A stretch of 64,000 nt of DNA from a virus. Shown in pieces: positions 1-64,000 of the stretch (positions within the stretch are counted from its first letter, which is position 1; each line of letters starts with the position of its first letter). The translations under genes were made by a program, and so were the position numbers. The stretch spans positions 32,001 to 96,000 of IMG/VR virus record IMGVR_UViG_3300032331_001766; one strand, written 5' to 3'. The notes under the pieces are model-generated. The model searched no databases. It was not told the origin of the DNA and worked only from the letters and a program-made list of their open reading frames with translations.

Positions 1-179
1 TTGTAAATATGGGAAGTTACCATAAATTAGAGATCACACATAATTTGGCATACAACCCAAATGTTACCGTTAAAAATAGTGCTGGAGATGTATTAGAGAC
101 GGGTATAGATTATAATAGTATTAACAAAATAACACTGATAATGGCTCAACCATTTGGTGGGACAGCGTACCTGTCTTAA
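1..179 (+). CDS. 3' end of a virion/fibre-associated protein (partial, runs off the window start)
   Basis: Open frame from nt 3 (VNMGSYHKLEITHNLAYNPNVTVKN...ITLIMAQPFGGTAYLS*), TAA at 177-179. Its THNL..VTV..TL..QP pattern matches the C-terminus of the next gene. Not in the ORF track. Confidence 0.75.
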   Translation, partial: VNMGSYHKLEITHNLAYNPNVTVKNSAGDVLETGIDYNSINKITLIMAQPFGGTAYLS

Positions 180-191
180 AGGAGAAAAGAA

Positions 192-2039
192 ATGGCAAGA
201 TTATTTGTAACTGATATCAATCTGAATAAGAATGAACTTCAGAACGCTAGAATTCAGGGGCTAAGTTCTGCTCCTTCAGCACCAGTAAATGGACAAATTT
301 ACTTTAATACAACAGACAAGGTTATGTATTATTACAATGGATTAGCTTCACCAGATGGTCCATGGGTGCCAATGTCTGGATCAACGGAAGTTATCCAGGA
401 CGTACTTGGTTCTGCTATCAATGGCGGAGTTGGCTTAACTGCAACTTATAATGATACAACTGGAGTACTTACTTTAGATTTAGATAACACTGCTGTTACA
501 GCAGGTTCATACGGATCATCAACAAAAATATCAACATTTACAGTAGATGCACAAGGTCGTTTGACTGCAGCAGGTGAAGTAGATGCAAACCTTTCAATTG
601 CTGGAGACACTGGAACAGATACAGTTAATGTATTAACTGATACGTTAACAGTTGCAGGCGGAGAAGGAATTGATGTTGCTGTAACAAATAATACAATTAC
701 AGTTTCTGGAGAAGATGCCTCTACAACTAATAAAGGTGTTGCATCATTTAATACAGATGATTTTAATACAACAACTGGACATGTAGAGCTAAAAGATACA
801 GTAGTTAAATCAATTACAACTGATTCTGGAGCGCTTACTCCATCAACACATGGAATTTCAATTCTTGGTGGAGAGGGAATTGATGTAACTCATACTGGTT
901 CATCAATTACAGTAGCAGCAGAAGATGCAACATCATCAAATAAAGGCGTTGCAAGCTTTGATTCAACAGATTTCACCGCTACAGCAGGAAATATAACATT
1001 AAATGCTGAGCGTGTACAAGATATTGTTGGTGGCTTAGTTTCTGGCGGAACTGGAATTACAGCAACCTATAATGATGCTGGAAATACAGAAACAATTAGT
1101 ATTACAAATACTGGAGTCTCTGCTGGAACATATGGTTCTGCAACAAAGACATCAACAGTTGCAGTAAATGCCCAAGGACAATTAACTTCTGCATCACATC
1201 AAGATATTGCAATTCCATCTACACAAATTACTGACTTTACAGAAGCAGTACAAGATGTTGCTGGAGCAATGGTATCTACTAATACAGAAAATGGTATTGC
1301 AGTATCATATGACGATACTTCAGGTAAATTAAACTTTGATGTATCCGATTTTGATATTACATTAACTGGAGACGTAACTGGTAGCGGAACAGTAACAAAT
1401 CTAGGAAACGTAAGCTTTGCAGCAACAATTCAACCAAACTCAGTAGAGCTTGGTACAGATACAACTGGTAATTATATAGCAACAATTGCTGGAACAGCAA
1501 ATCAAGTAACAGTGACTGGCTCAGGATCAGAAACAGCAGCTGTTACAGTAGGCTTACCAGATAACGTAGAAGTTGTTGGAAACTTAAGAGTTGGCGGCAA
1601 CTTAAATGTTGTTGGAACAGTTAATTCTGTAAATACAACTCAAGTAAATATTGTTGATAATAAGATTAATCTTAATACAGACTTTACAGGAGCACCAACT
1701 ACAGACGCTGGTATTCGTGTAGAGCGTGGAACATCTGCTGATGTTGAAGTATTATGGAATGAGTCCTCAGATAAGTGGACACTTACAAATGATGGTACAA
1801 ACTACCACTCAATTGCCAGAAAATTTACTTCAGACATAACAACAACAACCGAAGCCCCATTCACATTTGTGGCAACACACAATTTAGGAACAAGAGACGT
1901 TACAGTACAAATTTTTGCAACATCTTCTCCATGGAACCAAGTTGAATGTGATGTTGATCTAACCTCTACATCACAAGTAACTCTAACATTTGCAACACAG
2001 CCAACAGCTGGTGCATATAGAGTAGTTATTGTAGGATAA
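192..2039 (+). CDS. Fibre-like virion structural protein
   Basis: 615 aa, Thr/Gly/Asp-rich, internal repeats (GEGIDV, NKGVASF, YGS.TK...V.AQG.LT); SD AAGGAG upstream. Confidence 0.7.
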   Translation: MARLFVTDINLNKNELQNARIQGLSSAPSAPVNGQIYFNTTDKVMYYYNGLASPDGPWVPMSGSTEVIQDVLGSAINGGVGLTATYNDTTGVLTLDLDNTAVTAGSYGSSTKISTFTVDAQGRLTAAGEVDANLSIAGDTGTDTVNVLTDTLTVAGGEGIDVAVTNNTITVSGEDASTTNKGVASFNTDDFNTTTGHVELKDTVVKSITTDSGALTPSTHGISILGGEGIDVTHTGSSITVAAEDATSSNKGVASFDSTDFTATAGNITLNAERVQDIVGGLVSGGTGITATYNDAGNTETISITNTGVSAGTYGSATKTSTVAVNAQGQLTSASHQDIAIPSTQITDFTEAVQDVAGAMVSTNTENGIAVSYDDTSGKLNFDVSDFDITLTGDVTGSGTVTNLGNVSFAATIQPNSVELGTDTTGNYIATIAGTANQVTVTGSGSETAAVTVGLPDNVEVVGNLRVGGNLNVVGTVNSVNTTQVNIVDNKINLNTDFTGAPTTDAGIRVERGTSADVEVLWNESSDKWTLTNDGTNYHSIARKFTSDITTTTEAPFTFVATHNLGTRDVTVQIFATSSPWNQVECDVDLTSTSQVTLTFATQPTAGAYRVVIVG

Positions 2040-2041
2040 TC

Positions 2042-2338
2042 GTGGCTAGACAATTTCTAACCCCACTTACATTAGCGCTATTAGAAGAAAATCCAGCTAG
2101 CCCAATTGCTGGACAAATTTATTATAATACGACAGAACAAACAATCAAAGCGTATAACGGAATTGTTTGGTACGATGTAGCTGGACCTAAAGAAATTCTT
2201 GAGCACACTCACGGAACAGATGGCGCAGTAAATGAAGTGTTGTTTGCAGATTACGTTGATGAAGATAGAGTCTTTGCAAACTCTGGAAACATAGCTTCAA
2301 GTTTTATATATGATTATATTGATGGGGGTGGTGCATAA
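2042..2338 (+). CDS. Small virion protein, paralogous to the N-terminus of 192..2039
   Basis: MARQFLT...GQIYYNTT vs MARLFVT...GQIYFNTT; GTG start. Confidence 0.65.
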   Translation: MARQFLTPLTLALLEENPASPIAGQIYYNTTEQTIKAYNGIVWYDVAGPKEILEHTHGTDGAVNEVLFADYVDEDRVFANSGNIASSFIYDYIDGGGA

Positions 2339-5300
2339 TGGCAATTAGAATTCAATTACGCAGAGACACAGCAGCAAATTGGACTTCAGCAAATCCCGTT
2401 CTGGCTAACGGAGAAATGGGTATTGAGACAGATACCTTAAAAGCTAAAATAGGTAATGGCTCTGCCGCATGGTCAACAAGACCATATATAAACGTACTTC
2501 CATCAGAACTTACAGAGCTAGCACAAGATGCTGTCAACTCAGCAATTGTTGCAGGCGTTGGATTAGATAAGACATACGATGATGCAGGAAATACAATAAC
2601 ATTAGATATTGACTCTACTGTAGCAACTAAAACATTTGCAGCAGAGCTTTTAACAAATGCTACAAAATCAAACATTGTAATTACTGGAGATCAAAATGGT
2701 CTTACAATTACTGCAGAAAACGGAGTCGCAGACTCTACAACAGATAACCTTGCAGAAGGCTCAACTAATAAATATTTTACAGATGAAAGAGCGCAGGATG
2801 CTGTAGGAAATGCTTTAGGAAATGGTCTTAAGTATACAGACTCAACTGGAGCAATTGAACCAAATTTAACAACAGCTGGCGGAATAAAAATAGATGTATC
2901 TGGCAAATTAGCTGCAGATTCTCAATACGTAACATTTAATACTGAGACACAAACGCTTACAAATAAAACATTAACAACTCCAAAGGTTAATGAAAACGTT
3001 GCGCTTACATCAACATCAACAGAGTTAAATATACTTGACGGAGCAACATTATCTACAACAGAACTTAATTATGTAGATGGCGTTACATCAGCAATTCAGA
3101 CTCAAATTGACAACAAGGCTTCTTTATCTGGAGCTACATTTACAGGAGCAATATCTGGTACAAGCCTTACTTTGTCTGGTGACCTTACTGTTAATGGAAC
3201 TACAACAAATATTAACTCTACTAATTTAACTGTAGAAGATAAGAATATCGTTTTAGGAGATACCGCAACACCATCAGATGCAACTGCAGATGGCGGAGGT
3301 ATTACATTAAAGGGCTCTACAGATAAAACTTTTGCATGGTCAGATGCTACAGATTCATGGACATCATCTGAAAATATAAACCTTGCTTCAGGCAAGTCTT
3401 ACACTATTAATGGAACTAATATTAAAAATGTATCTGAGACTCTTACAAATAAGACTCTTACATCTCCAACAATAACATCCCCAACAGTTTCTGGCCTATA
3501 TTTATCAGACAACTCAGTAACATTTGAAGGACAAGGCGGAGATGATCAATATGAGACTATACTTTCTGTAGAAAATCCTACAGCAGATAGAACTATTATT
3601 CTTCCAGATGCTTCAGACCGTTTAGTTGGTAGAGCAACAGAGGATACATTAACAAATAAAACATTAACTCTTCCAAAAATTAATGATAATACTTTGCTTA
3701 CAGCAACTTCAACAGAACTTAATGTTTTAGATGGAATTACTGCCTCAACTTCAGAATTAAATAAGCTAGATGGAGTAACTGCAAGCACAGCAGAAATTAA
3801 TACTTTAACTGGAATAACTGCTTCAGCATCAGAACTTAATATTTTAGACGGAGCGACATTATCTACAACAGAATTAAATTATGTACAAAATGTTACTTCT
3901 TCAATTCAAACACAATTAAATTCAAAGCAACCAAAAATTACTGGAGTTTCAGATACAGAAATTGGTTACCTTGATGGAGTTACCTCTGCAATCCAGACAC
4001 AAATAGATTCTAAGCTTCCAAAAGCTGGTGGAACTATGACAGGTGCCATTGCAATGGGCACAAATAAAATTACAGGCTTGGGAACACCAACAGACAATAC
4101 AGATGCATCAACTAAAAATTATGTAGATTTAGCGGCAGCTGCTTCTATTACAAGCTCTAACTCTACTACAACTACAAAATTAGGCGATTACACAATTGAT
4201 GGTACTGCTGGAAATACAGTAACTTCAAGAATTGCTACAGCTAAAGGGCAGGCCAATGATTATACAGATTCCGCAATAAGTGGTCTTAGCAATACAGTTA
4301 CTACAGAGTATGTACCTTTAGCAATTTTAGCTCAAGAAGATGGAGTTGCAACATTAAATTCATCTGGCTACGTTCCTTTAACACAGTTAGACCCAGTTGT
4401 TGTAACAACAACAGGTGGAACAATTCCTTTAGCTAAATTAGATTCAACTGTTGTTTTGACAACATCTGCTCAAACACTTACAAATAAAACTTTAACCTCA
4501 CCAAAAATTAATGAAAACGTTGCTCTTACTACAACAGCAACTGAGTTAAATTATGTTGGTGGAGTAACATCAAGCATTCAAACTCAATTAGGTACTAAAT
4601 TAAACCTATCTGGTGGAACAATGACTGGAGCTTTAACTCTTTCTGCTGCCCCAACATCAGACCTGCATGCAGCAACTAAACTATATGTTGATAACGTAAC
4701 TGCTGGAATTAACTTCCACGAATCAGTTCACGCAGCCTCAGTATCAAACCTATCAACAATTTATAACAATGGAACATCTGGAGTAGGCGCAACACTTACA
4801 GCAGATACAAACCGTGCATTCTCAACACTTGACGGAGAATCAGTTGTTGTTGGACAAAGAGTACTTATTAAGAACCAGACAGACTCAAAGCAAAACGGTA
4901 TTTATACATTGACAACATTAGGTTCAGGATCTGCTCCATGGGTATTAACTCGTGCAACAGATGCAGATAATAACCCAGTTGGAGAAATGAAGACAGGTGA
5001 CTTTGTATTTGTTCAAAACGGAACAATAAATGCATCTATTGGATATATTAATAATTCAACAGCAAACCCAATAGTAATTGGAACAAGCAATATTACTTAT
5101 ACAGAGTTTAATGCTGGTAAAACAGTAGTTGCTGGAACTGGTTTGACAGAAGCAACTCCTGGAACATTATCAATTGATACTGGTATAACTGCTAATTTAT
5201 CAGGTGCTCAGACATTAACTAATAAAACAATTTCTGGTAGCTCAAACACATTAACAAATATTGCAAATAATAGCCTAGTTAATAATTCTATAACTTTAGG

Positions 5301-6324
5301 TACAGTAACTACAATACTTGGAAATACATATACAACATTAGAAGGATTTACATCAATCTCTGCAACAACATTTACTGGTGATTTTACTGGAAATTTGACA
5401 GGAAATGCATCTACGGTAACAAATGGTATTTATACAACTGGCACATACGCAAATCCAGCTTGGCTTACATCTTTAAGCGCAACAAAAGTTGGTTTAGGAA
5501 ATGTTGAGAATACAGCTCTTTCAACATGGACTGGAAGCACTTCATTAGTTACACTAGGTACAATTACAGATGGAACATGGTCTGCAAATACAATTGCCTT
5601 AAATAAAGGTGGAACTGGTGCAACTACACAAATTGGAGCAGCAAATGCAATATTACCATCACAGACAACAAATGCAAATAAATATTTAACTACAGATGGC
5701 TCAAATGTTTCATGGGCATCGGTTCCAGCAGGATATAATGCACCAACAATTGGTACAACATTATTACAGTCTGGAACGACTTATCCAGGATTTGCTAATT
5801 TACAATTAGCAACTGCAACACTAGATAATGCAACAATTAATGCTGCAACAATGACTGGGGCTATTATAGTACCAACCCCAACAGCAAATAGCCATGCAGC
5901 AACAAAATTATATACAGACACAGCAGCAACAAATGCAGCAACAGCTGCTGGAACAATAGAAAGAACATATACAAATGATCGTTTAGACATAGTTCCATTA
6001 GATGATATAAGCACATTATTTAATGGGTCTGAGTCTAGATTCCCAGCAAAGGTCGGTGGAACGAAAATAGATATTACTAACCCGCTTAGACTTTTGATAA
6101 ACATTAATGGTATAATTCAAATGTTGGGTAATCAAGATAACCATTGGTTGTCGCCGATTAATGAAGATGGATTTTATATAGATGGAGACGGATATATAGA
6201 ATTTGGGGAGCCAATACCATTTGGTTCTACATTTGATGCAAGGCTTATGCCAGGCAAGACAAGCAATACTTTAGAAAAATCAAGATATCCGTTCAGAGCA
6301 ACAGATATATTACTAGGAGCGTAA
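2338..6324 (+). CDS. Long fibre protein with Mtd-N (major tropism determinant N-terminal)-like domain
   Basis: N-terminus IQLRRDTAANWTSANPVLANGEMGIETDT.K.KIGNG is typical of Mtd_N/hyaluronidase-N; repeated TLTNKTLT and ELNxLDG motifs; 1328 aa. Confidence 0.75.
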   Translation: MAIRIQLRRDTAANWTSANPVLANGEMGIETDTLKAKIGNGSAAWSTRPYINVLPSELTELAQDAVNSAIVAGVGLDKTYDDAGNTITLDIDSTVATKTFAAELLTNATKSNIVITGDQNGLTITAENGVADSTTDNLAEGSTNKYFTDERAQDAVGNALGNGLKYTDSTGAIEPNLTTAGGIKIDVSGKLAADSQYVTFNTETQTLTNKTLTTPKVNENVALTSTSTELNILDGATLSTTELNYVDGVTSAIQTQIDNKASLSGATFTGAISGTSLTLSGDLTVNGTTTNINSTNLTVEDKNIVLGDTATPSDATADGGGITLKGSTDKTFAWSDATDSWTSSENINLASGKSYTINGTNIKNVSETLTNKTLTSPTITSPTVSGLYLSDNSVTFEGQGGDDQYETILSVENPTADRTIILPDASDRLVGRATEDTLTNKTLTLPKINDNTLLTATSTELNVLDGITASTSELNKLDGVTASTAEINTLTGITASASELNILDGATLSTTELNYVQNVTSSIQTQLNSKQPKITGVSDTEIGYLDGVTSAIQTQIDSKLPKAGGTMTGAIAMGTNKITGLGTPTDNTDASTKNYVDLAAAASITSSNSTTTTKLGDYTIDGTAGNTVTSRIATAKGQANDYTDSAISGLSNTVTTEYVPLAILAQEDGVATLNSSGYVPLTQLDPVVVTTTGGTIPLAKLDSTVVLTTSAQTLTNKTLTSPKINENVALTTTATELNYVGGVTSSIQTQLGTKLNLSGGTMTGALTLSAAPTSDLHAATKLYVDNVTAGINFHESVHAASVSNLSTIYNNGTSGVGATLTADTNRAFSTLDGESVVVGQRVLIKNQTDSKQNGIYTLTTLGSGSAPWVLTRATDADNNPVGEMKTGDFVFVQNGTINASIGYINNSTANPIVIGTSNITYTEFNAGKTVVAGTGLTEATPGTLSIDTGITANLSGAQTLTNKTISGSSNTLTNIANNSLVNNSITLGTVTTILGNTYTTLEGFTSISATTFTGDFTGNLTGNASTVTNGIYTTGTYANPAWLTSLSATKVGLGNVENTALSTWTGSTSLVTLGTITDGTWSANTIALNKGGTGATTQIGAANAILPSQTTNANKYLTTDGSNVSWASVPAGYNAPTIGTTLLQSGTTYPGFANLQLATATLDNATINAATMTGAIIVPTPTANSHAATKLYTDTAATNAATAAGTIERTYTNDRLDIVPLDDISTLFNGSESRFPAKVGGTKIDITNPLRLLININGIIQMLGNQDNHWLSPINEDGFYIDGDGYIEFGEPIPFGSTFDARLMPGKTSNTLEKSRYPFRATDILLGA
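3706..3900 (+). repeat. Five tandem 13-aa repeats (STxELNxLDGxTA) in the fibre shaft
   Basis: TSTELNVLDGITA / STSELNKLDGVTA / STAEINTLTGITA / SASELNILDGATL / STTELNYVQNVTS. Confidence 0.85.
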
Positions 6325-6329
6325 CGCAA

Positions 6330-9300
6330 ATGGCAAGAAAAATTTTATTAGAAACAGCATATACATTTACACCGTCAGCAAATACGGTTGTAATTCCAAA
6401 GACAATTTTGAGAGAAAGACTGTTACTTATCACAAATGTGACATCTAACCAAGTTATTTATAACTTCTCAGATCCAAGTTTAAAAGCAACATCATATATT
6501 ACTAACACAGACTCAAGCGCAAATGAGTCTACAACAATTGTATTAAGCTACAATACAGCAGCAATGCTTTCAACAGACAAGCTTTCCTTTACAATTGATG
6601 AATATGCTGAAAAATTTGAGCCAGCAGAGACATTGATGGACCCAACAAATAAGTTGAGAGTATCAACTCCACAATCTCTTATCGATACCGACTTTGAGTA
6701 TGGTACACAGATTTCTAAGTGGGAAAATTTAGGTCTTTATAACAATAGACCATTTTCTTATACAAGCCCAACACAAATTTCAAATATTTCAGGAATTGCA
6801 ATGGCTAATGGTTCTAGAACTGTTACAGTCACACTTTCATCTGGAGCAGCTCCAGCAAACAATACACCAATTGTTGTACAGGATACATACCTACAAGCAG
6901 CAAATGGTAACTTTATTATCGAAACAGGCGGAGGAGGATCATCATTTACTTACACTGCGTCATCAACAAATACTACATCAGTGACAGCGATCTTTGATCC
7001 AAATAAAACAGTAGTATCAACAGGAAATCTATTTTCTGGTGCACAAATTGGTGGAACACCAACTCTTTCATATTCTGGTCGCAAAATTACAGTAACAACT
7101 ACAATTCCTCATGGCCTAGCATTAGGAAATGAAATTGTAGTAATGGGTGTAACAGCTTCAACAAATGCACCAAATGGAAATATGGAAGTTGCACAGATTA
7201 CAAGCTCTACAGTCTTCTCATACTATGCAGATGCTATTCCAACTGGAACTTTAGCTGCAGGTTCAATTTACGTAAGACCACAAGCATCATTCTCACACAG
7301 ACCAGCAGATGGCGGAGTTATTTTCGGTACAAACTCTGGTTCAAATTATGCTTCAGCAACAAGACAGACAAGACGTTATTTCCGTTACCAATCAGGTAAA
7401 GGTATTCAATTCTCATCTGGAACAATTTTAAAGCCATACGCAGGTATTGATTCAATTACTTGGGATGGATCTATTGTTACAGTTCAAACAAAAGAAAGAC
7501 ACAATATTCAGCCAGGAACAGTTGTTAAGGTTGGTGGTTGTGATCAGTATCAATTTAATGGAACATTTACAATTACAAGCATTATAGCTTTTGATAAGTT
7601 CCAGTACACACCAACAACTTCACCAACAACATCAATTGCTACTGGTGCATTTTATGCTTCAGTAGAAGGATGGACTGGCTGCCAAAATAGACTAGGCGGA
7701 TTTGATAGTCAAAATGGTTTATTCTTTGAGTATGATGGTAAGACATTGTATGCAGTTAGAAGAAATTCTACATTCCAGGCTTCTGGAAGAGTTAGCGTAA
7801 CAAATGGAACATCTTTGGTTACACAAACATCTTCAACATTCCCAACCTACTTTGCAAAGCAATTTGCACCAGGAGACTACATTGTAATTAGAGGTCAATC
7901 ATATAAGATTCAAGATATTGCATCAAACGTATCTATGACAATTACGCCAGCATATCGTGGAGCAACCACAGATTATGCAATTCTTTCAAAGACTCAAGAA
8001 ACTCGTATTGCTCAATCATCGTTTAATATTGATAAACTAGACGGAACAGGCCCATCACAATACAATCTAGACTTAGGCAAAATGCAGATGTTCTATATTG
8101 ACTATACATGGTATGGTGCTGGTTTCGTAAGATGGGGTGTTAGAGGTCCAAAAGGTAACGTTGTTTATGTACACAAGATGCCTAACAACAACATGAATAC
8201 AGAAGCTTATATGCGTTCTGGAAACTTGCCAGGAAGATATGAATCTACAACAACACCTCCTTATACATTTACTAAGGCAGATATGCTAACAACAGATTCA
8301 GCTATATCAGTTTCAGATACTACCAAATTCCCAGACGCAGGTACACTTGTAGTTAGAAATGCAAGCACATACGAGTATGTAAACTATACTGGAAAAACAC
8401 AGTCTACTGGTATTTACACCACTACAGCTACAGGAACATCTGGAGTCGGAACTCTTGTTGTAGGTTCAAATACTGGACTAGCCGTAGGAATGACTGCAAC
8501 TGGTATTGGAGTTGGTTATGGCGCAACAATTACAAACGTAAACGGAACAGTCATTACTGTATCTGTTGCAAATACATCTGCAGTCAACGGAAACGTTGTA
8601 TTCAGCGGTGGAGCAACATCTGGTACATTCACTGGTTTAACTAGAGCAAAAGCTGGAGAAGCAAGCGTAAGCTTAACAATTGCAGCTGGAGCAAATGGTT
8701 GTACTGGAGTAACAACAACAAACCTACAAGTAGGTATGAGAGTAATTTCTTCAGCTTTCCCTGAAGGAACATATATTTCAAAGATTGTTGGAAGCGAAGT
8801 TACTTTCTCACAAGCAGCACTTTCTGCAAATCCAACTGGAGTAATTTTTGCTCCAATGGGTGCAACATCAGCTCAATTATTTACATATTCTGATACAGCC
8901 CCAACATGTGTTGAATTAGCTTTCCCAACATTCTCAGCATCAATTTCACACTGGGGAACATCAGTAATTATGGATGGTCGCTTTGATGATGATAAGTCGC
9001 TTGTCTTTACATATGGACAAAGAGTTGCAACAGCACTGGCACCAGCACAAAACGTTACAACAACAATCACAGGAACATCTGGAGCGAATACAATTGTAGT
9101 TGGTTCAGGTACAAACTTAGTACCAGGCATGTCAGTGACAGGAACTGGTATCGGAGCAGGAGCAACTGTAACAATTGTTAACGGAACAGGTATTACATTA
9201 TCTGTTAATAACTCAGGAACAGTTTCTGGTAACGGAACATTCTCTGGTGGTAACTCAAAGGCACTATTCTCAATTAGAGTAGCCCCTTCAGTAGATAATG

Positions 9301-9758
9301 GTATCGCAGCAGCGTTCGGTGCTCGTGAACTTGTAAACAGAATGCAGCTAACACTTAGAGCTCTTGATGTTACAACTTCAACAGCAGGTGCAAACCTACT
9401 CGTAACAGCCGTTTTGAATGGCCTTCCAAGCTCATCAACTCCTTGGACAAATGCAGTAGGAAATGCAGCAGGAGCAGTTAACTCTTCTCTAGCACAAATT
9501 GCAGATTATGCTGGTGGTTTAACAACAGTGTCTGGTGGAGAAGTAACAGCTGGATTCTTCGTTGGAACTGGTGCAAACTCAATCGATCTTTCAGGAGTTC
9601 GTGATCTTGGTAACTCTGTCCTTGGTGGCGGAGGAGTAAATGCTAACACAAATATCTATCCAGATGGACCAGATGTACTTACAGTAACAATTTCAAACCT
9701 TGGTACTACATCTGCATCAGTGTTCGGTAGATTATCTTGGACAGAAGCTCAGGCATAA
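6330..9758 (+). CDS. Large beta-rich virion structural protein
   Basis: 1142 aa, Thr/Gly/Ser-rich, repeated small beta domains (HGL..G..I.V.G type; VGM.VTG.GIG.GAT), in the fibre cluster. Confidence 0.65.
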   Translation: MARKILLETAYTFTPSANTVVIPKTILRERLLLITNVTSNQVIYNFSDPSLKATSYITNTDSSANESTTIVLSYNTAAMLSTDKLSFTIDEYAEKFEPAETLMDPTNKLRVSTPQSLIDTDFEYGTQISKWENLGLYNNRPFSYTSPTQISNISGIAMANGSRTVTVTLSSGAAPANNTPIVVQDTYLQAANGNFIIETGGGGSSFTYTASSTNTTSVTAIFDPNKTVVSTGNLFSGAQIGGTPTLSYSGRKITVTTTIPHGLALGNEIVVMGVTASTNAPNGNMEVAQITSSTVFSYYADAIPTGTLAAGSIYVRPQASFSHRPADGGVIFGTNSGSNYASATRQTRRYFRYQSGKGIQFSSGTILKPYAGIDSITWDGSIVTVQTKERHNIQPGTVVKVGGCDQYQFNGTFTITSIIAFDKFQYTPTTSPTTSIATGAFYASVEGWTGCQNRLGGFDSQNGLFFEYDGKTLYAVRRNSTFQASGRVSVTNGTSLVTQTSSTFPTYFAKQFAPGDYIVIRGQSYKIQDIASNVSMTITPAYRGATTDYAILSKTQETRIAQSSFNIDKLDGTGPSQYNLDLGKMQMFYIDYTWYGAGFVRWGVRGPKGNVVYVHKMPNNNMNTEAYMRSGNLPGRYESTTTPPYTFTKADMLTTDSAISVSDTTKFPDAGTLVVRNASTYEYVNYTGKTQSTGIYTTTATGTSGVGTLVVGSNTGLAVGMTATGIGVGYGATITNVNGTVITVSVANTSAVNGNVVFSGGATSGTFTGLTRAKAGEASVSLTIAAGANGCTGVTTTNLQVGMRVISSAFPEGTYISKIVGSEVTFSQAALSANPTGVIFAPMGATSAQLFTYSDTAPTCVELAFPTFSASISHWGTSVIMDGRFDDDKSLVFTYGQRVATALAPAQNVTTTITGTSGANTIVVGSGTNLVPGMSVTGTGIGAGATVTIVNGTGITLSVNNSGTVSGNGTFSGGNSKALFSIRVAPSVDNGIAAAFGARELVNRMQLTLRALDVTTSTAGANLLVTAVLNGLPSSSTPWTNAVGNAAGAVNSSLAQIADYAGGLTTVSGGEVTAGFFVGTGANSIDLSGVRDLGNSVLGGGGVNANTNIYPDGPDVLTVTISNLGTTSASVFGRLSWTEAQA

Positions 9759-9770
9759 GGAGAATATAAA

Positions 9771-10271
9771 TTGTCTATCAATAAGGCTAAAGTCAATTAC
9801 GATGATGCCCTTGAGGTCAAATCTATAGTCTCATCTGATTCAGCGGGATTTAATGGTGTAACCTCTTTGGCTGGTACTACCAAATTACTAGGAATACTTG
9901 ATTTATCTCAAGGAACAGTAGTGTTTGCAGATGGTATCCAGTCAAAGCAGGGAACACCTTCCCTAACTGATATTAAAGTTAAATATTTTAACTACACATT
10001 ATCATCATTAGATGATAGAGATAGTATTATTGAAATGAATAATGTTGCTGCAAATACATTAACTGTTCCATTAGATTCTACAACTAACTTTCCTATTGGA
10101 ACAACTATTGATATAATTCAAGCAAATGCTGGTCAAACTACAGTTGTTGCAACAGCAGGAGTTATTATTAATGCTACACCTGGTTTACAGCTAAGACAAA
10201 AATGGTCTGTTGCTACATTATTAAAAAGAGCACCAAATACATGGTTGCTTTTTGGCGACTTAACAGCTTAA
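9771..10271 (+). CDS. Fibre-associated virion protein
   Basis: C-terminal FPIGTTIDIIQ...ATLLKRAPNTWLLFGDL motif seen at phage fibre C-termini; SD AAGGAG, TTG start. Confidence 0.6.
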   Translation: MSINKAKVNYDDALEVKSIVSSDSAGFNGVTSLAGTTKLLGILDLSQGTVVFADGIQSKQGTPSLTDIKVKYFNYTLSSLDDRDSIIEMNNVAANTLTVPLDSTTNFPIGTTIDIIQANAGQTTVVATAGVIINATPGLQLRQKWSVATLLKRAPNTWLLFGDLTA

Positions 10272-10282
10272 AGGGGATATAA

Positions 10283-11911
10283 ATGAGTAAAAAGGCTGGT
10301 AGAAAATCTGATCAATTAGCTGGTGACTTTCAGATACCATCTAAACCAAATAAACCTACCGCTGTAGATGTTGGAACTAATAGACTATATAATAATGGTT
10401 CACATATTGTTTCATTTACATATCCTTCAGGTCAGCCACCAGTTTCTTCATATACAGTTATTTCTTCTCCTGGAGGATTTACAAATGTTGGAGCATCAAG
10501 TCCAATTACAGTTGTAGGTCTACAGTCTAATATTGATTATACTTGGACAGTAACTGCAACTAACGTAAATGGAACATCAGACCCTTCAGATCCTTCTGAT
10601 GCAGTAAAAGCTACAACAGTTCCAGAAGCACCAATTAATGTAACAGCAATATCAAATACAACTGGACCAGGGCATAATGCAAACACTCCTGATCTTCGTG
10701 GACAAGATACTGTTTCGTGGACAACTCCAACAAATAATGGTGGAAAACCAATATCAACTTATACTGTTTTATCATCAGATGCAGTAGCTCAACCAGGAGG
10801 TCTTGGTCCTTCTTATACCGTAACAGCACCAACAACAACTATAAATATTAGAGAAACTATGGGTACTACTCAAACCTATACGGTTACTGCAAATAATGCT
10901 AATGGTTCATCTTTAGCTGGAGCAAGTTCCTCTGTTACTACATTCTTTTCCCCACCAGTATTCTTTTCGCCACCTCTATTCTTTGCGCCACCGCTGTTCT
11001 TCAGCCCACCGCTGTTCTTCAGCCCACCCCTATTTTTTGCGCCACCGCTGTTCTTCAGCCCACCGCTGTTCTTCAGCCCACCTCTATTCTTTGCGCCACC
11101 GCTGTTCTTCAGCCCACCGCTGTTTTTCAGCCCACCTCTATTTTTTGCGCCACCGCTGTTCTTCAGCCCACCAGGGTTCTTTAATCCTCCTGGATTCTTT
11201 TCACCACCAGCGTTCTTTGCGCCACCTCTATTTTTTGCGCCACCGCTGTTCTTTTCCCCACCAGCATTCTTTTCACCACCAGGGTTTTTTAACCCTCCTG
11301 GATTCTTTTCACCACCAAGATTCTTTGCACCCCCATTATTTTTCTCCCCACCAAGATTCTTTTCCCCACCAGCATTTTGTATTGCAGAAAATACATTAGT
11401 CTTAACTACAGACGGATACAAGAAGGCAAAAGATATTGAAGTTGGTGATATTTTATCAACAGTCTCATTTAATAATCTTCCTTTAGGAGATAGTAATTGT
11501 TCAATAGGTAATATTACAGATAAATGTATTGATATTGTTGACAAATGGAACTCTGAAGGACTACATGGTGTTAATTTCCTAGAGTCAAAAGTTACAGATA
11601 TTAAAGAAGCAGTATATGAGTCTTCAATCTATTTTAATGATGATTTTTCAAAAGAGCTATCTTTATCAGAACAGATACTTGTAAACAGAGATGAAAAGTT
11701 TACATTTAAAACAACATCTGAAATTAAAGTAGGAGATACTATAATATCTTACTCAGATAAAGATTTAATTGATATTAAAGTTGAGTCTATTAATATTGTA
11801 GAAAAAGAAACAAAAACATTTTTATTCTACAGAGATCCATATGGATTAATTATTGCAGACGGTATGCTTGCATATAATGGTTGTCCAGCCCTTTCCTTGA
11901 CCAACAACTAA
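10283..11911 (+). CDS. FN3-like domains + (FFxPPx)24 repeat + C-terminal Hint (intein/Hedgehog-like) domain protein
   Basis: Two FN3-like units (..YTWTVTATNVNGTSDPS; W..P.NNGGKPISTY..YTVTANNANGSS); 24 hexapeptide repeats; then CIAENTLVLTTDGYKKAKDIEVGD...IKVGDTI...IIADGMLAYN, the Hint block A to C-terminal pattern. Confidence 0.85.
   Translation: MSKKAGRKSDQLAGDFQIPSKPNKPTAVDVGTNRLYNNGSHIVSFTYPSGQPPVSSYTVISSPGGFTNVGASSPITVVGLQSNIDYTWTVTATNVNGTSDPSDPSDAVKATTVPEAPINVTAISNTTGPGHNANTPDLRGQDTVSWTTPTNNGGKPISTYTVLSSDAVAQPGGLGPSYTVTAPTTTINIRETMGTTQTYTVTANNANGSSLAGASSSVTTFFSPPVFFSPPLFFAPPLFFSPPLFFSPPLFFAPPLFFSPPLFFSPPLFFAPPLFFSPPLFFSPPLFFAPPLFFSPPGFFNPPGFFSPPAFFAPPLFFAPPLFFSPPAFFSPPGFFNPPGFFSPPRFFAPPLFFSPPRFFSPPAFCIAENTLVLTTDGYKKAKDIEVGDILSTVSFNNLPLGDSNCSIGNITDKCIDIVDKWNSEGLHGVNFLESKVTDIKEAVYESSIYFNDDFSKELSLSEQILVNRDEKFTFKTTSEIKVGDTIISYSDKDLIDIKVESINIVEKETKTFLFYRDPYGLIIADGMLAYNGCPALSLTNN
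10943..11374 (+). repeat. 24 x 18-bp coding tandem repeat encoding FF[S/A/N]PP[L/G/A/R/V]
   Basis: Read directly from the sequence; locally GC-rich; ends one codon (Phe) before the Hint Cys at 11378. Confidence 0.97.
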
Positions 11912-11925
11912 CTAAATGCTATAGT
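11897..11925 (+). promoter_or_regulatory. Sigma70-type promoter for the oxygenase cluster (leaderless)
   Basis: TTGACC-17 bp-TATAGT with extended -10 TG; ATG at 11932 lies 6 nt past the -10 with no SD. Confidence 0.75.
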
Positions 11926-11931
11926 ATATTT

Positions 11932-12564
11932 ATGTACTCTAGAAAAGAAGAAGTCTTTCATGGCATCTGGAAATATTCAGATGTTTTTACTCCAGAGCTG
12001 GATTTAATTAATAGAATTGAATCAGAAGTAGAAAAAGAAGAGTTTTCCTGGAGAAAAGGTACAGTTGGGTTAGATGCTGAATATCCAGAATACAGAGATT
12101 GTTATGATCTTAAATTAAGTAGACTAGGCAAATCTCATCCCTTATATCAGGATATTTATAATGCTCAAGTACCATGTGTAAATGATTATTGCTCAATGTA
12201 TACAATTGAAATGAATTATTGGGAATGGACTAATATTGTTAAATATGAACCAGGACAACATTTTCAAGAACATGCTGATCATGGCTGGTCATATATATCA
12301 ACTGTATCTTTAGTTGGATATCCAAATGATAATTATGAAGGCGGAGATCTTTATTTTCCAAAACTTAATGTAACAATAAAGCCAAAAGCTGGAGACTTAT
12401 ATATATTCCCATCAGCATATATTTATTCACATGTTGCAAGACCAGTTTTATCTGGAACAAAGTATTGTTTTGCTACGATGTTAGATTATAATGATGACGC
12501 ACATTCAAAAGAATTTGAAGATTATTTAGATAAAAAATATAACAAAGAAAAGAGATTAATATAA
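11932..12564 (+). CDS. 2OG-Fe(II) oxygenase, prolyl 4-hydroxylase-like (#1)
   Basis: HAD...NDNYEGGDLYF...KPKAGD...FPS...H...GTKY. The ORF-track start at 11881 (TTG) is probably too early. Confidence 0.88.
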   Translation: MYSRKEEVFHGIWKYSDVFTPELDLINRIESEVEKEEFSWRKGTVGLDAEYPEYRDCYDLKLSRLGKSHPLYQDIYNAQVPCVNDYCSMYTIEMNYWEWTNIVKYEPGQHFQEHADHGWSYISTVSLVGYPNDNYEGGDLYFPKLNVTIKPKAGDLYIFPSAYIYSHVARPVLSGTKYCFATMLDYNDDAHSKEFEDYLDKKYNKEKRLI

Positions 12565-13226
12565 TGTTACCAAATGCGGAACTTCTTTATCCAGGTATTA
12601 TTGTTTATAGAAATGTTTTTAGTGGATTAAATGTAATTGATAGGCTAGAAGAAGTTCTTTCTAATGATAGCTATGAAGAAAAATGGGCAGAGGCGTCTGT
12701 TGGATATTCTAAGCTAGATAAGTCTTATAGAGATTGCTGGGATCACCATATTAAAAAGAACATATTTGATGATACGGGTAAACCAGAATCTCAATTAAAG
12801 CTTGAATCAATATGGCAGGACTGCAGAGATGCACAAGATGCTGCTGTAGAAGATTATAGAGCAATGTTTAACTTACCGCCATTTGGATATTGGGAATCTT
12901 TTAATTTCATTAAATATGGTGCAGGTCAACATTTTCAAGTACATTCAGATCACGGATATTCTTATGTTTGTGTACTTTCTTCTGTTGGATATATTAACGA
13001 TGATTATGATGGCGGGGAACTATATTTTGATAAACTTGGACTTACCATAAAGCCAAAAGCAGGAGATCTTTATTTATTTCCATCTTCATATATATATTCT
13101 CATTCTGCAATGCCAGTTACAAAAGGTATTAAGTATTCTGTAGTTACAATGCTTGACTACTCAATAGCTACACATTCTCCAGAATATCGTGAGCTTGAAC
13201 AAAAGTATGCACTAGTAAAAGAATAA
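12564..13226 (+). CDS. 2OG-Fe(II) oxygenase, prolyl 4-hydroxylase-like (#2)
   Basis: HSD...NDDYDGGELYF...H...GIKY; close paralog of #1. Confidence 0.88.
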   Translation: MLPNAELLYPGIIVYRNVFSGLNVIDRLEEVLSNDSYEEKWAEASVGYSKLDKSYRDCWDHHIKKNIFDDTGKPESQLKLESIWQDCRDAQDAAVEDYRAMFNLPPFGYWESFNFIKYGAGQHFQVHSDHGYSYVCVLSSVGYINDDYDGGELYFDKLGLTIKPKAGDLYLFPSSYIYSHSAMPVTKGIKYSVVTMLDYSIATHSPEYRELEQKYALVKE

Positions 13227-13235
13227 GGAATATTA

Positions 13236-13946
13236 ATGATTAATTTAGAAGTTTATAGATCAGGTCCAGATTCAGCAAACATAGAACCTCTTTCTGGTAA
13301 AAGACAGTGGATGGATGATAGTCAAGAAAAGCATGCATATAGATGTTTCCCTTTGAGCCTATCAAATCAACTGGGATGGTCTTTATCTTTTCCAGAAGAT
13401 ATAACATTTATGTGGGATGGTGAAATTACAACATCTTCAGAAAACGTTAAAGTTCTTCAAGGAGAAAAATATTGTAGTACAGCTAGAGGAAATGCAACAA
13501 TTAGCTTTAATACAAATTTAACTTTTAGAACTGATGCAAATCATAGTTTACTATCATATCCAGTACCAAATCATTTTGTAGATGGAGCAACACCATTTAC
13601 AACTTTAATGAGCACATCATTTTTTGAAGGTCAGCTTCCAGTTTCTTGGAGAATTACAAGGCCATTTACACCAATAACAATTAAGGCAAATGAACCTTTT
13701 ATAGCAATTCTTCCAGTATCATTAACAGAACTTCATTCTTCAGTGGCACAAATAAAGCCAATAGATAACATGAAACCAATATATAGAGAAAAGCCATTAA
13801 CGCTTGAAGGAGCAATAGAGGCTGGGAAAAAAGCAGCAGAAAATGGTGGATGGACAGATTACTATAGAGATGCTGTTGATTATATGGGTAATAAATTAGG
13901 TGAGCATGAAGTAAAGTCAGTTAAGCTAAGAGTAGAAGGTCACTAA
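13236..13946 (+). CDS. DUF6065-like protein
   Basis: HAYRCFPLSLSNQLGW motif and C-terminal EPFIAILP, recalled as the DUF6065 signature. Confidence 0.6.
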   Translation: MINLEVYRSGPDSANIEPLSGKRQWMDDSQEKHAYRCFPLSLSNQLGWSLSFPEDITFMWDGEITTSSENVKVLQGEKYCSTARGNATISFNTNLTFRTDANHSLLSYPVPNHFVDGATPFTTLMSTSFFEGQLPVSWRITRPFTPITIKANEPFIAILPVSLTELHSSVAQIKPIDNMKPIYREKPLTLEGAIEAGKKAAENGGWTDYYRDAVDYMGNKLGEHEVKSVKLRVEGH

Positions 13947-14660
13947 ATGAATAAGATAGGATTTTGGTCAAATCGTATTGCAAATAACGATTCCACTATT
14001 CCTGTTCCCGCAAAGAAAATAATTCCAGAATGGTTTGCAAATGCAAAGAAATATTGGAAAGATGAAAATGATCAAGAGTTTATAGTTGCTCCAGAAGAAA
14101 AGGGTTTAGGGTTTAAATCTTGCCCAGCATTATTAGATATATTTAATTCTGGTTACCTTTTAGTTACACCGTGTGATGTAGTTATATATAAACAAGATAA
14201 TAAAAGATTTGCTGTATCTTCACCAGGCTTTGATGATTTTTGTGAAGCAAGGCCATTTATGGGTGAATTTAATTATCCTCATGGTTATGGAACAGATTCT
14301 TTTCATTGGTTTCCAAACTGGGGATTTGATTTACCAGAAGGATATAGCGCTTTAGTTTTACACCCATTAAATAGATATGAGTTACCTTTTTTAACAACAA
14401 ACGGTATAATTGATAGTGATAGGTATGGCTCTCCAGGATTGATGCCATTTTTTCTTAAAGAAAATTTTACTGGCATAATACCCAAAGGAACTCCATTTGC
14501 ACAAATAATACCCTTCAAGCGTGAAGACTGGAAAGCAGATTACAAATTTTTAGAAGAAAAAGAAATGATTGCAAGACATGAAAAAACTGCAGGTAAATAC
14601 CGTGTTCCATTTGGTGGAATATATAAAAGACATACCTGGGTTCCAAAGAAATACGAATAG
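13947..14660 (+). CDS. Conserved phage protein, probable distant DUF6065/dUTPase-fold relative
   Basis: KSCPALLD...GY, GIIDSD, GTPFAQIIPFKRE motifs, a type often found beside phage 2OG oxygenases. Confidence 0.5.
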   Translation: MNKIGFWSNRIANNDSTIPVPAKKIIPEWFANAKKYWKDENDQEFIVAPEEKGLGFKSCPALLDIFNSGYLLVTPCDVVIYKQDNKRFAVSSPGFDDFCEARPFMGEFNYPHGYGTDSFHWFPNWGFDLPEGYSALVLHPLNRYELPFLTTNGIIDSDRYGSPGLMPFFLKENFTGIIPKGTPFAQIIPFKREDWKADYKFLEEKEMIARHEKTAGKYRVPFGGIYKRHTWVPKKYE

Positions 14661-14668
14661 AGGATGAC

Positions 14669-15346
14669 ATGGATCAAAATTTAGCTTGGGATGAAGGAAT
14701 TAGAACTGCAAGAACTTCTATAACACCTTCAGGATATTTTGGAAACTCTACAGACAATATTGTTGAACTTGAGAATATTGTAACAGAAGAAGAGTGCGAG
14801 TATATCTTAGAGTTTGCTAAACAAAATGAAATTTGGGATGTAACCCGTTCTGCAAAAAATGAAAATGGTAACATCATTTATGATCACAATGTTTGGGCTA
14901 ATCGTGTTGCAACTAAGCCATCTTTAGATCAATGTGATCCAAAAGTTACTGAAATTCTTAATAATATTTATGCAAGAATAAAGCCAAAGATTGAAGAGCA
15001 TTTTAATGTGGAATGTTATCCAACTGGACCATGTGTTGTTAGATGGCCAGTAGGAACAATGCAATGGCCTCATGCAGATAAAGAACTTCATGAGGGTCCA
15101 GATGCTGGAACACCAGGAAACTTTCCATGGTATGACCTAGGAACAGTTATTTATTTTAACGATGACTACGAGGGCGGAAGACTTCATTTTCCAAAACAAG
15201 AAATTGCTTTTAAACCAAAAAAGAGAGCAGCCTACTTCTTTGTAGGAGACTTAAATTATATTCATGGGGTAGATGTAATTACAGATGGAGTAAGATATAC
15301 GTCTCCTTTATTTTGGACAATTACAAAACTGGAGGCAAACAAGTGA
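14669..15346 (+). CDS. 2OG-Fe(II) oxygenase (#3)
   Basis: HAD...YFNDDYEGG...H...GVRY. Confidence 0.88.
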   Translation: MDQNLAWDEGIRTARTSITPSGYFGNSTDNIVELENIVTEEECEYILEFAKQNEIWDVTRSAKNENGNIIYDHNVWANRVATKPSLDQCDPKVTEILNNIYARIKPKIEEHFNVECYPTGPCVVRWPVGTMQWPHADKELHEGPDAGTPGNFPWYDLGTVIYFNDDYEGGRLHFPKQEIAFKPKKRAAYFFVGDLNYIHGVDVITDGVRYTSPLFWTITKLEANK

Positions 15347-16143
15347 TGTCAAACTTTACAATTAAAACTTTATATCCAAAGATTGATGTTTACAAAGGTT
15401 TGCTTCCAGACCATAAAGAAATTTTTGAAGTAATTAAATCTACAGAAGATACAGAAGGAGAACACTATTTTAATAAGTGGACTCCATGGAGCGCATTTGG
15501 TCTTTACTCATCAACTAAATTTAAGGGTGGAGTCCAAGACCAATTAGGAAAAAATGAAATATTTGATAAACAGTATTGGGCAGCAGAAACAGTTTACGAT
15601 GCATATAAAATTGCAGTAGATGACTATATTGAAAGAAATAATGTTATTCTGCCAGAAGGATCAGAACTTGGCTCTTCCTCTTTTTGTAAATATCATAGCA
15701 ATTTAAATGTTTTAAATAATAACTTAACTATGCAATATCATACAGATTTTAAACAAAGCGAAAAAGATATGCCAGGAAATCAGTTCTTCCTAACCTGTAC
15801 TGTTTATATAAATGATGATTATGAAGGCGGAGACATAGAGTTTTATATTGATGGAGATACAGCAGCTTACAAACCAGAGGCTGGAGATATTATGGTGTTC
15901 CCATCTGGAGAGCCGTATTATCATGGAGTCAAAACAGCAAACAATGGAACTAAATATTTAATTAGAAACTTTATGGTTTACCCAAACCCAGGATCAAAAG
16001 AATGGCTTGAAAATCAAGCTAGATATGGTGCTGTTAAATGGGCAAAGATGGAAGAAGAAAGATTATCTAAAGATAAATATGGCGGAAACATATTTATTAA
16101 AGATGGCAAAAGGGTAGACAGTCCTGAAGAAAGGGATCAGTAA
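15346..16143 (+). CDS. 2OG-Fe(II) oxygenase (#4)
   Basis: HTD...YINDDYEGG...YYH...GTKY. SD GGAGG at 15331 supports a start at 15343 (GTG) or 15346 (ATG). Confidence 0.88.
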   Translation: MSNFTIKTLYPKIDVYKGLLPDHKEIFEVIKSTEDTEGEHYFNKWTPWSAFGLYSSTKFKGGVQDQLGKNEIFDKQYWAAETVYDAYKIAVDDYIERNNVILPEGSELGSSSFCKYHSNLNVLNNNLTMQYHTDFKQSEKDMPGNQFFLTCTVYINDDYEGGDIEFYIDGDTAAYKPEAGDIMVFPSGEPYYHGVKTANNGTKYLIRNFMVYPNPGSKEWLENQARYGAVKWAKMEEERLSKDKYGGNIFIKDGKRVDSPEERDQ

Positions 16144-16851
16144 ATGGAGATAGTAGCTTTAAAAGACGACGTATTTGTAATAGATGATTTAATTACACCT
16201 GCAGAATGTCAATCAATCATTGCTTATTTGGATGGTATTGTAAATGCTAATTTATTGCAATGGAACCAGATATCATTTTTTGGATCTTTTGCAATGGGTT
16301 ATTGGCCAAGTGATCCAAACTTGTTACACTTTGGTTTACCAGAAGATTATTTTGCACAACTTAAAAAGAAAATTAAAGATGCTGGAGAAGAATGTTTTAA
16401 GCGTGAATTTTCTGAAGTAAGTTATCATGCACAAAAATGGGTAGAAGGCGCATTTGCTGGTTTTCATTCTGACAATAGTCATGAAGATGGTAGTCCAAGT
16501 GCATTTTATAAAAGTAAGTATGCTGGCTTTTTGTATTTAAATGATAATTTTAATGGTGGTTTTTTAAACTTTAAGCATCATGATATTACCATAAAAGCAA
16601 AGCCAGGAAGACTAGCTTTCTTTAAGGGCGGTTATGGGAATGAGCATGAGGTTACTACAGTTAAAGATGGAGAAAGATATACCGTTGGTTCATTCTGGGA
16701 TAATGCTGATGAAGTTTATACACCAGAACAAGTTGCTGAATGGGAAAAAGAATTAAAAGAAACTAGAGCTTCTCAACAAGAAACATACAAGGAATGGGAA
16801 GAAGCCAAGAAAAATGGAATGATCCCACAATATATAGGTAAATATGATTAA
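16144..16851 (+). CDS. 2OG-Fe(II) oxygenase (#5)
   Basis: HSD...YLNDNFNGG...H...GERY. Confidence 0.88.
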   Translation: MEIVALKDDVFVIDDLITPAECQSIIAYLDGIVNANLLQWNQISFFGSFAMGYWPSDPNLLHFGLPEDYFAQLKKKIKDAGEECFKREFSEVSYHAQKWVEGAFAGFHSDNSHEDGSPSAFYKSKYAGFLYLNDNFNGGFLNFKHHDITIKAKPGRLAFFKGGYGNEHEVTTVKDGERYTVGSFWDNADEVYTPEQVAEWEKELKETRASQQETYKEWEEAKKNGMIPQYIGKYD

Positions 16852-17437
16852 AGAAGTATTACATCCAGAAATTCATTATTATAAAAATGTTATTTCTAAC
16901 CCAAAGGCTTTTGTAAAAGAGTTAGAGGATATGGATAGCTTTCAGTCAACAGTATCTCAAATATCAAAGTGGGAACAGTGGACTGCATCAAATCATGATG
17001 TTGTATATGGATCAGTTAAAAGATGCTTTTTAAATTTGTTTCAAAATACAACAGATGCTGATAGGGTAAATTCAAAGCTCTGCTCTATAGTTGCACACAA
17101 TGTAATTTCTATAGGTGAGCAATATTCCTTAGATTCTGGAATAGACCTCGGATATCTACCAGTATATTTTGGCATTAATAAATATAATGTTGGTGTTCAC
17201 ATGGGCGCACACGTAGATGCATATGATGGGGCTCAAGATGAATCTACTGTTTCTATGGTTATGTATTTAAATGATGACTACGAAGGCGGAGAGATAGAGT
17301 TTCCAGAGCATGGGATATCAATTAAACCAGAAGCTGGAAGCGTAGTCGTATTTGCCTCAAAGGGCGTTTTACATGATCCAAAACCTACAATATCTGGAAC
17401 TAAGTATATGATCCCCATATTCTTTTTCAAAAGATAG
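16844..17437 (+). CDS. 2OG-Fe(II) oxygenase (#6)
   Basis: HVD...YLNDDYEGG...H...GTKY. Confidence 0.88.
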   Translation: MIKEVLHPEIHYYKNVISNPKAFVKELEDMDSFQSTVSQISKWEQWTASNHDVVYGSVKRCFLNLFQNTTDADRVNSKLCSIVAHNVISIGEQYSLDSGIDLGYLPVYFGINKYNVGVHMGAHVDAYDGAQDESTVSMVMYLNDDYEGGEIEFPEHGISIKPEAGSVVVFASKGVLHDPKPTISGTKYMIPIFFFKR

Positions 17438-17446
17438 ATATTAGTA

Positions 17447-17452
17447 TATAAT
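17447..17452 (+). promoter_or_regulatory. -10 box for a leaderless LamG gene transcript
   Basis: TATAAT 6 nt upstream of ATG 17459; no SD. Confidence 0.55.
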
Positions 17453-17458
17453 AAAAGA

Positions 17459-19198
17459 ATGTCATACCAACTTAAAGTAATCAAGGATCAACCAGTAGGG
17501 TTTTGGGCCTTAGATGAAACTTCTGGAACTTCAGCTACAGACTCATCTGGTTGCGGAAATTCTGGCACATATACTGGTGGAATTACAAATGGTCTTATGC
17601 CATTAATTCCAGGCGGACTTCAGGGTTCTTTAATTACTAGTTCAAAATCTATTTCGTTTCCAATAGTAAATAACTATTACGGAAGTTCTGGATATAAAAG
17701 CTTGGCAGATGTAAATTCATTAGATAACGATTGTTCTTTTGAAGTATGGTTTTACCCAAAATTTGCAACAACAAACGAGACTGTCATATTTGGTAACTCA
17801 ACAAATCTAGTTGGTTTATTTTATGATTCTGGAGATATTGTATTTAAATTTGCTCAATATACTGCTAGATATACTTTACAACATATTTCAAAATCTCATC
17901 ATATTGTTGGAACTTATTCACCTTCAGAAATTAAGCTATATATTGATGGTGAGATTAAAGCTACAACATCTATTACAGACCTTCCAAGCCTTTCTCAGAC
18001 TGGTTTAACACTTAACGCTGGTCCAACCATAAGTGCATCAGATTCTTTTGTCATAGACGCCCCTGCGGTTTATAGACATGCATTACCTATATCAAAAATA
18101 ATTAATCATTATTCTGAAATTCAGCCAATACCAGCACATCAAGTTGCATTTCCAGATAGCGGAAGAATATTTGAAATTCAAGATGATAATATATCTACAG
18201 CATATTCATATTCATATCCAGGAAACAAGCCATTAAATTATTTAATAACGGATGGACTTTACTATAATACAGAAGAACAATATATCTCTCTTGTTAAATC
18301 AGATTTAGGTGGGGCATCGTCAATAGAAATTCTTGATTTTATTTCTATCCCTTCAGGAATTGAAGCTAACTCTTCTAAAATTGAATGGAACGGATCAAAT
18401 GGAATTGCAGTTTCAATAAATGATCAGCTATGCGTAAATGGCGGGGAGATTCCAAACTACTCAAAAAATAGCTTTTCTTCAGAAACTGGAATGAACATTA
18501 AGATAACAATATCTTCTTCCGATGTAAGCAAATATATTCCTAGACTATATGGACTTTCAATTACTCTGTACAAGGATCAGACGGTCTTTGCTTCAAATTC
18601 TGCAGACTACATAAATCATTTAAGCACTGAGTCATTTACTCTAGGCAGTAAAAAATATCCAATACTGTCAAGGGATAGCCGAAATGGGGTTAAGACATTT
18701 AGTAGCTCTGGATTTAATTTAAATACAGAAGAACTGATTAGCACGGTAGAATTTTTCTACACCCCCTCAGCTTTGTCTAACAGTGGACTGGTATCTTCAA
18801 TTTCTGGAACAGGGGCTGCTTCAAATTACTCATGGATTACCGCTGGTACCGTAAGCAAGACTAACGTTGCTGGTATATATGTAAATGGTGTAAATAAGAC
18901 ATCTCAGACATTAATATCAAACCTGTTCTCTGCGGGAGAGATTTACCATGTTGTAATTGTATACACTAGCCCTATATCTGGAGCATTAAAATTTAATTCA
19001 TCGGCAGCTGGCTCAGTTTCTTCCACATATCAAAATATTGCCCTGTACCAGACGGCATTTGATGCCACAAAAGTATCTCAGCATTATTCTTTATACACAC
19101 AGAGATCCATATCTTTGGCTGACGATTCGTCAATTACGATGACAGAAAACGGAACCTTTGTATATAACAATGACTGGCTTGTAATACAAAACATATAA
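17459..19198 (+). CDS. LamG/concanavalin A-like domain virion protein
   Basis: PVGFWALDETSGT...FEVWF...HHIVGTY...LYIDG: LamG-like jellyroll signature. Confidence 0.75.
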   Translation: MSYQLKVIKDQPVGFWALDETSGTSATDSSGCGNSGTYTGGITNGLMPLIPGGLQGSLITSSKSISFPIVNNYYGSSGYKSLADVNSLDNDCSFEVWFYPKFATTNETVIFGNSTNLVGLFYDSGDIVFKFAQYTARYTLQHISKSHHIVGTYSPSEIKLYIDGEIKATTSITDLPSLSQTGLTLNAGPTISASDSFVIDAPAVYRHALPISKIINHYSEIQPIPAHQVAFPDSGRIFEIQDDNISTAYSYSYPGNKPLNYLITDGLYYNTEEQYISLVKSDLGGASSIEILDFISIPSGIEANSSKIEWNGSNGIAVSINDQLCVNGGEIPNYSKNSFSSETGMNIKITISSSDVSKYIPRLYGLSITLYKDQTVFASNSADYINHLSTESFTLGSKKYPILSRDSRNGVKTFSSSGFNLNTEELISTVEFFYTPSALSNSGLVSSISGTGAASNYSWITAGTVSKTNVAGIYVNGVNKTSQTLISNLFSAGEIYHVVIVYTSPISGALKFNSSAAGSVSSTYQNIALYQTAFDATKVSQHYSLYTQRSISLADDSSITMTENGTFVYNNDWLVIQNI

Positions 19199-19223
19199 TT
19201 TTGTCATAAGGCATGACAAAAAC

Positions 19224-19252
19224 TAGACTTATATCCAGGATAATGGTAAAAT
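19224..19252 (+). promoter_or_regulatory. Putative promoter of the portal operon
   Basis: TAGACT-17-TAAAAT with extended TG; ATG at 19261; preceded by an inverted repeat at 19199-19221. Confidence 0.55.
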
Positions 19253-19260
19253 AAAACACT

Positions 19261-19605
19261 ATGGACTTCAATAAGATAAACACAAAGGTTTTAGACGAAG
19301 AGTCAACGCTGGGCATTTATGTCTGGGAAATGCCAGACGGCAGATGGATTGGCGATGACGACGGCAATTATCTATCTATTACATCTAAAAAGAATAATAG
19401 ATCACGCATGGATGCCTTGGCTAGAGAAGTAAGATCTTATGGAATTCATGAAGGGCAGCCGCTTTTTCTTTCAGCAAGAAGAAAAATTGATGATGAAGAA
19501 TTTCTTTATCAGAGCCAAAGACTTAACCTGGGCTTAGTTCCAGACCCACTCGATATTGGAAATTATAAAGATGAAATGAAAAAGTTAGGTAATCTAAGGG
19601 GTTAA
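19261..19605 (+). CDS. Hypothetical protein preceding portal
   Basis: 114-aa ORF ending 1 nt before the portal start. Confidence 0.7.
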   Translation: MDFNKINTKVLDEESTLGIYVWEMPDGRWIGDDDGNYLSITSKKNNRSRMDALAREVRSYGIHEGQPLFLSARRKIDDEEFLYQSQRLNLGLVPDPLDIGNYKDEMKKLGNLRG

Positions 19606-19606
19606 A

Positions 19607-21187
19607 ATGGAATTCATGCATGAAGAAGACTCACAAAATATTATTGATATTTCTAATACTGCAGACTGGTTTTCTTTTAAAAAAGAAATAACAACAAGCA
19701 ACGACCCATTTGCTATAGACGTTGAAGAATTAAAAAAGTTTAAAGGTCTAAGCCCAGCATTTCGTAGAAAAATGAATCGTGATTTTTCAAAGTCATTTTC
19801 TGGAATTGATGGAGTTACAACACAACAGAATTTATTGGCTCAAGCAATTACTGGCTACGCAATGTTCGATCTTATCGAGCCACCATATAACCTAGAATAC
19901 CTTTCAAAAATTTATGAAGTTTCAACATATAACTATGCTGCAATTAATGCAAAGGTCTCTAACATTGTTGGTTTAGGATACGACTTTATTGAAACAAAAA
20001 AAACCAATGATGCGTTTGATGCAATAGAAGATGAAAAAGTTTTGGCTAGAGCACGTAAGAAGCTTGGTAAGCTTAGACAAGATATGCAAGAGTGGTTAGA
20101 TACAACAAACGATGAAGATACATTTACTCAAACTTTAATTAAGGTCTATACAGATTTAGAAGCTACTGGAAATGGGTTCCTAGAAATTGGTAGAACGACA
20201 TCAGGCAATATTGGTTACATTGGGCATATTCCAGCAAAGACAATGAGAATAAGAAGATTGCGTGATGGCTTTATTCAATTACTTTATGGCAAGGCTGTGT
20301 ATTTCCGCAACTTTGGAGACTCAGAAACATTGAGTCCAATTACTTCACAAGAAGAAAGACCTAATGAAGTTATTCATTTTAAAAAGTATACTCCTATGAA
20401 TAACTACTATGGAATTCCAGACATCATTGCCGCACAGACAGCGTTGGCTGGTAACGAATTTTCTGGTAGATATAACCTAGACTACTTTGAAAATAAAGCG
20501 GTCCCAAGATATATTATTACAGTAAAGGGAGCAAAGCTTTCACCAGAATCAGAAAGAAAACTTCTTGAGTTTTTTCAGGTTGGATTAAAGGGCAAAAATC
20601 ACAGATCTCTTTACGTTCCGCTACCAGCAGATACCCCAGACTCTAAAGTTGAATTTAAAATGGAGCCAATTGAAGCTGGCAATCAGGAAGGCTCATTTGA
20701 GAAGTATCGCAAATCAAATAGAGACGAAATCCTATTAGCTCACCGTGTGCCAATTAATAAAATTGGAACCCCAGAAGGACTAAGCCTGGCAAATGCTCGT
20801 GATGCAGATAAAACATTTAAAGAGCAAGTATGCCGACCAGCCCAAATGATTCTAGAAAAGAAATTAAATAGAATATTTGAAGAAAAAACAGATGCCCTTC
20901 TACTTAAATTTAATGAATTAACATTGACTGATGCAGATACTCAGTCTAAAATTGATGAGCGTTATTTAAGAATGCAGGTAATTGTTCCTAATGAAGTTAG
21001 AATTAGAAATGGCTGGATCCCACTTGATGGCGGAGATAAAGTCATAGAATTAAAGCCTCAACAAGCAGCAGAACAATCAGCCCAGGCAGGCAAGACAAGA
21101 GCACGGGATGGTGAAAGAGCTGCAAATTCACCAGATAAATCTGGAGAAGGAAGAAATGCAAAAGGCGACGGGAGCAAGGTAGAGTAA
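19607..21187 (+). CDS. Portal protein
   Basis: TGNGFLEI, EVIHFK.Y.P...YYGIP, YFEN.A.P, EIL.AHRVP, PNEVR motifs of HK97/PBSX-type portals; located upstream of protease and capsid. Confidence 0.92.
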   Translation: MEFMHEEDSQNIIDISNTADWFSFKKEITTSNDPFAIDVEELKKFKGLSPAFRRKMNRDFSKSFSGIDGVTTQQNLLAQAITGYAMFDLIEPPYNLEYLSKIYEVSTYNYAAINAKVSNIVGLGYDFIETKKTNDAFDAIEDEKVLARARKKLGKLRQDMQEWLDTTNDEDTFTQTLIKVYTDLEATGNGFLEIGRTTSGNIGYIGHIPAKTMRIRRLRDGFIQLLYGKAVYFRNFGDSETLSPITSQEERPNEVIHFKKYTPMNNYYGIPDIIAAQTALAGNEFSGRYNLDYFENKAVPRYIITVKGAKLSPESERKLLEFFQVGLKGKNHRSLYVPLPADTPDSKVEFKMEPIEAGNQEGSFEKYRKSNRDEILLAHRVPINKIGTPEGLSLANARDADKTFKEQVCRPAQMILEKKLNRIFEEKTDALLLKFNELTLTDADTQSKIDERYLRMQVIVPNEVRIRNGWIPLDGGDKVIELKPQQAAEQSAQAGKTRARDGERAANSPDKSGEGRNAKGDGSKVE

Positions 21188-21206
21188 TTATTACTCAACC
21201 ACTTAT

Positions 21207-21235
21207 TTGCCTTTTGATGTATACGAGTATAAAAT
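21207..21235 (+). promoter_or_regulatory. Promoter for protease/capsid genes
   Basis: TTGCCT-17-TAAAAT; ATG at 21243 lies 7 nt downstream. Confidence 0.65.
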
Positions 21236-21242
21236 TAAGCAT

Positions 21243-22562
21243 ATGAATATTGAAAAATCACAATGGTCCAGTAATGGAGATAACTTACATTTATCTATTC
21301 CATTTACTAAGGTTAACCGTGAAAAAAGAACAGTATCAGGCTTTGCTACGCTAGACAATGTTGACCAGACAGGCGATGTTGTAACAGCAGAGGCAAGCAC
21401 AAAAGCATTTGAAGGTTTCCGTGGGAACATTCGTGAAATGCACGGATCGCTTGCAGTTGGTAAAATGTTATCATTTAAGCCAGAGACATACTATGATCCA
21501 ATTTCAAAGAATTTTTATAATGGAATTTATGTAACAACATATATTTCAAAGGGTGCACAAGATACATGGGAAAAAGTTCTAGACGGAACTCTTTCAGGAT
21601 TTTCAATTGGCGGAAAGATTACAGAGTCAGATAACGAAGTCAATAAAGCAAATGGAGAAACTGTTCGTTTTATTAAAGGCTATAGCCTAATTGAGTTATC
21701 AATTGTAGACTCACCAGCAAATGAATTATGTAATATTATTTCATTTGAAAAGGTAAATGGCCAGATGATTGCCAAAGGTATTGCAACTGAAGTTGTAACA
21801 GAAAACATCTTTTATTGCGAAGAAAGCGACTCAGTTTTTGTATCAACAGAAAAAACATTTGATTCACCAGTTTCTGGTAAGCCAGCAACATTAATCGGTT
21901 GGGTTGAAAGTTCAGATACAAATAAGTCAAAAGAAATAGATAAGATTCTTGCTTCATTTAAGAAGTCAAGATTGTCGTTGCCTGATACACAAACAATTGC
22001 AAAACAGGCAAACGCAGAAGGAGGTAATGAAGTGTCAGAAAATACAGAAAACGTAGTAGTTGAAGAAACTACAGCCGTTGAAGAGACTCCAGTTGTTGCA
22101 GAAGAAGCAGCACCAGTTGTCGAAGAAGCTCCTGCAGAAGAAGCAGCAGCAGACGCTCCTGCCGAAACTCTGGAAAAAGCAGCCGACGTATCAGAAGTTA
22201 TGGTTGATGAACCTGATTTTGCAAAAATGTTAGGCGATCTAAAAAACTTTTTCTCAGAAACTCTAGAAAAGTCAAACAGCACAAGCTCTGCTGAATTTAC
22301 AACAGTTAAAGAAACTGTTGAATCATTTAGCAAGTCTGTTGAAGTAAAGCTTTCAGAGCAGGCAGAAGTAAACAGCGCATTAGCAAAAGCTATTGAAGAA
22401 ATCAAGAACACGATTGATGGCGTACAAAAGCGTGTCGATGCAGTAGAATCAGAGACTGCAGTAAAGAAGTCCTCAGATCTTGGCGGATCTCAGGAAGTAA
22501 CAATCAAAAAATCCAAATGGAACGGTTCTTTCCTCGGTTCCGTGAACGAAATATTTAACTAA
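21243..22562 (+). CDS. Prohead protease fused to an acidic coiled-coil scaffold
   Basis: VSGFA...D..GD, IREMH, GFSIGG, ELSIVDSPAN (HK97-type protease); C-terminal Glu/Ala-rich helical region. Start reassigned from 21207. Confidence 0.88.
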   Translation: MNIEKSQWSSNGDNLHLSIPFTKVNREKRTVSGFATLDNVDQTGDVVTAEASTKAFEGFRGNIREMHGSLAVGKMLSFKPETYYDPISKNFYNGIYVTTYISKGAQDTWEKVLDGTLSGFSIGGKITESDNEVNKANGETVRFIKGYSLIELSIVDSPANELCNIISFEKVNGQMIAKGIATEVVTENIFYCEESDSVFVSTEKTFDSPVSGKPATLIGWVESSDTNKSKEIDKILASFKKSRLSLPDTQTIAKQANAEGGNEVSENTENVVVEETTAVEETPVVAEEAAPVVEEAPAEEAAADAPAETLEKAADVSEVMVDEPDFAKMLGDLKNFFSETLEKSNSTSSAEFTTVKETVESFSKSVEVKLSEQAEVNSALAKAIEEIKNTIDGVQKRVDAVESETAVKKSSDLGGSQEVTIKKSKWNGSFLGSVNEIFN

Positions 22563-22576
22563 GGTAGGTATAAAAA

Positions 22577-23623
22577 ATGAGCAATGATTTATTAAAAGAT
22601 ATTGCATCTGGTACAACAGCAACAGGTACATTTGCTTCCACTACAGGTGGAACAGGTACTCACGTCGCTTCCGAAAATGGAAACGGTGGTTTGTTAAACC
22701 CAGAGCAATCAGCTCGCTTTCTAGACTACATGTTCGATTCAACCGTAATTGGTAAGGTCGCACGTACAGTCCGCATGAAGGCAGACACAACCGAGATTGA
22801 TCGTATTGGTGTTGGCGAGAAGCTTATGAAGCTCGCTACAGAAGGAGATAACACAGCTACAAATGCTGCAGTTACTTTCTCAAAGATTTCTCTCACAACT
22901 AAGAAGCTTCGCTTAGATTGGGAACTTTCAACTGAGTCTCTAGAAGACAACATTGAAGGTCCAGATCTAGAAGATCACATCGCAAGAATGCTTGCAACAC
23001 AAGCAGGAAACGATATCGAAGATGTTATCCTTAACGGTAACACAGCATTAACAGGAGATGCACTTTACAAGGCATTTAACGGTGTAGTAAAGAAGGCTAA
23101 GACCTATGGTCGTGTAGTCGATGCAGCTGGAGCTGGCATTTCACGTGCCACATTCAACTCAGCACTTAAGGCACTCCCACGTAAGTACAAGCAACGTCGT
23201 ACAGACCTTCGCTTCCTTGCTGGATCAAACTTGATCCAGGATTACTTATACAACACATCACAGAACATTCAGAACGTTAACCCACAGGACATTGCTTCAG
23301 GCATCATCCGTGGAGATGTTCCAGTTCTTGGTGGACCAGCAGGATATGTAGCTCCATACGCATTTGGTATTCCAATCGTTGAAGTTCCACTTCTTCCAGA
23401 AACACAGACTGGTGACTACTCAGCAGCAGCAGGATCACACGGTGACGTGCACTTAACATTCCCAAATAACGTTGTTATTGGTGTTAAGCGTGACGTAACT
23501 GTTTACCGATTCTTCTGGCCACGTAAGGACTCAATTGAGTACACAATGTATACTCGTGTTGGCGTCCAGATCGAACAAGCAGATGCTTGGGTCGTAGTAA
23601 AGAACGTTAAGGTTGCTTCTTAA
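22577..23623 (+). CDS. Major capsid protein (HK97 fold)
   Basis: GGLLNPEQ..RF, ELSTESLEDNIEG, ILNG motifs; strongly biased codon usage; follows protease and is followed by a terminator. Confidence 0.92.
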   Translation: MSNDLLKDIASGTTATGTFASTTGGTGTHVASENGNGGLLNPEQSARFLDYMFDSTVIGKVARTVRMKADTTEIDRIGVGEKLMKLATEGDNTATNAAVTFSKISLTTKKLRLDWELSTESLEDNIEGPDLEDHIARMLATQAGNDIEDVILNGNTALTGDALYKAFNGVVKKAKTYGRVVDAAGAGISRATFNSALKALPRKYKQRRTDLRFLAGSNLIQDYLYNTSQNIQNVNPQDIASGIIRGDVPVLGGPAGYVAPYAFGIPIVEVPLLPETQTGDYSAAAGSHGDVHLTFPNNVVIGVKRDVTVYRFFWPRKDSIEYTMYTRVGVQIEQADAWVVVKNVKVAS

Positions 23624-23647
23624 TTAATTTAAGAATTAATCACGGAA

Positions 23648-23680
23648 AGGCCCCCAATTAATTTTGGGGGCTTTTCATTT
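23648..23680 (+). terminator. Rho-independent terminator after capsid gene
   Basis: GCCCCCAA-loop-TTGGGGGC followed by TTTTCATTT. Confidence 0.85.
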
Positions 23681-23691
23681 AAATTCATCAA

Positions 23692-23700
23692 TGCTATAAT
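23692..23700 (+). promoter_or_regulatory. Extended -10 promoter
   Basis: TGCTATAAT, then SD AAGGAG before ATG 23727. Confidence 0.6.
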
Positions 23701-23726
23701 TAAATACCTAGAAAAAGGAGTAATAT

Positions 23727-24134
23727 ATGTCATTCGAGACATTAAAAGTTGCAGAACTAAGAAAGATCGCAGAAGATTTTGCGGTTGAAACAGAAGGTCT
23801 AAAAAACAAGGCGGATATTATTGCTGCCCTATCAGAAGAAGGCGTAACATATGCAGTCTATGCCAAAACTATAGAAAAGCTTGAAGAAGCAGAAGAAGAA
23901 GAAGAAGAAGCAGAAGAAATTCTTCCAAGATTTGATCCTAAGAAATCACAATCTAAGGATGATGTGCTAGTTAGAATGACTAGAGCAAATTTTCGTTACG
24001 ATATCATAGGATATACCTTTACAAAGGAGCATCCATTTATTGCAATGAAAGAAGAAGACGCACAAAAAATCTTTGATATGGAGGAAGGTTTCCGTTTAGC
24101 AACGCCAAGAGAAGCACAAGAGTACTACAGCTAA
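23727..24134 (+). CDS. Head-associated protein with N-terminal Rho-N/HeH-like motif
   Basis: LKVAELRKIAEDF...KNKADIIAAL; poly-Glu linker. Confidence 0.6.
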   Translation: MSFETLKVAELRKIAEDFAVETEGLKNKADIIAALSEEGVTYAVYAKTIEKLEEAEEEEEEAEEILPRFDPKKSQSKDDVLVRMTRANFRYDIIGYTFTKEHPFIAMKEEDAQKIFDMEEGFRLATPREAQEYYS

Positions 24135-24148
24135 ACAAACCTAATTAA

Positions 24149-25132
24149 ATGGCAGAAGTTTATATTGAAAGTAATTTTCCAGTTAAAACAAAAATATTTT
24201 ATGCTGGAGAAATTATTGACGCAGACGGTAGTGTTACAGCAGAAATTTATGACATTACCGAAGACCCTGCCATTGTACCCGCAATAAACCCAGGAACACT
24301 GATAACTCAATTGGTTGCGTCTAAGTCTGAATCAGACATTGGATCATATCAAATTGTTTTTCCATTTTCTCTTACAACTAGACCAAGAAAATTTAGAATT
24401 AAGTGGAGATATGCAATCAATTCAGAATTGGTAAATCATTTTACAACAGTAGATATTGTAACTCCATACATAGAGCTAGCTGATGCTATTGAAGATTTAG
24501 GATTTGGATCAGATTCGTCAGACCCAAATAACAAAACATATCATGAGTTAATTATGGCAGAAAAATGGGCTAGAAAAACAATTGAAACTTACACTGGACA
24601 GCAATTTTATTTATACAACGATATACATGTTGTCTATGGAGATAACGCCGACTCGTTAAGATTACCTTTTAAAATTAATGAGATTCATGAACTTTATGAA
24701 AATGACATATTGCTATTAGATACTATTAATAATATTAACAATTGGAATTATGATACTCAAATATCAGAAAGCGGATTTGGAGTTAGAATAAATCGAGCAA
24801 GCATGTTAGACAATACTGTTTATACAGCAAATGGAATGGTTCCGCCAAGCATCAATGATACTTATGGTGGCGTATTTAAAAATGGTTCAGTTTATAGAAT
24901 CCAAGGTGTATATGGATGGGACAGTGTTCCTGACGCAGTAAGCGAAGCATGTATATATTTAATGAAAGACTATTTTTCAAAAGATAAAACTTGGAGAGAA
25001 AAGTATATTGCTAGTTTATCTTCATTTGATTGGAATTTTAAGTACAACACAGGAGCTTTTGTAGGAACAGGTAATTTATATGCAGATCAAATATTATTAC
25101 CTTACGTCTTAACTCAAATGGTTGTAATTTAA
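24149..25132 (+). CDS. Head-tail adaptor/connector
   Basis: Position; IETYTGQQF and YGWDSVPDAVSEAC motifs typical of adaptor proteins. Confidence 0.7.
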   Translation: MAEVYIESNFPVKTKIFYAGEIIDADGSVTAEIYDITEDPAIVPAINPGTLITQLVASKSESDIGSYQIVFPFSLTTRPRKFRIKWRYAINSELVNHFTTVDIVTPYIELADAIEDLGFGSDSSDPNNKTYHELIMAEKWARKTIETYTGQQFYLYNDIHVVYGDNADSLRLPFKINEIHELYENDILLLDTINNINNWNYDTQISESGFGVRINRASMLDNTVYTANGMVPPSINDTYGGVFKNGSVYRIQGVYGWDSVPDAVSEACIYLMKDYFSKDKTWREKYIASLSSFDWNFKYNTGAFVGTGNLYADQILLPYVLTQMVVI

Positions 25133-25561
25133 ATGTTTGGTATAGTTGAAGCCACATTCTCAATGAGTCTTGACCTATATAAACAGTCTGATTTACAAGA
25201 TCCAAATACTGGTGCTATAAAAAAAGAATGGTCTTATGACAGCACAGTAAGTTGCTATGCCAAGGGTGTAATTAGCAATTCCTCTTCATCCAGATCTGGA
25301 GATAGACAAGCTTTTAATAATAGATATGAAAACGTACAATTTATTGATGTTCGTACAACAAATAAATTAAATACAAGATTTAAAATAACAAATATATGCG
25401 GTCCAAGTGGTAAACCAATATGGACTGAGCTAGATTACCCAACAGAAACACCAACAGTTTTTGAAGTTCTTGGATCAACACCATTAACAGACGCCTTTGG
25501 AAATATTTTAGGATATAACTCAAGCCTAAAAAGATCGGAGAATCAGCAAATTGGACTCTAG
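25133..25561 (+). CDS. Head closure/stopper protein
   Basis: Size and synteny in the neck module. Confidence 0.6.
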   Translation: MFGIVEATFSMSLDLYKQSDLQDPNTGAIKKEWSYDSTVSCYAKGVISNSSSSRSGDRQAFNNRYENVQFIDVRTTNKLNTRFKITNICGPSGKPIWTELDYPTETPTVFEVLGSTPLTDAFGNILGYNSSLKRSENQQIGL

Positions 25562-26339
25562 TCAATTATTAATGACAGCTGCCAGCGGACTTGAAAAGCT
25601 AATGGCTAACCCTACTAAGAATAATAAAAATTTAAGGGATAGCAGCGTGGCACAAATATCTGCTGCAATTTATTATAAGGCTAATGTTATTTCCCAATTG
25701 ACTTCAAACACTGCATTTCAGAAAAAATTTAGAGAAGTAATATATGGACAAATAGAAAAAGATTTTGGAGACTATATTGACTCTCAGGCAAGAACAAAGC
25801 CAAAAGCATTACACCATGTATATGAATGGGACAAGGCTGGTTCACCAGCAGCAAGACTATTTAAGTTAAAATCATTTGGGGATAACGCATTGTCGTTTAA
25901 AGTTGGATACGAATTTAAACTCTCTAAATCAAATGTTCCATCTCCAGCAAATTTTAAAAAATATAAGTTTGCTAATAAAGCATATGTAATGGAAAACGGC
26001 ATACCCGTTACAATTGCTCCAAAGGCCGCTGAGAGACTTGTGTTTGAGGTTAATGGTTATACCGTCTTTATGCCTAAAGGTCGCTCTATTACCGTTTCAA
26101 AGCCTGGTGGAGGCGGTGCTACGCATCAGTTCAGACTTGCATACTCAAGATTCTTTAGAGGAAATTTAGCGGGAGATTCAATTAGAAGATCTGGATTTCA
26201 ACAATTATTTAATTCAAAAATGTCAAAAGCATTAAAGGTTCCAGGAGGAATATCAAGAGTTCAATATTCTTTCGCACCAAATACAGTTAGAGCTCAAGCA
26301 AACTCAGCATTAAGTCAAGCATTTGGAGGATCACTATGA
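25551..26339 (+). CDS. Neck/tail completion protein
   Basis: Basic 262-aa protein between stopper and terminator; synteny only. Confidence 0.5.
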   Translation: MDSSQLLMTAASGLEKLMANPTKNNKNLRDSSVAQISAAIYYKANVISQLTSNTAFQKKFREVIYGQIEKDFGDYIDSQARTKPKALHHVYEWDKAGSPAARLFKLKSFGDNALSFKVGYEFKLSKSNVPSPANFKKYKFANKAYVMENGIPVTIAPKAAERLVFEVNGYTVFMPKGRSITVSKPGGGGATHQFRLAYSRFFRGNLAGDSIRRSGFQQLFNSKMSKALKVPGGISRVQYSFAPNTVRAQANSALSQAFGGSL

Positions 26340-26848
26340 CAGTAGATTATAAAGCAGATGCAATGCTAGAAGTCCGCAAATATTTGTGGGACTCATTGGC
26401 TACAATAGGAATATTTGATGAAAATAATTATTATAGCGATAACATTGGAACTACAATAATTCCAATTATTCCAGTACAGCAACAGCCAGAACTAAATCAA
26501 TTCTTAAGCGGAAAGAAGCACATAGTCTATGATAAGGTAGGAATGTCATATGAGGAGAACTGGGTCATATGCTGCGAGCAGATCTTGTTTACAATCTATT
26601 CAACAGATGTATCTGAGATAGCAGAAATTAGAAACTTTATGACAGATTTATTTAGAAGAATAGACGAGTCAGCAAGAGATGTAAACTTGTGGGATGGAAT
26701 GTCTAATAAATTCAAATTCCATAGCATCTTTATTTCTGACATATCTGCCACAACTCCATCTGAAGAACTTCAAGGCTTTCTATCAGCAGATGTCATCCTT
26801 GAAATTAAATACTCAAGATACTCTGATATACAGGGCAGATTTATCTAG
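26336..26848 (+). CDS. Tail terminator protein
   Basis: Acidic 170-aa protein directly before the tail tube gene; synteny. Confidence 0.55.
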   Translation: MTVDYKADAMLEVRKYLWDSLATIGIFDENNYYSDNIGTTIIPIIPVQQQPELNQFLSGKKHIVYDKVGMSYEENWVICCEQILFTIYSTDVSEIAEIRNFMTDLFRRIDESARDVNLWDGMSNKFKFHSIFISDISATTPSEELQGFLSADVILEIKYSRYSDIQGRFI

Positions 26849-26849
26849 T

Positions 26850-26878
26850 TTGCCTTAAGGCTCAAAATGGCTTATTAT
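26850..26878 (+). promoter_or_regulatory. Promoter of the major tail protein gene
   Basis: TTGCCT-17-TATTAT; same -35 as the protease promoter. Confidence 0.6.
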
Positions 26879-26959
26879 TATACCAGAGGAAAGCGGCCTA
26901 GCCAGCCAAAATTTTAGAATACAACTTAATATAGATTTTTATAAACAGGAGGTTTTACA

Positions 26960-27652
26960 ATGGCAACATTTAATAATGCCAAGAACATTCTCGTAGGTGC
27001 TTCACCACTGTTCCTTTCAACAAAGGATTCAACTGATGGAACATACGCCGAGAACATGGAGCCAGGCTCATCAGCTGGAGTTGCATATCCATCAGCAGCA
27101 TCTTATACAGATGCTTTGAACTCAGCAACAACAAAGTTTCGTAACGTAGGTTACACAAACAATGGTCTTCAGATTACTTACAACCCATCATACGGTTCAG
27201 TAACAGTAGATCAGCTTCTTGATACAGCTAAGCTTTTCAAGGAGTCAATGGAAGTTATGATTGCAACAGAAATGACTGAAGGTACTCTTGAAAACGTACT
27301 AACAGTATTTGGTCAAGGATCTTCAACTCTTACAACTGAAGCTGGATACACATCAGGTACAGCTGAAGGAAAGAAGACACTTGGTCTTGCAGCAGGAGCT
27401 CTCGGTGTTCAGCCAACAGAGCGTCAATTAATTGCAGTTGGTCAGTCACCAACAACAACTGATGGAACTAATACAGAAAGAACAGAGCGTATTTATTATG
27501 CACGTCGTGTTCTTTCAGTTCAGCAATCAGCATTCTCATTAGCACGTAATAATCCAACCACATTCCCAGTAACATTCCGTCTGCTTCCAGACGGCAATAC
27601 AGCATACGCTGGCCAGGAATACGGTAAGATTATTGACCGTGTTATTGCATAA
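26960..27652 (+). CDS. Major tail (tube) protein
   Basis: GYT..GL...Y.P....VTVDQ motif; SD AGGAGG; followed by terminator, chaperones and tape measure. Confidence 0.85.
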   Translation: MATFNNAKNILVGASPLFLSTKDSTDGTYAENMEPGSSAGVAYPSAASYTDALNSATTKFRNVGYTNNGLQITYNPSYGSVTVDQLLDTAKLFKESMEVMIATEMTEGTLENVLTVFGQGSSTLTTEAGYTSGTAEGKKTLGLAAGALGVQPTERQLIAVGQSPTTTDGTNTERTERIYYARRVLSVQQSAFSLARNNPTTFPVTFRLLPDGNTAYAGQEYGKIIDRVIA

Positions 27653-27671
27653 TTTAATACTTTAAATTACG

Positions 27672-27705
27672 GAAACCCCCATTGATATGGGGGTTTTCTG
27701 TTTGT
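27672..27705 (+). terminator. Rho-independent terminator after tail tube gene
   Basis: AAACCCCCAT-TGAT-ATGGGGGTTT, then TCTGTTT. Confidence 0.85.
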
Positions 27706-27758
27706 GTTAATAAAACCCTTTTGTTATAATAATAAAGACATATCCATAGGAGGATAAA

Positions 27759-28091
27759 TTGGCAACTACAGTATATGACGTAGAAGAAATTACGTTACAG
27801 AATGGCGCAACAGTTAACCTTAAGCCATTAACAATTAAAGAACTACGCAAGTTTATGGCTGCTATCTCCAAAACTGGAGAAGCAAAAACAGAAGACGAAA
27901 CACTAACAATTCTTATTGACGCTTGTGCAGTAGCATTAGAAAAGCAATTACCAGAATTGGTAAAAGATCGTGACGCATTTGAAGATGTTTTAGACGTTCC
28001 TACCATCAACCGCATTCTTGAAGTTTGCGGAGGAATTAAGATGGACGACCCAAACCTTCTAGCGGCAGCGGTTCTGGCTGGTCAGAACTAG
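27759..28091 (+). CDS. Tail assembly chaperone (gpG-like)
   Basis: Between tube and tape measure; SD AGGAGG, TTG start; extended -10 TGTTATAAT at 27722-27730. Confidence 0.85.
   Translation: MATTVYDVEEITLQNGATVNLKPLTIKELRKFMAAISKTGEAKTEDETLTILIDACAVALEKQLPELVKDRDAFEDVLDVPTINRILEVCGGIKMDDPNLLAAAVLAGQN
28049..28055 (+). other. -1 programmed ribosomal frameshift slippery site C CCA AAC
   Basis: X XXY YYZ heptamer in the correct phase; the -1 frame opens at 28040 and runs to 28420. Confidence 0.85.
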
Positions 28092-28420
28092 ATTTAGCCG
28101 CTTTAGAGGGAGAAGTTTTTCTTTTAGGTAATTGGAAAAATTACGCAGAGATAGAAGAAAATCTTTCAATGCCAGAACTTATTCAAACATTGAAGTCAAT
28201 GCAAAAAACGGAATCAGAGAAAAGAAAATTTTTAGCTGGAATCCAAGGTGTTGATATAAATGATGAACAAGAAGAAAAAGAAGGTCCTACCTTTGAAGAT
28301 ATACAAAGAAGAGCACTTGGCATACATGCAAGCGGAGATGATATAACATCACTTCAAGGAGCATTAGCAGCACAAAGTGGATTTGGTATCGGAGCTGGAT
28401 TAGGATACACCAGGGAGTAA
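28049..28420 (+). CDS. Frameshift extension of tail chaperone (gpGT-like C-terminal part)
   Basis: The -1 frame reads PSSGSGSGWSELDLAALEGEVFLLGNWKNY...MPELIQ... and includes ORF 28169..28420. Confidence 0.8.
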   Translation, partial: PKPSSGSGSGWSELDLAALEGEVFLLGNWKNYAEIEENLSMPELIQTLKSMQKTESEKRKFLAGIQGVDINDEQEEKEGPTFEDIQRRALGIHASGDDITSLQGALAAQSGFGIGAGLGYTRE

Positions 28421-28429
28421 AATAGATAA

Positions 28430-31400
28430 ATGGCTGATGAGCAAATTGTAACCAATATAGTTGCAACCTCAGATTTTTCAAGTCTCATTGCCGATGTGCA
28501 ACGGACCACAGCAGCACTATCTAAATTACAGTCACAACTAGCTTTATCAAATACAGCATTAGCGAATCAGGCTGGCCAGATACAAAAAGGTTTTGGAGAA
28601 ACTCTAAGATCAACTGGCCAGTTTACTTCGCATTTTGTTACTGTTGGATCAGAGGTAGATAGATTTGGTAAAAGCCTTGATTCTGGAAGATTAAAGTTAA
28701 GAGATTATTTTAAAACTTGGCAAGATCACACAAAAAGTTCTGGCGGATTAATTAGAGGTTTAGCAAAAGAACAGGTTGCATTACAGCAATCTATAGTTCA
28801 ATCGCTTGGTAAAACTGCAGATGGAATGCAGAAGTTTAACGTACACGTTAAGACTGGGCTAGATGAAGTAGCAAACAGAACTGCATTAGCAAAGAAAGAA
28901 ATGCAGATATACAACAAGGTTATTCAAGACGGCGGAAATCAAATTATTAACTGGGGTAAAAATACTCAGTGGGCTGGTCGTCAGTTAACAGTAGGACTCA
29001 CAGTTCCAATAGCAGCATTTGGTGTGGCTGCATCAAAAGCATTTAGAGATGTTGACCAAGAGCTTGTTAGACTTACAAAGGTTTACGGTGGGCTTTCTGC
29101 AACTAGCGCAGTAGAGTTAGCTAAAGTTAGAAAAGATGTTTCTGCAACAGCTAAAGAATTAGCTGCAGCATATGGAGCGTCGTACAAAGATACAATTGCA
29201 TTAGCAGCAGATATTGCAGCAACTGGTAAACAGGGCAACGAGCTGCTTCAGTCTACAAAAGAAGCAACAAGACTTTCTATTCTTGGAGAAGTAGATAGAC
29301 AAGAAGCTATGAAAGCAACTCTTGCAATTCAATCAGCATTTAAAAAGAATACAACAGAGCTTGGCAAATCAATTAACTTTCTTAACGCAGTTGAAAACCA
29401 AACCTCAACAAGCCTTGCAGATTTAGTTGAAGCTATACCAAAAGCTGGACCAGTAGTTAAAGCACTTGGCGGAGACATAGAAGATTTAGCACTTTATCTT
29501 ACAGCTATGCGTGAAGGCGGAATTAACGCATCTGAAGGAGCAAATGCTTTAAAGTCAGCATTAGCATCTATCATTAACCCAACTAAAGTTGCTAAAGAAA
29601 TGTTTCAAGGATTTGGAATTGATTTAGGTGGGATAGTAACAAAAAATGCTGGAAACTTAACAGGAACTATATTAGAGATTCAAGCAGCATTAGAAACACT
29701 AGATCCTCTTAAGAAATCACAGGCAATTGAGCAGTTGTTTGGTAAGTTCCAGTTTGCAAGAATGAATGCTTTATTTGAGAATTTGGGTAAGCAGGGTAGC
29801 CAGACTTTACAGGTATTAGATTTAATGAAAGCAAGCTCACAAGATCTTGCAAATGTGGCTGGACGAGAATTAGCACAAATTACTGAGTCTGCTTCTGGTA
29901 AATATAGAAGAGCATTAGAGTCATTAAAGGCAGACTTAGCTAAAGTAGGAGAGCAGTTCTTAACAATTCAAACATTCTTTATTGAATTAGTAGATAAAAT
30001 AATTAACTTTGTAAACAAATTACCAGAGCCTATTCAAAAAGTTCTTACATTGCTAGCTGGATTCACTGCAGCAGCGGGTCCACTTATTATGTTAACTGGT
30101 GTATTTGCTAACTTCTTTGGATATGTAATTAAGGGAATTGGCCATCTAAGAGCTTTATTTAAGGGCGGCGAAGGATTTAAATTATTAACACCTCAAATAA
30201 TAGCTGCAAATCAAGCTGGAAGTTTAATAGAAAAAACATTTTATAGCGATGCTCAAGCAGCAGCGACATTAGCTAATGCCCTAAGTAATTTAAATAATGA
30301 ATTTAATCTTCTATACAATAAAGCAAACAACATTGCGCCAGTAGCACCAGCAATTTCAACAATGGCAAGCACCATGATGTTGCCAGGCGGAGCAACAGAA
30401 AGAGTTGTAAATAAGCAAAGCTCAATGCTAGGCAAGCCTTATTCAAGAGATATGTCTCATATGATTCCTTCAAAAACTGGACAAGCAGGAACAATGTTTG
30501 GAGTTCTTCCTGGAACTGCTCCAGTAAATAAAAGAATTAGTAATAACCCACAGATCTATGCAGCAGGAGATTTGCCAGATGTTCCTGGATTAACTAATGT
30601 TAATAAAGTTTCAACAGGTGTTGTAGCAGCAGAAGCTGCTAAATGGCACTCAATGACTGCAGCAATTGCAATGCAATCAGATGCAGAACTTACAGCATTG
30701 AAACAAGAAGTTGCTGCAACTGGAACAATTACACATGAATTGTCTTCTTCATACCAGGCATTGTTGCCTAAGATGACTGAAGTTATTCAGAAAGCTGTTA
30801 AAGAATCAGAGTTAATTGTTGCTCAGACACAATCTGGTAAAATAACGTTAGATCAAGCAAGAGCAAAAATCACTGCGCTTAATGCACAAATAGAAACATT
30901 ATTAGCATCAACAGCACAAGGAGTTGCAACAGCACAGGGAAGATCTATTAATGTTGGAATGGTTCCATTAACAAATCAACCAGCTGTATCTCCAACTGGC
31001 AAGAGCAACATGAAAGAAATGTTCCACAAGAGTGCTAACGCAAATCTTATTAATAAAATAGCTGGCGTACTTGGAGTAAGAACTTCAGGCGGAGGATACA
31101 GCACTGAAACAACAATGCCAAAGAGATTTGCAGAAGGTGGATTTGTACCAGGAACTGGAAACACAGATACTCATCCAGATTCACTACCTGCTGGATCTTA
31201 TGTTGTAAATAAAAAGTCTTCTGAAAATCCTATGTATAGACCTATACTTAGAGCAATGAAAACTGGAATTAGATTTAGCAAGGGTGGAGAAGTACCAGTC
31301 GTACTAACACCAGGAGAGTTTGTTGCTGACCCACAAACAGCAAGAGAAAACGCACCAGTTCTAAGATCTATTAATGCTGGTAATTATGCTGTTGGCGGAA

Positions 31401-34400
31401 CAGTAAGTATGAATAAAGTTAACTATGGAATTTCACCAAACAAGCAAAGAGTAAAGAGCCCAGCAATCATTGAAGATGCTTTAGCTAAAGTTATTGCATT
31501 TAACACAGATAAAAACTATGCTAAAAATAATTATACTGGTGCAGTATTAAATGACTCATGGGCAATATATGATGCAATAACTTCTGCAACTGGAAGACCA
31601 GCAGATCCAAAAGAAGCAATTTCAATTGCAGAAGCAATGGAAGAAGAAGCAAGATCAGCATCGACCTTTGGCGGAGTGCTAGATGAAAATGAATATCGTA
31701 AAGTCGCTAAAGAACAGATGACTACATGGAAAAAGAAACTTAAAGAACAGTATCCTTCTATAAGACTTACAAGTTCTAACAAAAGACAAAATGCAACTGA
31801 TCCAACTGTCAGAAAATTAATTTATGCAATGATGCTTAAGGATAAAAGATTTAGTAGAGATTACCTAAAAACGCTAGATGTTTCTGAAGGCGGAAATGCA
31901 GTAAGAGCACACAGAGATCAGCTTTCTCAGTCTAAGAATAAGAATAATCCTTATAAGTATTTAAGAGCAGCCGTTGTTACTCCAACAAATGTTAATTATG
32001 AAAGTAAGCAACTTCAGGATTATTATGGTATGGAAAACTATGAAGATAGAGTTTCTGCTGGACCAGTTCGTGCAGAGCAAGATGCAAAAAAGCTTCTTAA
32101 AGGTGTTGGTTTTAATTCACTTTCTTCATACGAAAAATATTTAAAAGAAAAGAAAGAAAAAAAGGAAGCAGCAAAGAAACCTAAAAAGTATAAAGAGTTT
32201 TTAGCAGCAAGAACTTTAGGCAAGCCAGCGTTGTTTACACCAGCGTTTGCAGGAGCTATTAGAAGAAATAAGGGCGGAATAATACCTGGACTAGCATCAT
32301 CTGTTATTAATAGACTAACTAATAGATGGCCTGGTAAAAAGCAATTCTATCCACAGGGCTACCAGTACATGCTTGGTAATCAAGATCCACTTCATGGTCC
32401 ACTTCAAATTGGAATGTCACAACAACTTGCAAGACATTCTGGGTATGATCCAAAAGATGTATCACTTCAAAGAGGTGTTGTATTTAGAGATGATAGGTTT
32501 AGTAGATTAAACATTATGCCTCAGTTCCTTACTGGAACAGCAGAAGACCGTGGCAGATATGCAACATCACAATACATGTCTGGAAACCTAGATATTATGG
32601 GACAAATGGAAAGATTGGGTAATCACCCTCTCGGACCAATTGCTGCAATGAAAACTCAACAGAAAAAGTTTAGCGGAAAATTATTTAGAGGAATTAAATT
32701 AGATAGAACATTTAAGGGTCTGCCAGAAGATTTAATTGAAGCAATTAAAATGGCAAGAGTTACTGGAGATGCTTCACCTTTAATTGGCAAAGAATTCATT
32801 ATGCGCCGATCATCTTGGAGCAAGAGCCAAAACATAGCAAGCTACTTTGCGCCAGGGAAAAATGTAGACCCAGAATCATTGCTTATAGAAGCTGCTGTAA
32901 AAAATAGAAATATTTTACCAGCAGGAGACATGTTCCCAGATAAAGTTTTCCAGGCTCCAGGAGGACAAAATTGGGGCGGTGGAAGATTTAATAATGGATA
33001 TAGATCAGAACAAGAAGCAATATTTGGTGGCAAGTTTAAGATAGTAGGATTTGATAAAGGCACTCTTCAGGTACAAACAGTTGTCGATGGAGCAAGAGAA
33101 GATGGCGGACCAACACAAGCTGGCAAGTCTTATATAGTTGGAGAAAATGGTCCAGAAATATTTATTCCAGAAACAAATGGAAATATAGTTCCAAATGCTG
33201 GAGTAAGCGGATCTAGAAAAACAGGCGCTATGGTTGCAAACTATGGTGCAAGCATGGCTGGGTATGGAATTGCAAGCAAGTTAGCTCCAGGAAATATGTT
33301 GGCACAAATTGGTGGCGGATTATTAGGCGATGTAGCTGGAAATATGATGTACAACAAGATAATGAATATTGGTCAAGCAGCTGGATCAGCAGCAAACAAA
33401 ACTTCATTATTAACAAAAGCTTTCCAATTCTTTATTAAGATGCCTGGACCAGTTAAGTTACTTGCTGCAATTGCTGGAGTAGGAATGGCAATTCAAGCAG
33501 TCAATAAAAAAATTGAAGAGCATAGAAGAATTGTTAATTCAGCATTTGGATTAGAGGCTTCAACTGTAGCAAAGCTTGGACTACAGTACACAACCCTTGA
33601 AGATAAGATGAAGGATTATCGCAAGGCACAAGATTTAGCAAATGCTTCTGCTGCAGCGTTTAAATATACTACAGATAAAGTTGGCGGAGCTCAAGGAATA
33701 GATATGACTCAAGAAGAGCTAGATGCTCTTAAGAAGTCATCAAAGAAAGATTTTAAAACAGAAATATCAATGTTTAATACAGCAGGCGGGAATGAAGTTA
33801 TTCAAAAAGCTACACAGCTTAAAGCAATGTTTGTATCATCTGGAATGGCAGTACAGGATGCAAATGAATTAATTTATGCATTAATATTAAACTCTAATAA
33901 GGCAGAAAGCGCATTAACCGCACTTGGAGACAAAGGATTTGGTTCAATTCAAGATAAGGGTACAGCAGCAGCAGCAACACTTAAAACATACTACTCCGTT
34001 ATTGCAAAAGGAAATACTGATCAAATTGGTAAATCCGTTGATTCCGCATTAAATGCATATATAAATCTAGAGACATCTTTAGTTAATATAAATGATAAGA
34101 CAAAGCCTATTGTAACTGAATCAGAGGCATACCTAAAGGTTCTTAATAAAATAAAAAATAGCAATGCTGGGAATGCAGAGTTAGGTGATGAAATTTATCT
34201 AGCACTTTCTAAGCAGAATGCTGAGCTTGGTAAGATAATAAATACCACAGACACATTTGCATCTGTAATGGCAAAGGTTAAATTAAGTACTTCAGGCCTT
34301 TCGTTAGACCTTGCAAATATGGGATCATCTGCTGCAACTGCTCTTTCAATAGTAGTATCAAAGCAACAAGATACTCTAGGATCAACAACTGGCCCCTTTG

Positions 34401-35869
34401 CCAAGCTTGCAAGAGATATTCAAAACACTGGAAAAGCAAGTGCTGATCAAATTGTAAAAACTTCACAGATTTCTGCAGATGCATTAAATAAGCAGATAGA
34501 TTTACATAATAAGAATATAAAAAAGATTAAAGAAGAAGCGGATGCCAGAAAGAAGGCATTAGACGAACAGCTTTCAGATGAGACAACATTACTTCAAATT
34601 AAAAAGAAGCAGATGGAATATGCTGATGCAGTTGCCGCTGGAGATATGTCTAGAGCTGCACAAGCGCAATTAGATATACAGGCTTTAACAAGAGCTCAAG
34701 AAGTTACTGTAGCAAAGCGATCAATTGACGACAAGGCTGAAAAAGATATTAAGGCTCAAGAAGCTGCAATTGATGCGTTAAATAAAAAGCTTGATGGACT
34801 TCAAAAAACAGTAAATGCTGCACAAGCAAATGCATCTGCTGCACAAAAGAAATCTGCTGACCTTCAGTCAATGATGGATGAACTAGTTGCATTAACTGTA
34901 GCTGGAGCGGATGGAGTTGACTCAAAAGAATCTGCACGTAGAGATGCACTTGTAAATAAATTAACAAAGGCTGGATATAAAGATATTGCTTCTAAGATAA
35001 CAGGAGCAGTTGGCGGAAGATACGAAGGCAGCACGTTTGTTCCTTCAGGAGATAAGTTAGCAGAATTAAGCAAGGGTTCATTTAATGATGCATATAATGC
35101 TTCAAAGAAAGCTTTGGCAGTTTACATAACAGATCCAGAAACAATAGCTTTATTAGGTGGATTAGGAAAGGGAGAGACTCCTGGATTCCAGCCACCAAAG
35201 GGAACACCAAAAACTCCTATTATTAATCCTAAAACTCCAGTAAAAGATGTTTCAAAAGAAAAGACAATTCTTGATGCAGCAAAAGCTGCAGCTGGTGGGA
35301 AAAAACAAACAACAATGGTTAGCATTAATGATATTGCTTATGAGATATTTAAGTACGGCAACTCACAGTATTTGATGCCAAAGGGCACAAGCGGAAGTGA
35401 AATTTATGAATACCTATTTGCAAATGGAGCAGTTACTAGAGGTAAACGAGTAACTGACTTAAAGAGAAACTATAGCATAGGTGGACTAGTATTTGGAGCA
35501 GGAACTGCAACATCTGATTCAATACCAGCAATGCTTTCAAATGGAGAATATGTAATTAATGCTGGAGCAGTAAGTGCATACGGCAAAGAAGTATTTGATC
35601 AATTTAATAGTAGAAAGTTTGCTACTGGAGGAATGGTTAATCCTTCATTTAGTGTTCCTTCTGGAGCAGTCTCACTTGGCAATAACATGGGTTCACGATA
35701 TAATGGTGGAGGACAGGTTTACAATTACAGCGCAGGAGGAATTGTCATTAATCCAGCGCAAGGACAAAATGAAAAACAAATTGCAGAATACGTAGTTTCA
35801 ATTATGGATGCAAAAAATGGCTTAAGAGCAGCAAGCACTGGAGATAAAGGACGGTACCTAAGAACATGA
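28430..35869 (+). CDS. Tape measure protein with internal cargo domains, including a putative ADP-ribosyltransferase
   Basis: 2479 aa, Ala-rich helical; TP901-type TMP core in the N-terminal third; follows the chaperones; internal non-helical inserts. Confidence 0.92.
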   Translation: MADEQIVTNIVATSDFSSLIADVQRTTAALSKLQSQLALSNTALANQAGQIQKGFGETLRSTGQFTSHFVTVGSEVDRFGKSLDSGRLKLRDYFKTWQDHTKSSGGLIRGLAKEQVALQQSIVQSLGKTADGMQKFNVHVKTGLDEVANRTALAKKEMQIYNKVIQDGGNQIINWGKNTQWAGRQLTVGLTVPIAAFGVAASKAFRDVDQELVRLTKVYGGLSATSAVELAKVRKDVSATAKELAAAYGASYKDTIALAADIAATGKQGNELLQSTKEATRLSILGEVDRQEAMKATLAIQSAFKKNTTELGKSINFLNAVENQTSTSLADLVEAIPKAGPVVKALGGDIEDLALYLTAMREGGINASEGANALKSALASIINPTKVAKEMFQGFGIDLGGIVTKNAGNLTGTILEIQAALETLDPLKKSQAIEQLFGKFQFARMNALFENLGKQGSQTLQVLDLMKASSQDLANVAGRELAQITESASGKYRRALESLKADLAKVGEQFLTIQTFFIELVDKIINFVNKLPEPIQKVLTLLAGFTAAAGPLIMLTGVFANFFGYVIKGIGHLRALFKGGEGFKLLTPQIIAANQAGSLIEKTFYSDAQAAATLANALSNLNNEFNLLYNKANNIAPVAPAISTMASTMMLPGGATERVVNKQSSMLGKPYSRDMSHMIPSKTGQAGTMFGVLPGTAPVNKRISNNPQIYAAGDLPDVPGLTNVNKVSTGVVAAEAAKWHSMTAAIAMQSDAELTALKQEVAATGTITHELSSSYQALLPKMTEVIQKAVKESELIVAQTQSGKITLDQARAKITALNAQIETLLASTAQGVATAQGRSINVGMVPLTNQPAVSPTGKSNMKEMFHKSANANLINKIAGVLGVRTSGGGYSTETTMPKRFAEGGFVPGTGNTDTHPDSLPAGSYVVNKKSSENPMYRPILRAMKTGIRFSKGGEVPVVLTPGEFVADPQTARENAPVLRSINAGNYAVGGTVSMNKVNYGISPNKQRVKSPAIIEDALAKVIAFNTDKNYAKNNYTGAVLNDSWAIYDAITSATGRPADPKEAISIAEAMEEEARSASTFGGVLDENEYRKVAKEQMTTWKKKLKEQYPSIRLTSSNKRQNATDPTVRKLIYAMMLKDKRFSRDYLKTLDVSEGGNAVRAHRDQLSQSKNKNNPYKYLRAAVVTPTNVNYESKQLQDYYGMENYEDRVSAGPVRAEQDAKKLLKGVGFNSLSSYEKYLKEKKEKKEAAKKPKKYKEFLAARTLGKPALFTPAFAGAIRRNKGGIIPGLASSVINRLTNRWPGKKQFYPQGYQYMLGNQDPLHGPLQIGMSQQLARHSGYDPKDVSLQRGVVFRDDRFSRLNIMPQFLTGTAEDRGRYATSQYMSGNLDIMGQMERLGNHPLGPIAAMKTQQKKFSGKLFRGIKLDRTFKGLPEDLIEAIKMARVTGDASPLIGKEFIMRRSSWSKSQNIASYFAPGKNVDPESLLIEAAVKNRNILPAGDMFPDKVFQAPGGQNWGGGRFNNGYRSEQEAIFGGKFKIVGFDKGTLQVQTVVDGAREDGGPTQAGKSYIVGENGPEIFIPETNGNIVPNAGVSGSRKTGAMVANYGASMAGYGIASKLAPGNMLAQIGGGLLGDVAGNMMYNKIMNIGQAAGSAANKTSLLTKAFQFFIKMPGPVKLLAAIAGVGMAIQAVNKKIEEHRRIVNSAFGLEASTVAKLGLQYTTLEDKMKDYRKAQDLANASAAAFKYTTDKVGGAQGIDMTQEELDALKKSSKKDFKTEISMFNTAGGNEVIQKATQLKAMFVSSGMAVQDANELIYALILNSNKAESALTALGDKGFGSIQDKGTAAAATLKTYYSVIAKGNTDQIGKSVDSALNAYINLETSLVNINDKTKPIVTESEAYLKVLNKIKNSNAGNAELGDEIYLALSKQNAELGKIINTTDTFASVMAKVKLSTSGLSLDLANMGSSAATALSIVVSKQQDTLGSTTGPFAKLARDIQNTGKASADQIVKTSQISADALNKQIDLHNKNIKKIKEEADARKKALDEQLSDETTLLQIKKKQMEYADAVAAGDMSRAAQAQLDIQALTRAQEVTVAKRSIDDKAEKDIKAQEAAIDALNKKLDGLQKTVNAAQANASAAQKKSADLQSMMDELVALTVAGADGVDSKESARRDALVNKLTKAGYKDIASKITGAVGGRYEGSTFVPSGDKLAELSKGSFNDAYNASKKALAVYITDPETIALLGGLGKGETPGFQPPKGTPKTPIINPKTPVKDVSKEKTILDAAKAAAGGKKQTTMVSINDIAYEIFKYGNSQYLMPKGTSGSEIYEYLFANGAVTRGKRVTDLKRNYSIGGLVFGAGTATSDSIPAMLSNGEYVINAGAVSAYGKEVFDQFNSRKFATGGMVNPSFSVPSGAVSLGNNMGSRYNGGGQVYNYSAGGIVINPAQGQNEKQIAEYVVSIMDAKNGLRAASTGDKGRYLRT

Positions 35870-36330
35870 TAATGCCAAGAGGATCCATCCTTCAAATAGA
35901 AGCTAAAGATTTATTAGCAAGTCCAGCTGGAACCAGCTTAGTTTGGAATAAGGTTACAGAGCACAATAGATCTGCTTTTGATATGAGCCCAATGAGAATT
36001 GAGCGCACACAAAGAATGTCCAATGGGTCATTAAGAAAGTTTTATATTGCAGATAAATATAGATTTAACTTAGGCTGGGACATGCTTCCTTCATATAGAA
36101 CTCTAACTGTTGACGGTGCATGGGGAGCAGAAGACCTAAGATCTTTTTATAATAGCGCAGAAGGCCAGGGCACATTTAAGATTCGTGTAAACTTAGCAAA
36201 GACTGGATCAAACCAAGAGTCAAGTGGATATGAAGAGTACACAGTAAATATAACTGGATGTAACTTTGCAATTGCTAAGCGTGGGCTACAGCCACATTGG
36301 AGTGTATCTCTCTCACTGGAAGAAGTATAA
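35866..36330 (+). CDS. Distal tail (Dit-like) protein
   Basis: Immediately after tape measure; 154 aa. Confidence 0.6.
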   Translation: MIMPRGSILQIEAKDLLASPAGTSLVWNKVTEHNRSAFDMSPMRIERTQRMSNGSLRKFYIADKYRFNLGWDMLPSYRTLTVDGAWGAEDLRSFYNSAEGQGTFKIRVNLAKTGSNQESSGYEEYTVNITGCNFAIAKRGLQPHWSVSLSLEEV

Positions 36331-39300
36331 TGATTACTGCATCCGATGATTTAAAAAATGTATTAAAGCAAAATGTCTCAGTAAAGACATCTACTCAGAC
36401 TACCATCGAATATAATATGAACTCATTAATTGATGGTATAACTGTCACATCTACAAATACAGATACAGAGTATACAAACAAAATTGAAAATTGGCCAAGC
36501 GGAAAGCCAAACCCATTTAAAAAACTTTTTCCAATGGATTCAGTTATTAAACCATTTAGACCATTAAATCCTGGAATCAGATATTTTATATTTAATACTA
36601 ATGATCCTTATAAAGCTATAATTGATCCACGTAAAATTTCTTACCCAACAGCAAGTCCTAGAACTTACTATCCAGGAATATCAACTTTTTATAAATATTG
36701 GGTAAGCCCAGAAGGTTCAAATGCTAATCTTACAGTAACATACAAACAAACTTCATCAACAGGCGGAAACAAAGCAGCACTTGCAAATAAGATAATTATA
36801 AGATTTGAAAAATATCATCAGCTTCCTTCTGGATACACTGTAACAATTACACCAGTAACTGGATCTCCAATAACAACTTCTACATATACAGCAGATTCTA
36901 ATGGACAAGCTGCAATATATTACAACGGAACTACGTGGACAAATATTGCACCATCAGAACCAGTTTCATATGCTTCACCGCAAGAAATTAAATCAATTAC
37001 TTTAAATGCAACAAATCCAAGCGGCACAAATATAATTGGAGTTATAGAGTTATCTGCTAGATGGATAAAAGATATATCTTCAGACATTATAGATTTTTCT
37101 GTAAACAAAGAATCTTCTGATTCAGCAGATGGCATTCTTCCAGTTGGAATTGTAACAGCCAATACCTTAAGCATAAATTTAGTTAAATATGATCAGACAG
37201 CTCTTAAGTATGTAAACTATAATAGAGAGTCTACCTCTTTTGATAGCACACTCACCTACCTTGCAAAGAATGCTGAAATTAAAACATACATAAATGTTCA
37301 TCATGCAGCAGGCTCAATAACAAACGGATCTGATAAATACGATAAGCTAATCCAAGGAACATTCTATATTGACTCCTCTGAAATTGGAGAATATGGAGAT
37401 GTATCTTTAACTGCGTTAGACTCAGCAAAGTATCTAATGGAAACTTATGCCCCAGAGATTATATGCGAAGACTATCCAGTTACTGCAATATTTAGAAGAC
37501 TACTAGACTCAGTAGGGTTTTCTAATTACGGATTTAACATTAAAGATAACGAAACATCTGTACCCACAATTCAGTATTGGTGGAGCGATGGAACGCTAAC
37601 TGTATGGGAAGCAATACAAGAATTATGTAGAGATATTCAAATGAACGCATTTGTAGATGAGAATAACATTCTTCAATTTTATAGCAGAGACTACATATAT
37701 GATGCAAGTACTAGAACTACCAACTGGGGATTTAATTATGCCACCGACGGCACAACCCTTGCAAACATAGTACAGTTCTCACAAAAAGAAGTTTCATCAG
37801 CAAACTCAGTAAAGGTTTTATGGCAAAGCCCATTGACATCAAACTACAATGGAACATCTGGCCCACTCTGGGAATCAGCAGAAGCATTTCTATCTGCAGG
37901 TGCTTTAAGAAAAACAATTACAGCAAACTCAAATGCAGCAAGTACCGAGCTTTCTATTGATACAGTTGTGCTCGATAACTACTCTTTACAATACAGTTTA
38001 TATAATTTTCAAGGATACGTTCTTATTGATTCTGAAATAATAGAGTTTGATGCAATTGAATATCAGTATACAGATCTTTCTAATGCACCTCAAGTAGCGT
38101 GGCTAACATCTCAGTCAGATGTAAGCAAATATCGTGCATTATCTAAACCAGGATATGCAGATCCTAAGCTTCCAGAAACTGCATACTTTAAGCCATCAGG
38201 CAGATACAGAGTTAAAACCAGAGGGGCGCTTGGAACAACACCAGCATTTCATGCTGCAACAGCAAATACAAGATTAAGCGAATGGTCTCAATATACAAAC
38301 AATGGATCTGGTAAAGTCGGTTCAATTACATCAATACCACTAGACCCGTCAACAGCAAATAAATATAAATCATATTTAACAATATCTAATACTAATACTG
38401 CAGCAAAAAGTTATAGCTTAGCTTATAGGCCATTTAGCGCAGTTACAATTCCATCTAGCACAAACGTAACTGTAACTGGAGAAAGCGGAACAGTAACAGT
38501 AAAGAGTTACACAGAATCGTATTTTAGTTTTGGAACAACATTATTTATTCAATCTGATATTACTGATACAAAAGGAAAGTATCCAAAGCAAGGTGGAGGT
38601 CTAGGATTCTTTGTAAATTCTTCTGGATCAGATGGCTACTTTATTTTATTAGAAACATTGTCTTCTGCTGCTTCAACTGGACAAAAAACAATTAGAATAG
38701 CAAGAATGAAAGCTGGCGTACTTACAACTTTAACTGATAGCCAGAAGACTGATCAAAAAACTTTATCAGCAGTATTTGGAAATCAGTCACACATTATAGA
38801 TGTAAAAGTAAAACTATTAGGTAAGTTTATTTATATAGATGCATATATAAATGGATTTAAAATATCCGCAGTAGACCAAGCAACAGCAGCCAATGCTGGC
38901 CTAATAGCTCCAACAACAAACGCTGGACTAATTTGCCACCTACCAAGCACTACTGGAATATATGATTATATATATGGAATTGATATATCAAAAGCTAAAT
39001 ATATTTCTGGAACATCAAATATTTATCAAGGACAATTTTCAAACGATTTAGTCGAGACTGCTTTCGGAGACATCATATATAATGCAAATACTTCAGAAGA
39101 CGGCATACCAGTAACTAAGACCTCGATAGATGAATTTGGAACTGTGGTTAGAGAGATAGCTAAGGTTACAACTAAGTTTGATAGCCGACCAGCATATCCT
39201 CTTAAATGGACAACAGGCATGAATAAGTTTGCAAAGATACTTGGTTCAAAAGTTTCAAACTTTGGCGGGGAAGCATACGTGCTAAACAATTCATCATCTA

Positions 39301-39677
39301 CTATTCCTTTGGCAGATGGAGGATTTTCAAACTTCTATGTATACGGAAACACATTAGGTCAATCGGGGCAGCTAGAATATTCAACAGATGAGTCTGCAGA
39401 ATATGCAAACAAAGAGCCTGTCGTATTTGAATCTAAATGGATTCAGTCTTTGTCGGATGCAAAAGCTTTGGCCACATGGATTAAGCAAAAAGTTATAAAC
39501 AGAGGTAAGATTGTAGAGCTTTCAATATTTGGAAATCCAATTATTGGGGTTGGTGATATAGTTACAATTAATTATCCTTATAATGGATTTGCGGGCACCG
39601 AAAAACTTATTGTTACAAACGTTAATCAGTCATACTTTGAAGGATTGGAGACTACCATTAGCTGCAGAACCCTGTAG
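36330..39677 (+). CDS. Tail tip/hub protein
   Basis: Large protein after Dit; C-terminal GNPIIGVGDIVTI motif of tail hub proteins. Start reassigned to ATG 36330 (TAATG overlap). Confidence 0.7.
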   Translation: MITASDDLKNVLKQNVSVKTSTQTTIEYNMNSLIDGITVTSTNTDTEYTNKIENWPSGKPNPFKKLFPMDSVIKPFRPLNPGIRYFIFNTNDPYKAIIDPRKISYPTASPRTYYPGISTFYKYWVSPEGSNANLTVTYKQTSSTGGNKAALANKIIIRFEKYHQLPSGYTVTITPVTGSPITTSTYTADSNGQAAIYYNGTTWTNIAPSEPVSYASPQEIKSITLNATNPSGTNIIGVIELSARWIKDISSDIIDFSVNKESSDSADGILPVGIVTANTLSINLVKYDQTALKYVNYNRESTSFDSTLTYLAKNAEIKTYINVHHAAGSITNGSDKYDKLIQGTFYIDSSEIGEYGDVSLTALDSAKYLMETYAPEIICEDYPVTAIFRRLLDSVGFSNYGFNIKDNETSVPTIQYWWSDGTLTVWEAIQELCRDIQMNAFVDENNILQFYSRDYIYDASTRTTNWGFNYATDGTTLANIVQFSQKEVSSANSVKVLWQSPLTSNYNGTSGPLWESAEAFLSAGALRKTITANSNAASTELSIDTVVLDNYSLQYSLYNFQGYVLIDSEIIEFDAIEYQYTDLSNAPQVAWLTSQSDVSKYRALSKPGYADPKLPETAYFKPSGRYRVKTRGALGTTPAFHAATANTRLSEWSQYTNNGSGKVGSITSIPLDPSTANKYKSYLTISNTNTAAKSYSLAYRPFSAVTIPSSTNVTVTGESGTVTVKSYTESYFSFGTTLFIQSDITDTKGKYPKQGGGLGFFVNSSGSDGYFILLETLSSAASTGQKTIRIARMKAGVLTTLTDSQKTDQKTLSAVFGNQSHIIDVKVKLLGKFIYIDAYINGFKISAVDQATAANAGLIAPTTNAGLICHLPSTTGIYDYIYGIDISKAKYISGTSNIYQGQFSNDLVETAFGDIIYNANTSEDGIPVTKTSIDEFGTVVREIAKVTTKFDSRPAYPLKWTTGMNKFAKILGSKVSNFGGEAYVLNNSSSTIPLADGGFSNFYVYGNTLGQSGQLEYSTDESAEYANKEPVVFESKWIQSLSDAKALATWIKQKVINRGKIVELSIFGNPIIGVGDIVTINYPYNGFAGTEKLIVTNVNQSYFEGLETTISCRTL

Positions 39678-39701
39678 TATTCCAAATGGTATAATGATAA
39701 A

Positions 39702-40085
39702 ATGAGAATTCCAATACAACAAATCGTAGACGCAGCACCAATTGTTATTGACGAGAACGATCCAGATTTAGTTTTTCTTAATCCAAAAAAAGTAATAACA
39801 ACTAAAAATGGAAAAGCGGTATACGATAAATATGTTGGATATGTACCAGGCGGAGACGGAGGAAATGGAGGAGGAGATGGCCCACCAGAACCACCAGAGC
39901 CACCAAAACCACCAGTTAAACCAGATATACCAAGTTTAAGTGATATAGAAAGTATTACTTACGAACAATATTATGATTCTTCAAATAAGGCTAGAATTAA
40001 AGCTATAATTAAAATAAGAAATTCTAGCTCAAAGGCACAAGAAGTAGAAGGGGTAGATGCTAGGATATATGACCCTAGCTCATGA
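39702..40085 (+). CDS. Hypothetical tail-region protein with Gly/Pro-rich linker
   Basis: GGDGGNGGGDGPPEPPEPPKPPVKP; leaderless -10 TGGTATAAT at 39687-39695. Confidence 0.65.
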   Translation: MRIPIQQIVDAAPIVIDENDPDLVFLNPKKVITTKNGKAVYDKYVGYVPGGDGGNGGGDGPPEPPEPPKPPVKPDIPSLSDIESITYEQYYDSSNKARIKAIIKIRNSSSKAQEVEGVDARIYDPSS

Positions 40086-40086
40086 T

Positions 40087-41010
40087 ATGATAAAAGGAAC
40101 TTATATTTTTAAAGAGAACGGCATAGAGGTTGCACGTTCATCTAATGTTATAACAAAATTTGGAAAAAGATTTCTTACAAATTTTATAGCTGGCAATGTT
40201 GACTTTAACAATAAAGATTTAGCCATAGGAATTGATTCAACTGCGGCTACGGTTAATGATACAAGACTAGGATTTGAGTTCTATAGATTACCTGTAGAAT
40301 TTGGATCAACGGATATTCAAACAACAGGCGGAACAACAACATATTCTGTTGTATATAAAACAACTATACCTGTAGATGTGTCTGGAACAATATCAGAGGT
40401 TGGCTTATATCCATCAACAAGACTTTCTACAAACAACTACGATAGTAAATTTTTAGCAGACTTTAATAGCTACTTAGACTGGTATGATCCATCTGGTAAT
40501 CATCCAGCAGTATCTACAACTGGTCCAAAAATTGGAGACAATGTTATTACAATGACTTCAAATGGAACATCTACAAAAGAATACACATTACCTTTATCTG
40601 GATTAGATATATCAGGATATAGCGTAAACGATTCTATTAAGCTAGCTTATTACAAAAACGATGCAAATCTTGAAAAGATAGTTATTAAATTTTATAGCTC
40701 AGACACAGACTACTACTATTATAATTTAGCTGCAGCTTCTGGAACTGGGTATAAGATAAGCAGCGACATTTTGCTAAGCTCATTAGTGGCATTTGGTTCA
40801 CCAAATAAATCTGCAATAAATAAAATTGGAATAGTAATTGATCCACTATCATCCGCAACAACTGTTGGTCTTGACGGACTAAGGATAAATGATGAAGATA
40901 CCTTTGACCCAATCTTTGGAATCATTAGTAGATCTGTTTTAGGATCAGCATTAACAAAATTAGCTGGAAGACAAGTAGACATAGAGTATCGGTTAGACTT
41001 GGGATTCTAA
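40087..41010 (+). CDS. Minor tail/baseplate protein
   Basis: N.IT..G..F...AIG...A...DT.L..E..R and ISEVGLY motifs resemble tail-fibre/baseplate anchoring domains; start reassigned from 40057. Confidence 0.6.
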   Translation: MIKGTYIFKENGIEVARSSNVITKFGKRFLTNFIAGNVDFNNKDLAIGIDSTAATVNDTRLGFEFYRLPVEFGSTDIQTTGGTTTYSVVYKTTIPVDVSGTISEVGLYPSTRLSTNNYDSKFLADFNSYLDWYDPSGNHPAVSTTGPKIGDNVITMTSNGTSTKEYTLPLSGLDISGYSVNDSIKLAYYKNDANLEKIVIKFYSSDTDYYYYNLAAASGTGYKISSDILLSSLVAFGSPNKSAINKIGIVIDPLSSATTVGLDGLRINDEDTFDPIFGIISRSVLGSALTKLAGRQVDIEYRLDLGF

Positions 41011-41011
41011 A

Positions 41012-43321
41012 ATGGCATATGAGGATTTACTTAAAGATACGAGTGCGGTAGCACCAGATGATAATAACAAGTTTATTATCACTATACTCGACCTTAATTT
41101 AAGTACTACATATCCAATTCAGTTTAGATGGAAATATAAAGACGGAACATTTGGTAAATGGTCTACATCTAAACTATTAACAACTCCTGGAGAATCGTTT
41201 CCAGATACACCAGGATTTTCCCAGACAGACGTAGTTGGCGGTCCAGAGTATATCAAAGTAACTTGGGGCGGATTAAATGCTTCTGGAAATGCATTTACAA
41301 ATTATGACAGAATAGATGTTTATATATCTGGTTCGCCATTTGATGGGTCTAAACCAGCAGCATCTTTTAAAACTCCTGGCACACAAATATTAAAAGCGCC
41401 TCAAGGCGAGTATCTTGTTGCATTATATGCGGTATCAGTTGCTGGTACTCGCTCAGCAGTAAGCGCAGATTTCTCAGTTATAGTAACTGCACAAGGCGAA
41501 ACAATTGAGACACCAACAAACCCAAATGGTTTTTCAATAGATAGAGTCCTGGGAGGAATATTAGTTAATTGGGCTGGTACATATGCCAATGGAACATTCA
41601 CAGGATTTGAGGCTATAAAAATATATGTCGGTACAAGTGCAACTGCAACACCTGGCACATATAAAGAGGCTGGTGTTTTAACAGGAAACAATGTAAAAAA
41701 TACAATAACTATTCCAGTTGATGGAACCTATGTTAGATATAATCTACCAGTATACGTTCATGCAGCAGCAGTAAATAAAAATGCAGTTGTTGGCACACTA
41801 CAACAAAATGTCGCAAGCGATTTACTTGGCGCAAGATCTGCAATATCTTCTGATTTGGCAGATGAGATTATTACAAATGCTAAATTAGTTGCAGACTCAG
41901 TAACTGCAACAAAAATTGCATTAGGTGCAATTACAGAAGTTAAAATTGATACTGGCGCTATAACAGCAGCAAAAATTGCTGCGGGTGCAGTTACAGAAAC
42001 TAAAATTGCAGATAATGCTATTAGCTCTCCTAAAATTGTAGCGGGAGCAATTGATGCTGGTAAAATTGCAGCAGGAGCAATTACGGCAGAAAAAATAGAT
42101 GCTTTAGCAATTAGCGCAGATAAAATTCAGGCAAATGCAATTACCTCAGATAAAATTGTTGCTAATGCTATTACTGCTGGTAAAATTAATGCATTAGCAA
42201 TTACTTCAGAAAAAATTGCAGCAGATGCTATTACTGCAACTAAAATTAAAGCAGGAGAAATTGATGTTTTAAAACTAGCAGCTGGAACAATATCTGTCAA
42301 TAATTTAGAGTCTGGAACAATAACAAGTACTTCCTATATACGAGCAGGTAGCAAAAATATTTCCACGGGACTTGGCGCAAGAGTAGAAATTTCTTCAGCA
42401 GCAATTGAAGACGGAACAGTAGATATTGCAGCAGGACTTTATGTTTATAATTCATCTGGAGTTGCAGTATTAAGTGCTCCGCTGTCTGGTGGATTAACAA
42501 TTCAAGGCGGAGGAACATTTACTGGAGACTTGTCAGTAGGTTCTGGATCATCTAAATTTGGATCAGACTCAAATGGTATCTGGCTTGGCTCAGATACATA
42601 TTCAACTAACTCAACATTTCGTGTAAGCAGAAGCGGATATATGACAGCAAACTCTGGAACTGTTGGAGGCTGGAGTTTAACTGATAGCTATATGCAAAAC
42701 GGCGCTGGTACATTTAAAATTAGTAGCGCAGACTCTGCAGTTTATGTAGGTAACAGTGCAAGTACACATATTAGAATTAGTGCATCTGGTGGAATTGCAA
42801 CATATAATGGCGGATCTCAAGTTTCAGGATTTAATTTAAGTACTGATGGGACATTAACATTAAAAGGAAGTATTACTGCAACTACTGGATATATTGGAAA
42901 CCCAGCATCTGGAAACTCTTGGACAATTGGTTCTGATGGAATAACATCTAATGGATCTGCAAAAATTCAAGTTGGTGATTATACAATTACTAGCGTTAGC
43001 AATACAGACTTTACTATATCACAAGCAAGTAATGGTTATAATTTATTAAAGACTGAATCAGTTTCTGGGGCTACAGATTCCCCATTAAGAATATTTCTTG
43101 GAAATAGCATAAGACAGGTTGAGGTAGCAAAACCAGCTCAAATATCTGGAAACGGAACTTCTAATTATGATGGATATAATGCAACAACTACAAATGCTTA
43201 TAGATCTGGTGGACTTAGAAATATGTATACTGTTTCAAAGAGTAACTTAATTTCATCAATATATCCTTCCGCCTCAAATGGAGACGTTCTTTTAGTTTAT
43301 GATTCAACAGTAGGTATTTAA
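41012..43321 (+). CDS. Tail fibre protein (FN3-like N-terminus, decad-repeat shaft)
   Basis: FN3-like N-terminus, 14 x 10-aa ITxxKIxAxA repeats, Gly/Ser-rich beta C-terminus. Confidence 0.75.
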   Translation: MAYEDLLKDTSAVAPDDNNKFIITILDLNLSTTYPIQFRWKYKDGTFGKWSTSKLLTTPGESFPDTPGFSQTDVVGGPEYIKVTWGGLNASGNAFTNYDRIDVYISGSPFDGSKPAASFKTPGTQILKAPQGEYLVALYAVSVAGTRSAVSADFSVIVTAQGETIETPTNPNGFSIDRVLGGILVNWAGTYANGTFTGFEAIKIYVGTSATATPGTYKEAGVLTGNNVKNTITIPVDGTYVRYNLPVYVHAAAVNKNAVVGTLQQNVASDLLGARSAISSDLADEIITNAKLVADSVTATKIALGAITEVKIDTGAITAAKIAAGAVTETKIADNAISSPKIVAGAIDAGKIAAGAITAEKIDALAISADKIQANAITSDKIVANAITAGKINALAITSEKIAADAITATKIKAGEIDVLKLAAGTISVNNLESGTITSTSYIRAGSKNISTGLGARVEISSAAIEDGTVDIAAGLYVYNSSGVAVLSAPLSGGLTIQGGGTFTGDLSVGSGSSKFGSDSNGIWLGSDTYSTNSTFRVSRSGYMTANSGTVGGWSLTDSYMQNGAGTFKISSADSAVYVGNSASTHIRISASGGIATYNGGSQVSGFNLSTDGTLTLKGSITATTGYIGNPASGNSWTIGSDGITSNGSAKIQVGDYTITSVSNTDFTISQASNGYNLLKTESVSGATDSPLRIFLGNSIRQVEVAKPAQISGNGTSNYDGYNATTTNAYRSGGLRNMYTVSKSNLISSIYPSASNGDVLLVYDSTVGI
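41870..42289 (+). repeat. 14 tandem 10-aa repeats (ITAxKIxAxA)
   Basis: Counted from ITNAKLVADS to IDVLKLAAGT. Confidence 0.88.
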
Positions 43322-46300
43322 ATGGGAATGTTTTTAAAAGATTCTTCAGGAACATTTAGAAGTATTCCAAAAATATTTTTAAAAAACTCTGATGGCACAT
43401 GGAGAGGTGTAGTTTCTGCCTACTTAAAAGATTCACTAGGAACATGGAGACTATTTTTTGGTGCAGAATACTTAAACCCTTCTGTGCTATTTGAGCCAGC
43501 TTTAGTATCAAATGACTCCATTGGTAGATTTAAGCAAGGCTCGACTTTAAGTTTAGATAGAGGTATATGGGACGGAAGCCCAACATCATATTCTTTAACA
43601 ATTCAAGGTACTTTAGATAGTGGCGCTACCTGGACTGATTTTGCAACAGGATCTGGAACAAGTGTAACTTATCTTTTAAATATAAGTGATGTGATGTATC
43701 CTTCATATTCATTTAGAGGTAAAGTAGTTGCAACAAATACTTATGGGTCTACAACTTTTTATACATTAATAACACCATCAATATTAAGTTTGCAAATAAA
43801 TGGAATCGTATCTTTACCAACTCAAAATGGAGCAACATTCTCTTGGACAGTAAATCCTTCAACTTCAGGATATAGAGCTTCCCAAAGAATAGAATTTTAT
43901 TCAGTTTCAAATCCGTCGGTAACTCCAGTATATACATATAATGTTCCTACTAATTCAGCAAACTCTGCAGTAGTAAGCAATGCAGCTCTTACTACATCAA
44001 CACAATATAATGCTGTCATAAAAATTGTTTCTTTAGATAGCTCTAATACAGTTAACTTTAGCAGCGATATATTATTTACTACAGCATCTTCTTTGGTAAA
44101 TACAGTTGCTCCATCAATTACTGGAACAAAACAAGAGGGACAAACAGTCACAGCTAATCCAGGAACCTGGTCTGGAAATGGAACAATTACTTATGCATAT
44201 CAATGGCAGTATGCAGTGCAAACTGCTGGATCTAATTATTCTTATTATGATATACCAGGAGCTACTGGAAGCACTTACTTTATACCTTATAACTATAATG
44301 AAACATATGTTGATAAGGGAATAAGGCTAAAGGTTACAGCAACTACAGTAGATACTCCAGGAGGAGTAATTGCTTATTCTCAAAGCTATGCAGTTGCAGA
44401 TTTTGCAGTTCCAGTTGGAACAGATGATACAGTTACATTTTCACGAGATTCTTCCAGTAATTATAATTTTTCAATAACAAATACAGGAACTTGGACTGGT
44501 ACTCCAACATCTTATAGATACCAATGGTATACATACGAGTCAACATTTGGAGGAAACTATTCCTGGTTTCCAGTATCTGGAGCAACATCTAGTACATTTA
44601 ATGCTTCAGGAGTAAAGTTATTTGAAATTATGCCAATTGTTTGGGCTTCAAATCCTGGAGGAGAAAGCGATACTGGATACAGTTTAACTAATACAAATGG
44701 AACTAGACCTGCTGGTAACATAGGATCTATATCTGCAGCTGCAACACAGGTAGTAAAATATACCGCTCCAATCATTGGTTCTTTTTCTGTTACTGGTGGA
44801 GCTGGATCTATAACATATAGTTATTCCGTAACTGGAGATGATCCAACCAAAACATTAGCAATATCTTATTCTGGTGCAGCTACAGGTAGTTTTACTCCAG
44901 CAGCAAGCGGATCTACGCAGACTGGTCTGGCCGCAGGAACATATAACTTTGTTTTAACTGCAACAAACTCCGTAAGTGGAAATAGTTATTTTGTAACATC
45001 AACAGTTGCAAATATTATTGTAACAGCACCACTAACAGCTCCAGTAAATACTTTAGCCCCAGCAGTAACTCCAGTAACTGGAACAGCTGGAGTAACAACA
45101 TACACTTCAACAACTGGAACATGGACTGGAAACCCAACACCAACTTATGCTTATCAATGGCAAACCAACGATCAAGGTTCTTTGTGGGTTTCTATATCTG
45201 GAGCAACTTCATCTACATATTCTCCAGCTAGTAATTATACTTCTGTATATAATAATACATTAAGGTGCAGAGTTACTGCAACAAATAGCCAAGCTAGCGT
45301 TGCTGCATTTTCTAATGAAGTTGTAGTTAATACACCTCAATATACAGTTACATATGATTATCAATCAGCCACAGGAGGAAATACAACAGCTTCTGCTACT
45401 GTAAATGCTGGTTCATCAACATCTCTTCCAACCCCAACTAGAACAAATTACACATTTGGTGGATGGTATACAGCAATTACTGGTGGTACATTTATTGGAA
45501 ACGGGGGATTTGCTTATACTCCAACAGCAAGCATTACTTTATATGCAAGATGGACAGCCATAAACTGGACAGTGAGTTGGGATGCAAATGGTGGAACCGT
45601 TAGCCCAACATCAAACACTGGAATACAGGGTTCAACAGTAACTGCGCCAACACCTACCCGTACAAACTTTACATTTTTATACTGGAGAGATTCTTTATCT
45701 GCAGTAAGCTATCTGTATCAGCTAAGCGCAGGCGGAACATGGACACAATCACAAACTATAACATTCTATGCTTGGTGGCAACAAATTACATATGTTGTTA
45801 CCTATAATGCTAACAGTGGAACCGTTAGCCCAGCATCTGCAACAGTAAATGCTGGATCTGCAACAACGCTTCCTACTCCAACAAGATCTGGGTTTACATT
45901 TAATGGATGGTATACAGCAGCATCTGGGGGAACCTTAGTAGGAGCAGCAGGAGGATCCTATACACCAACTGCAGCAATTACACTATATGCACAATGGACT
46001 GCAGTAGTAGTTAACTACACTATGACTTGGAGAGCAAATGGTGGTTCTAGCGGAGATCAAACAACAGGGCCGTTTGCATCAGGCAGTGCACATACTGCAC
46101 CAAGCCCAGGAACAAGGGCTGGATACACATTTGCTGGTTACTACGACACAGCTTCTTTAGATTTTACAGTTGGGCCAATTGCATCTGGTGGAACTTATAC
46201 TCCAACAGCTAATACCACACTACAGGCAAGATGGACTGCAATAGTTCCGAGCATTACTCAAATTGTTGTTTCTGGAAACGTAACTGCGGGAGTTACATGT

Positions 46301-46603
46301 GCAGTTACTGGGACAAATATGGGCTCTATACAGTATACATTTTATGCCAGAGATACAGGCACAAGCGCTTGGACTCAAATTTCTGCTGGTACTGCAGCTC
46401 CATCTAGCGCAACATCTGCAAGCATTTCTACAACTGGTTCTGTAGGAACTTTGCCAGATCAATACTATGTTGATATGCAGCCATTTTTTGGAGCAAGATC
46501 TACATCTGGAGCTAATGGGGGAACTGGAACTGCTGGTACGCTAAGATCTACATCTGGAAGTCCAAAAAATAATCAATCAGGATCGGTAACGGTAAACTTC
46601 TAA
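43322..46603 (+). CDS. Adhesin-like tail protein with Ig-like and Listeria-Bacteroides (InlB B-repeat/Flg_new) repeats
   Basis: APSITG...GTW.G.....YAYQWQ Ig-like units; four YxVTYxANxG...PTRxxYTFxGWY...TLYAxW repeats (about 45341-46240). Confidence 0.8.
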   Translation: MGMFLKDSSGTFRSIPKIFLKNSDGTWRGVVSAYLKDSLGTWRLFFGAEYLNPSVLFEPALVSNDSIGRFKQGSTLSLDRGIWDGSPTSYSLTIQGTLDSGATWTDFATGSGTSVTYLLNISDVMYPSYSFRGKVVATNTYGSTTFYTLITPSILSLQINGIVSLPTQNGATFSWTVNPSTSGYRASQRIEFYSVSNPSVTPVYTYNVPTNSANSAVVSNAALTTSTQYNAVIKIVSLDSSNTVNFSSDILFTTASSLVNTVAPSITGTKQEGQTVTANPGTWSGNGTITYAYQWQYAVQTAGSNYSYYDIPGATGSTYFIPYNYNETYVDKGIRLKVTATTVDTPGGVIAYSQSYAVADFAVPVGTDDTVTFSRDSSSNYNFSITNTGTWTGTPTSYRYQWYTYESTFGGNYSWFPVSGATSSTFNASGVKLFEIMPIVWASNPGGESDTGYSLTNTNGTRPAGNIGSISAAATQVVKYTAPIIGSFSVTGGAGSITYSYSVTGDDPTKTLAISYSGAATGSFTPAASGSTQTGLAAGTYNFVLTATNSVSGNSYFVTSTVANIIVTAPLTAPVNTLAPAVTPVTGTAGVTTYTSTTGTWTGNPTPTYAYQWQTNDQGSLWVSISGATSSTYSPASNYTSVYNNTLRCRVTATNSQASVAAFSNEVVVNTPQYTVTYDYQSATGGNTTASATVNAGSSTSLPTPTRTNYTFGGWYTAITGGTFIGNGGFAYTPTASITLYARWTAINWTVSWDANGGTVSPTSNTGIQGSTVTAPTPTRTNFTFLYWRDSLSAVSYLYQLSAGGTWTQSQTITFYAWWQQITYVVTYNANSGTVSPASATVNAGSATTLPTPTRSGFTFNGWYTAASGGTLVGAAGGSYTPTAAITLYAQWTAVVVNYTMTWRANGGSSGDQTTGPFASGSAHTAPSPGTRAGYTFAGYYDTASLDFTVGPIASGGTYTPTANTTLQARWTAIVPSITQIVVSGNVTAGVTCAVTGTNMGSIQYTFYARDTGTSAWTQISAGTAAPSSATSASISTTGSVGTLPDQYYVDMQPFFGARSTSGANGGTGTAGTLRSTSGSPKNNQSGSVTVNF

Positions 46604-46794
46604 TGATAAATAATGATGTTAAAATAGATTTTATTAAACAACACCAGGGAGAGAACCTTGTCCAAATTTCTTTAATACAGGATCAAATAAAGTTTACTAC
46701 AGACCAAGTATTAATAGATGAATATAATAATAAAATTAGTGATCTTCTAGCTCAAAATACCGCTCTAGAATCATTAAAAGAAACACTCATTTGA
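46603..46794 (+). CDS. Small coiled-coil protein
   Basis: 63 aa; paralogous to 46844..47056. Confidence 0.6.
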   Translation: MINNDVKIDFIKQHQGENLVQISLIQDQIKFTTDQVLIDEYNNKISDLLAQNTALESLKETLI

Positions 46795-46797
46795 TGT

Positions 46798-46826
46798 TTG
46801 ACCAGATCAAATACGAATGCTATAAT
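46798..46826 (+). promoter_or_regulatory. Sigma70-type promoter
   Basis: TTGACC-17-TATAAT with extended TG; SD AAGGAGG downstream. Confidence 0.8.
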
Positions 46827-46843
46827 ATGAAAGGAGGCAAAAA

Positions 46844-47056
46844 ATGACATATGAATTAACAACACAGGAAAAGACTGATATACTTAATCAGCACCTTAGA
46901 AATCTAGAACTATCTATTTATAACCTAACGTTATCAATTCTAGAAGAAGAGGCAAAGTCTACTCCAGAAGCAGCAATTCTTTCATCATATAACTCTGATC
47001 TTTCAGATTTAAATGCAAAGAAGACAGCTTTACTTGACGAATTAGCGTCTCTTTAA
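46844..47056 (+). CDS. Small coiled-coil protein
   Basis: 70 aa, strong SD. Confidence 0.75.
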   Translation: MTYELTTQEKTDILNQHLRNLELSIYNLTLSILEEEAKSTPEAAILSSYNSDLSDLNAKKTALLDELASL

Positions 47057-47071
47057 AGAATAGGATATATT

Positions 47072-47251
47072 ATGGATAAAGCGGAATTAGTAATTACCGC
47101 CTTACAACAGCGTATTGGTGAATTGGTATCAAGTTATGAAACTCAGGTTGCAATATTACGTGCAGAGGTTACTCAACTTCTTGAAAGAGAAAAGGCTAAA
47201 GATGAAGCTGTTCAAGAGTACTCAGACTCACTTAATAACCTCACCAACTAA
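47072..47251 (+). CDS. Small coiled-coil protein (not in ORF track)
   Basis: MDKAELVITALQQRIGELVSSYETQVAILRAEVTQLL...; 59 aa; SD AGGA. Confidence 0.7.
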   Translation: MDKAELVITALQQRIGELVSSYETQVAILRAEVTQLLEREKAKDEAVQEYSDSLNNLTN

Positions 47252-47597
47252 TTTCCCATCAGGCCTTGCTGTTAAAACAGACAAGGGTACTTATTGGATT
47301 AAAGACGGAAAAAGATTTAAGTTGATCTCTGATAGAGCAACAAAGTCATGGTCTTTCCCAACCGTTAATGCAACCGAGTCCGCTATATCTTCAATGAAGA
47401 TCGCAGGCAAGCTTGGATTTAGGGACGGGACCTTGATAAAGAATATAGCAGATGGTAAACTATATTTGATATCACAGAATAAAAGAAGGCACATAATAGA
47501 CCCAGATACATTTGAAAAATATGGATTAGATAGATCTAATATAATAGAAGTAAGCGAGTCTGAAGCCAATATGCACGAACTAGGAGAAAATTTATAA
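47202..47597 (+). CDS. Hypothetical protein with two internal beta-hairpin repeats
   Basis: KGTYWIKDGKRFKL / GKLYLISQNKRRHI; start reassigned from 47115. Confidence 0.65.
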   Translation: MKLFKSTQTHLITSPTNFPSGLAVKTDKGTYWIKDGKRFKLISDRATKSWSFPTVNATESAISSMKIAGKLGFRDGTLIKNIADGKLYLISQNKRRHIIDPDTFEKYGLDRSNIIEVSESEANMHELGENL

Positions 47598-48025
47598 TGC
47601 CATTAGATCCATTTAAACCAATTACATTTAATGAGGGTGAACCTTTAGATCCCAACAAATTAAATGATATGCAAAAGAATACTAATGTGGCATATCAGGC
47701 ATCAAATGTTGTATATAATTCAACATTAAATGCTCAGTCAAATCCTATTGTTCCAGTAATTAAAAGCGGTAACTTACAGTTTGGCAAGATGGCTGCTAAA
47801 GAAATTAAAACTTTAACACTCCCAAGCGACCTCCTTGTAGCAGGACTACCGACCCCACAGGTCGTTGCTTCATTTAGAAGCAAAGGTGCAAAAGATCAAA
47901 TTGTAACAGTTAGTGTTCATGAAATTTCAACAAACCCATCAATCACAGTATATACAAGCACCGAAATAAGTAACTGCCTTGTTGACTGGATTGCAGTTAC
48001 ATACAAAGAAATAACTACTTCGTAG
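47597..48025 (+). CDS. Hypothetical (possible tail-fibre-related) protein
   Basis: FNEGEPLDPNKLN N-terminus, ..VDWIAV C-terminus. Confidence 0.6.
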   Translation: MPLDPFKPITFNEGEPLDPNKLNDMQKNTNVAYQASNVVYNSTLNAQSNPIVPVIKSGNLQFGKMAAKEIKTLTLPSDLLVAGLPTPQVVASFRSKGAKDQIVTVSVHEISTNPSITVYTSTEISNCLVDWIAVTYKEITTS

Positions 48026-48066
48026 TTGACAGCATAACTCAATATGTTACACTTAGGGTGTAACAT
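48026..48066 (+). promoter_or_regulatory. Promoter with overlapping palindromic operator-like site
   Basis: TTGACA-16-TACACT (extended TG); inverted repeat ATGTTACAC-N5-GTGTAACAT at 48044-48066. Confidence 0.65.
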
Positions 48067-48067
48067 C

Positions 48068-48092
48068 AAAGTCACGCACCCGTGACTTTTTT
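48068..48092 (+). terminator. Rho-independent terminator
   Basis: AAAGTCACG-CACC-CGTGACTTT followed by TTT. Confidence 0.75.
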
Positions 48093-48109
48093 CGTATAAA
48101 GGTATATAA

Positions 48110-48919
48110 ATGTCTAACGATTTAAAATGGATGATATCATCTGATCAGCAGTTCCCATATCAAGACGACAAAGCAATTGAGCTTTGGTTCAAGGTTATGA
48201 AGTGGTTTAAGCCAGATGTGGTTGATTACGCTGGAGATACAGACGATCAGGCATGCTACAGTAAGTACACAGAGGGACGCTCTGCAGAATTTTTAAAATT
48301 GCACAAGGATGAGAATGGACAACAGATTGTTCCACTTATGCAGCACGAAGCAAAGCTTGCAAGAGATTTTTATGCAAAGACAAGAAAGATTGCTGGCAAA
48401 GACGCTCAGCTGTTTTCTGCTTTAGGAAATCACGACATCAGAGTATTTGATTATATTGATGCCAAGCTTCCAGATTATATTAATGCGGTAACGCCAGAAA
48501 CTTTATGGAGCCTAGACTCATTGGGCTACGAGTATATCTATTACAATGAACTACCTAAGCGCAGATTTGGAGACATGCATATTCATCATGGTGTTGCTAT
48601 TTCTCAAAATGCTGGAGAGTCTGTTAAGAAAGACATCGACAACTTCGGGGTTTCTTTAATTAGAGGACACTCGCACAGAGCTGGAGTTATGTATCAGACT
48701 TATGAACTTCGCAATAACGGTAAGGGTGAAATTCTTCGTGGCTATGAGCTTGGACATATGTGTGATGAGAAGAGTGATGGAATGAAATACTCAACTACAC
48801 ACAACTGGCAGAAGGCTTTTGCTATTGCTCATATTGTAAATGACTATCCACACATGCAGTTAATTCATATTAACCAAGATTACTCATGTGTTGTCGACGG
48901 GAAAACATTTACTTTATGA
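48110..48919 (+). CDS. Calcineurin-like metallophosphoesterase
   Basis: SDQQ, GDxxD, GNHD, HHG, GHSHR motifs. Confidence 0.85.
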   Translation: MSNDLKWMISSDQQFPYQDDKAIELWFKVMKWFKPDVVDYAGDTDDQACYSKYTEGRSAEFLKLHKDENGQQIVPLMQHEAKLARDFYAKTRKIAGKDAQLFSALGNHDIRVFDYIDAKLPDYINAVTPETLWSLDSLGYEYIYYNELPKRRFGDMHIHHGVAISQNAGESVKKDIDNFGVSLIRGHSHRAGVMYQTYELRNNGKGEILRGYELGHMCDEKSDGMKYSTTHNWQKAFAIAHIVNDYPHMQLIHINQDYSCVVDGKTFTL

Positions 48920-49104
48920 TGACCTGCGGTAGATGTAATGGTAGGGTTTTTATAGATAGAGTATTTTCTCAAAAACTACATATGGAATTGTTTTGCGTAA
49001 TGTGCGGAAAACGATGGATGATTAATAAAGAAACGAATGCGCTGGCAAAATGTCTAGATCAAAAGGAAAGTCTACACGCAAAAAGTTTCTCTATTTCTTC
49101 TTAA
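48916..49104 (+). CDS. Small zinc-ribbon protein
   Basis: CGRC...CVMCG. Confidence 0.7.
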   Translation: MMTCGRCNGRVFIDRVFSQKLHMELFCVMCGKRWMINKETNALAKCLDQKESLHAKSFSISS

Positions 49105-49532
49105 ATAAGAAGTTGCATAAGGTGCTTAGGGCATCTCGTGCAAAAGATGAGATTATTGCTTGGTGTTATCCAGATAAGAAAAGAGTTCTATATTCTTATT
49201 CTCAGGTTAATAAGCACATGGAAAATGCATACTCAATGGTGCAGGTTGGAAAGATCTTAAATAAACATAAGATTACAATTGAGGATTATATCTTAGACGG
49301 CAAAATTAAAGAGCCACAAAGATTATATCCAATAGGAAATCCAGAAAGCACATGGTCTAAGTATATGTTTAGTGAAGCAGATATATTTGATCTTCACCAA
49401 TTTATATTAGACTCAGGGTATGCCTCTGAGATGCCATCAAAAAATGAATTATCAGCTATTCTCAAAAACAATTTAATACTGTATACTAAGACCGAAGAGG
49501 GCAAGTTTGTCCCAGTATGGAAGGCGGAGTAA
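49050..49532 (+). CDS. Putative DNA-binding (MerR/excisionase-like HTH) protein
   Basis: YSMVQVGKILNKHKITIEDYILDGKIKEP. Confidence 0.55.
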   Translation: MSRSKGKSTRKKFLYFFLNKKLHKVLRASRAKDEIIAWCYPDKKRVLYSYSQVNKHMENAYSMVQVGKILNKHKITIEDYILDGKIKEPQRLYPIGNPESTWSKYMFSEADIFDLHQFILDSGYASEMPSKNELSAILKNNLILYTKTEEGKFVPVWKAE

Positions 49533-49738
49533 TGTCAGAGACCAAGGTAAAGGTGGACTTGTCGTTCACACGCAATTTAGGAAACTATGAAAGTATCAAG
49601 ATAGGTATTGGAGTAGAAGATACAATTCGTCAAGGCGAAAATGTAGATACCGCAACTGAAAGAGTATATAAGTTTGTTGAAGATAAGCTTATTGAAAAAA
49701 CTCGTGAGGTAGAGGAAGAGCTAAAGCGTGGCAAATGA
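49532..49738 (+). CDS. Hypothetical phage protein
   Basis: TRNLGNYESIKI motif; translational coupling. Confidence 0.7.
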   Translation: MSETKVKVDLSFTRNLGNYESIKIGIGVEDTIRQGENVDTATERVYKFVEDKLIEKTREVEEELKRGK

Positions 49739-50051
49739 GAAAGAGCCATATGTACTAATTGGGCTGTACGAAACTTTGTATAAAGAGAAGTATGGCAAGA
49801 AGCCTACCATGAATAAGTTTCGTGAAAAGTGGGCCATGAAGGATGTCATAGATAGCGTAGGCCTTGACCGAGCTAAAGAGATTTTGATATACTACTTTAC
49901 TCTTACTAAAGGCGGACACCCATTGCAGTTCTTTTTCTACAATTTTGATAGACTAAATACTGCAATTATGGAAGTTGAAAAGGATAAAGAAAGACGTCGT
50001 TTGTTGCTAGAAGAAACGAAAAATATGGTTCAAAGAGGCGGAATAGAATGA
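49728..50051 (+). CDS. Hypothetical protein (possible helicase loader)
   Basis: Directly upstream of and overlapping DnaB; function inferred from position only. Confidence 0.55.
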   Translation: MANEKEPYVLIGLYETLYKEKYGKKPTMNKFREKWAMKDVIDSVGLDRAKEILIYYFTLTKGGHPLQFFFYNFDRLNTAIMEVEKDKERRRLLLEETKNMVQRGGIE

Positions 50052-51295
50052 ACACAGAAGCAACACTAATCTCAGCAGTGTGTAAGAATAAAGACATAAG
50101 TACTCTACTTGCTGATAACGTAGATGATCTATTTACCTCTCACAAAGATATCTGGGAAGGCTTAAAGTCATATTACTATAAATTTAAAGCAGTGCCAGAA
50201 GCGGGAGTGCTACTTGAGAAGTTTAAAGATTTTGAGATTGATACTAATGTAAAAGCTGAAACTGGATATTATTTAGATAAGCTTAAGAATGAATATCTTT
50301 CTAATAGACTTAAGAATATTATTATTAAAAGCGGTTCAATGCTTAAAGAAGATGCCGCATCAAGAGTTTTATCAGAAATGCAAGCACAGCTAGCTTCTCT
50401 TAGTAAGTTTACAAGTAATGTTCGTGATTTAGATATTACAGATGCAGACAATGCCATTAAACATTTTGAAGCAACAAAGGTTCGTTCTGTTGAAATGGGC
50501 GGATCTCCTGGAATTAAAACTGGGTTTGAAGCAATTGATTTAGCATATCCAACAGGAATGGCTCCAGGACATTTAATTGTTGCTATTGGTTGGCCAGGCC
50601 GTGGTAAGACATGGTTTACATCCTATCTTGCATGCAAAGCATGGGAGCAAGGATTTAAGCCTATGATCGTATCACTTGAAATGTCGCCAGAAAATATGCG
50701 TGACCGTATCTATACTATGTTGGGTTCTGGTTTATTTAAAGCTAGCGAATTAGCAACTGGAGATATTAATATTGATGATTTTAGATCATGGTCTAATAAG
50801 AAGTTTGAAAACAAAAATGGCTTTGTCCTTGTATCAAATGAGGGAATGGCAGAAGTTACACCAGCAACTATTCAAGGAAAGATTGACCAGCATAAGCCAG
50901 ATCTAGTTATTCTTGATTATCATCAGCTATTTTCAGATAACAAAAAGAGCATGGGTGCTACAGAGCGTAACATGAATATCTCTCGTGAGTTCAAGATGCT
51001 TGCTATGACAAACAATATTCCAGTTATTGATATTACTGCAGCAACCATGGATGACGTTTCAGATCAAGACAACCCTCCGATGCTTTCTCAGGTGGCATGG
51101 TCTAAGGCCATTGAGTATGATGCTGATATGGCTATCGCTATTCATAAGTACACTGGCACTCAAATGATTGAAGTTGTTTCAAGAAAGAATAGACATGGAC
51201 AAGAGTTTGGGATGTATCTAGACTGGGATATCAATCGTGGTATCGTCAAAGAGATTTATGAAAATCCTTTTGCGAATGACGCACAAAAGAATTAA
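50048..51295 (+). CDS. dnaB: DnaB-like replicative helicase
   Basis: Walker A GWPGRGKT, SLEMS, LVILDYHQL, IEYDAD, KNRHG. Confidence 0.93.
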   Translation: MNTEATLISAVCKNKDISTLLADNVDDLFTSHKDIWEGLKSYYYKFKAVPEAGVLLEKFKDFEIDTNVKAETGYYLDKLKNEYLSNRLKNIIIKSGSMLKEDAASRVLSEMQAQLASLSKFTSNVRDLDITDADNAIKHFEATKVRSVEMGGSPGIKTGFEAIDLAYPTGMAPGHLIVAIGWPGRGKTWFTSYLACKAWEQGFKPMIVSLEMSPENMRDRIYTMLGSGLFKASELATGDINIDDFRSWSNKKFENKNGFVLVSNEGMAEVTPATIQGKIDQHKPDLVILDYHQLFSDNKKSMGATERNMNISREFKMLAMTNNIPVIDITAATMDDVSDQDNPPMLSQVAWSKAIEYDADMAIAIHKYTGTQMIEVVSRKNRHGQEFGMYLDWDINRGIVKEIYENPFANDAQKN

Positions 51296-51578
51296 AAGAT
51301 TTCAAATCGATGTTGAGTTTGGGGATAACGCACAGTTAATAAGCTTAAGGCCTCAGTATGAAAATTTATTAATACATGATATGAGGTCTAAGGGATACGT
51401 CAGGGTACTTGACATAGACCCAGCTTTTTCGGTAGAATTCACAGGTGAAACATGGAAGTTCTTAATGACTCTCCATGGCGTATACGTAGGAAAGAAGAAG
51501 GCATGGCAATCAGAGGGCATAATACAAAGCAGGTTGATACCACGCAATATTCCCCAGCGCACATTAAGTCAATATTAA
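51276..51578 (+). CDS. Hypothetical protein
   Basis: ORF bridging helicase and primase; likely start MTHKRIKRF. Confidence 0.6.
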   Translation: MTHKRIKRFQIDVEFGDNAQLISLRPQYENLLIHDMRSKGYVRVLDIDPAFSVEFTGETWKFLMTLHGVYVGKKKAWQSEGIIQSRLIPRNIPQRTLSQY

Positions 51579-52501
51579 AATCAATTGGCTTGGAGATAGT
51601 TGGAGAAACAAACAACGATTTCCTATGCTACTGTCCATTTCATTCTAATAGACACACCTCCAGCTTTAGCGTAAGCCGTGAAAAAGGAGCATTCATTTGC
51701 TTTAACCCCTCATGCGGAGAAGCTGGAACCCTACTTGAATTAGTAAAGCGCACAATGCACAAGAATGATTTTGAGTCTATGAGATTTATATCATCAAAAG
51801 AAACGGAAGCCCTAGAGAATTTTGATGAACTACTTAATGATGCTATAGCCGACACACCCACCTTTCAAGAATTTCCACATGAGACTTTAGTTAAATTAAA
51901 TGATGATCTAGTTACCGAATGGAAAGCTCAGAAGTATTTTGAGTCTAGAGGAATCAATATGGATTCAGGTAAACATTTTAATTTAGGATATTCAAAAAAT
52001 ATGGATATGGTAACGGTTCCAGTTCATAGTCCAGACGGAATGCCAATTGGTATTGTTGGAAGATCTATTGAAGGAAAGTCATTTAAAAATAGTACCAATC
52101 TTCCAAAGAGCAAGACATTATTTAATGTTCACAGAGCAAAGAAAATTGGAGACCATGTAATTGTTGTAGAGTCCAGCTTTGATGCAATTAGAATTCATCA
52201 GGCTGGCTTTCCAAATGTTGTTGCAACCCTAGGAGGGTTTTTGTCAACAGAGCAACATCATTTACTTAATAGATACTTTAATAGAATAACTATAATGACA
52301 GACTCAGATTTAGCTGGCAGAGAGTTGGGCTTGAGCATAGCTAATAAATTAAGAATGAAAGACATCTTGTGGTCCTCTTACTCTTATGGTAAGATATACC
52401 CACATGATGCAAAAGATGCAGGGGATATGACTGATGAAGAAATTAAAACCTGTATTAAAAATGCTGTATCCGATATAGAATACAGATCTTGGAATCAATG
52501 A
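51503..52501 (+). CDS. dnaG: DNA primase (CHC2 zinc finger + TOPRIM)
   Basis: CPFH...CFNPSC; VVESSFDA; TDSDLAG; KDAGD. Confidence 0.9.
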   Translation: MAIRGHNTKQVDTTQYSPAHIKSILKSIGLEIVGETNNDFLCYCPFHSNRHTSSFSVSREKGAFICFNPSCGEAGTLLELVKRTMHKNDFESMRFISSKETEALENFDELLNDAIADTPTFQEFPHETLVKLNDDLVTEWKAQKYFESRGINMDSGKHFNLGYSKNMDMVTVPVHSPDGMPIGIVGRSIEGKSFKNSTNLPKSKTLFNVHRAKKIGDHVIVVESSFDAIRIHQAGFPNVVATLGGFLSTEQHHLLNRYFNRITIMTDSDLAGRELGLSIANKLRMKDILWSSYSYGKIYPHDAKDAGDMTDEEIKTCIKNAVSDIEYRSWNQ

Positions 52502-52507
52502 TATAAT
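52499..52507 (+). promoter_or_regulatory. Extended -10 promoter for the SSB gene
   Basis: TGATATAAT; SD AAGGAG before 52556. Confidence 0.6.
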
Positions 52508-52555
52508 AGTAATACAGATGGATATATACCATCAACTATATAACAAGGAGAAAAA

Positions 52556-53233
52556 ATGGGAATCGTAAAAGGTTTAAAAGATTTAAATAAAGTAATGGAT
52601 AAGCCACAGTCTTCAGGTGGTTCAGATGGAGTTAAGGCACGTTGGGCCAAACTAGAGGATGCAGAGAGCGTTAAGATTCGTTTTCTCCAAGAACTAGATC
52701 CAGACTCACCAACATATGATGAAAAATTAGGTCTGGGATTTATTGCCGTTGAGCACACAAACCCGAAAGATTACCGTCGCAAGGCGCTATGTTCTATGGA
52801 AGACCAAGGTAAGTGCTACGGTTGCGAACAGCATCGCAAAGATTATAAAGCTGGTTGGAAGGGTCGCTCACGTCTATACATTAATGTTTTAATTGATGAT
52901 GGAAAAGAAGACCCATATGTTGCAATTCTTTCACAGGGATCAAGCGGAAAGACAATTACTCCTACATTAATTGAATACGCTGGTGAAATGGGTTCAATTA
53001 CAAACCTTATGTGGCGCATTAAACGCTCAGGTACTAAGACAGACACAAGTTATACAATTATTCCATTGGCAAAAGATGAGTCTAAGTTTGACACATCTTC
53101 TTTGGAATTGTATGATTTAGAAACAACAGCAGTTAGAGACATGCCATACACAGAGCAAGATGCATTTTTTGCTGGTGAAGGCGGAAACAATAGCGAAGAT
53201 TCATCTTCAACAGATTCAAATCTAGCCTGGTAG
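52556..53233 (+). CDS. T4 gp32-like single-stranded DNA-binding protein
   Basis: KIRFL, H...C...C..C zinc ligands, KRSG..TDTSY, acidic C-terminal tail. Confidence 0.8.
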   Translation: MGIVKGLKDLNKVMDKPQSSGGSDGVKARWAKLEDAESVKIRFLQELDPDSPTYDEKLGLGFIAVEHTNPKDYRRKALCSMEDQGKCYGCEQHRKDYKAGWKGRSRLYINVLIDDGKEDPYVAILSQGSSGKTITPTLIEYAGEMGSITNLMWRIKRSGTKTDTSYTIIPLAKDESKFDTSSLELYDLETTAVRDMPYTEQDAFFAGEGGNNSEDSSSTDSNLAW

Positions 53234-53239
53234 TTTGTT

Positions 53240-53261
53240 GGGGAGCAGGCAACTGCTCCCC
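53240..53261 (+). other. GC-rich hairpin with GCAA tetraloop just upstream of the tRNA
   Basis: GGGGAGCAG-GCAA-CTGCTCCCC; no U-tract. Confidence 0.7.
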
Positions 53262-53265
53262 ATAT

Positions 53266-53338
53266 GCCAGAGTAGCCCAGCGGTAGAGGCGGTAGACTTA
53301 AAATCTATACAGCGTGGGTTCGAATCCCACCTTTGGTA
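53266..53338 (+). tRNA. tRNA-Leu (anticodon UAA), short variable loop, CCA not encoded
   Basis: Acceptor GCCAGAG/CTTTGGT + A73; anticodon arm GTAGA-CTTAAAA-TCTAT; T arm GTGGG-TTCGAAT-CCCAC. Confidence 0.9.
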
Positions 53339-53358
53339 CACAATAGAAAACGGCGGAC

Positions 53359-53565
53359 ATGATTAGTTTAGAAATACCAGATCCATTTGAAACCTTTGTT
53401 TCAAATAAATACAAAAACTTTAAAGGCATGCTTTATGACTTCTTTGGACAAGAATGGCATATGAATTGCGGTTGTTGTAATGAAGATTTATACGCACCAA
53501 CAAAAAAGATTATGACAAAGATTAGACTTTATCATACTAGAAATGAATGTACAGGCGGATACTAA
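53359..53565 (+). CDS. Small Cys/His-rich hypothetical protein
   Basis: CGCC...H...C. Confidence 0.65.
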   Translation: MISLEIPDPFETFVSNKYKNFKGMLYDFFGQEWHMNCGCCNEDLYAPTKKIMTKIRLYHTRNECTGGY

Positions 53566-53708
53566 TGAGCGAGATATGCAATAAATACGGTTGCAGTTTT
53601 GAGCTGGACCTTGACGGTCAAGTCACATGTTCATCTTGTGGAGCAATGGATGATGACAAACAAACAATTTCTTTAGAACATTTTGAAAATCAGGTGGACT
53701 TTGAGTAA
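53565..53708 (+). CDS. Small zinc-ribbon protein (not in ORF track)
   Basis: MSEICNKYGC...TCSSCGAMDDD...; 47 aa; TAATG coupling. Confidence 0.6.
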   Translation: MSEICNKYGCSFELDLDGQVTCSSCGAMDDDKQTISLEHFENQVDFE

Positions 53709-56700
53709 TCAGTTTACACACCTTCACGTTCATTCATACTATTCATTAATGGATGGACTAAATTCACCTAAAGAATTATGTCAAGCTGCATTAGATGCAG
53801 GGCAGACAGTAATTGCAATTACAGACCATGGAACATTGTCTTCACATCGTGAAATGCAGATTGCTGCAAAAGAATTAGGTATCAAGCCAATACTTGGAGT
53901 AGAAGCGTACATATCTCCTACAGATAGATTTGATCGCTCTTCTAAAACAGATAAATCAATTCAAGCCTACAACCACATAATATTGTTGGCTAAAAATAAA
54001 AAGGGATTAGAGAATATTAACAAGCTCCAAGAGCTTGCATGGAATGAAGGCTTTTATCATAAGCCACGTATCGATAGAGAGGTTTTAAATGAATACAAAG
54101 AGGGCATTATTGTTCTTTCTGGATGTCTTAATGGGCTTATTTCGAAGTGCATTGAAAAAGGTGAGTTCAAAGAAGCAAAGCTTATCCTACAAGATTTTAA
54201 GAAAAATTTTGCTGAGGATTTCTATATTGAAGTGCAGTCTCACAATCCCCAAGAAATAAATTCAAAGCTTCTTGAATTAGCGGATGAGCTTAAGATTAAA
54301 GCGGTGGCAACTGGAGATGCTCACTTTGCTAAAGAAGAAGATAGAATTCTAGAAGAGGCCATGCTTATCTTGTCTACATCCCCAAAGTTAGATAAGGATT
54401 CAGACTTTGATATGTCTAGAAATATAAAAGACATGCTAGATAGATTTAATTACTTATATCCTGACCGTAGAATATCATTCCAGGATATGAATTTATTTAT
54501 CCAGAGCCGCTCAGAAATTGAGGCTGATTTTAATAAGGCTGGAATTGCTCGTACAGATATTTATGAAAATACAATGGAAATTTCTAATAAGGTTGGAGAC
54601 TATGACTTCTATCAAGGCCTAGACCTCCTACCAGTCCCAAAGACCGATGCTGATGATAAGCTTAGAGAGATGACTCTAAAGGGCTTAGAGAGGCTTCAGA
54701 AGGCTTCTGATGAGGTTTATCTGGCACGTGTAGAAGAAGAGCTATCGGTAATTGCCTCTAAAAACTTTGCCTCTTACTTTCTAGTTGTTGGAGATATGAT
54801 TAATTGGGCAAAAGAAACTGGCATCCGTGTAGGTCCAGGACGTGGTTCTGCAGCAGGTTCCCTAGTCTGCTACGCCCTTGGAATCACAGACGTGGATCCA
54901 ATTAAATATAACTTATTGTTCTTTAGATTTATTAACCCAGAACGTAATGACTTTCCAGATATTGATACAGACTTTGAAGACCGTCGTCGTAAGGAAGTTA
55001 AAGAATATTTAAAGAAGAAATTTAAACACGTAGCATCTATTTCAACGTATACTTATTTTAAAGATAAGGGTGTAATTCGTGATGCTGCTCGTGTATTTAT
55101 GGTTCCACTTCAAGAAGTTAATCGTGCAACAAAACAAATTGATACCTTTGAAGATTTTTTAAGTTCACCAAATACAAAAGAATTTAGAACTAAGTACCCA
55201 GAAGTTGTTTGGCTTGCAGATAGATTACGTGGTCGAATTCGTTCAGTAGGAGTACACGCAGCAGGTGTTGTTGTAGCTAAAAATGATCTTAGAAACTATG
55301 CTCCAGTAGAGTCTCGTGAAGATGCACAAGATAAAGTTTCTGGAAGAATCCCAGTTGTTGCTTATGATATGGATACTGTCGCCGACATTGGATTGATTAA
55401 GCTTGATGCTTTGGGTCTAAAGACTCTTTCTGTTATATCAGACACATTAGAGTCAATTAAAAAAAGAAAAAATAAAGATATTAATTTATCAGAATTAAAA
55501 ATGGATGACCCAAAAGTTTATCAGATGCTAAGTGAGGGATATACAAAGGGTGTGTTTCAGGCAGAAGCAACTCCATATACAAACCTTTTAATGAAAATGG
55601 GTGTAGACAAGTTTGAGGACCTTGTTGCTTCTAATGCACTAGTTAGGCCAGGTGCAATGAATACTGTAGGAGCTGCTTATATAAATAGAAAGCATGGAAG
55701 AGAAGCAGTTGACTATAGTCATGTTCTTATGAAAGATTTTACAGAAAACACATATGGTGTTATCATTTATCAAGAGCAAGTTATGCAGGCATGCGTACAC
55801 TTGGGAGGAATGTCTTGGGCAGAGGCTGATAAGGTCCGCAAGATTATTGGAAAGAAAAAAGATGCAAAAGAGTTTGACCAATTCAAAGATCAGTTTGTTG
55901 CTGGGGCTTCAAAACACATTACTCAGAAAAAAGCAGAGGCGCTTTGGCACGACTTTGAAGCGCATGCTGGTTATTCTTTCAACCGCTCCCATGCTGTTGC
56001 TTACTCTATGCTTAGTTATTATACTGCTTGGCTTAAGTCCTATTATCCTCTTGAGTTCATGTTTTCAATTCTTAAAAACGAAAATGATAAAGATGCGAGA
56101 ACAGAATATTTAATTGAAGCTAAAAGACTTGGACTTAAAATTATGCTTCCGCATATTAATGAGTCTGAAATTTATTTCTCATTGCAGGATGAAGGTATTC
56201 GTTTTGGCTTAGCCGAAGTTAAATTTATTTCTGATAGTATTGCAAATAAAATTATGGACTTAAGGCCATTTAAAGACTATTCTGATTTTATTGATAAGGC
56301 TTCTAAAAAGGGAAGCGGTGTTAACAGTCGTGCAATTGCAGCGCTTAATGCTATTGGTGGCGCAGCATTTCCTGATAACCCAAGATCTGGTTTAGAAAAA
56401 GATAGTTACTACGAATATCTTGGCATACCTACTTTTAATTTGGCTGGCATTCCTCCAAGAATTAAAGCACAAGCTAGACCAATCGAAGAGTTTGATGACC
56501 TCGGTTCTTTTGTTATGTTTGGTATGGTAAAAAGTATTAAGCGAGGAACTGGCTGGGCGAGAGTAGAGCTAGTAGATGAAACTGGAACTATTGGTCTGTT
56601 TCACAATGAAGACACTCAAATTGAAACTAATCAGATGTACTTCATTCTTGTAGGTGACAATAGAATTGCCAGATACATTAAGGTAAATGAAATTGATCCA

Positions 56701-56976
56701 AATGGCTCTGATCTTTTTGTAGACTACTTATATAGAAAAGAATATGATTTAGAGGAAGATGAATATATGGTTGTTAATTTTAATCCATATAAAACAAAGG
56801 CTGGCAAGATGATGAGCCATATTGTACTAAGTAATAAAGAAAAAGAGCTTACAAGAGCAATTGTTTTTCCAACTATGTACAAAATGTCTTTAGCTAAAAT
56901 GCGTGAAGGCATGAAGTGCAAAGTTGTTCTTTCAAAATTAGATGATGGAACATTAAATATTAAGGAGATATTATGA
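53701..56976 (+). CDS. dnaE: DNA polymerase III alpha subunit (family C)
   Basis: PHP HLHVHSYYSLMDG, TDHG; GRGSAAGS; PDIDTD; HAAGVV; YSFNRSH. No intein. Start placed at TTG 53701 (ORF track 53683). Confidence 0.95.
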   Translation: MSNQFTHLHVHSYYSLMDGLNSPKELCQAALDAGQTVIAITDHGTLSSHREMQIAAKELGIKPILGVEAYISPTDRFDRSSKTDKSIQAYNHIILLAKNKKGLENINKLQELAWNEGFYHKPRIDREVLNEYKEGIIVLSGCLNGLISKCIEKGEFKEAKLILQDFKKNFAEDFYIEVQSHNPQEINSKLLELADELKIKAVATGDAHFAKEEDRILEEAMLILSTSPKLDKDSDFDMSRNIKDMLDRFNYLYPDRRISFQDMNLFIQSRSEIEADFNKAGIARTDIYENTMEISNKVGDYDFYQGLDLLPVPKTDADDKLREMTLKGLERLQKASDEVYLARVEEELSVIASKNFASYFLVVGDMINWAKETGIRVGPGRGSAAGSLVCYALGITDVDPIKYNLLFFRFINPERNDFPDIDTDFEDRRRKEVKEYLKKKFKHVASISTYTYFKDKGVIRDAARVFMVPLQEVNRATKQIDTFEDFLSSPNTKEFRTKYPEVVWLADRLRGRIRSVGVHAAGVVVAKNDLRNYAPVESREDAQDKVSGRIPVVAYDMDTVADIGLIKLDALGLKTLSVISDTLESIKKRKNKDINLSELKMDDPKVYQMLSEGYTKGVFQAEATPYTNLLMKMGVDKFEDLVASNALVRPGAMNTVGAAYINRKHGREAVDYSHVLMKDFTENTYGVIIYQEQVMQACVHLGGMSWAEADKVRKIIGKKKDAKEFDQFKDQFVAGASKHITQKKAEALWHDFEAHAGYSFNRSHAVAYSMLSYYTAWLKSYYPLEFMFSILKNENDKDARTEYLIEAKRLGLKIMLPHINESEIYFSLQDEGIRFGLAEVKFISDSIANKIMDLRPFKDYSDFIDKASKKGSGVNSRAIAALNAIGGAAFPDNPRSGLEKDSYYEYLGIPTFNLAGIPPRIKAQARPIEEFDDLGSFVMFGMVKSIKRGTGWARVELVDETGTIGLFHNEDTQIETNQMYFILVGDNRIARYIKVNEIDPNGSDLFVDYLYRKEYDLEEDEYMVVNFNPYKTKAGKMMSHIVLSNKEKELTRAIVFPTMYKMSLAKMREGMKCKVVLSKLDDGTLNIKEIL

Positions 56977-57179
56977 GCGTAACAATTGAAGAAATAATGC
57001 CGACATTGACGGCGACAAAAGTTTTAGTTTCTATTTTAGAAACACTGGAGAAAGCGGAAGTACCTCTTTCTACATTTGTAAGCATGCAGTCAGAAGACCG
57101 TGAGCTTGAAGTAAATTATAATGGAGAAAAAGATTTGATTGTCTTTTCTTTAAAAAAGGCAGATGAAGTTAATGAATAA
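56973..57179 (+). CDS. Hypothetical protein
   Basis: 68 aa, SD AAGGAG, overlaps the dnaE stop. Confidence 0.7.
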   Translation: MSVTIEEIMPTLTATKVLVSILETLEKAEVPLSTFVSMQSEDRELEVNYNGEKDLIVFSLKKADEVNE

Positions 57180-57519
57180 TAATGAATTAGTTACAGATTA
57201 TGGTTTAGATGCTCTAGCAGCATTATTGCATGAGACTGCAATTGAAAAAGGTTTCTGGGAAGGTGAATATTCCTATGATAAGCTAGGAAATAAACTTGCC
57301 TTAGTGCATTCAGAAGTTACTGAAGTTCTAGAAGCAATTCGCAAAAACAAAGGCTCAGAAGAAGTTGTAGAGGAAATGGCCGATGTAATTATTAGGCTGT
57401 TAGATATTTATGCAGCAATGATGAATGAAGGGTCTGTAACACACAGCCTAGATGAAATTTTAGAAAAGAAAATTAATATAAATAGTAATAGGCCAAGGCT
57501 TCACGGCAATTTATTTTAA
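57163..57519 (+). CDS. MazG-like NTP pyrophosphohydrolase
   Basis: LVHSEVTEVLEA...EEMADVIIR all-alpha NTP-PPase motif; start may be 57172. Confidence 0.85.
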   Translation: MKLMNNNELVTDYGLDALAALLHETAIEKGFWEGEYSYDKLGNKLALVHSEVTEVLEAIRKNKGSEEVVEEMADVIIRLLDIYAAMMNEGSVTHSLDEILEKKININSNRPRLHGNLF

Positions 57520-57528
57520 TGCTATACT
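57520..57528 (+). promoter_or_regulatory. Extended -10 promoter for recA
   Basis: TGCTATACT. Confidence 0.55.
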
Positions 57529-57549
57529 ATAACAAAAGAGAGAGATTAC

Positions 57550-58554
57550 ATGACAATTGCAATAGATGATATATTAGCAAAGCTAGATCCAAAAACTAGA
57601 AATAGAGTGACCGCTGCACAAGATGTTGTTGTTCAAAAACAATTGACACCAAGTATTGGTTTAAACATGGCACTCAAAGGCGGCCTTGGTTACGGCAGAC
57701 AAGCTTTAATTTGGGGCAATAAGTCTGCAGGAAAATCCTCATTTTGTTTACAGATGATTGCATTAGCTCAGCAAGAAGGAAAGACATGTGCTTGGATAGA
57801 CGCAGAAGACTCGTATGATCCAGAATGGGCAGAGCATTTAGGAGTTGATTCATCTTCCCTTATCCACTCTAAAGCTAAAACAGTTAATGATATGGTTGAC
57901 GTTGCTACAAAACTAATGGATGCTGGTGTGGATGTAATTGTTGTTGATTCAATATCAGCACTACTACCAGCAATTTACTTTGAAAAAGATGGAAACGAAT
58001 TAAAAGATCTGCAAGATACAAAGCAGATTGGCGCAGAAGCAAAGGATATGACTCACGCAGTCAAGATGTTAAATTATGCAAACAAAAATACATTACTCAT
58101 TCTTATATCGCAGCAAAGAAATCAATTTGGATCTATGCATGCAAGCCACATCCCAACAGGAGGAATGGCTGTTAAGTTCTTCTCCTCTACCGTCATCAAG
58201 CTCTGGTCTTCAGAAGCTGAGGCTAATGCTATTAAGGCTGGTGTTAAAGTTGGCGACAAGATTATTGAGCAAAGAGTTGGAAGACCCGTCAACTGGATTA
58301 TTGATTACAACAAACTCGGTCCCCCTAACCTCTCTGGCCAATACGACTTCTACTACCAAGGAGAATCTCTTGGTGTCGACAGAGTTGGAGAGACACTAGA
58401 CGTTGCAGAAATGTGCGGAATAGTTGAAAAGGGTGGAGCATGGTATACAGTAAATGGAGAGCGTTTTCAAGGTCGTGCAAAAGCTGTTGCATATCTAAGA
58501 GATAACCCAAAGGTTGTTGGAACTTTAATAGGTGAAATTCATGCCAGATCTTAA
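57550..58554 (+). CDS. recA: RecA/UvsX-like recombinase
   Basis: GNKSAGKS, WIDAE, VVDSISAL, GGMAVKF, GAWY...FQGR. Confidence 0.92.
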   Translation: MTIAIDDILAKLDPKTRNRVTAAQDVVVQKQLTPSIGLNMALKGGLGYGRQALIWGNKSAGKSSFCLQMIALAQQEGKTCAWIDAEDSYDPEWAEHLGVDSSSLIHSKAKTVNDMVDVATKLMDAGVDVIVVDSISALLPAIYFEKDGNELKDLQDTKQIGAEAKDMTHAVKMLNYANKNTLLILISQQRNQFGSMHASHIPTGGMAVKFFSSTVIKLWSSEAEANAIKAGVKVGDKIIEQRVGRPVNWIIDYNKLGPPNLSGQYDFYYQGESLGVDRVGETLDVAEMCGIVEKGGAWYTVNGERFQGRAKAVAYLRDNPKVVGTLIGEIHARS

Positions 58555-58729
58555 TGAGTTTTTGAATCCTAAAATAAAATCCAAAGACTATAATCTTGAG
58601 AAGATAGAAGGACTACGTGCATGCAATAAATGTGATGAAGATGTTTCTGGAGCTTTCTGGGACCCAATTGAATTAGTTATGTCATGGAAATGTTCTAAGG
58701 GACACGAAACTATTTTTAAGGTGCAATAA
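58541..58729 (+). CDS. Small zinc-binding protein
   Basis: CNKC...CSKGH. Confidence 0.65.
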   Translation: MPDLNEFLNPKIKSKDYNLEKIEGLRACNKCDEDVSGAFWDPIELVMSWKCSKGHETIFKVQ

Positions 58730-59034
58730 TGTCAGAGAGATCAGAAGTAGAAAGAGATGGAGCTAAGGCTCAAAAGAATTCTGGCAGAGGTGATTATCAA
58801 AAAGGTGATGCTAAATGGAATCAATTCTTAGTAGATTACAAAGAGGCATCAAAATCTTTTACTTTAAATAAAGATGTTTGGGCAAAAATATGTACTGATA
58901 CATTTAAAGTCAGCAGAGACATGCACCCAGCATTAAAAATTATTATAGGAAACGAATCAAAAGTCAGGCTTGGTATAATTGAATGGGCAGTTTTAGAAGA
59001 ATTGATAAAGTTTTGGGAGGCAGAACATGAATGA
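58729..59034 (+). CDS. PD-(D/E)xK nuclease, Holliday-junction-resolvase-like
   Basis: NSG.G...KGD.....VDYKE...SFTL. Confidence 0.7.
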   Translation: MSERSEVERDGAKAQKNSGRGDYQKGDAKWNQFLVDYKEASKSFTLNKDVWAKICTDTFKVSRDMHPALKIIIGNESKVRLGIIEWAVLEELIKFWEAEHE

Positions 59035-59911
59035 TTTAAATAAAACAGTTATCTATCCTAAAGTAGTTGTATATCATAATCTAATAAATGACCCTAAAAA
59101 AATTGCTGACATGCTAGAAGCAAATAGAGGTCTAAAAGAAAGCAACCACCATCTAATTCCTTGGAGAGACTGGAGTCCAATGGGTGAAATTATGAATGTT
59201 GATCTTCCAGATAAACTAAATGAAACAGAAGACCAGGAAAAAATAAATCAAGAAGAGCGTTTAAATGATATAAACAATGCATTTATTGCTGCATCAAATG
59301 ATTTTTTTGATATGTATTCAAAGGAAGATGGTTGGCCAGAATTTGTTAAACATTTTGATAGATCAGTTGAGCCATGGAACAGAAGTGGAATGTCTTTTTT
59401 AAGATATGATCCAACAAGATATAATTATGATGTAAAAAATAATAAGCCAGGATTAGCAATGGATTACCATACAGACCATGCAGAATTTAATGAAAGATAT
59501 CCAGGCAAAAAGTTTGTTGTAACTGTTACAATGTATCTTAATGATGAATATGAGGGTGGAGAAATTTCATTCTTAGATGAATCTAGTGGTTCTATTACAA
59601 ATTATAGACCAAAAGCTGGGGATGTGACTGTTTTCCCTTCTGGATATCCATATTTTCATGGTGTGCTTCCAATATTAAATGGAGACAGATATCTACTCAG
59701 AATGTTTTGGTCTTGGTATCATGAGGGAAGCCCAGAGTGGCATGAGGGATACAATAAGTACGGCGAAGAAGAGTGGACAAAGATGGAGAATGAAAGAAAA
59801 GAAATTGAGTTTAACTCTGGTAAATATCATCGTGTTGTAATTTATCCAGGAGAAGAATTTGATCCATCTACACAAAGGTCTACGCCATTTTATGTAAAGG
59901 AAATAAGATAA
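59027..59911 (+). CDS. 2OG-Fe(II) oxygenase (#7), paralog of 15346..16143
   Basis: MDYHTD...YLNDEYEGG...PYFHGV...GDRY; shares a C-terminal GS.EW.E...YG...W.KME.ER motif with #4. Confidence 0.88.
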   Translation: MNDLNKTVIYPKVVVYHNLINDPKKIADMLEANRGLKESNHHLIPWRDWSPMGEIMNVDLPDKLNETEDQEKINQEERLNDINNAFIAASNDFFDMYSKEDGWPEFVKHFDRSVEPWNRSGMSFLRYDPTRYNYDVKNNKPGLAMDYHTDHAEFNERYPGKKFVVTVTMYLNDEYEGGEISFLDESSGSITNYRPKAGDVTVFPSGYPYFHGVLPILNGDRYLLRMFWSWYHEGSPEWHEGYNKYGEEEWTKMENERKEIEFNSGKYHRVVIYPGEEFDPSTQRSTPFYVKEIR

Positions 59912-60015
59912 TGGATTTGTTTTTATTAGGATTTTTAAGTGGATTAGTTTTTGGTTATGGCATGGGGCTATTAATTGATAGATGGGATAAGAAGATTAAA
60001 AATGACGGAAGATAA
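59911..60015 (+). CDS. Small single-pass membrane protein (not in ORF track)
   Basis: MDLFLLGFLSGLVFGYGMGLLIDRWDKKIKNDGR. Confidence 0.6.
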   Translation: MDLFLLGFLSGLVFGYGMGLLIDRWDKKIKNDGR

Positions 60016-60340
60016 AAATACACTAGAGTTAATCAGTAATATTACTGAGTTTAATGATCTTCATGAGTTTATGCAGGATGAGCATTTAGATAAAGCCCTG
60101 GCAGTTGTGGTAAAATTATTAATGAACCCAGATGTACCATCAGCAAAGGCCCCAATGCTTATCATGGAGCTTCAGGCAATGTCCACTAAGTTTGCAGTAC
60201 TTGCTTCTGTATACTCTACAATTGCAAAAGACAAAGCTGGCACGGCTAACAATAACAAGAAGAACATTTATTATTCAGTAAAGGAGTCCATAGACAAACT
60301 TGTAGATGCACTTAAATATGTCGTTAGGTATAATTCATAA
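60002..60340 (+). CDS. Hypothetical helical protein
   Basis: Likely start MTEDKNTLE; coupled to the next gene. Confidence 0.7.
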   Translation: MTEDKNTLELISNITEFNDLHEFMQDEHLDKALAVVVKLLMNPDVPSAKAPMLIMELQAMSTKFAVLASVYSTIAKDKAGTANNNKKNIYYSVKESIDKLVDALKYVVRYNS

Positions 60341-61131
60341 TGGGTAGAGATATAGTAAAGAATCTTAAGTTTAAAAAGCACACTGGAAAGTTTTTTGACC
60401 CAGAACGCTTTGCACAATTACTAGATGATTCTTATAAGAATACAAAACGTGCTGATGGGTCTATGACAAAAAAATCATTTAGCCCAAGCTCACTTGGCTA
60501 CGGTCATGGAAAGTGTCCAAGATATTGGTACATGGCTTTTTCTGGTGCAGTTTTTATTGATGATAACGATGCTGTAGCAGTTGCTAATATGGCTCAAGGA
60601 ACACAAGCACACGAAAGACTTCAAAAACTTATATCTACAATGCCTGAGTGGAGAGCGGAAGAAGAAGAAATTGTTAATGAGTATCCGCCAATTCGTGGGT
60701 TCATAGATTTAATAATGGAGTATGATGGCGAAACTGTAATTGGTGAAATCAAAACAGCAAAGCAAGAAGTTTGGGATACAAGACAGTCAGAAATGAAGTC
60801 TTCAGCAAACCATATGCTTCAACTGCTTACCTATATGAAATTAAAGAATGCCAAAGAAGGTTTTTTCTTATATGAAAATAAAAATACCCAAGAGATCCTA
60901 ATCATTCCTATTTCAATGAATGATAAAAACAAAAAGATTATTGAGGATGCTTTTCTTTGGATGCAAGAAGTTTATGATAACTTTAAAGAAGGCGATCTTC
61001 CAATGCGTCCAGCAGGTTCATCAAAGTCTAAGATGCCATGCACATATTGTCCAATTAAAAAAGAATGTTATAGTAAAGATACTCCAGTGGGAACGGTTCA
61101 AATAGAGCTGTATGAGACACCAACAATATGA
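60340..61131 (+). CDS. Cas4-like PD-(D/E)xK exonuclease
   Basis: CPRYWY, GTQAH, GFID..GEIKT, QLLTY, CTYC.....C Fe-S ligands. Confidence 0.85.
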   Translation: MGRDIVKNLKFKKHTGKFFDPERFAQLLDDSYKNTKRADGSMTKKSFSPSSLGYGHGKCPRYWYMAFSGAVFIDDNDAVAVANMAQGTQAHERLQKLISTMPEWRAEEEEIVNEYPPIRGFIDLIMEYDGETVIGEIKTAKQEVWDTRQSEMKSSANHMLQLLTYMKLKNAKEGFFLYENKNTQEILIIPISMNDKNKKIIEDAFLWMQEVYDNFKEGDLPMRPAGSSKSKMPCTYCPIKKECYSKDTPVGTVQIELYETPTI

Positions 61132-61406
61132 TTTGTTATAACAAAGAATGTGCTAAAGATTTTGAGTCAAAGACTCACAATCAAAAATATTGTTCTGATG
61201 AATGCTGTAGAATTGCAACCAATCGCAGGATTATGGAAAAGTATTATGAAAAGAAAGCAATTAGAAACGGATCTATTCGTGGCTGTAGAAAATGTAATCT
61301 TAAGCTAAGCAGATACAATCAGGGAACTTTATGCTCATCATGTGAAAAGAAGAGCACGGCTTCAGAAAGAAATAAGTTGCTTGGAATGATAGATGAAATT
61401 AGCTGA
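61128..61406 (+). CDS. Zinc-finger protein
   Basis: C....C...F......KYCS..C and CRKC...CSSC. Confidence 0.75.
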   Translation: MICYNKECAKDFESKTHNQKYCSDECCRIATNRRIMEKYYEKKAIRNGSIRGCRKCNLKLSRYNQGTLCSSCEKKSTASERNKLLGMIDEIS

Positions 61407-61959
61407 GCTTATAAAGACCAAGGCTCACAGGGTTCTTGGCATAGATGCATCAACTAATTCAATCGCATTCTGTCTAATGGAAAATGATGTCCCTTTAAAA
61501 TGGGGCAAGGTAGAACTTTCTGGATCAGACATATATGAAAAAATACATGATGCTAAAATAAAAATGCATGCGATGCTAGAAGAACTTAAGTCTGATTACA
61601 TTGTAGTTGAGGGCGCAGTTCTTGTCAGATCACCTGACGCTGTAATAAAATTGTCTTATGTCTACGGAGTTGTTATTGCTGAGCTTATGTCTACTGGTGC
61701 TAAGGTTATTACTATTAGTCCTACCGCTTGGCAGGCATATATTGGCAACAAAAATCCGACAAAAGATGAGAAGTCTGCAATAAGATTAAAAAATCCAGGT
61801 TACGCTGACTCATGGTATAAAAATCAATTACGAAATATGAGAAAACAAAGAACTGCAGACTACTTTAATAACAAATACAATATAATTTTAACAGACTATG
61901 ACGTAGCAGATTCATTTGGAATTGCTCATTACGCCAATAAGGTTTTGACAGAGCGATGA
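61393..61959 (+). CDS. ruvC: RuvC-like Holliday junction resolvase
   Basis: VLGIDAS, IVVEG, DVADSFGIA. Confidence 0.82.
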   Translation: MKLAELIKTKAHRVLGIDASTNSIAFCLMENDVPLKWGKVELSGSDIYEKIHDAKIKMHAMLEELKSDYIVVEGAVLVRSPDAVIKLSYVYGVVIAELMSTGAKVITISPTAWQAYIGNKNPTKDEKSAIRLKNPGYADSWYKNQLRNMRKQRTADYFNNKYNIILTDYDVADSFGIAHYANKVLTER

Positions 61960-62102
61960 AATTATATCAAAGCAAGGATTGGCTGTCTCGTAGATATGTT
62001 ATACAAAAAAAGACTGTAACAGAAATAGGTAAAGAGTGTGGTGTATCTGCTATGACAATACAAAGATACTTAGAGCAGTTTGGGCTAATTAAGAAAAGAT
62101 GA
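61956..62102 (+). CDS. Small HTH DNA-binding protein (not in ORF track)
   Basis: KTVTEIGKECGVSAMTIQRYLEQFGL; ATGA overlaps at both ends. Confidence 0.75.
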   Translation: MKLYQSKDWLSRRYVIQKKTVTEIGKECGVSAMTIQRYLEQFGLIKKR

Positions 62103-62794
62103 AGTTCTCACATAAGGTTTTTCATATTGAAGGTAATGAAGAAAGATATTCTAAGGTAAAGTCTATAAATGACTACCTACATTCATACTCAAAGCTTTTA
62201 ATAACTCCAACAATTAAAATATCTTCTATTGAAGAATATACTGAGTTTTTAAAAAATAACCCAAGCTTTGTGCCAGATCCATATGGATATAGTCTTCATG
62301 GTGAACAGGGCTGGAGGTATGGAGAGATAGGAATTTGGGCAAGCAATTGGACTGCATGGCATAACTTCCTTGAGTCAGACTCAGACTACTTAATTCTTAT
62401 GGAAGACGACATTGTATATTCAGATGGATTTATGGATATGATTATTAATTATATGAAACAGCTTCCAGAAAATTGGGATGCCTTTCATGCTTTTTCTCCA
62501 GCAGATCAGTTTGGTAAATACAATCATTCTCATGATATTGATGCAGATGATGTATGTAGGTGCTATCAGGACTGGTCTTGCTTATGTTATATTATAACAA
62601 AGGAGGGTGCTCAAAAGCTTATTGATAACTCTAATAGATTTAATCTTCCATTAGACTGGTATATGTTTAGGCAACAGCATATATTTAACACTTACACAAT
62701 TAAACCATCATCAGAATTTCCATGTACATTGTTGCCAACTGAATCAACATTTCAAGCTAAACAGAAAAGAGAAATAATAAATGGGATACTCTAA
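62099..62794 (+). CDS. Glycosyltransferase, GT25-like
   Basis: GEIGIWAS...W, LILMEDD, CYIITKEGAQKL, PLDW. Confidence 0.8.
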   Translation: MKFSHKVFHIEGNEERYSKVKSINDYLHSYSKLLITPTIKISSIEEYTEFLKNNPSFVPDPYGYSLHGEQGWRYGEIGIWASNWTAWHNFLESDSDYLILMEDDIVYSDGFMDMIINYMKQLPENWDAFHAFSPADQFGKYNHSHDIDADDVCRCYQDWSCLCYIITKEGAQKLIDNSNRFNLPLDWYMFRQQHIFNTYTIKPSSEFPCTLLPTESTFQAKQKREIINGIL

Positions 62795-63305
62795 TCCAGA
62801 AAACAAGCCATGGGCACAGCAAAAAATAATTGAGTTAAAGCCAACAACCGTGCTCGATGTAGGAGCTGGCCAAGGAACCTATTTAAACTTAATCAGAGAT
62901 GGTTTGGGTGCGGGAGTAATAGTTAATGCAGTAGAAGTATGGCAGCCATATATAGATGAGTTTAATCTTTTAAATAGATACGACAAGCTGTTTCCAATTG
63001 ATGTCAGAGAGATGACTAATTTCGAGTATGATCTTGTAATACTTGGAGATGTGCTTGAGCATATGTCAGAATCAGATGCATTAATTTTATGGGAAAAAAT
63101 CTCAAAGCAGGCCAAGTACGCAATGATATCTATTCCTATTGTTCATTACCACCAAGATGCAATTAATGGTAATCCTTATGAGGTCCATGTAGAAGAAGAC
63201 TGGACAGTTGAAAGAGTCTTAGAAAAATTTAGCCATATTATTGAGCATAAGAAGTTTGAGGTGACTGGTACATTTATTGCGGAGTTTAATAATGACAATT
63301 CCTAA
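62781..63305 (+). CDS. Class I SAM-dependent methyltransferase
   Basis: VLDVGAGQG, YDLVILGDVLEH. Confidence 0.85.
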   Translation: MGYSNPENKPWAQQKIIELKPTTVLDVGAGQGTYLNLIRDGLGAGVIVNAVEVWQPYIDEFNLLNRYDKLFPIDVREMTNFEYDLVILGDVLEHMSESDALILWEKISKQAKYAMISIPIVHYHQDAINGNPYEVHVEEDWTVERVLEKFSHIIEHKKFEVTGTFIAEFNNDNS

Positions 63306-64000
63306 AATAATTTGGCAGACATATAAAGACCCAGTAGATACGTTGGCACCATACATGAATGATGCAATGCAAACCTGGAAAGATTTAAATCCAGAATATG
63401 AGCATAGATATATGGATGATAGCCAAGCTGGGCAATTTGTTTTAGAAGAGTACGGTCAAAAATGGTATGATATTTTTATAAGTTTACCAGTTGGAGTAAT
63501 GCGTGGAGATCTATGGCGTTATATGATTATATATAAATATGGTGGAGTGTACGCAGATTTAGACACTGAGTGTTTACTCCCGATATCTTCTTGGATTCTT
63601 GAAGATAAAGAGTTCATTGTTTGCCCAGAAACTTCTGAACATTTTTGTCAGTGGACATTTGCATCTACACCTGGAAATGTAATTTTAAAATCAGTATTAG
63701 ATTTAATTAAAGATAGATTATTAAATCCAGAGTATGGATCCCCGCATTTTGTGCATACTCATACTGGCCCAGCTATATGGACTGATGGAATTAATAAAGC
63801 TTTGGGATTAAATGTAGATAATTTAATTAGTGACTACCTATTGTTAAATTCTTCTGATAATGCTAAACTGTATAAATTCCATTGCTATGGCGGAGAAGAA
63901 TGGCGTATATTTCATTTTGAATCAGTAAAGCATATTTATGGTAGCCAAAAATGGAATGATGGAAATTACGTACAATGGATTGAAGACCCAATAGTGAAAG
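63292..64000 (+). CDS. Glycosyltransferase, GT32/OCH1-like (partial, runs off the window end)
   Basis: MTIPKIIWQT...W..LNP.Y...GDLWRY..IY.YGGVYADLD (DxD)...TGP. Confidence 0.85.
   Translation, partial: MTIPKIIWQTYKDPVDTLAPYMNDAMQTWKDLNPEYEHRYMDDSQAGQFVLEEYGQKWYDIFISLPVGVMRGDLWRYMIIYKYGGVYADLDTECLLPISSWILEDKEFIVCPETSEHFCQWTFASTPGNVILKSVLDLIKDRLLNPEYGSPHFVHTHTGPAIWTDGINKALGLNVDNLISDYLLLNSSDNAKLYKFHCYGGEEWRIFHFESVKHIYGSQKWNDGNYVQWIEDPIVK

Follow-up and report, generated by a model that had tools for sequence, protein, structure and literature searches.

A phage cassette linking an FFxPPx-repeat protein with a C-terminal Hint domain to six prolyl-hydroxylase-like oxygenases: a candidate virus-encoded protein-modification module

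The window analysed here is a 64,000-nucleotide stretch of viral DNA. It forms part of a complete 113-kb phage genome that encodes WhiB, and its source is an uncultured freshwater actinobacterial phage known from metagenomes alone. The locus of interest is a compact cassette (table 1): a gene for a repeat protein ending in a Hint domain is followed without a gap by six oxygenase genes and two DUF6065-type genes. All cassette genes are co-directional and either overlap or are separated by intergenic gaps no longer than about 21 nt. The first-pass annotation had described this gene set and placed it among virion genes; annotation of the flanks bears it out, with fibre genes on the 5' side of the repeat gene and LamG and portal genes on the 3' side of the oxygenases. 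In related loci the 166-aa fibre-tip gene always lies immediately 5' of the repeat gene, and the two are duplicated as a pair in L024, L037, L025, L076 and L081. In other lineages this genomic slot carries a class II ribonucleotide reductase, which marks the slot as a plastic accessory region. The repeat protein is the sole strongly Pro-rich ORF of the whole genome.

Table 1. Features of the cassette and its flanks. Positions are those of the window.
Feature	Position	Strand	Remarks
Mtd_N fibre gene, upstream context	2338-6324		
Large fibre protein, 1142 aa, upstream context	6330..9758	+	ORF; syntenic in L001-L009
Fibre-tip gene, 166 aa	9771..10271	+	equals conserved C-terminal (tip) domain of related phages' long fibres
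Repeat-Hint gene, 542 aa	10283..11911	+	basic N-terminal peptide, FN3, weak FN3, (FFxPPx)24, Hint
FN3 domain 1, aa 38-106	10394..10600	+	Pfam fn3 E 1e-7
Probable FN3 domain 2, aa ~143-210	10709..10912	+	Pfam fn3 E 0.005, below cut-off
24 perfect FFxPPx hexapeptides, aa 221-364	10943..11374	+	proposed hydroxylation substrate
Hint/BIL-like autoprocessing domain, 167 residues, Cys366 to Asn532	11378..11878	+	AF2 model, Foldseek
10-residue tail after terminal Asn	11879..11908	+	starts Gly-Cys, without +1 nucleophile
Oxygenase 1	11932..12564	+	PF13640 3.5e-10
Oxygenase 2	12564..13226	+	PF13640 3e-12
DUF6065 protein a	13236..13946	+	dUTPase-like beta-barrel fold; Pfam 4e-36; AF2 pLDDT 89
DUF6065-related protein b	13947..14660	+	phrog_7084; remote homologue
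Oxygenase 3	14669..15346	+	PF13640 1e-3, below cut-off; phrog_61 5e-16; motifs intact
Oxygenase 4	15313..16143	+	PF13640 2.4e-9; alternative ATG 15346
Oxygenase 5	16144..16851	+	PF13640 2e-8
Oxygenase 6	16844..17437	+	PF13640 1.1e-12; best PDB match B. anthracis P4H
LamG-domain protein, downstream boundary	17459..19198	+	Laminin_G_3 E 4e-13 (Pfam)
Portal protein, downstream context	19607..21187	+	57% identity to Streptomyces phage portals

The proposed FN3-FN3-[FFxPPx]24-Hint architecture holds, with a weak second FN3 domain; one orthologue (L011) also carries two fn3 stretches. The FF.PP. units number exactly 24, are consecutive and vary synonymously in their codons, giving TRF repeat periods of 18, 54 and 108 nt. 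FF and PP are strictly kept in 12 orthologues, in copy numbers of 10-35. A test for collagen-like sequence found no GXY runs: Gly does not stand at every third residue and is in fact absent from the repeat, so a collagen triple helix is not possible. One earlier suggestion was a RiPP-like multicore precursor. Its hexapeptides, once modified, would be cut out and set free as small bioactive peptides, and repeated identical cores beside tailoring enzymes do recall multicore RiPP clusters. That reading is highly improbable. FN3 or PASTA structural domains stand at the N-terminus in place of a leader, the gene belongs to the virion module and is paired with the fibre-tip gene, and repeat number is free to vary. 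The units of the window's repeat are contiguous, with no spacer or cleavage sites between them, and Pfam/PHROG annotation of the cassette revealed no gene for a protease, a cyclase or an exporter. A glycosylated product, also suggested, loses ground in that no glycosyltransferase is present in the cassette. The suggestion that the Phe residues might be further substrates likewise gains no support.

The C-terminal 177 aa of the protein have no Pfam or PDB match at the sequence level. The Hint fold is recognized in an AF2 model (pLDDT 85), for which the top Foldseek matches are the BIL2 domain 6tmm, Hedgehog (1at0), inteins and the BIL domain 2lwy (E 5e-6 to 1e-4, probability 1.0, TM (target) 0.65-0.75). 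Relatives of the domain match Pfam Intein_splicing, Hint and PT-HINT, the first of these in 9 of 26 members. Cys1 and Asn167 of the domain are invariant among orthologues; over the 26 diverse family members Cys1 is the single invariant column, and the C-terminal Asn is missing in several. Block B reads S-x-x-E in the window's domain, from which the TxxH motif is thus absent, and its clade shares the Glu; relatives have S/T-x-x-H. Asn532 is kept throughout the clade, preceded by Tyr and not by the His of the HN pair found in most relatives. Both assisting His residues are thus replaced in this clade, by Glu and Tyr, and Hint activity is not assured. The domain also departs from canonical splicing inteins in its +1 residue, which is Gly (Lys in L010), and in a tail of just 4-12 residues. 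With no +1 nucleophile and no endonuclease, cleavage rather than splicing is expected.

The six enzymes belong to the 2OG-FeII_Oxy_3 family (PF13640), whose cut-off is passed by five; oxygenase 3 scores 20.4 against 27 bits. The ORF of oxygenase 1 opens at TTG 11881, but ATG 11932 is the likelier start, orthologue matches beginning at aa 14-18. Intact HxD...H...(K/R) motifs had been claimed for all six, and motif alignment confirmed them. The HxD...H iron-binding facial triad is invariant in the six and in a seventh paralogue. The basic residue for the C5 carboxylate of 2OG follows ten positions after the distal His (K in oxygenases 1, 2, 4 and 6, R in 3 and 5) within a conserved G-x-K/R-Y. 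Compared with solved structures, the oxygenase profile matches Bacillus anthracis P4H at 1e-12, P3H1 at 4e-10 and PBCV-1 P4H (5c5t) at 1e-6; it also matches PHD2 and LH3, and TET-like enzymes just at E ~0.02. The enzymes are therefore closest to protein prolyl hydroxylases, and prolyl-hydroxylase activity is predicted from sequence. The six paralogues represent conserved orthogroups among 543 distinct oxygenase ORFs, indicating that distinct enzymes have been maintained for long. About eight further small oxygenase genes lie elsewhere in the genome, away from any repeat gene.

Of the two embedded proteins, a is a clear DUF6065 (PF19541) member, at 125 bits against a cut-off of 26.6. Protein b is related to the family by profile-profile comparison only (hhalign probability 90%, E 1.6e-6). 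The modelled DUF6065 fold resembles dUTPases with Z scores of 8.4-10.6, at a sequence identity of about 10% and a profile E of 0.08; dUTPase motifs were not identified among its conserved columns. The predicted dUTPase-like fold hints at nucleotides rather than proteins.

Comparative genomics bears on whether these genes work together. An exhaustive profile search gave a viral Hint family of at least 375 cluster representatives, in which the domain is always C-terminal and immediately preceded by short aromatic/Pro repeats of many kinds; some subfamilies have N-terminal PASTA domains. Hundreds of contigs from related phages keep the repeat gene and the oxygenases side by side. This adjacency persists after rearrangement, as in L128, where the enzyme cluster lies upstream, and in the different small-phage context of L085. 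The co-occurrence search that the first-pass annotation had called for was made with 103 distinct Hint proteins on viral contigs, counting oxygenases within 8 kb. Proteins with PP-rich repeats have at least three oxygenases (3-9) in 56 of 60 cases and fewer in 4; those with PP-poor repeats have fewer than three (0-2) in 38 of 43 and at least three in 5. Oxygenase number correlates with PP content (Spearman 0.75), the mean count rising from 0.96 at no PP to 6.0 at more than 13 PP. A phylogenetically independent contrast test was modestly significant: on supported branches, about six of ten contrasts changed in the same direction, none in the opposite and about four were unchanged (median sign-test p 0.031). 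Two exceptions stand out: the PP-rich protein of L078/L082 lacks any oxygenase within 10 kb, whereas L097, which is PP-free, has four. Complete genomes that are alike in size and synteny follow the trend too. The FFxPPx phages G000 and G005 have about 14-15 oxygenase-like ORFs (in-house profile) and 13 oxygenase ORFs above the Pfam cut-off, respectively, of which 5-6 adjoin the repeat gene. In the YSFTP phage G001 the in-house profile gives four, none of them adjacent. These observations uphold the view of repeat protein and oxygenase battery as one module.

Such linkage has to be weighed against the possibility that the oxygenases are accessory or host-takeover enzymes, or act on nucleic acids or small molecules, merely sharing a hyperplastic slot with an unmodified structural repeat protein. 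Cyanophages carry many 2OG-Fe(II) oxygenases, for which nucleic-acid or small-molecule modification has been proposed. The PHROG class of the present enzymes (phrog_61) is labelled auxiliary metabolic, weak Tet_JBP and TET matches occur among them, further copies are scattered in the genome, the slot can hold a ribonucleotide reductase, and the two DUF6065 proteins have the fold noted above. This explanation is nevertheless rather unlikely. Among solved structures the enzymes lie nearest to hydroxylases of protein prolyl and lysyl residues rather than to AlkB or TET. Oxygenase number follows how rich in PP the adjacent repeat is, no contrast runs the other way, and the adjacency survives changes of arrangement and of phage context. 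A reverse test on 76 DUF6065-seeded loci points the same way: a PP-repeat ORF lies just upstream in all 52 that have more than 1.5 kb of upstream flank. The first-pass annotation had asked whether oxygenase clusters occur independently of repeat-Hint genes; by this test the repeat gene is a constant partner, and the Hint domain is absent from many of the loci.

A second candidate substrate is another virion protein, namely a collagen-like Peptidase_S74 fibre, the fibre-tip domain or the LamG protein. In that case the repeat protein would be a bystander or fibre assembly factor. Collagen GXY repeats are the classical P4H substrates, and B. anthracis P4H, the best PDB match, acts on collagen-like peptides. 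Of 34 oxygenase-rich loci, 19 have a collagen-like gene with Peptidase_S74 directly 3' of the enzyme cluster; of 28 oxygenase-poor loci, 6 do. The GXY runs of these relatives are short (6-9 triplets; one of 17-23) and Pro-poor, however, and no collagen-like ORF was found in the window's whole genome or in its clade (L001-L009), which has six clustered oxygenases all the same. As the repeat gene accompanies every assessable cluster, a different virion substrate is quite unlikely. The battery had been called dedicated, a word weakened by the oxygenases elsewhere in the genome, the reductase in the slot in other lineages, the collagen-like fibres after the cluster in about half of relatives and the dUTPase-like fold of DUF6065.

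The Hint-less loci also bear on the fate of the domain. Many repeat genes at DUF6065-seeded loci end a few residues past the last repeat, which, with the invariant Cys1, supports the earlier proposal that Hint removal would leave the repeat as the C-terminus. In L011 a self-cleaving Peptidase_S74 chaperone module stands in place of Hint, which fits the idea of a detachable cap at the C-terminus; the case comprises one locus, with an interrupted frame. The thioester might instead be captured by a nucleophile, as was also suggested, so that the repeat tail becomes ligated to a virion protein, a lipid or the host cell wall. Hedgehog and BIL domains can transfer their N-terminal part to nucleophiles. 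Invariance of Cys1 and loss of the terminal Asn in several members mark thioester formation as the conserved step, and the PASTA subfamilies suggest cell-wall contact. Hedgehog-like ligation is still unlikely: Hint-less orthologues end at the same point, so capture cannot be essential to the module, the Peptidase_S74 module of the one relative cleaves only, and no candidate acceptor was found.

The preferred reading, held at a probability of about 55%, is that the repeat belongs to a fibre-associated appendage and is hydroxylated by the oxygenases, with Hint serving as a cap that can be removed. The cassette would thus be a virion module producing a post-translationally modified appendage protein, in which a short basic peptide at the N-terminus leads into one or two FN3 spacers and then into the C-terminal tail of 24 FFxPPx units. 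We infer the following course. (i) Six diverged P4H-family Fe(II)/2-oxoglutarate oxygenases would hydroxylate the tail prolines inside the infected cell, the paralogues perhaps serving different positions or stereochemistries. (ii) The two dUTPase-fold DUF6065 proteins would be accessory factors. (iii) Hint would remove itself: after an N-S acyl shift at Cys366 the thioester would be resolved, hydrolysis being the simplest route. (iv) The terminal Asn532 could also clip the 10-residue tail. (v) The mature FN3-repeat product, its sticky aromatic/(hydroxy)proline tail now a free C-terminus, would probably sit close to the tip of the tail fibre, forming a filament with an adhesive or structural role. 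Against this, the linkage may reflect no more than joint inheritance of the repeat gene and the enzymes as one cassette. That oxygenase number and PP content vary together points to a protein-modification module, encoded by the virus, of which no earlier description was found.

Several known systems share parts of this arrangement. Pro-rich repetitive structural and adhesive proteins, such as collagen, extensin and mussel-foot protein, are substrates of the P4H enzyme class. The phage repeat is FFxPPx, not GXY or SPPPP, with no evident Tyr/DOPA chemistry, and its link to the enzymes is inferred. Among solved structures, B. anthracis P4H (3itq, 5hv0) comes closest to the phage oxygenases. Chlorovirus PBCV-1 likewise combines a virus-encoded P4H-family 2OG oxygenase with virus-encoded Pro-rich repeats, but its single enzyme is not encoded beside a substrate gene and its host is a eukaryote; the phage module has 5-10 diverged, clustered paralogues beside one repeat gene, with Hint and DUF6065. 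The PBCV-1 enzyme, the best-studied viral P4H, hydroxylates peptides in vitro, and no hydroxyproline was found in virions (PMC7019647), which counts against the hydroxylation reading. BIL and Hedgehog Hint domains resemble the phage domain in fold, in the N-terminal Cys at the cargo junction, in the terminal Asn and in having neither endonuclease nor +1 nucleophile. The phage domains form a separate viral subfamily, always placed after aromatic/Pro repeats and, unlike Hedgehog, without a sterol-recognition region; the window's clade differs further in its replaced His residues. The Peptidase_S74 chaperone of endosialidases and tail fibres is a C-terminal module that, once folded, severs itself from the fibre protein. 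It substitutes for Hint in L011 and caps the collagen-like fibres of the same clusters, but is unrelated in fold and chemistry, using a Ser-Lys dyad rather than a Cys thioester. Marine cyanomyoviruses have many 2OG-Fe(II) oxygenase paralogues per genome, some near structural genes, and these fall in the same PHROG family as the phage enzymes. To our knowledge, no substrate has been proposed for them from gene adjacency. The paralogues described here differ in that they are linked to a repeat gene and that their number can be predicted from its Pro content.

The cassette appears to belong to a conserved viral module: an aromatic/proline repeat appendage protein, an optional Hint cap and a battery of P4H-family oxygenases sized by the proline content of the repeat. 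This reading is partly supported by comparative sequence analysis. The underlying gene order, an FN3-repeat-Hint gene followed by six oxygenases and two DUF6065-type genes, had been noticed in the first-pass annotation and was confirmed by ORF, Pfam/PHROG, motif and model evidence. The repeat-Hint ORF (10283-11911) encodes 542 residues. Pfam places an FN3 domain at residues 38-106; a second FN3 is weakly supported. The stretch from residue 221 to residue 364 consists of exactly 24 FF.PP. hexapeptides in a row, their codons varying synonymously, and Tandem Repeats Finder detects periods of 18, 54 and 108 nt in the repeat DNA. Copy number ranges from 10 to 35 in 12 orthologues from viral contigs, which keep FF and PP without exception. 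ESM Atlas returned generic FN3 clusters only. A collagen-like triple helix is ruled out by the absence of Gly periodicity.

All ten genes are co-directional and almost abutting; promoter and terminator scans gave nothing above chance level. PF13640 domains are present in six genes, five above cut-off and the sixth supported by PHROG 61, and all six have an intact HxD...H triad with Lys or Arg at the 2OG-binding position. The first matches of the oxygenase profile are protein hydroxylases (B. anthracis P4H, 1e-12). Further matches include prolyl 3-hydroxylase 1, PiuC-type PKHD hydroxylases, PBCV-1 P4H, collagen P4H, lysyl hydroxylase and PHD2, with TET-like enzymes matching marginally. Among 543 distinct oxygenase ORFs the six paralogues form conserved orthogroups, which implies long-maintained, distinct specificities. 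Oxygenases 2 and 3 are separated by a genuine DUF6065 gene and a remotely homologous one. The DUF6065 model (pLDDT 89) is a dUTPase-like beta-barrel; the best thirteen of 48,161 chains compared with it are dUTPases or herpesvirus dUTPase-related proteins (Z 8.4-10.6), at a sequence identity of only ~10%. DUF6065 can be described as a dUTPase-fold family embedded in a protein-modification context.

The association between repeat and enzymes was examined in more than 250 IMG/VR loci, gathered using three Hint alignments and one DUF6065 alignment, with locus ORFs annotated by HMMs built from alignments made in this analysis. Synteny of the cassette is kept throughout the window's clade. The pooled set comprised 103 distinct Hint proteins whose flanking sequence was long enough; a repeat was classed as PP-rich if the last 90 residues contained six or more PP dipeptides. 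At least three oxygenases lie within 8 kb of 56 of the 60 PP-rich repeats, and 38 of the 43 repeats with fewer PP have fewer than three. Repeats with no PP have 0.96 oxygenases on average, a figure that climbs to 6.0 for repeats with >13 PP (Spearman's rho 0.75). Exceptions are the loci L078, where a PP-rich repeat has no oxygenase within 10 kb, and L097, where a PP-free repeat has four. Because relatives share traits by descent, phylogenetically independent contrasts were counted on the Hint tree. Across ten contrasts on well-supported branches, oxygenase richness changed in the same direction in about six, in the opposite direction in none, and was unchanged in about four. Only for the pooled set did the sign test reach a median p of 0.031 (range 0.016-0.125); contrasts on smaller samples fell short of significance (p 0.5 and 0.125), and support from the contrasts for co-variation of PP content and oxygenases is therefore moderate rather than overwhelming. 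In the reverse test, on 76 loci found via DUF6065 alone, 52 had more than 1.5 kb of sequence upstream of the enzyme cluster, and in every one of these a PP-rich aromatic repeat ORF lies immediately upstream. The co-occurrence and adjacency that the first-pass annotation proposed to look for were found. Its interpretation is partly borne out and is here refined to a module of a repeat protein, an optional Hint and P4H-family oxygenases scaling with proline content; the suggested RiPP-like multicore precursor fails on anatomy and is rejected. The literature search returned no prior description of a repeat-Hint-oxygenase module.

Organization of the module varies among relatives. In L128 the order is inverted: the repeat-Hint gene comes after at least ten oxygenases and two DUF6065 genes. 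L085, in a different genomic context, has a much smaller cassette in which a single oxygenase accompanies a fibre-tip-like gene and a PASTA-FGFTP-Hint gene. Complete genomes also differ in oxygenase number. That of a second FFxPPx phage (G005) encodes 13 that pass the Pfam cut-off. In G001, a syntenic 109-kb phage carrying two repeat-Hint genes of the YSFTP type, the in-house profile detects four, and none of these is adjacent.

Other roles for the oxygenases have to be weighed. Collagen-like proteins capped by Peptidase_S74 are a possible second substrate: in 19 of 34 oxygenase-rich loci their genes come directly after the cluster of oxygenases. The window's genome has none, and no ORF in it other than that of the repeat protein is strongly Pro-rich. 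A broader caveat is that the oxygenases may not be tied to the repeat protein at all, being accessory genes or having a nucleotide-related role. Class II ribonucleotide reductase occupies the slot between repeat gene and portal in other lineages, which marks this slot as a plastic accessory region, and the DUF6065 fold hints at nucleotides. In addition to the six clustered genes, about eight mostly smaller oxygenase-like ORFs (170-300 aa) are scattered through the 113-kb genome, giving ~14-15 in total by the in-house profile. Hydroxyproline was not detected in virions of PBCV-1, the source of the best-studied viral P4H (PMC7019647). In most other FFxPPx lineages two more genes separate the repeat gene from the oxygenases, one for a sulfotransferase and one for a homologue of Asp/Asn beta-hydroxylase. 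They suggest extra modifications (sulfation, beta-hydroxylation) in relatives; the window's clade has neither gene. Pairs of ~215-220-aa proteins without a Pfam match (L012:11747-13038, L025:11331-12616, L097:6130-7412) lie beside FGFSPF/FGFTP-type repeat genes with few oxygenases, and may be alternative tailoring enzymes.

Locations of accessory features in the window, in the whole genome of its phage (G000) and in related viral loci (L numbers)
Feature	Location	Strand	Setting
Sulfotransfer_2 and Asp_Arg_Hydrox genes	L010:11319-12570; L035:11299-12553; L076:2752-4000; L012:10493-11702		between repeat-Hint gene and oxygenases
Class II (B12-dependent) ribonucleotide reductase	L012:13255-15282; L024:12256-14286		between repeat gene and portal; YSFTP and FGFSPF lineages
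Collagen-like genes capped by Peptidase_S74	L035:16903-18003; L136:17262-18512		directly after oxygenase cluster
2OG oxygenase-like ORFs	G000:6857-7381; 9299-9808; 23449-24054		away from any repeat gene
2OG oxygenase-like ORFs	G000:24389-24949; 24940-25530	(-) both	away from any repeat gene
2OG oxygenase-like ORF	G000:91009-91908 = window 59009-59908		away from any repeat gene
2OG oxygenase-like ORF	G000:105337-105867		away from any repeat gene
2OG oxygenase-like ORF	G000:105870-106577	(-)	away from any repeat gene
tRNA-Leu, anticodon TAA	window 53266-53339		single tRNA

The C-terminal 177-residue region of the repeat protein opens at Phe365-Cys366. It has no Pfam match and nothing meaningful was returned by a PDB sequence search. 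An AlphaFold model built from nine orthologues (pLDDT 85) matches Tetrahymena BIL2, the Hedgehog autoprocessing domain, many inteins and a Clostridium BIL (Foldseek E 5e-6 to 1e-4, probability 1.0). Cys1 and the terminal Asn (Asn532 of the protein) are invariant in the window's clade. A splicing intein is excluded because Gly follows the terminal Asn. In this clade neither assisting histidine is kept: block B reads S-x-x-E, as against S/T-x-x-H in relatives, and Tyr precedes the Asn. The same two replacements occur together in a sister clade, and throughout the family alignment the block B His to Glu change accompanies penultimate His to Tyr (endings AYN or VYNAYP). This pairing suggests an alternative catalytic arrangement rather than decay.

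Hint domains joined in this way to aromatic/proline repeats make up a large family that is purely viral. An exhaustive profile search of 1.84 billion cluster representatives gave 375 matches at E <=1e-3, and the Hint domain is C-terminal in every full-length match. The Hint alignment, used for a pattern scan of 185,579 prokaryote genomes, brought up no relative. Directly N-terminal to the Hint domain are short repeats of the types FFxPPx, PFFPPYF, PHFPP, FGFSPFxV, FGFTP, YSFTP, FPTFPS, PTPT and VVPP, and the N-termini are FN3 or, in one subfamily, PASTA. In 10 of 26 diverse members, as in L085:9971-10942, PASTA takes the place of FN3 and FGFTP repeats follow. PASTA is a peptidoglycan/beta-lactam binding fold, and its presence suggests cell-wall contact for this subfamily. 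Among diverse members Cys1 is the sole invariant column and the C-terminal Asn is sometimes missing, which points to thioester formation at the repeat-Hint junction as the conserved step.

Naturally occurring variants bear on the purpose of the Hint domain. Many orthologues found via DUF6065 have none; their ORFs end 4-10 residues past the last PP, as would be expected of the product if Hint-bearing forms cleave at Cys1. L011:9935-11375 encodes three FN3 domains and ~12 FFxPPx units, again without Hint, the repeat leading into a Ser-rich stretch. There the repeat enters the first part of a self-cleaving chaperone module (Peptidase_S74), the rest of which is encoded in a different frame by the following ORF; in this single case the break may be due to a frameshift or a sequencing error, or the gene may truly be split. 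No other Peptidase_S74 fusion to a repeat gene turned up when further ones were sought. Together with the invariant Cys1, the Hint-less and S74-capped variants favour the Hint domain as a removable C-terminal cap. Ligation via the Hint thioester is possible, and cannot be essential to the module.

Gene neighbourhood gives an indication of where the mature protein may reside. At loci with examined gene maps, what precedes the repeat gene is either a gene whose product ends in the domain encoded separately in the window at 9771-10271, or another fibre gene of the Mtd_N type. Elsewhere among phages the 9771-10271 domain forms the C-terminal tip of 200-2000-residue fibres with an N-terminal Mtd_N, and several phages have two pairs of fibre-tip and repeat genes. 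The mature repeat protein may accordingly sit near the fibre tip. Complex prediction with three copies of the fibre-tip protein and the repeat protein N-terminus scored 0.03, which speaks neither for nor against this placement. A 1328-aa fibre protein (window 2338-6324) begins with an Mtd_N domain; Mtd is the major tropism determinant of diversity-generating retroelement phages. Among the tail genes, a 127-aa ORF (window 39702-40085) without a match to any family is moderately rich in Pro, with 4 PP.

The window covers bases 32001-96000 of a source record (113,080 bp) that IMG/VR rates as 100% complete. Sequencing runs listed for it included the probable source sample only and no RNA run. Searches of 50,697 GenBank phage records by megablast and tblastn found no match to the cassette, repeat protein, Hint domain or DUF6065. 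The portal (19607-21187) has 57% identity to portals of 127-134-kb Streptomyces phages, and a WhiB-family gene (G000:1154-1327) lies outside the window. Together they show the phage to be actinobacterial, marked as such by the WhiB gene although its G+C content is only ~36%. Related contigs apparently derive from freshwater lakes, as judged by IMG sample identifiers, and a low-GC freshwater actinobacterium is therefore the likely host. Nanopelagicales hosts and their phages have been brought into culture (PMC10202952).

The widest reading of these results is a widespread phage maturation pathway, to which we assign a chance of roughly one in five. (i) A fibre-associated protein would bear an aromatic/proline hexapeptide tail. 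(ii) Five to ten specialized hydroxylases would modify the tail exhaustively, position by position. (iii) In most lineages the sulfotransferase and Asp/Asn beta-hydroxylase would also act. (iv) dUTPase-fold DUF6065 proteins would have been recruited to protein modification. (v) The tail would then be freed, or covalently captured, via the Hint thioester. (vi) The product would be a hydroxyproline-rich adhesive used by the virion on the actinobacterial cell wall. Such a pathway, if true, is previously unrecognized. What the numerous 2OG-Fe(II) oxygenases of aquatic phages do has long been a puzzle, and to our knowledge a hydroxyproline-containing virion protein has been demonstrated in no phage. 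For the enzymes studied here, adjacency of the genes and their co-variation single out a concrete candidate substrate, which makes the question directly testable. As the hosts are probably abundant low-GC freshwater Actinobacteria, the appendage may be relevant to adsorption in a virus-host system of major importance in fresh water, and the enzymes could serve site-specific proline hydroxylation. The proposed hydroxyproline-rich adhesive of this phage would be comparable to extensin and to mussel glue.

Follow-up and report, generated by a model that had tools for sequence, protein, structure and literature searches.

A predicted ADP-ribosyltransferase module within the siphovirus-type tape measure protein of an uncultured phage

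The tape measure gene and its variable center

We analyzed a 64,000-nucleotide stretch (here called the window) of the 113-kb genome of an uncultured phage. One uninterrupted open reading frame (ORF; positions 28430 to 35869; plus strand, as for all features given below) encodes a tape measure protein (TMP) of 2,479 amino acids (aa), the center of which carries a module resembling ADP-ribosyltransferases (ARTs). PhageMin_Tail (PF10145), the sole Pfam domain found in the TMP, matched aa 239 to 438 (positions 29144 to 29743) with 99.5 bits (cut-off, 33.2; E = 2.9e-28). Nine PHROG tape-measure families matched the N-terminal part of the protein, and PHROG TMP families also matched aa 1551 to 1603. 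Relatives of this TMP bear the JGI name "TP901 family phage tail tape measure protein." The protein contains two hydrophobic, transmembrane-like segments (aa 535 to 571, positions 30032 to 30142, Kyte-Doolittle peak of 1.85; aa 1667 to 1695, positions 33428 to 33514, peak of 1.57). A segment rich in glycine zippers (aa 1595 to 1640; positions 33212 to 33349), with GxxxG-type matches at aa 1595, 1607, 1625, and 1629, is conserved whether or not a relative has the ART; P0056 and P0057 contain it too.

Portal, protease, capsid, adaptor, and Ig-like tail genes lie upstream of the TMP gene. Directly 5' of it are two small ORFs (110 and 83 aa; positions 27759 to 28420; phrog_10504, function unknown), which are, from their position, candidate tail assembly chaperones; these small-ORF families were present upstream of the TMP in all 17 ART-bearing loci and in 49 to 51 of the 51 loci without the ART. 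Downstream are a 154-aa ORF and a 1,126-aa minor tail protein (positions 35866 to 39677; phrog_10359, E = 2.5e-78). This neighborhood was kept across 68 related loci. A sequence-only reading of the window had called the protein a TMP, which is borne out by PF10145, the PHROG matches, and the surrounding tail genes. On the basis of the PF10145 score, gene order, length, and hydrophobic segments, it is a TP901-type TMP, of the siphovirus kind.

The closest cultured phages belong to the Streptomyces BE and BK clusters (portal, 57% identity; N-terminal part of the TMP, 37%). Naming a host from them was rejected, given that the G+C content of the window (36%) does not fit Streptomyces. Because no integrase or resolvase is present in the phage genome and no copy of the module, prophage or otherwise, was found in 185,579 prokaryote species genomes, a virulent lifestyle fits this phage. 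Likewise, no DNA or protein similar to the module was detected in 50,697 GenBank phages, and no cultured carrier emerged.

Comparison by BLASTP of the window TMP (P0001) with relatives lacking the ART revealed a hypervariable central cargo region (approximately aa 947 to 1589; positions 31268 to 33196), where the conserved blocks stopped at aa 946 to 1129, resumed at aa 1518 to 1590, and were separated by unrelated sequence. The module was present in 41 of the 113 nearest TMP relatives, and some of those without it were 91% identical to the window TMP in the N-terminal part. Among IMG/VR loci, 16 carried the module and 51 did not; 52 IMG/VR loci matched the cassette stretch. A search with aa 1279 to 1560 among 1.84 billion representatives yielded 43 matching clusters, nearly all inside TMPs of 2,200 to 3,700 aa. 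The module is thus an optional cassette in the hypervariable center of a large environmental TMP lineage (>4,700 homologues). Further along the protein, relatives carry CHAP+LysM or OmpA-like wall-binding cargo, and some pair the ART with wall hydrolases.

Motifs and predicted fold of the cassette

The cassette (aa 1279 to 1560; positions 32264 to 33109), traced by the cluster and IMG/VR matches within the limits that the sequence-only reading had drawn (RRNKGG to AREDGG), is about 280 aa long. It consists of an N-terminal segment bearing a DPLHG motif, followed by a predicted catalytic domain of about 195 aa (aa 1363 to 1560; positions 32516 to 33109) that was delimited by an AF2 model and fold matches. 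A junction kept in most homologues, GG-P-x-x-x-G-x-x-Y-[IL]-V-G-E-x-G-P-E (aa 1559 to 1580; positions 33104 to 33169), comes after the cassette at its C-terminal edge, and the glycine-zipper segment and then the second transmembrane-like segment come directly behind the module.

Conservation was assessed in 123 distinct homologous module sequences, with identities going down to approximately 35%; denominators are the numbers of sequences with a residue at the respective column. Three motifs stood out, in the order expected for R-S-E ARTs. R1420 (positions 32687 to 32689), which sits on the first core strand within G-x-L-[FYH]-R-G, was conserved in 120 of 120 sequences. S1462-W1463-S1464 (positions 32813 to 32821), the putative counterpart of the STS motif, follows an invariant R1459-R1460 pair; S1462 was conserved in 121 of 121 sequences, while position 1463 was W or F and position 1464 was S or T. 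Both glutamates of E1527-Q-E1529 (the ExE motif; positions 33008 to 33016), at the start of the strand after an ARTT-like loop, were conserved (122 of 122 each). Such invariance across the homologues argues that the R, S, and ExE motifs are not chance matches. The sequence-only reading had already placed Arg1420 of KLFRG at position 32687 and Glu1527/Glu1529 (in SEQEAIF) at positions 33008 to 33016, in agreement with these results. It had also recognized RRSSWS, whose serines and tryptophan span S1461 to S1464; its choice of Ser1461 as the key residue did not hold, as this residue is Ala in 16 homologues and the invariant serine is S1462.

Two features of the core are unusual and count against the ART reading. 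The serine motif is atypical (S-W-S preceded by R-R), and the loop before ExE is 10 to 25 aa longer than usual and was modeled with low confidence.

The N-terminal segment contains a near-invariant motif, N-Q-D-P-L-H-G-P-L-Q-I-G (aa 1317 to 1328; positions 32378 to 32413), which, in its general form N-x-D-P-L-H-G-P-L-Q-I-G, was absent from the earlier reading. Its N, D, P, H, and G residues were kept in 115 to 117 of 117 sequences. The motif is strictly tied to the ART (89 proteins had both, and 140 had neither); a role as part of the TMP backbone was rejected, as the motif was found only together with the ART. It had a pLDDT of <50 in the whole-module model, and no identifiable counterpart of the segment was found.

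At the sequence level, the module is remote from known ART families. No Pfam ART match in the module reached its threshold: PF03496 (ADPrib_exo_Tox; cut-off, 23.4 bits) was not found at E values up to 1, nor was it found in a six-frame search of the genome at E values up to 10, and it matched 3 of 41 module homologues weakly (E of ~0.06). There was no match to the module in PHROGs or in PDB sequence searches with phmmer and a 41-sequence profile. Protein atlas neighbors were weak (0.84 to 0.87), some of them with PF03496 or Mod_ADP_RT. Profile-profile comparison with an SpvB-family alignment (pSLT spvB and six homologues) gave a probability of 3 to 5% and aligned the Arg motif alone (R1420 on SpvB R471). 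A loose local hhalign alignment, which was nonsignificant, was collinear and placed R1420 on R471 and E1527/E1529 on E536/E538; it set the SpvB STS on R1459-R1460 plus a gap, the register of S-x-S relative to STS being uncertain by 1 to 3 residues. A forced global alignment with the SpvB family was meaningless, and the SpvB ART domain as a query matched four phage records, too few for a better profile. Given that no Pfam ART threshold was reached, the assignment of the module rests on fold and motif, not on sequence similarity.

The sequence-only reading had proposed a fold search against ART structures as a check, and this search returned ARTs. With the whole-module model, the best Foldseek match in the PDB had an E value of 3.8e-5, and all 28 matches at E < 1e-3 were ARTs. 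The AF2 model of the core (aa 1363 to 1560) had a pLDDT of 84.9 and a pTM of 0.80; in Foldseek and VIA comparisons, every match was an R-S-E ART, with model residues 7 to 190 aligned to whole catalytic domains. The best matches were C3, iota, CDTa, VIP2, Vis, Certhrax, Tre1, SpvB, and ExoS, and Scabin had a far lower score than these protein-modifying ARTs. Matches in BFVD comprised only phage ARTs, ART fusions to head-morphogenesis, portal, or capsid (including minor capsid) proteins, and ModA. The predicted structure has N-terminal helices followed by a split beta-sheet core. In the core model, the first core strand (50-61) contains R1420, strand 93-102 ends with S-x-S ahead of a short helix (105-109), and strand 167-180 begins at E1529 behind the loop. 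Three motifs of the R-S-E class were recognized in the model: the Arg of aromatic-R-G on the first strand, a variant STS, and [Q/E]-x-E after the ARTT loop. Topology and spacing suggest that the R, S, and E side chains may share one NAD+ pocket. By predicted fold and motif, the module is an R-S-ExE mono-ADP-ribosyltransferase of the C3, VIP2, iota, and Alt kind. It represents a separate, unnamed sequence family that shares the fold of PF03496, and we did not file it as PF03496. It is highly improbable that the likeness to ARTs is a modeling artefact or a chance alpha/beta arrangement and that the module is something else.

The same data bear on what an ART fold would do here. The module could bind NAD+, a nucleotide, or a host protein without transfer catalysis and serve as a structural or receptor-like spacer of the TMP; its remoteness from all curated ART families, the RR-S-W-S serine context, and a DPLHG segment lacking an identifiable counterpart would be in keeping with such a binder. 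Inactive ART-fold domains, however, usually lose Arg, Ser, or Glu, and here four residues are invariant in approximately 120 sequences that diverge to 35% identity. Moreover, the module is dispensable for the TMP because it is absent from most close relatives, which favors an accessory effector over a structural role. We consider a noncatalytic binder quite unlikely. Alternatively, the substrate could be host or phage DNA or RNA, given that R-S-E ARTs of the pierisin/Scabin type and some phage and defense ARTs modify nucleic acid. This seems very unlikely, since the best fold matches are protein-modifying ARTs, with Scabin scoring far lower, and no DNA-binding element was recognized. The ExE form of the glutamate motif suggests arginine as the target residue.

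Proposed role and delivery

The module is probably a virion-delivered ART effector that is similar to T4 Alt in function but is carried by the TMP; we infer its catalysis, delivery, and target. In the proposed sequence of events, the TMP would be built into the tail lumen, where the module is probably not compactly folded, and would be expelled ahead of the DNA at infection. The glycine-zipper and transmembrane segments behind the cassette would insert into the cytoplasmic membrane, and the module would then reach the NAD+-containing cytoplasm and fold. There, it would transfer ADP-ribose to one or more host targets, favoring infection through host takeover or the countering of defenses. [quoted passage not shown] Delivery is plausible because the zipper and transmembrane segments adjoin the module, because relatives carry cargo suited to entry, and because T4 Alt provides a precedent. 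On the other side, a tail lumen would hardly accommodate a folded domain of 20 kDa, which is probably present in several copies. We know of no phage for which entry of the middle of a TMP into the cytoplasm has been established.

The lack of a recognizable antidote to an active ART synthesized late in the producer cell also speaks against the effector reading. Profiles of ARH (PF03747) and the macrodomain (PF01661) had no match in the 113-kb genome, where control profiles were detected. Among the ORF families within approximately 10 kb of the ART, none covaried with it (best Fisher P value, 0.05, in the wrong direction). By these searches, the module does not class with toxin-immunity pairs such as Tre1-Tri1 or ART-ARH, although a novel small inhibitor may be encoded elsewhere in the genome.

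In an alternative reading, an active ART or NAD+ glycohydrolase works late in the producer cell, before the free cytoplasmic TMP is assembled, on host proteins, tail assembly partners, or the TMP itself and ends up in the virion only incidentally. In favor of this, many copies of the TMP arise in NAD+-containing cytoplasm, the fold and the invariant catalytic residues fit equally well, and a missing antidote gene is less of a problem for an enzyme that acts late in a cell due to be lysed anyway. An enzyme acting late would nevertheless gain nothing from being placed centrally in a structural protein, where it occupies a cargo-swapping site beside membrane-inserting segments, and the CHAP+LysM and OmpA-like cargo of the same lineage makes sense only at entry. 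We thus regard late action as unlikely.

The favored reading, a virion-delivered effector, can be extended to the whole TMP lineage, although tentatively and with considerable doubt. The lineage may be a modular, multi-effector injection platform. Its central slot, which lies between short junction motifs containing GG and ahead of the glycine-zipper translocation segment, would swap cargo acting in the cytoplasm, including the ART, and a second slot further on would exchange wall-acting cargo (CHAP+LysM and OmpA-like). The ART, together with the DPLHG segment, would be threaded through the membrane, refold, perhaps be cut free, and ADP-ribosylate a host protein before phage genes are expressed. 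Such a mechanism, if true, would provide direct evidence for cytoplasmic entry by the central part of a siphovirus TMP.

What becomes of TMPs after ejection, and which topology they take, is poorly resolved. An ART in a TMP makes the testable claim that part of a siphovirus TMP must enter the host cytoplasm, and with such an enzymatic reporter in the TMP, its fate and topology after ejection could be tested directly. Furthermore, the module adds a sequence-orphan predicted ART family, invisible to Pfam, to the phage enzymes of host takeover or antidefense, and a large environmental TMP lineage proves to exchange cargo cassettes at a fixed site.

Relation to known systems

T4 Alt is a virion-packaged R-S-E ART that is injected with the DNA and has the paralogues ModA and ModB (PMC5512222). 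As with Alt, the present module is a phage ART of the R-S-ExE type (predicted here) that is carried in the particle, would act at the start of infection, and belongs to an apparently virulent phage; ModA-type proteins were among its BFVD fold matches. Alt is a separate protein packaged in the head, whereas the module is an internal segment of a TMP, has no detectable sequence similarity to Alt, and is known from sequence and a model.

MuF head-morphogenesis proteins carry fused toxin domains, VIP2-like ARTs among them (PMC5576092), e.g., in the Microbacterium phages Percival and Goodman (PMC7302621). The likeness lies in the fusion of an ART to a virion structural protein, the proposed delivery at DNA injection, and the optional presence in close relatives. 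In the MuF fusions, the carrier is inside the capsid, the toxin is C-terminal, and the phages are mostly temperate; in the window, the ART is internal, the carrier is a TMP with no MuF domain detected by Pfam, and there are no signs of temperateness.

Polyvalent proteins of phages and conjugative elements combine several domains and activities and are predicted to enter with the DNA, and ARTs are their commonest protein-modifying domain (PMC5512222). The combination of the ART with wall hydrolases in some relatives of the window TMP is reminiscent of them. Polyvalent proteins have ARTs of the H-Y-D (Tox-ART-HYD2) type along with processing metallopeptidases, unlike the R-S-ExE module described here, and TMPs are not mentioned in that work (PMC5512222). 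No peptidase family was detected by Pfam in the window TMP, which sets it apart from polyvalent proteins.

Antibacterial or host-directed ART effectors also occur as fusions to components of injection machines or are delivered by the T6SS, such as Tre1 (PDB 6DRH/6DRE), the ART of a Listeria ART-ARH pair (8ZA7), and VgrG-ART fusions of Aeromonas (P0049). These serve bacteria as weapons and come with cognate immunity (ARH or a binding inhibitor), whereas for the module no ARH, macrodomain, or covarying neighbor gene was found.

We found no description of an ART within a TMP in the papers searched. The enzymatic cargo known from TMPs consists of peptidoglycan hydrolase, CHAP, LysM, and similar motifs. 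The module resembles this cargo in being an in-frame catalytic module (by prediction) within the TMP. Known TMP cargo works outside the membrane, on the cell wall, whereas an ART needs cytoplasmic NAD+, which implies that a segment of the TMP enters the cytoplasm. Virion-carried ARTs (T4 Alt and the MuF-ART fusions) and TMP-borne wall hydrolases are each known, and an NAD+-dependent enzyme within a TMP would join the two.

Tape measure gene and genomic setting

The window derives from an IMG/VR record of 113,080 bp that was rated as complete by CheckV. All large ORFs in the window lie on one strand, and its G+C content is ~36%. A single open frame of 7,440 nt (28430-35869, + strand) encodes a 2,479-aa protein with a PhageMin_Tail domain at aa 239-438 (Pfam; 99.5 bits versus a cut-off of 33.2), and nine PHROG tape-measure families match its first ~800 residues (best E value, 4.7e-124). 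The upstream genes encode a portal, a head maturation protease, a structural protein of capsid type, a head-tail adaptor, and an Ig-domain protein, and two small ORFs occupy the chaperone position; on the downstream side, a 154-aa ORF and a minor tail protein of 1,126 aa are accompanied by fibre-like genes. On the basis of the Pfam and PHROG matches and this gene order, the ORF encodes the tape measure protein (TMP). Eight tandem ORFs (197 to 276 aa each, + strand) occupy 11881-17437, just upstream of the portal region, and a single tRNA gene, tRNA-Leu (anticodon TAA), lies at 53266-53339.

The nearest cultured relatives are Streptomyces phages of ~127 to 133 kb (57% identity for the portal; 37% for the N-terminal part of the TMP). 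We looked for prophage relatives and for integrase or resolvase genes and found none. Given the G+C content and the lack of prophage relatives, the host is probably a bacterium other than Streptomyces.

Motifs and predicted fold of the putative ADP-ribosyltransferase module

The sequence-only reading placed an R-S-E type ADP-ribosyltransferase (ART) inside the TMP, and its three motifs are present in the module (aa 1279-1560) at the coordinates given there: KLFRG with R1420 (nt 32687), RRSSWS covering S1461-S1464, and SEQEAIF with E1527 and E1529 (nt 33008-33016). When 1.84 billion representative proteins were scanned in full with HMMER, 43 clusters matched the module, nearly all within proteins of 2,200 to 3,700 aa and near residue 1,200 to 1,400, and 52 further loci were found in IMG/VR. 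Conservation of the predicted catalytic residues among 123 distinct module sequences (identity down to ~35%) counts against a rival reading, in which the module is a non-catalytic binding domain: R1420 is kept in 120/120 sequences, and E1527 and E1529 are each kept in 122/122. The serine motif has the consensus R-R-[S/A]-S-[W/F]-[S/T]; S1461, the serine named in the sequence-only reading, is replaced by Ala in 16 sequences, whereas S1462 is kept in 121/121. We consider the module likely to be catalytically competent.

At the module start, the nearly invariant motif N-x-D-P-L-H-G-P-L-Q-I-G (DPLHG motif; 32378-32413, aa 1317-1328) precedes the serine motif by 117 to 148 aa. It occurs only in ART-bearing proteins (both features in 89 proteins, neither in 140) and may function in processing, in the binding of a partner, or in regulation.

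Another rival reading is that the ART resemblance is a modelling artefact. By sequence, the module went unrecognized, in contrast to structure prediction: it had no match in Pfam, PHROGs, or PDB (phmmer and profile searches); a six-frame search of the genome with PF03496 gave no match, and only 3 of 41 homologues touched this family (E, ~0.06). When modelled from the 41-sequence alignment, the whole module had a pLDDT of 73 (80 to 94 in the core; <50 in the DPLHG segment), and the core by itself (aa 1363-1560) reached a pLDDT of 84.9 and a pTM of 0.80. The fold search proposed earlier returned ARTs from both databases: the top-ranked PDB matches by Foldseek (E values of 3.5e-5 and weaker; probability, 1.00) were Vis, C3bot, Certhrax, HopU1, CDTa, Tre1, iota Ia, and C2-I, and the BFVD matches were phage ARTs, ART fusions with head-morphogenesis, portal, or capsid proteins, and ModA.

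In the core model, three N-terminal helices are followed by the R1420 strand, a helix, and a strand ending in S1462-W-S1464. A short helix and a long strand come next, and a low-confidence loop then leads into a strand that starts at E1529. We take this order to be the canonical R-S-E topology of C3, VIP2, and iota. The R-to-S spacing (42 aa) is presumably shared with iota Ia, in which the two residues are R295 and S338. A loose local hhalign comparison with an SpvB-family profile was collinear over 133 columns but not statistically significant (probability, 3.4%); this nonsignificant alignment paired R1420 with R471 and E1527/E1529 with E536/E538 in the same order and placed the SpvB STS within 3 residues of S1462. 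Judging from the models, the module very probably has an ART fold and is closest in structure to C3, iota, VIP2, Vis, Certhrax, Tre1, and SpvB.

An optional cassette in the center of the TMP

More than 4,700 proteins of similar length are homologous to the TMP over its N-terminal 840 aa. The module is present in 41 and absent from 72 of the 113 nearest TMP relatives (66 to 99% identity); among close IMG/VR loci, 16 contain it, 51 lack it, and 13 are cut off too early to judge. Four related TMPs (P0056, P0057, P0060, and P0062) are 91% identical to the window's TMP in the N-terminal part, yet lack the module: their alignments end at aa 946-1129 and restart at aa 1518-1590, with 110 to 300 aa of unrelated sequence between. 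Because close relatives thus swap unrelated sequence in mid-protein, the TMP center is a cargo slot. A glycine-zipper-rich segment (aa 1595-1640) directly follows the slot, then a transmembrane-like segment (aa 1667-1695), both conserved with or without the ART. The module is an optional cassette adjoining membrane-active segments.

The module is edged by RRNKGG and AREDGG, the latter followed by a conserved junction (P-x-x-x-G-x-x-Y-[IL]-V-G-E-x-G-P-E), and similar short GG motifs edge the alternative inserts of relatives. Short [R/K/N]-x-x-G-G modules recur at insert edges and near the TMP C terminus (31127-31400, 32264-32281, 33095-33169, and 35471-35700), with '...P..L..GE[F/Y]V' or 'Y[IL]VGE.GPE' coming after them, and ART-less relatives have the same kind of junction.

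Directly before the cassette lies a second non-ruler insert of ~290 aa (31385-32263, aa ~986-1278), rich in Lys, Arg, and Tyr and without a Pfam or PHROG match; it is confined to the closest relatives (P0002 in full, P0018 and P0035 in part). Some ART-bearing relatives carry a further cargo ~900 to 1,100 aa beyond the ART, such as CHAP (aa 2484-2565) and LysM (aa 2630-2678) in P0105 (3,745 aa) and an OmpA-like peptidoglycan-binding domain (aa 2458-2551) in P0149 (3,199 aa), which points to a second cargo slot in this lineage.

Proposed action and comparison with known systems

The predicted ART, if active, would leave the tail along with the TMP and before the DNA, reach the cytoplasm, and then modify host targets. 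The ExE form, shared with iota, VIP2, SpvB, and Alt, suggests by analogy that the target residue may be arginine; a rival reading has nucleic acid as the target. Delivery is plausible given the wall-acting cargo in the same protein lineage (P0105 and P0149). Also in its favor, a virion-carried ART has a precedent in T4 Alt (PMC5512222), and one T6SS effector, Tde1, requires TMP-type glycine zippers for its translocation into target cells (PMC10240207). Against delivery, a 20-kDa domain would be hard to accommodate in the tail lumen when folded, so it would have to be stored unfolded, and, to our knowledge, nobody has demonstrated entry of the TMP middle into the cytoplasm. Counted on the same side, no antidote for the producer cell is visible: neither an ADP-ribosylhydrolase nor a macrodomain is encoded in the genome, and no ORF family within ~10 kb co-varies with the ART. 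The remaining rival reading assigns the module a late role in that producer cell. Taken together, we moderately favor a virion-delivered ART acting on the host as the best explanation.

The module was absent from 50,697 GenBank phage records and 185,579 prokaryote species genomes. None of the literature searched described an ART within a TMP, a result limited to that scope and no proof of absence. By HMM, the module falls outside PF03496. Nor does it belong to the polyvalent proteins: their ARTs are of the H-Y-D type, in contrast to R-S-ExE here, and the paper describing those proteins is silent on TMPs (PMC5512222). The window's TMP lacks a MuF domain and thus does not belong to the MuF toxins. 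In its predicted function, the module comes closest to T4 Alt and to fusions of MuF proteins with ARTs (PMC5576092; PMC7302621).
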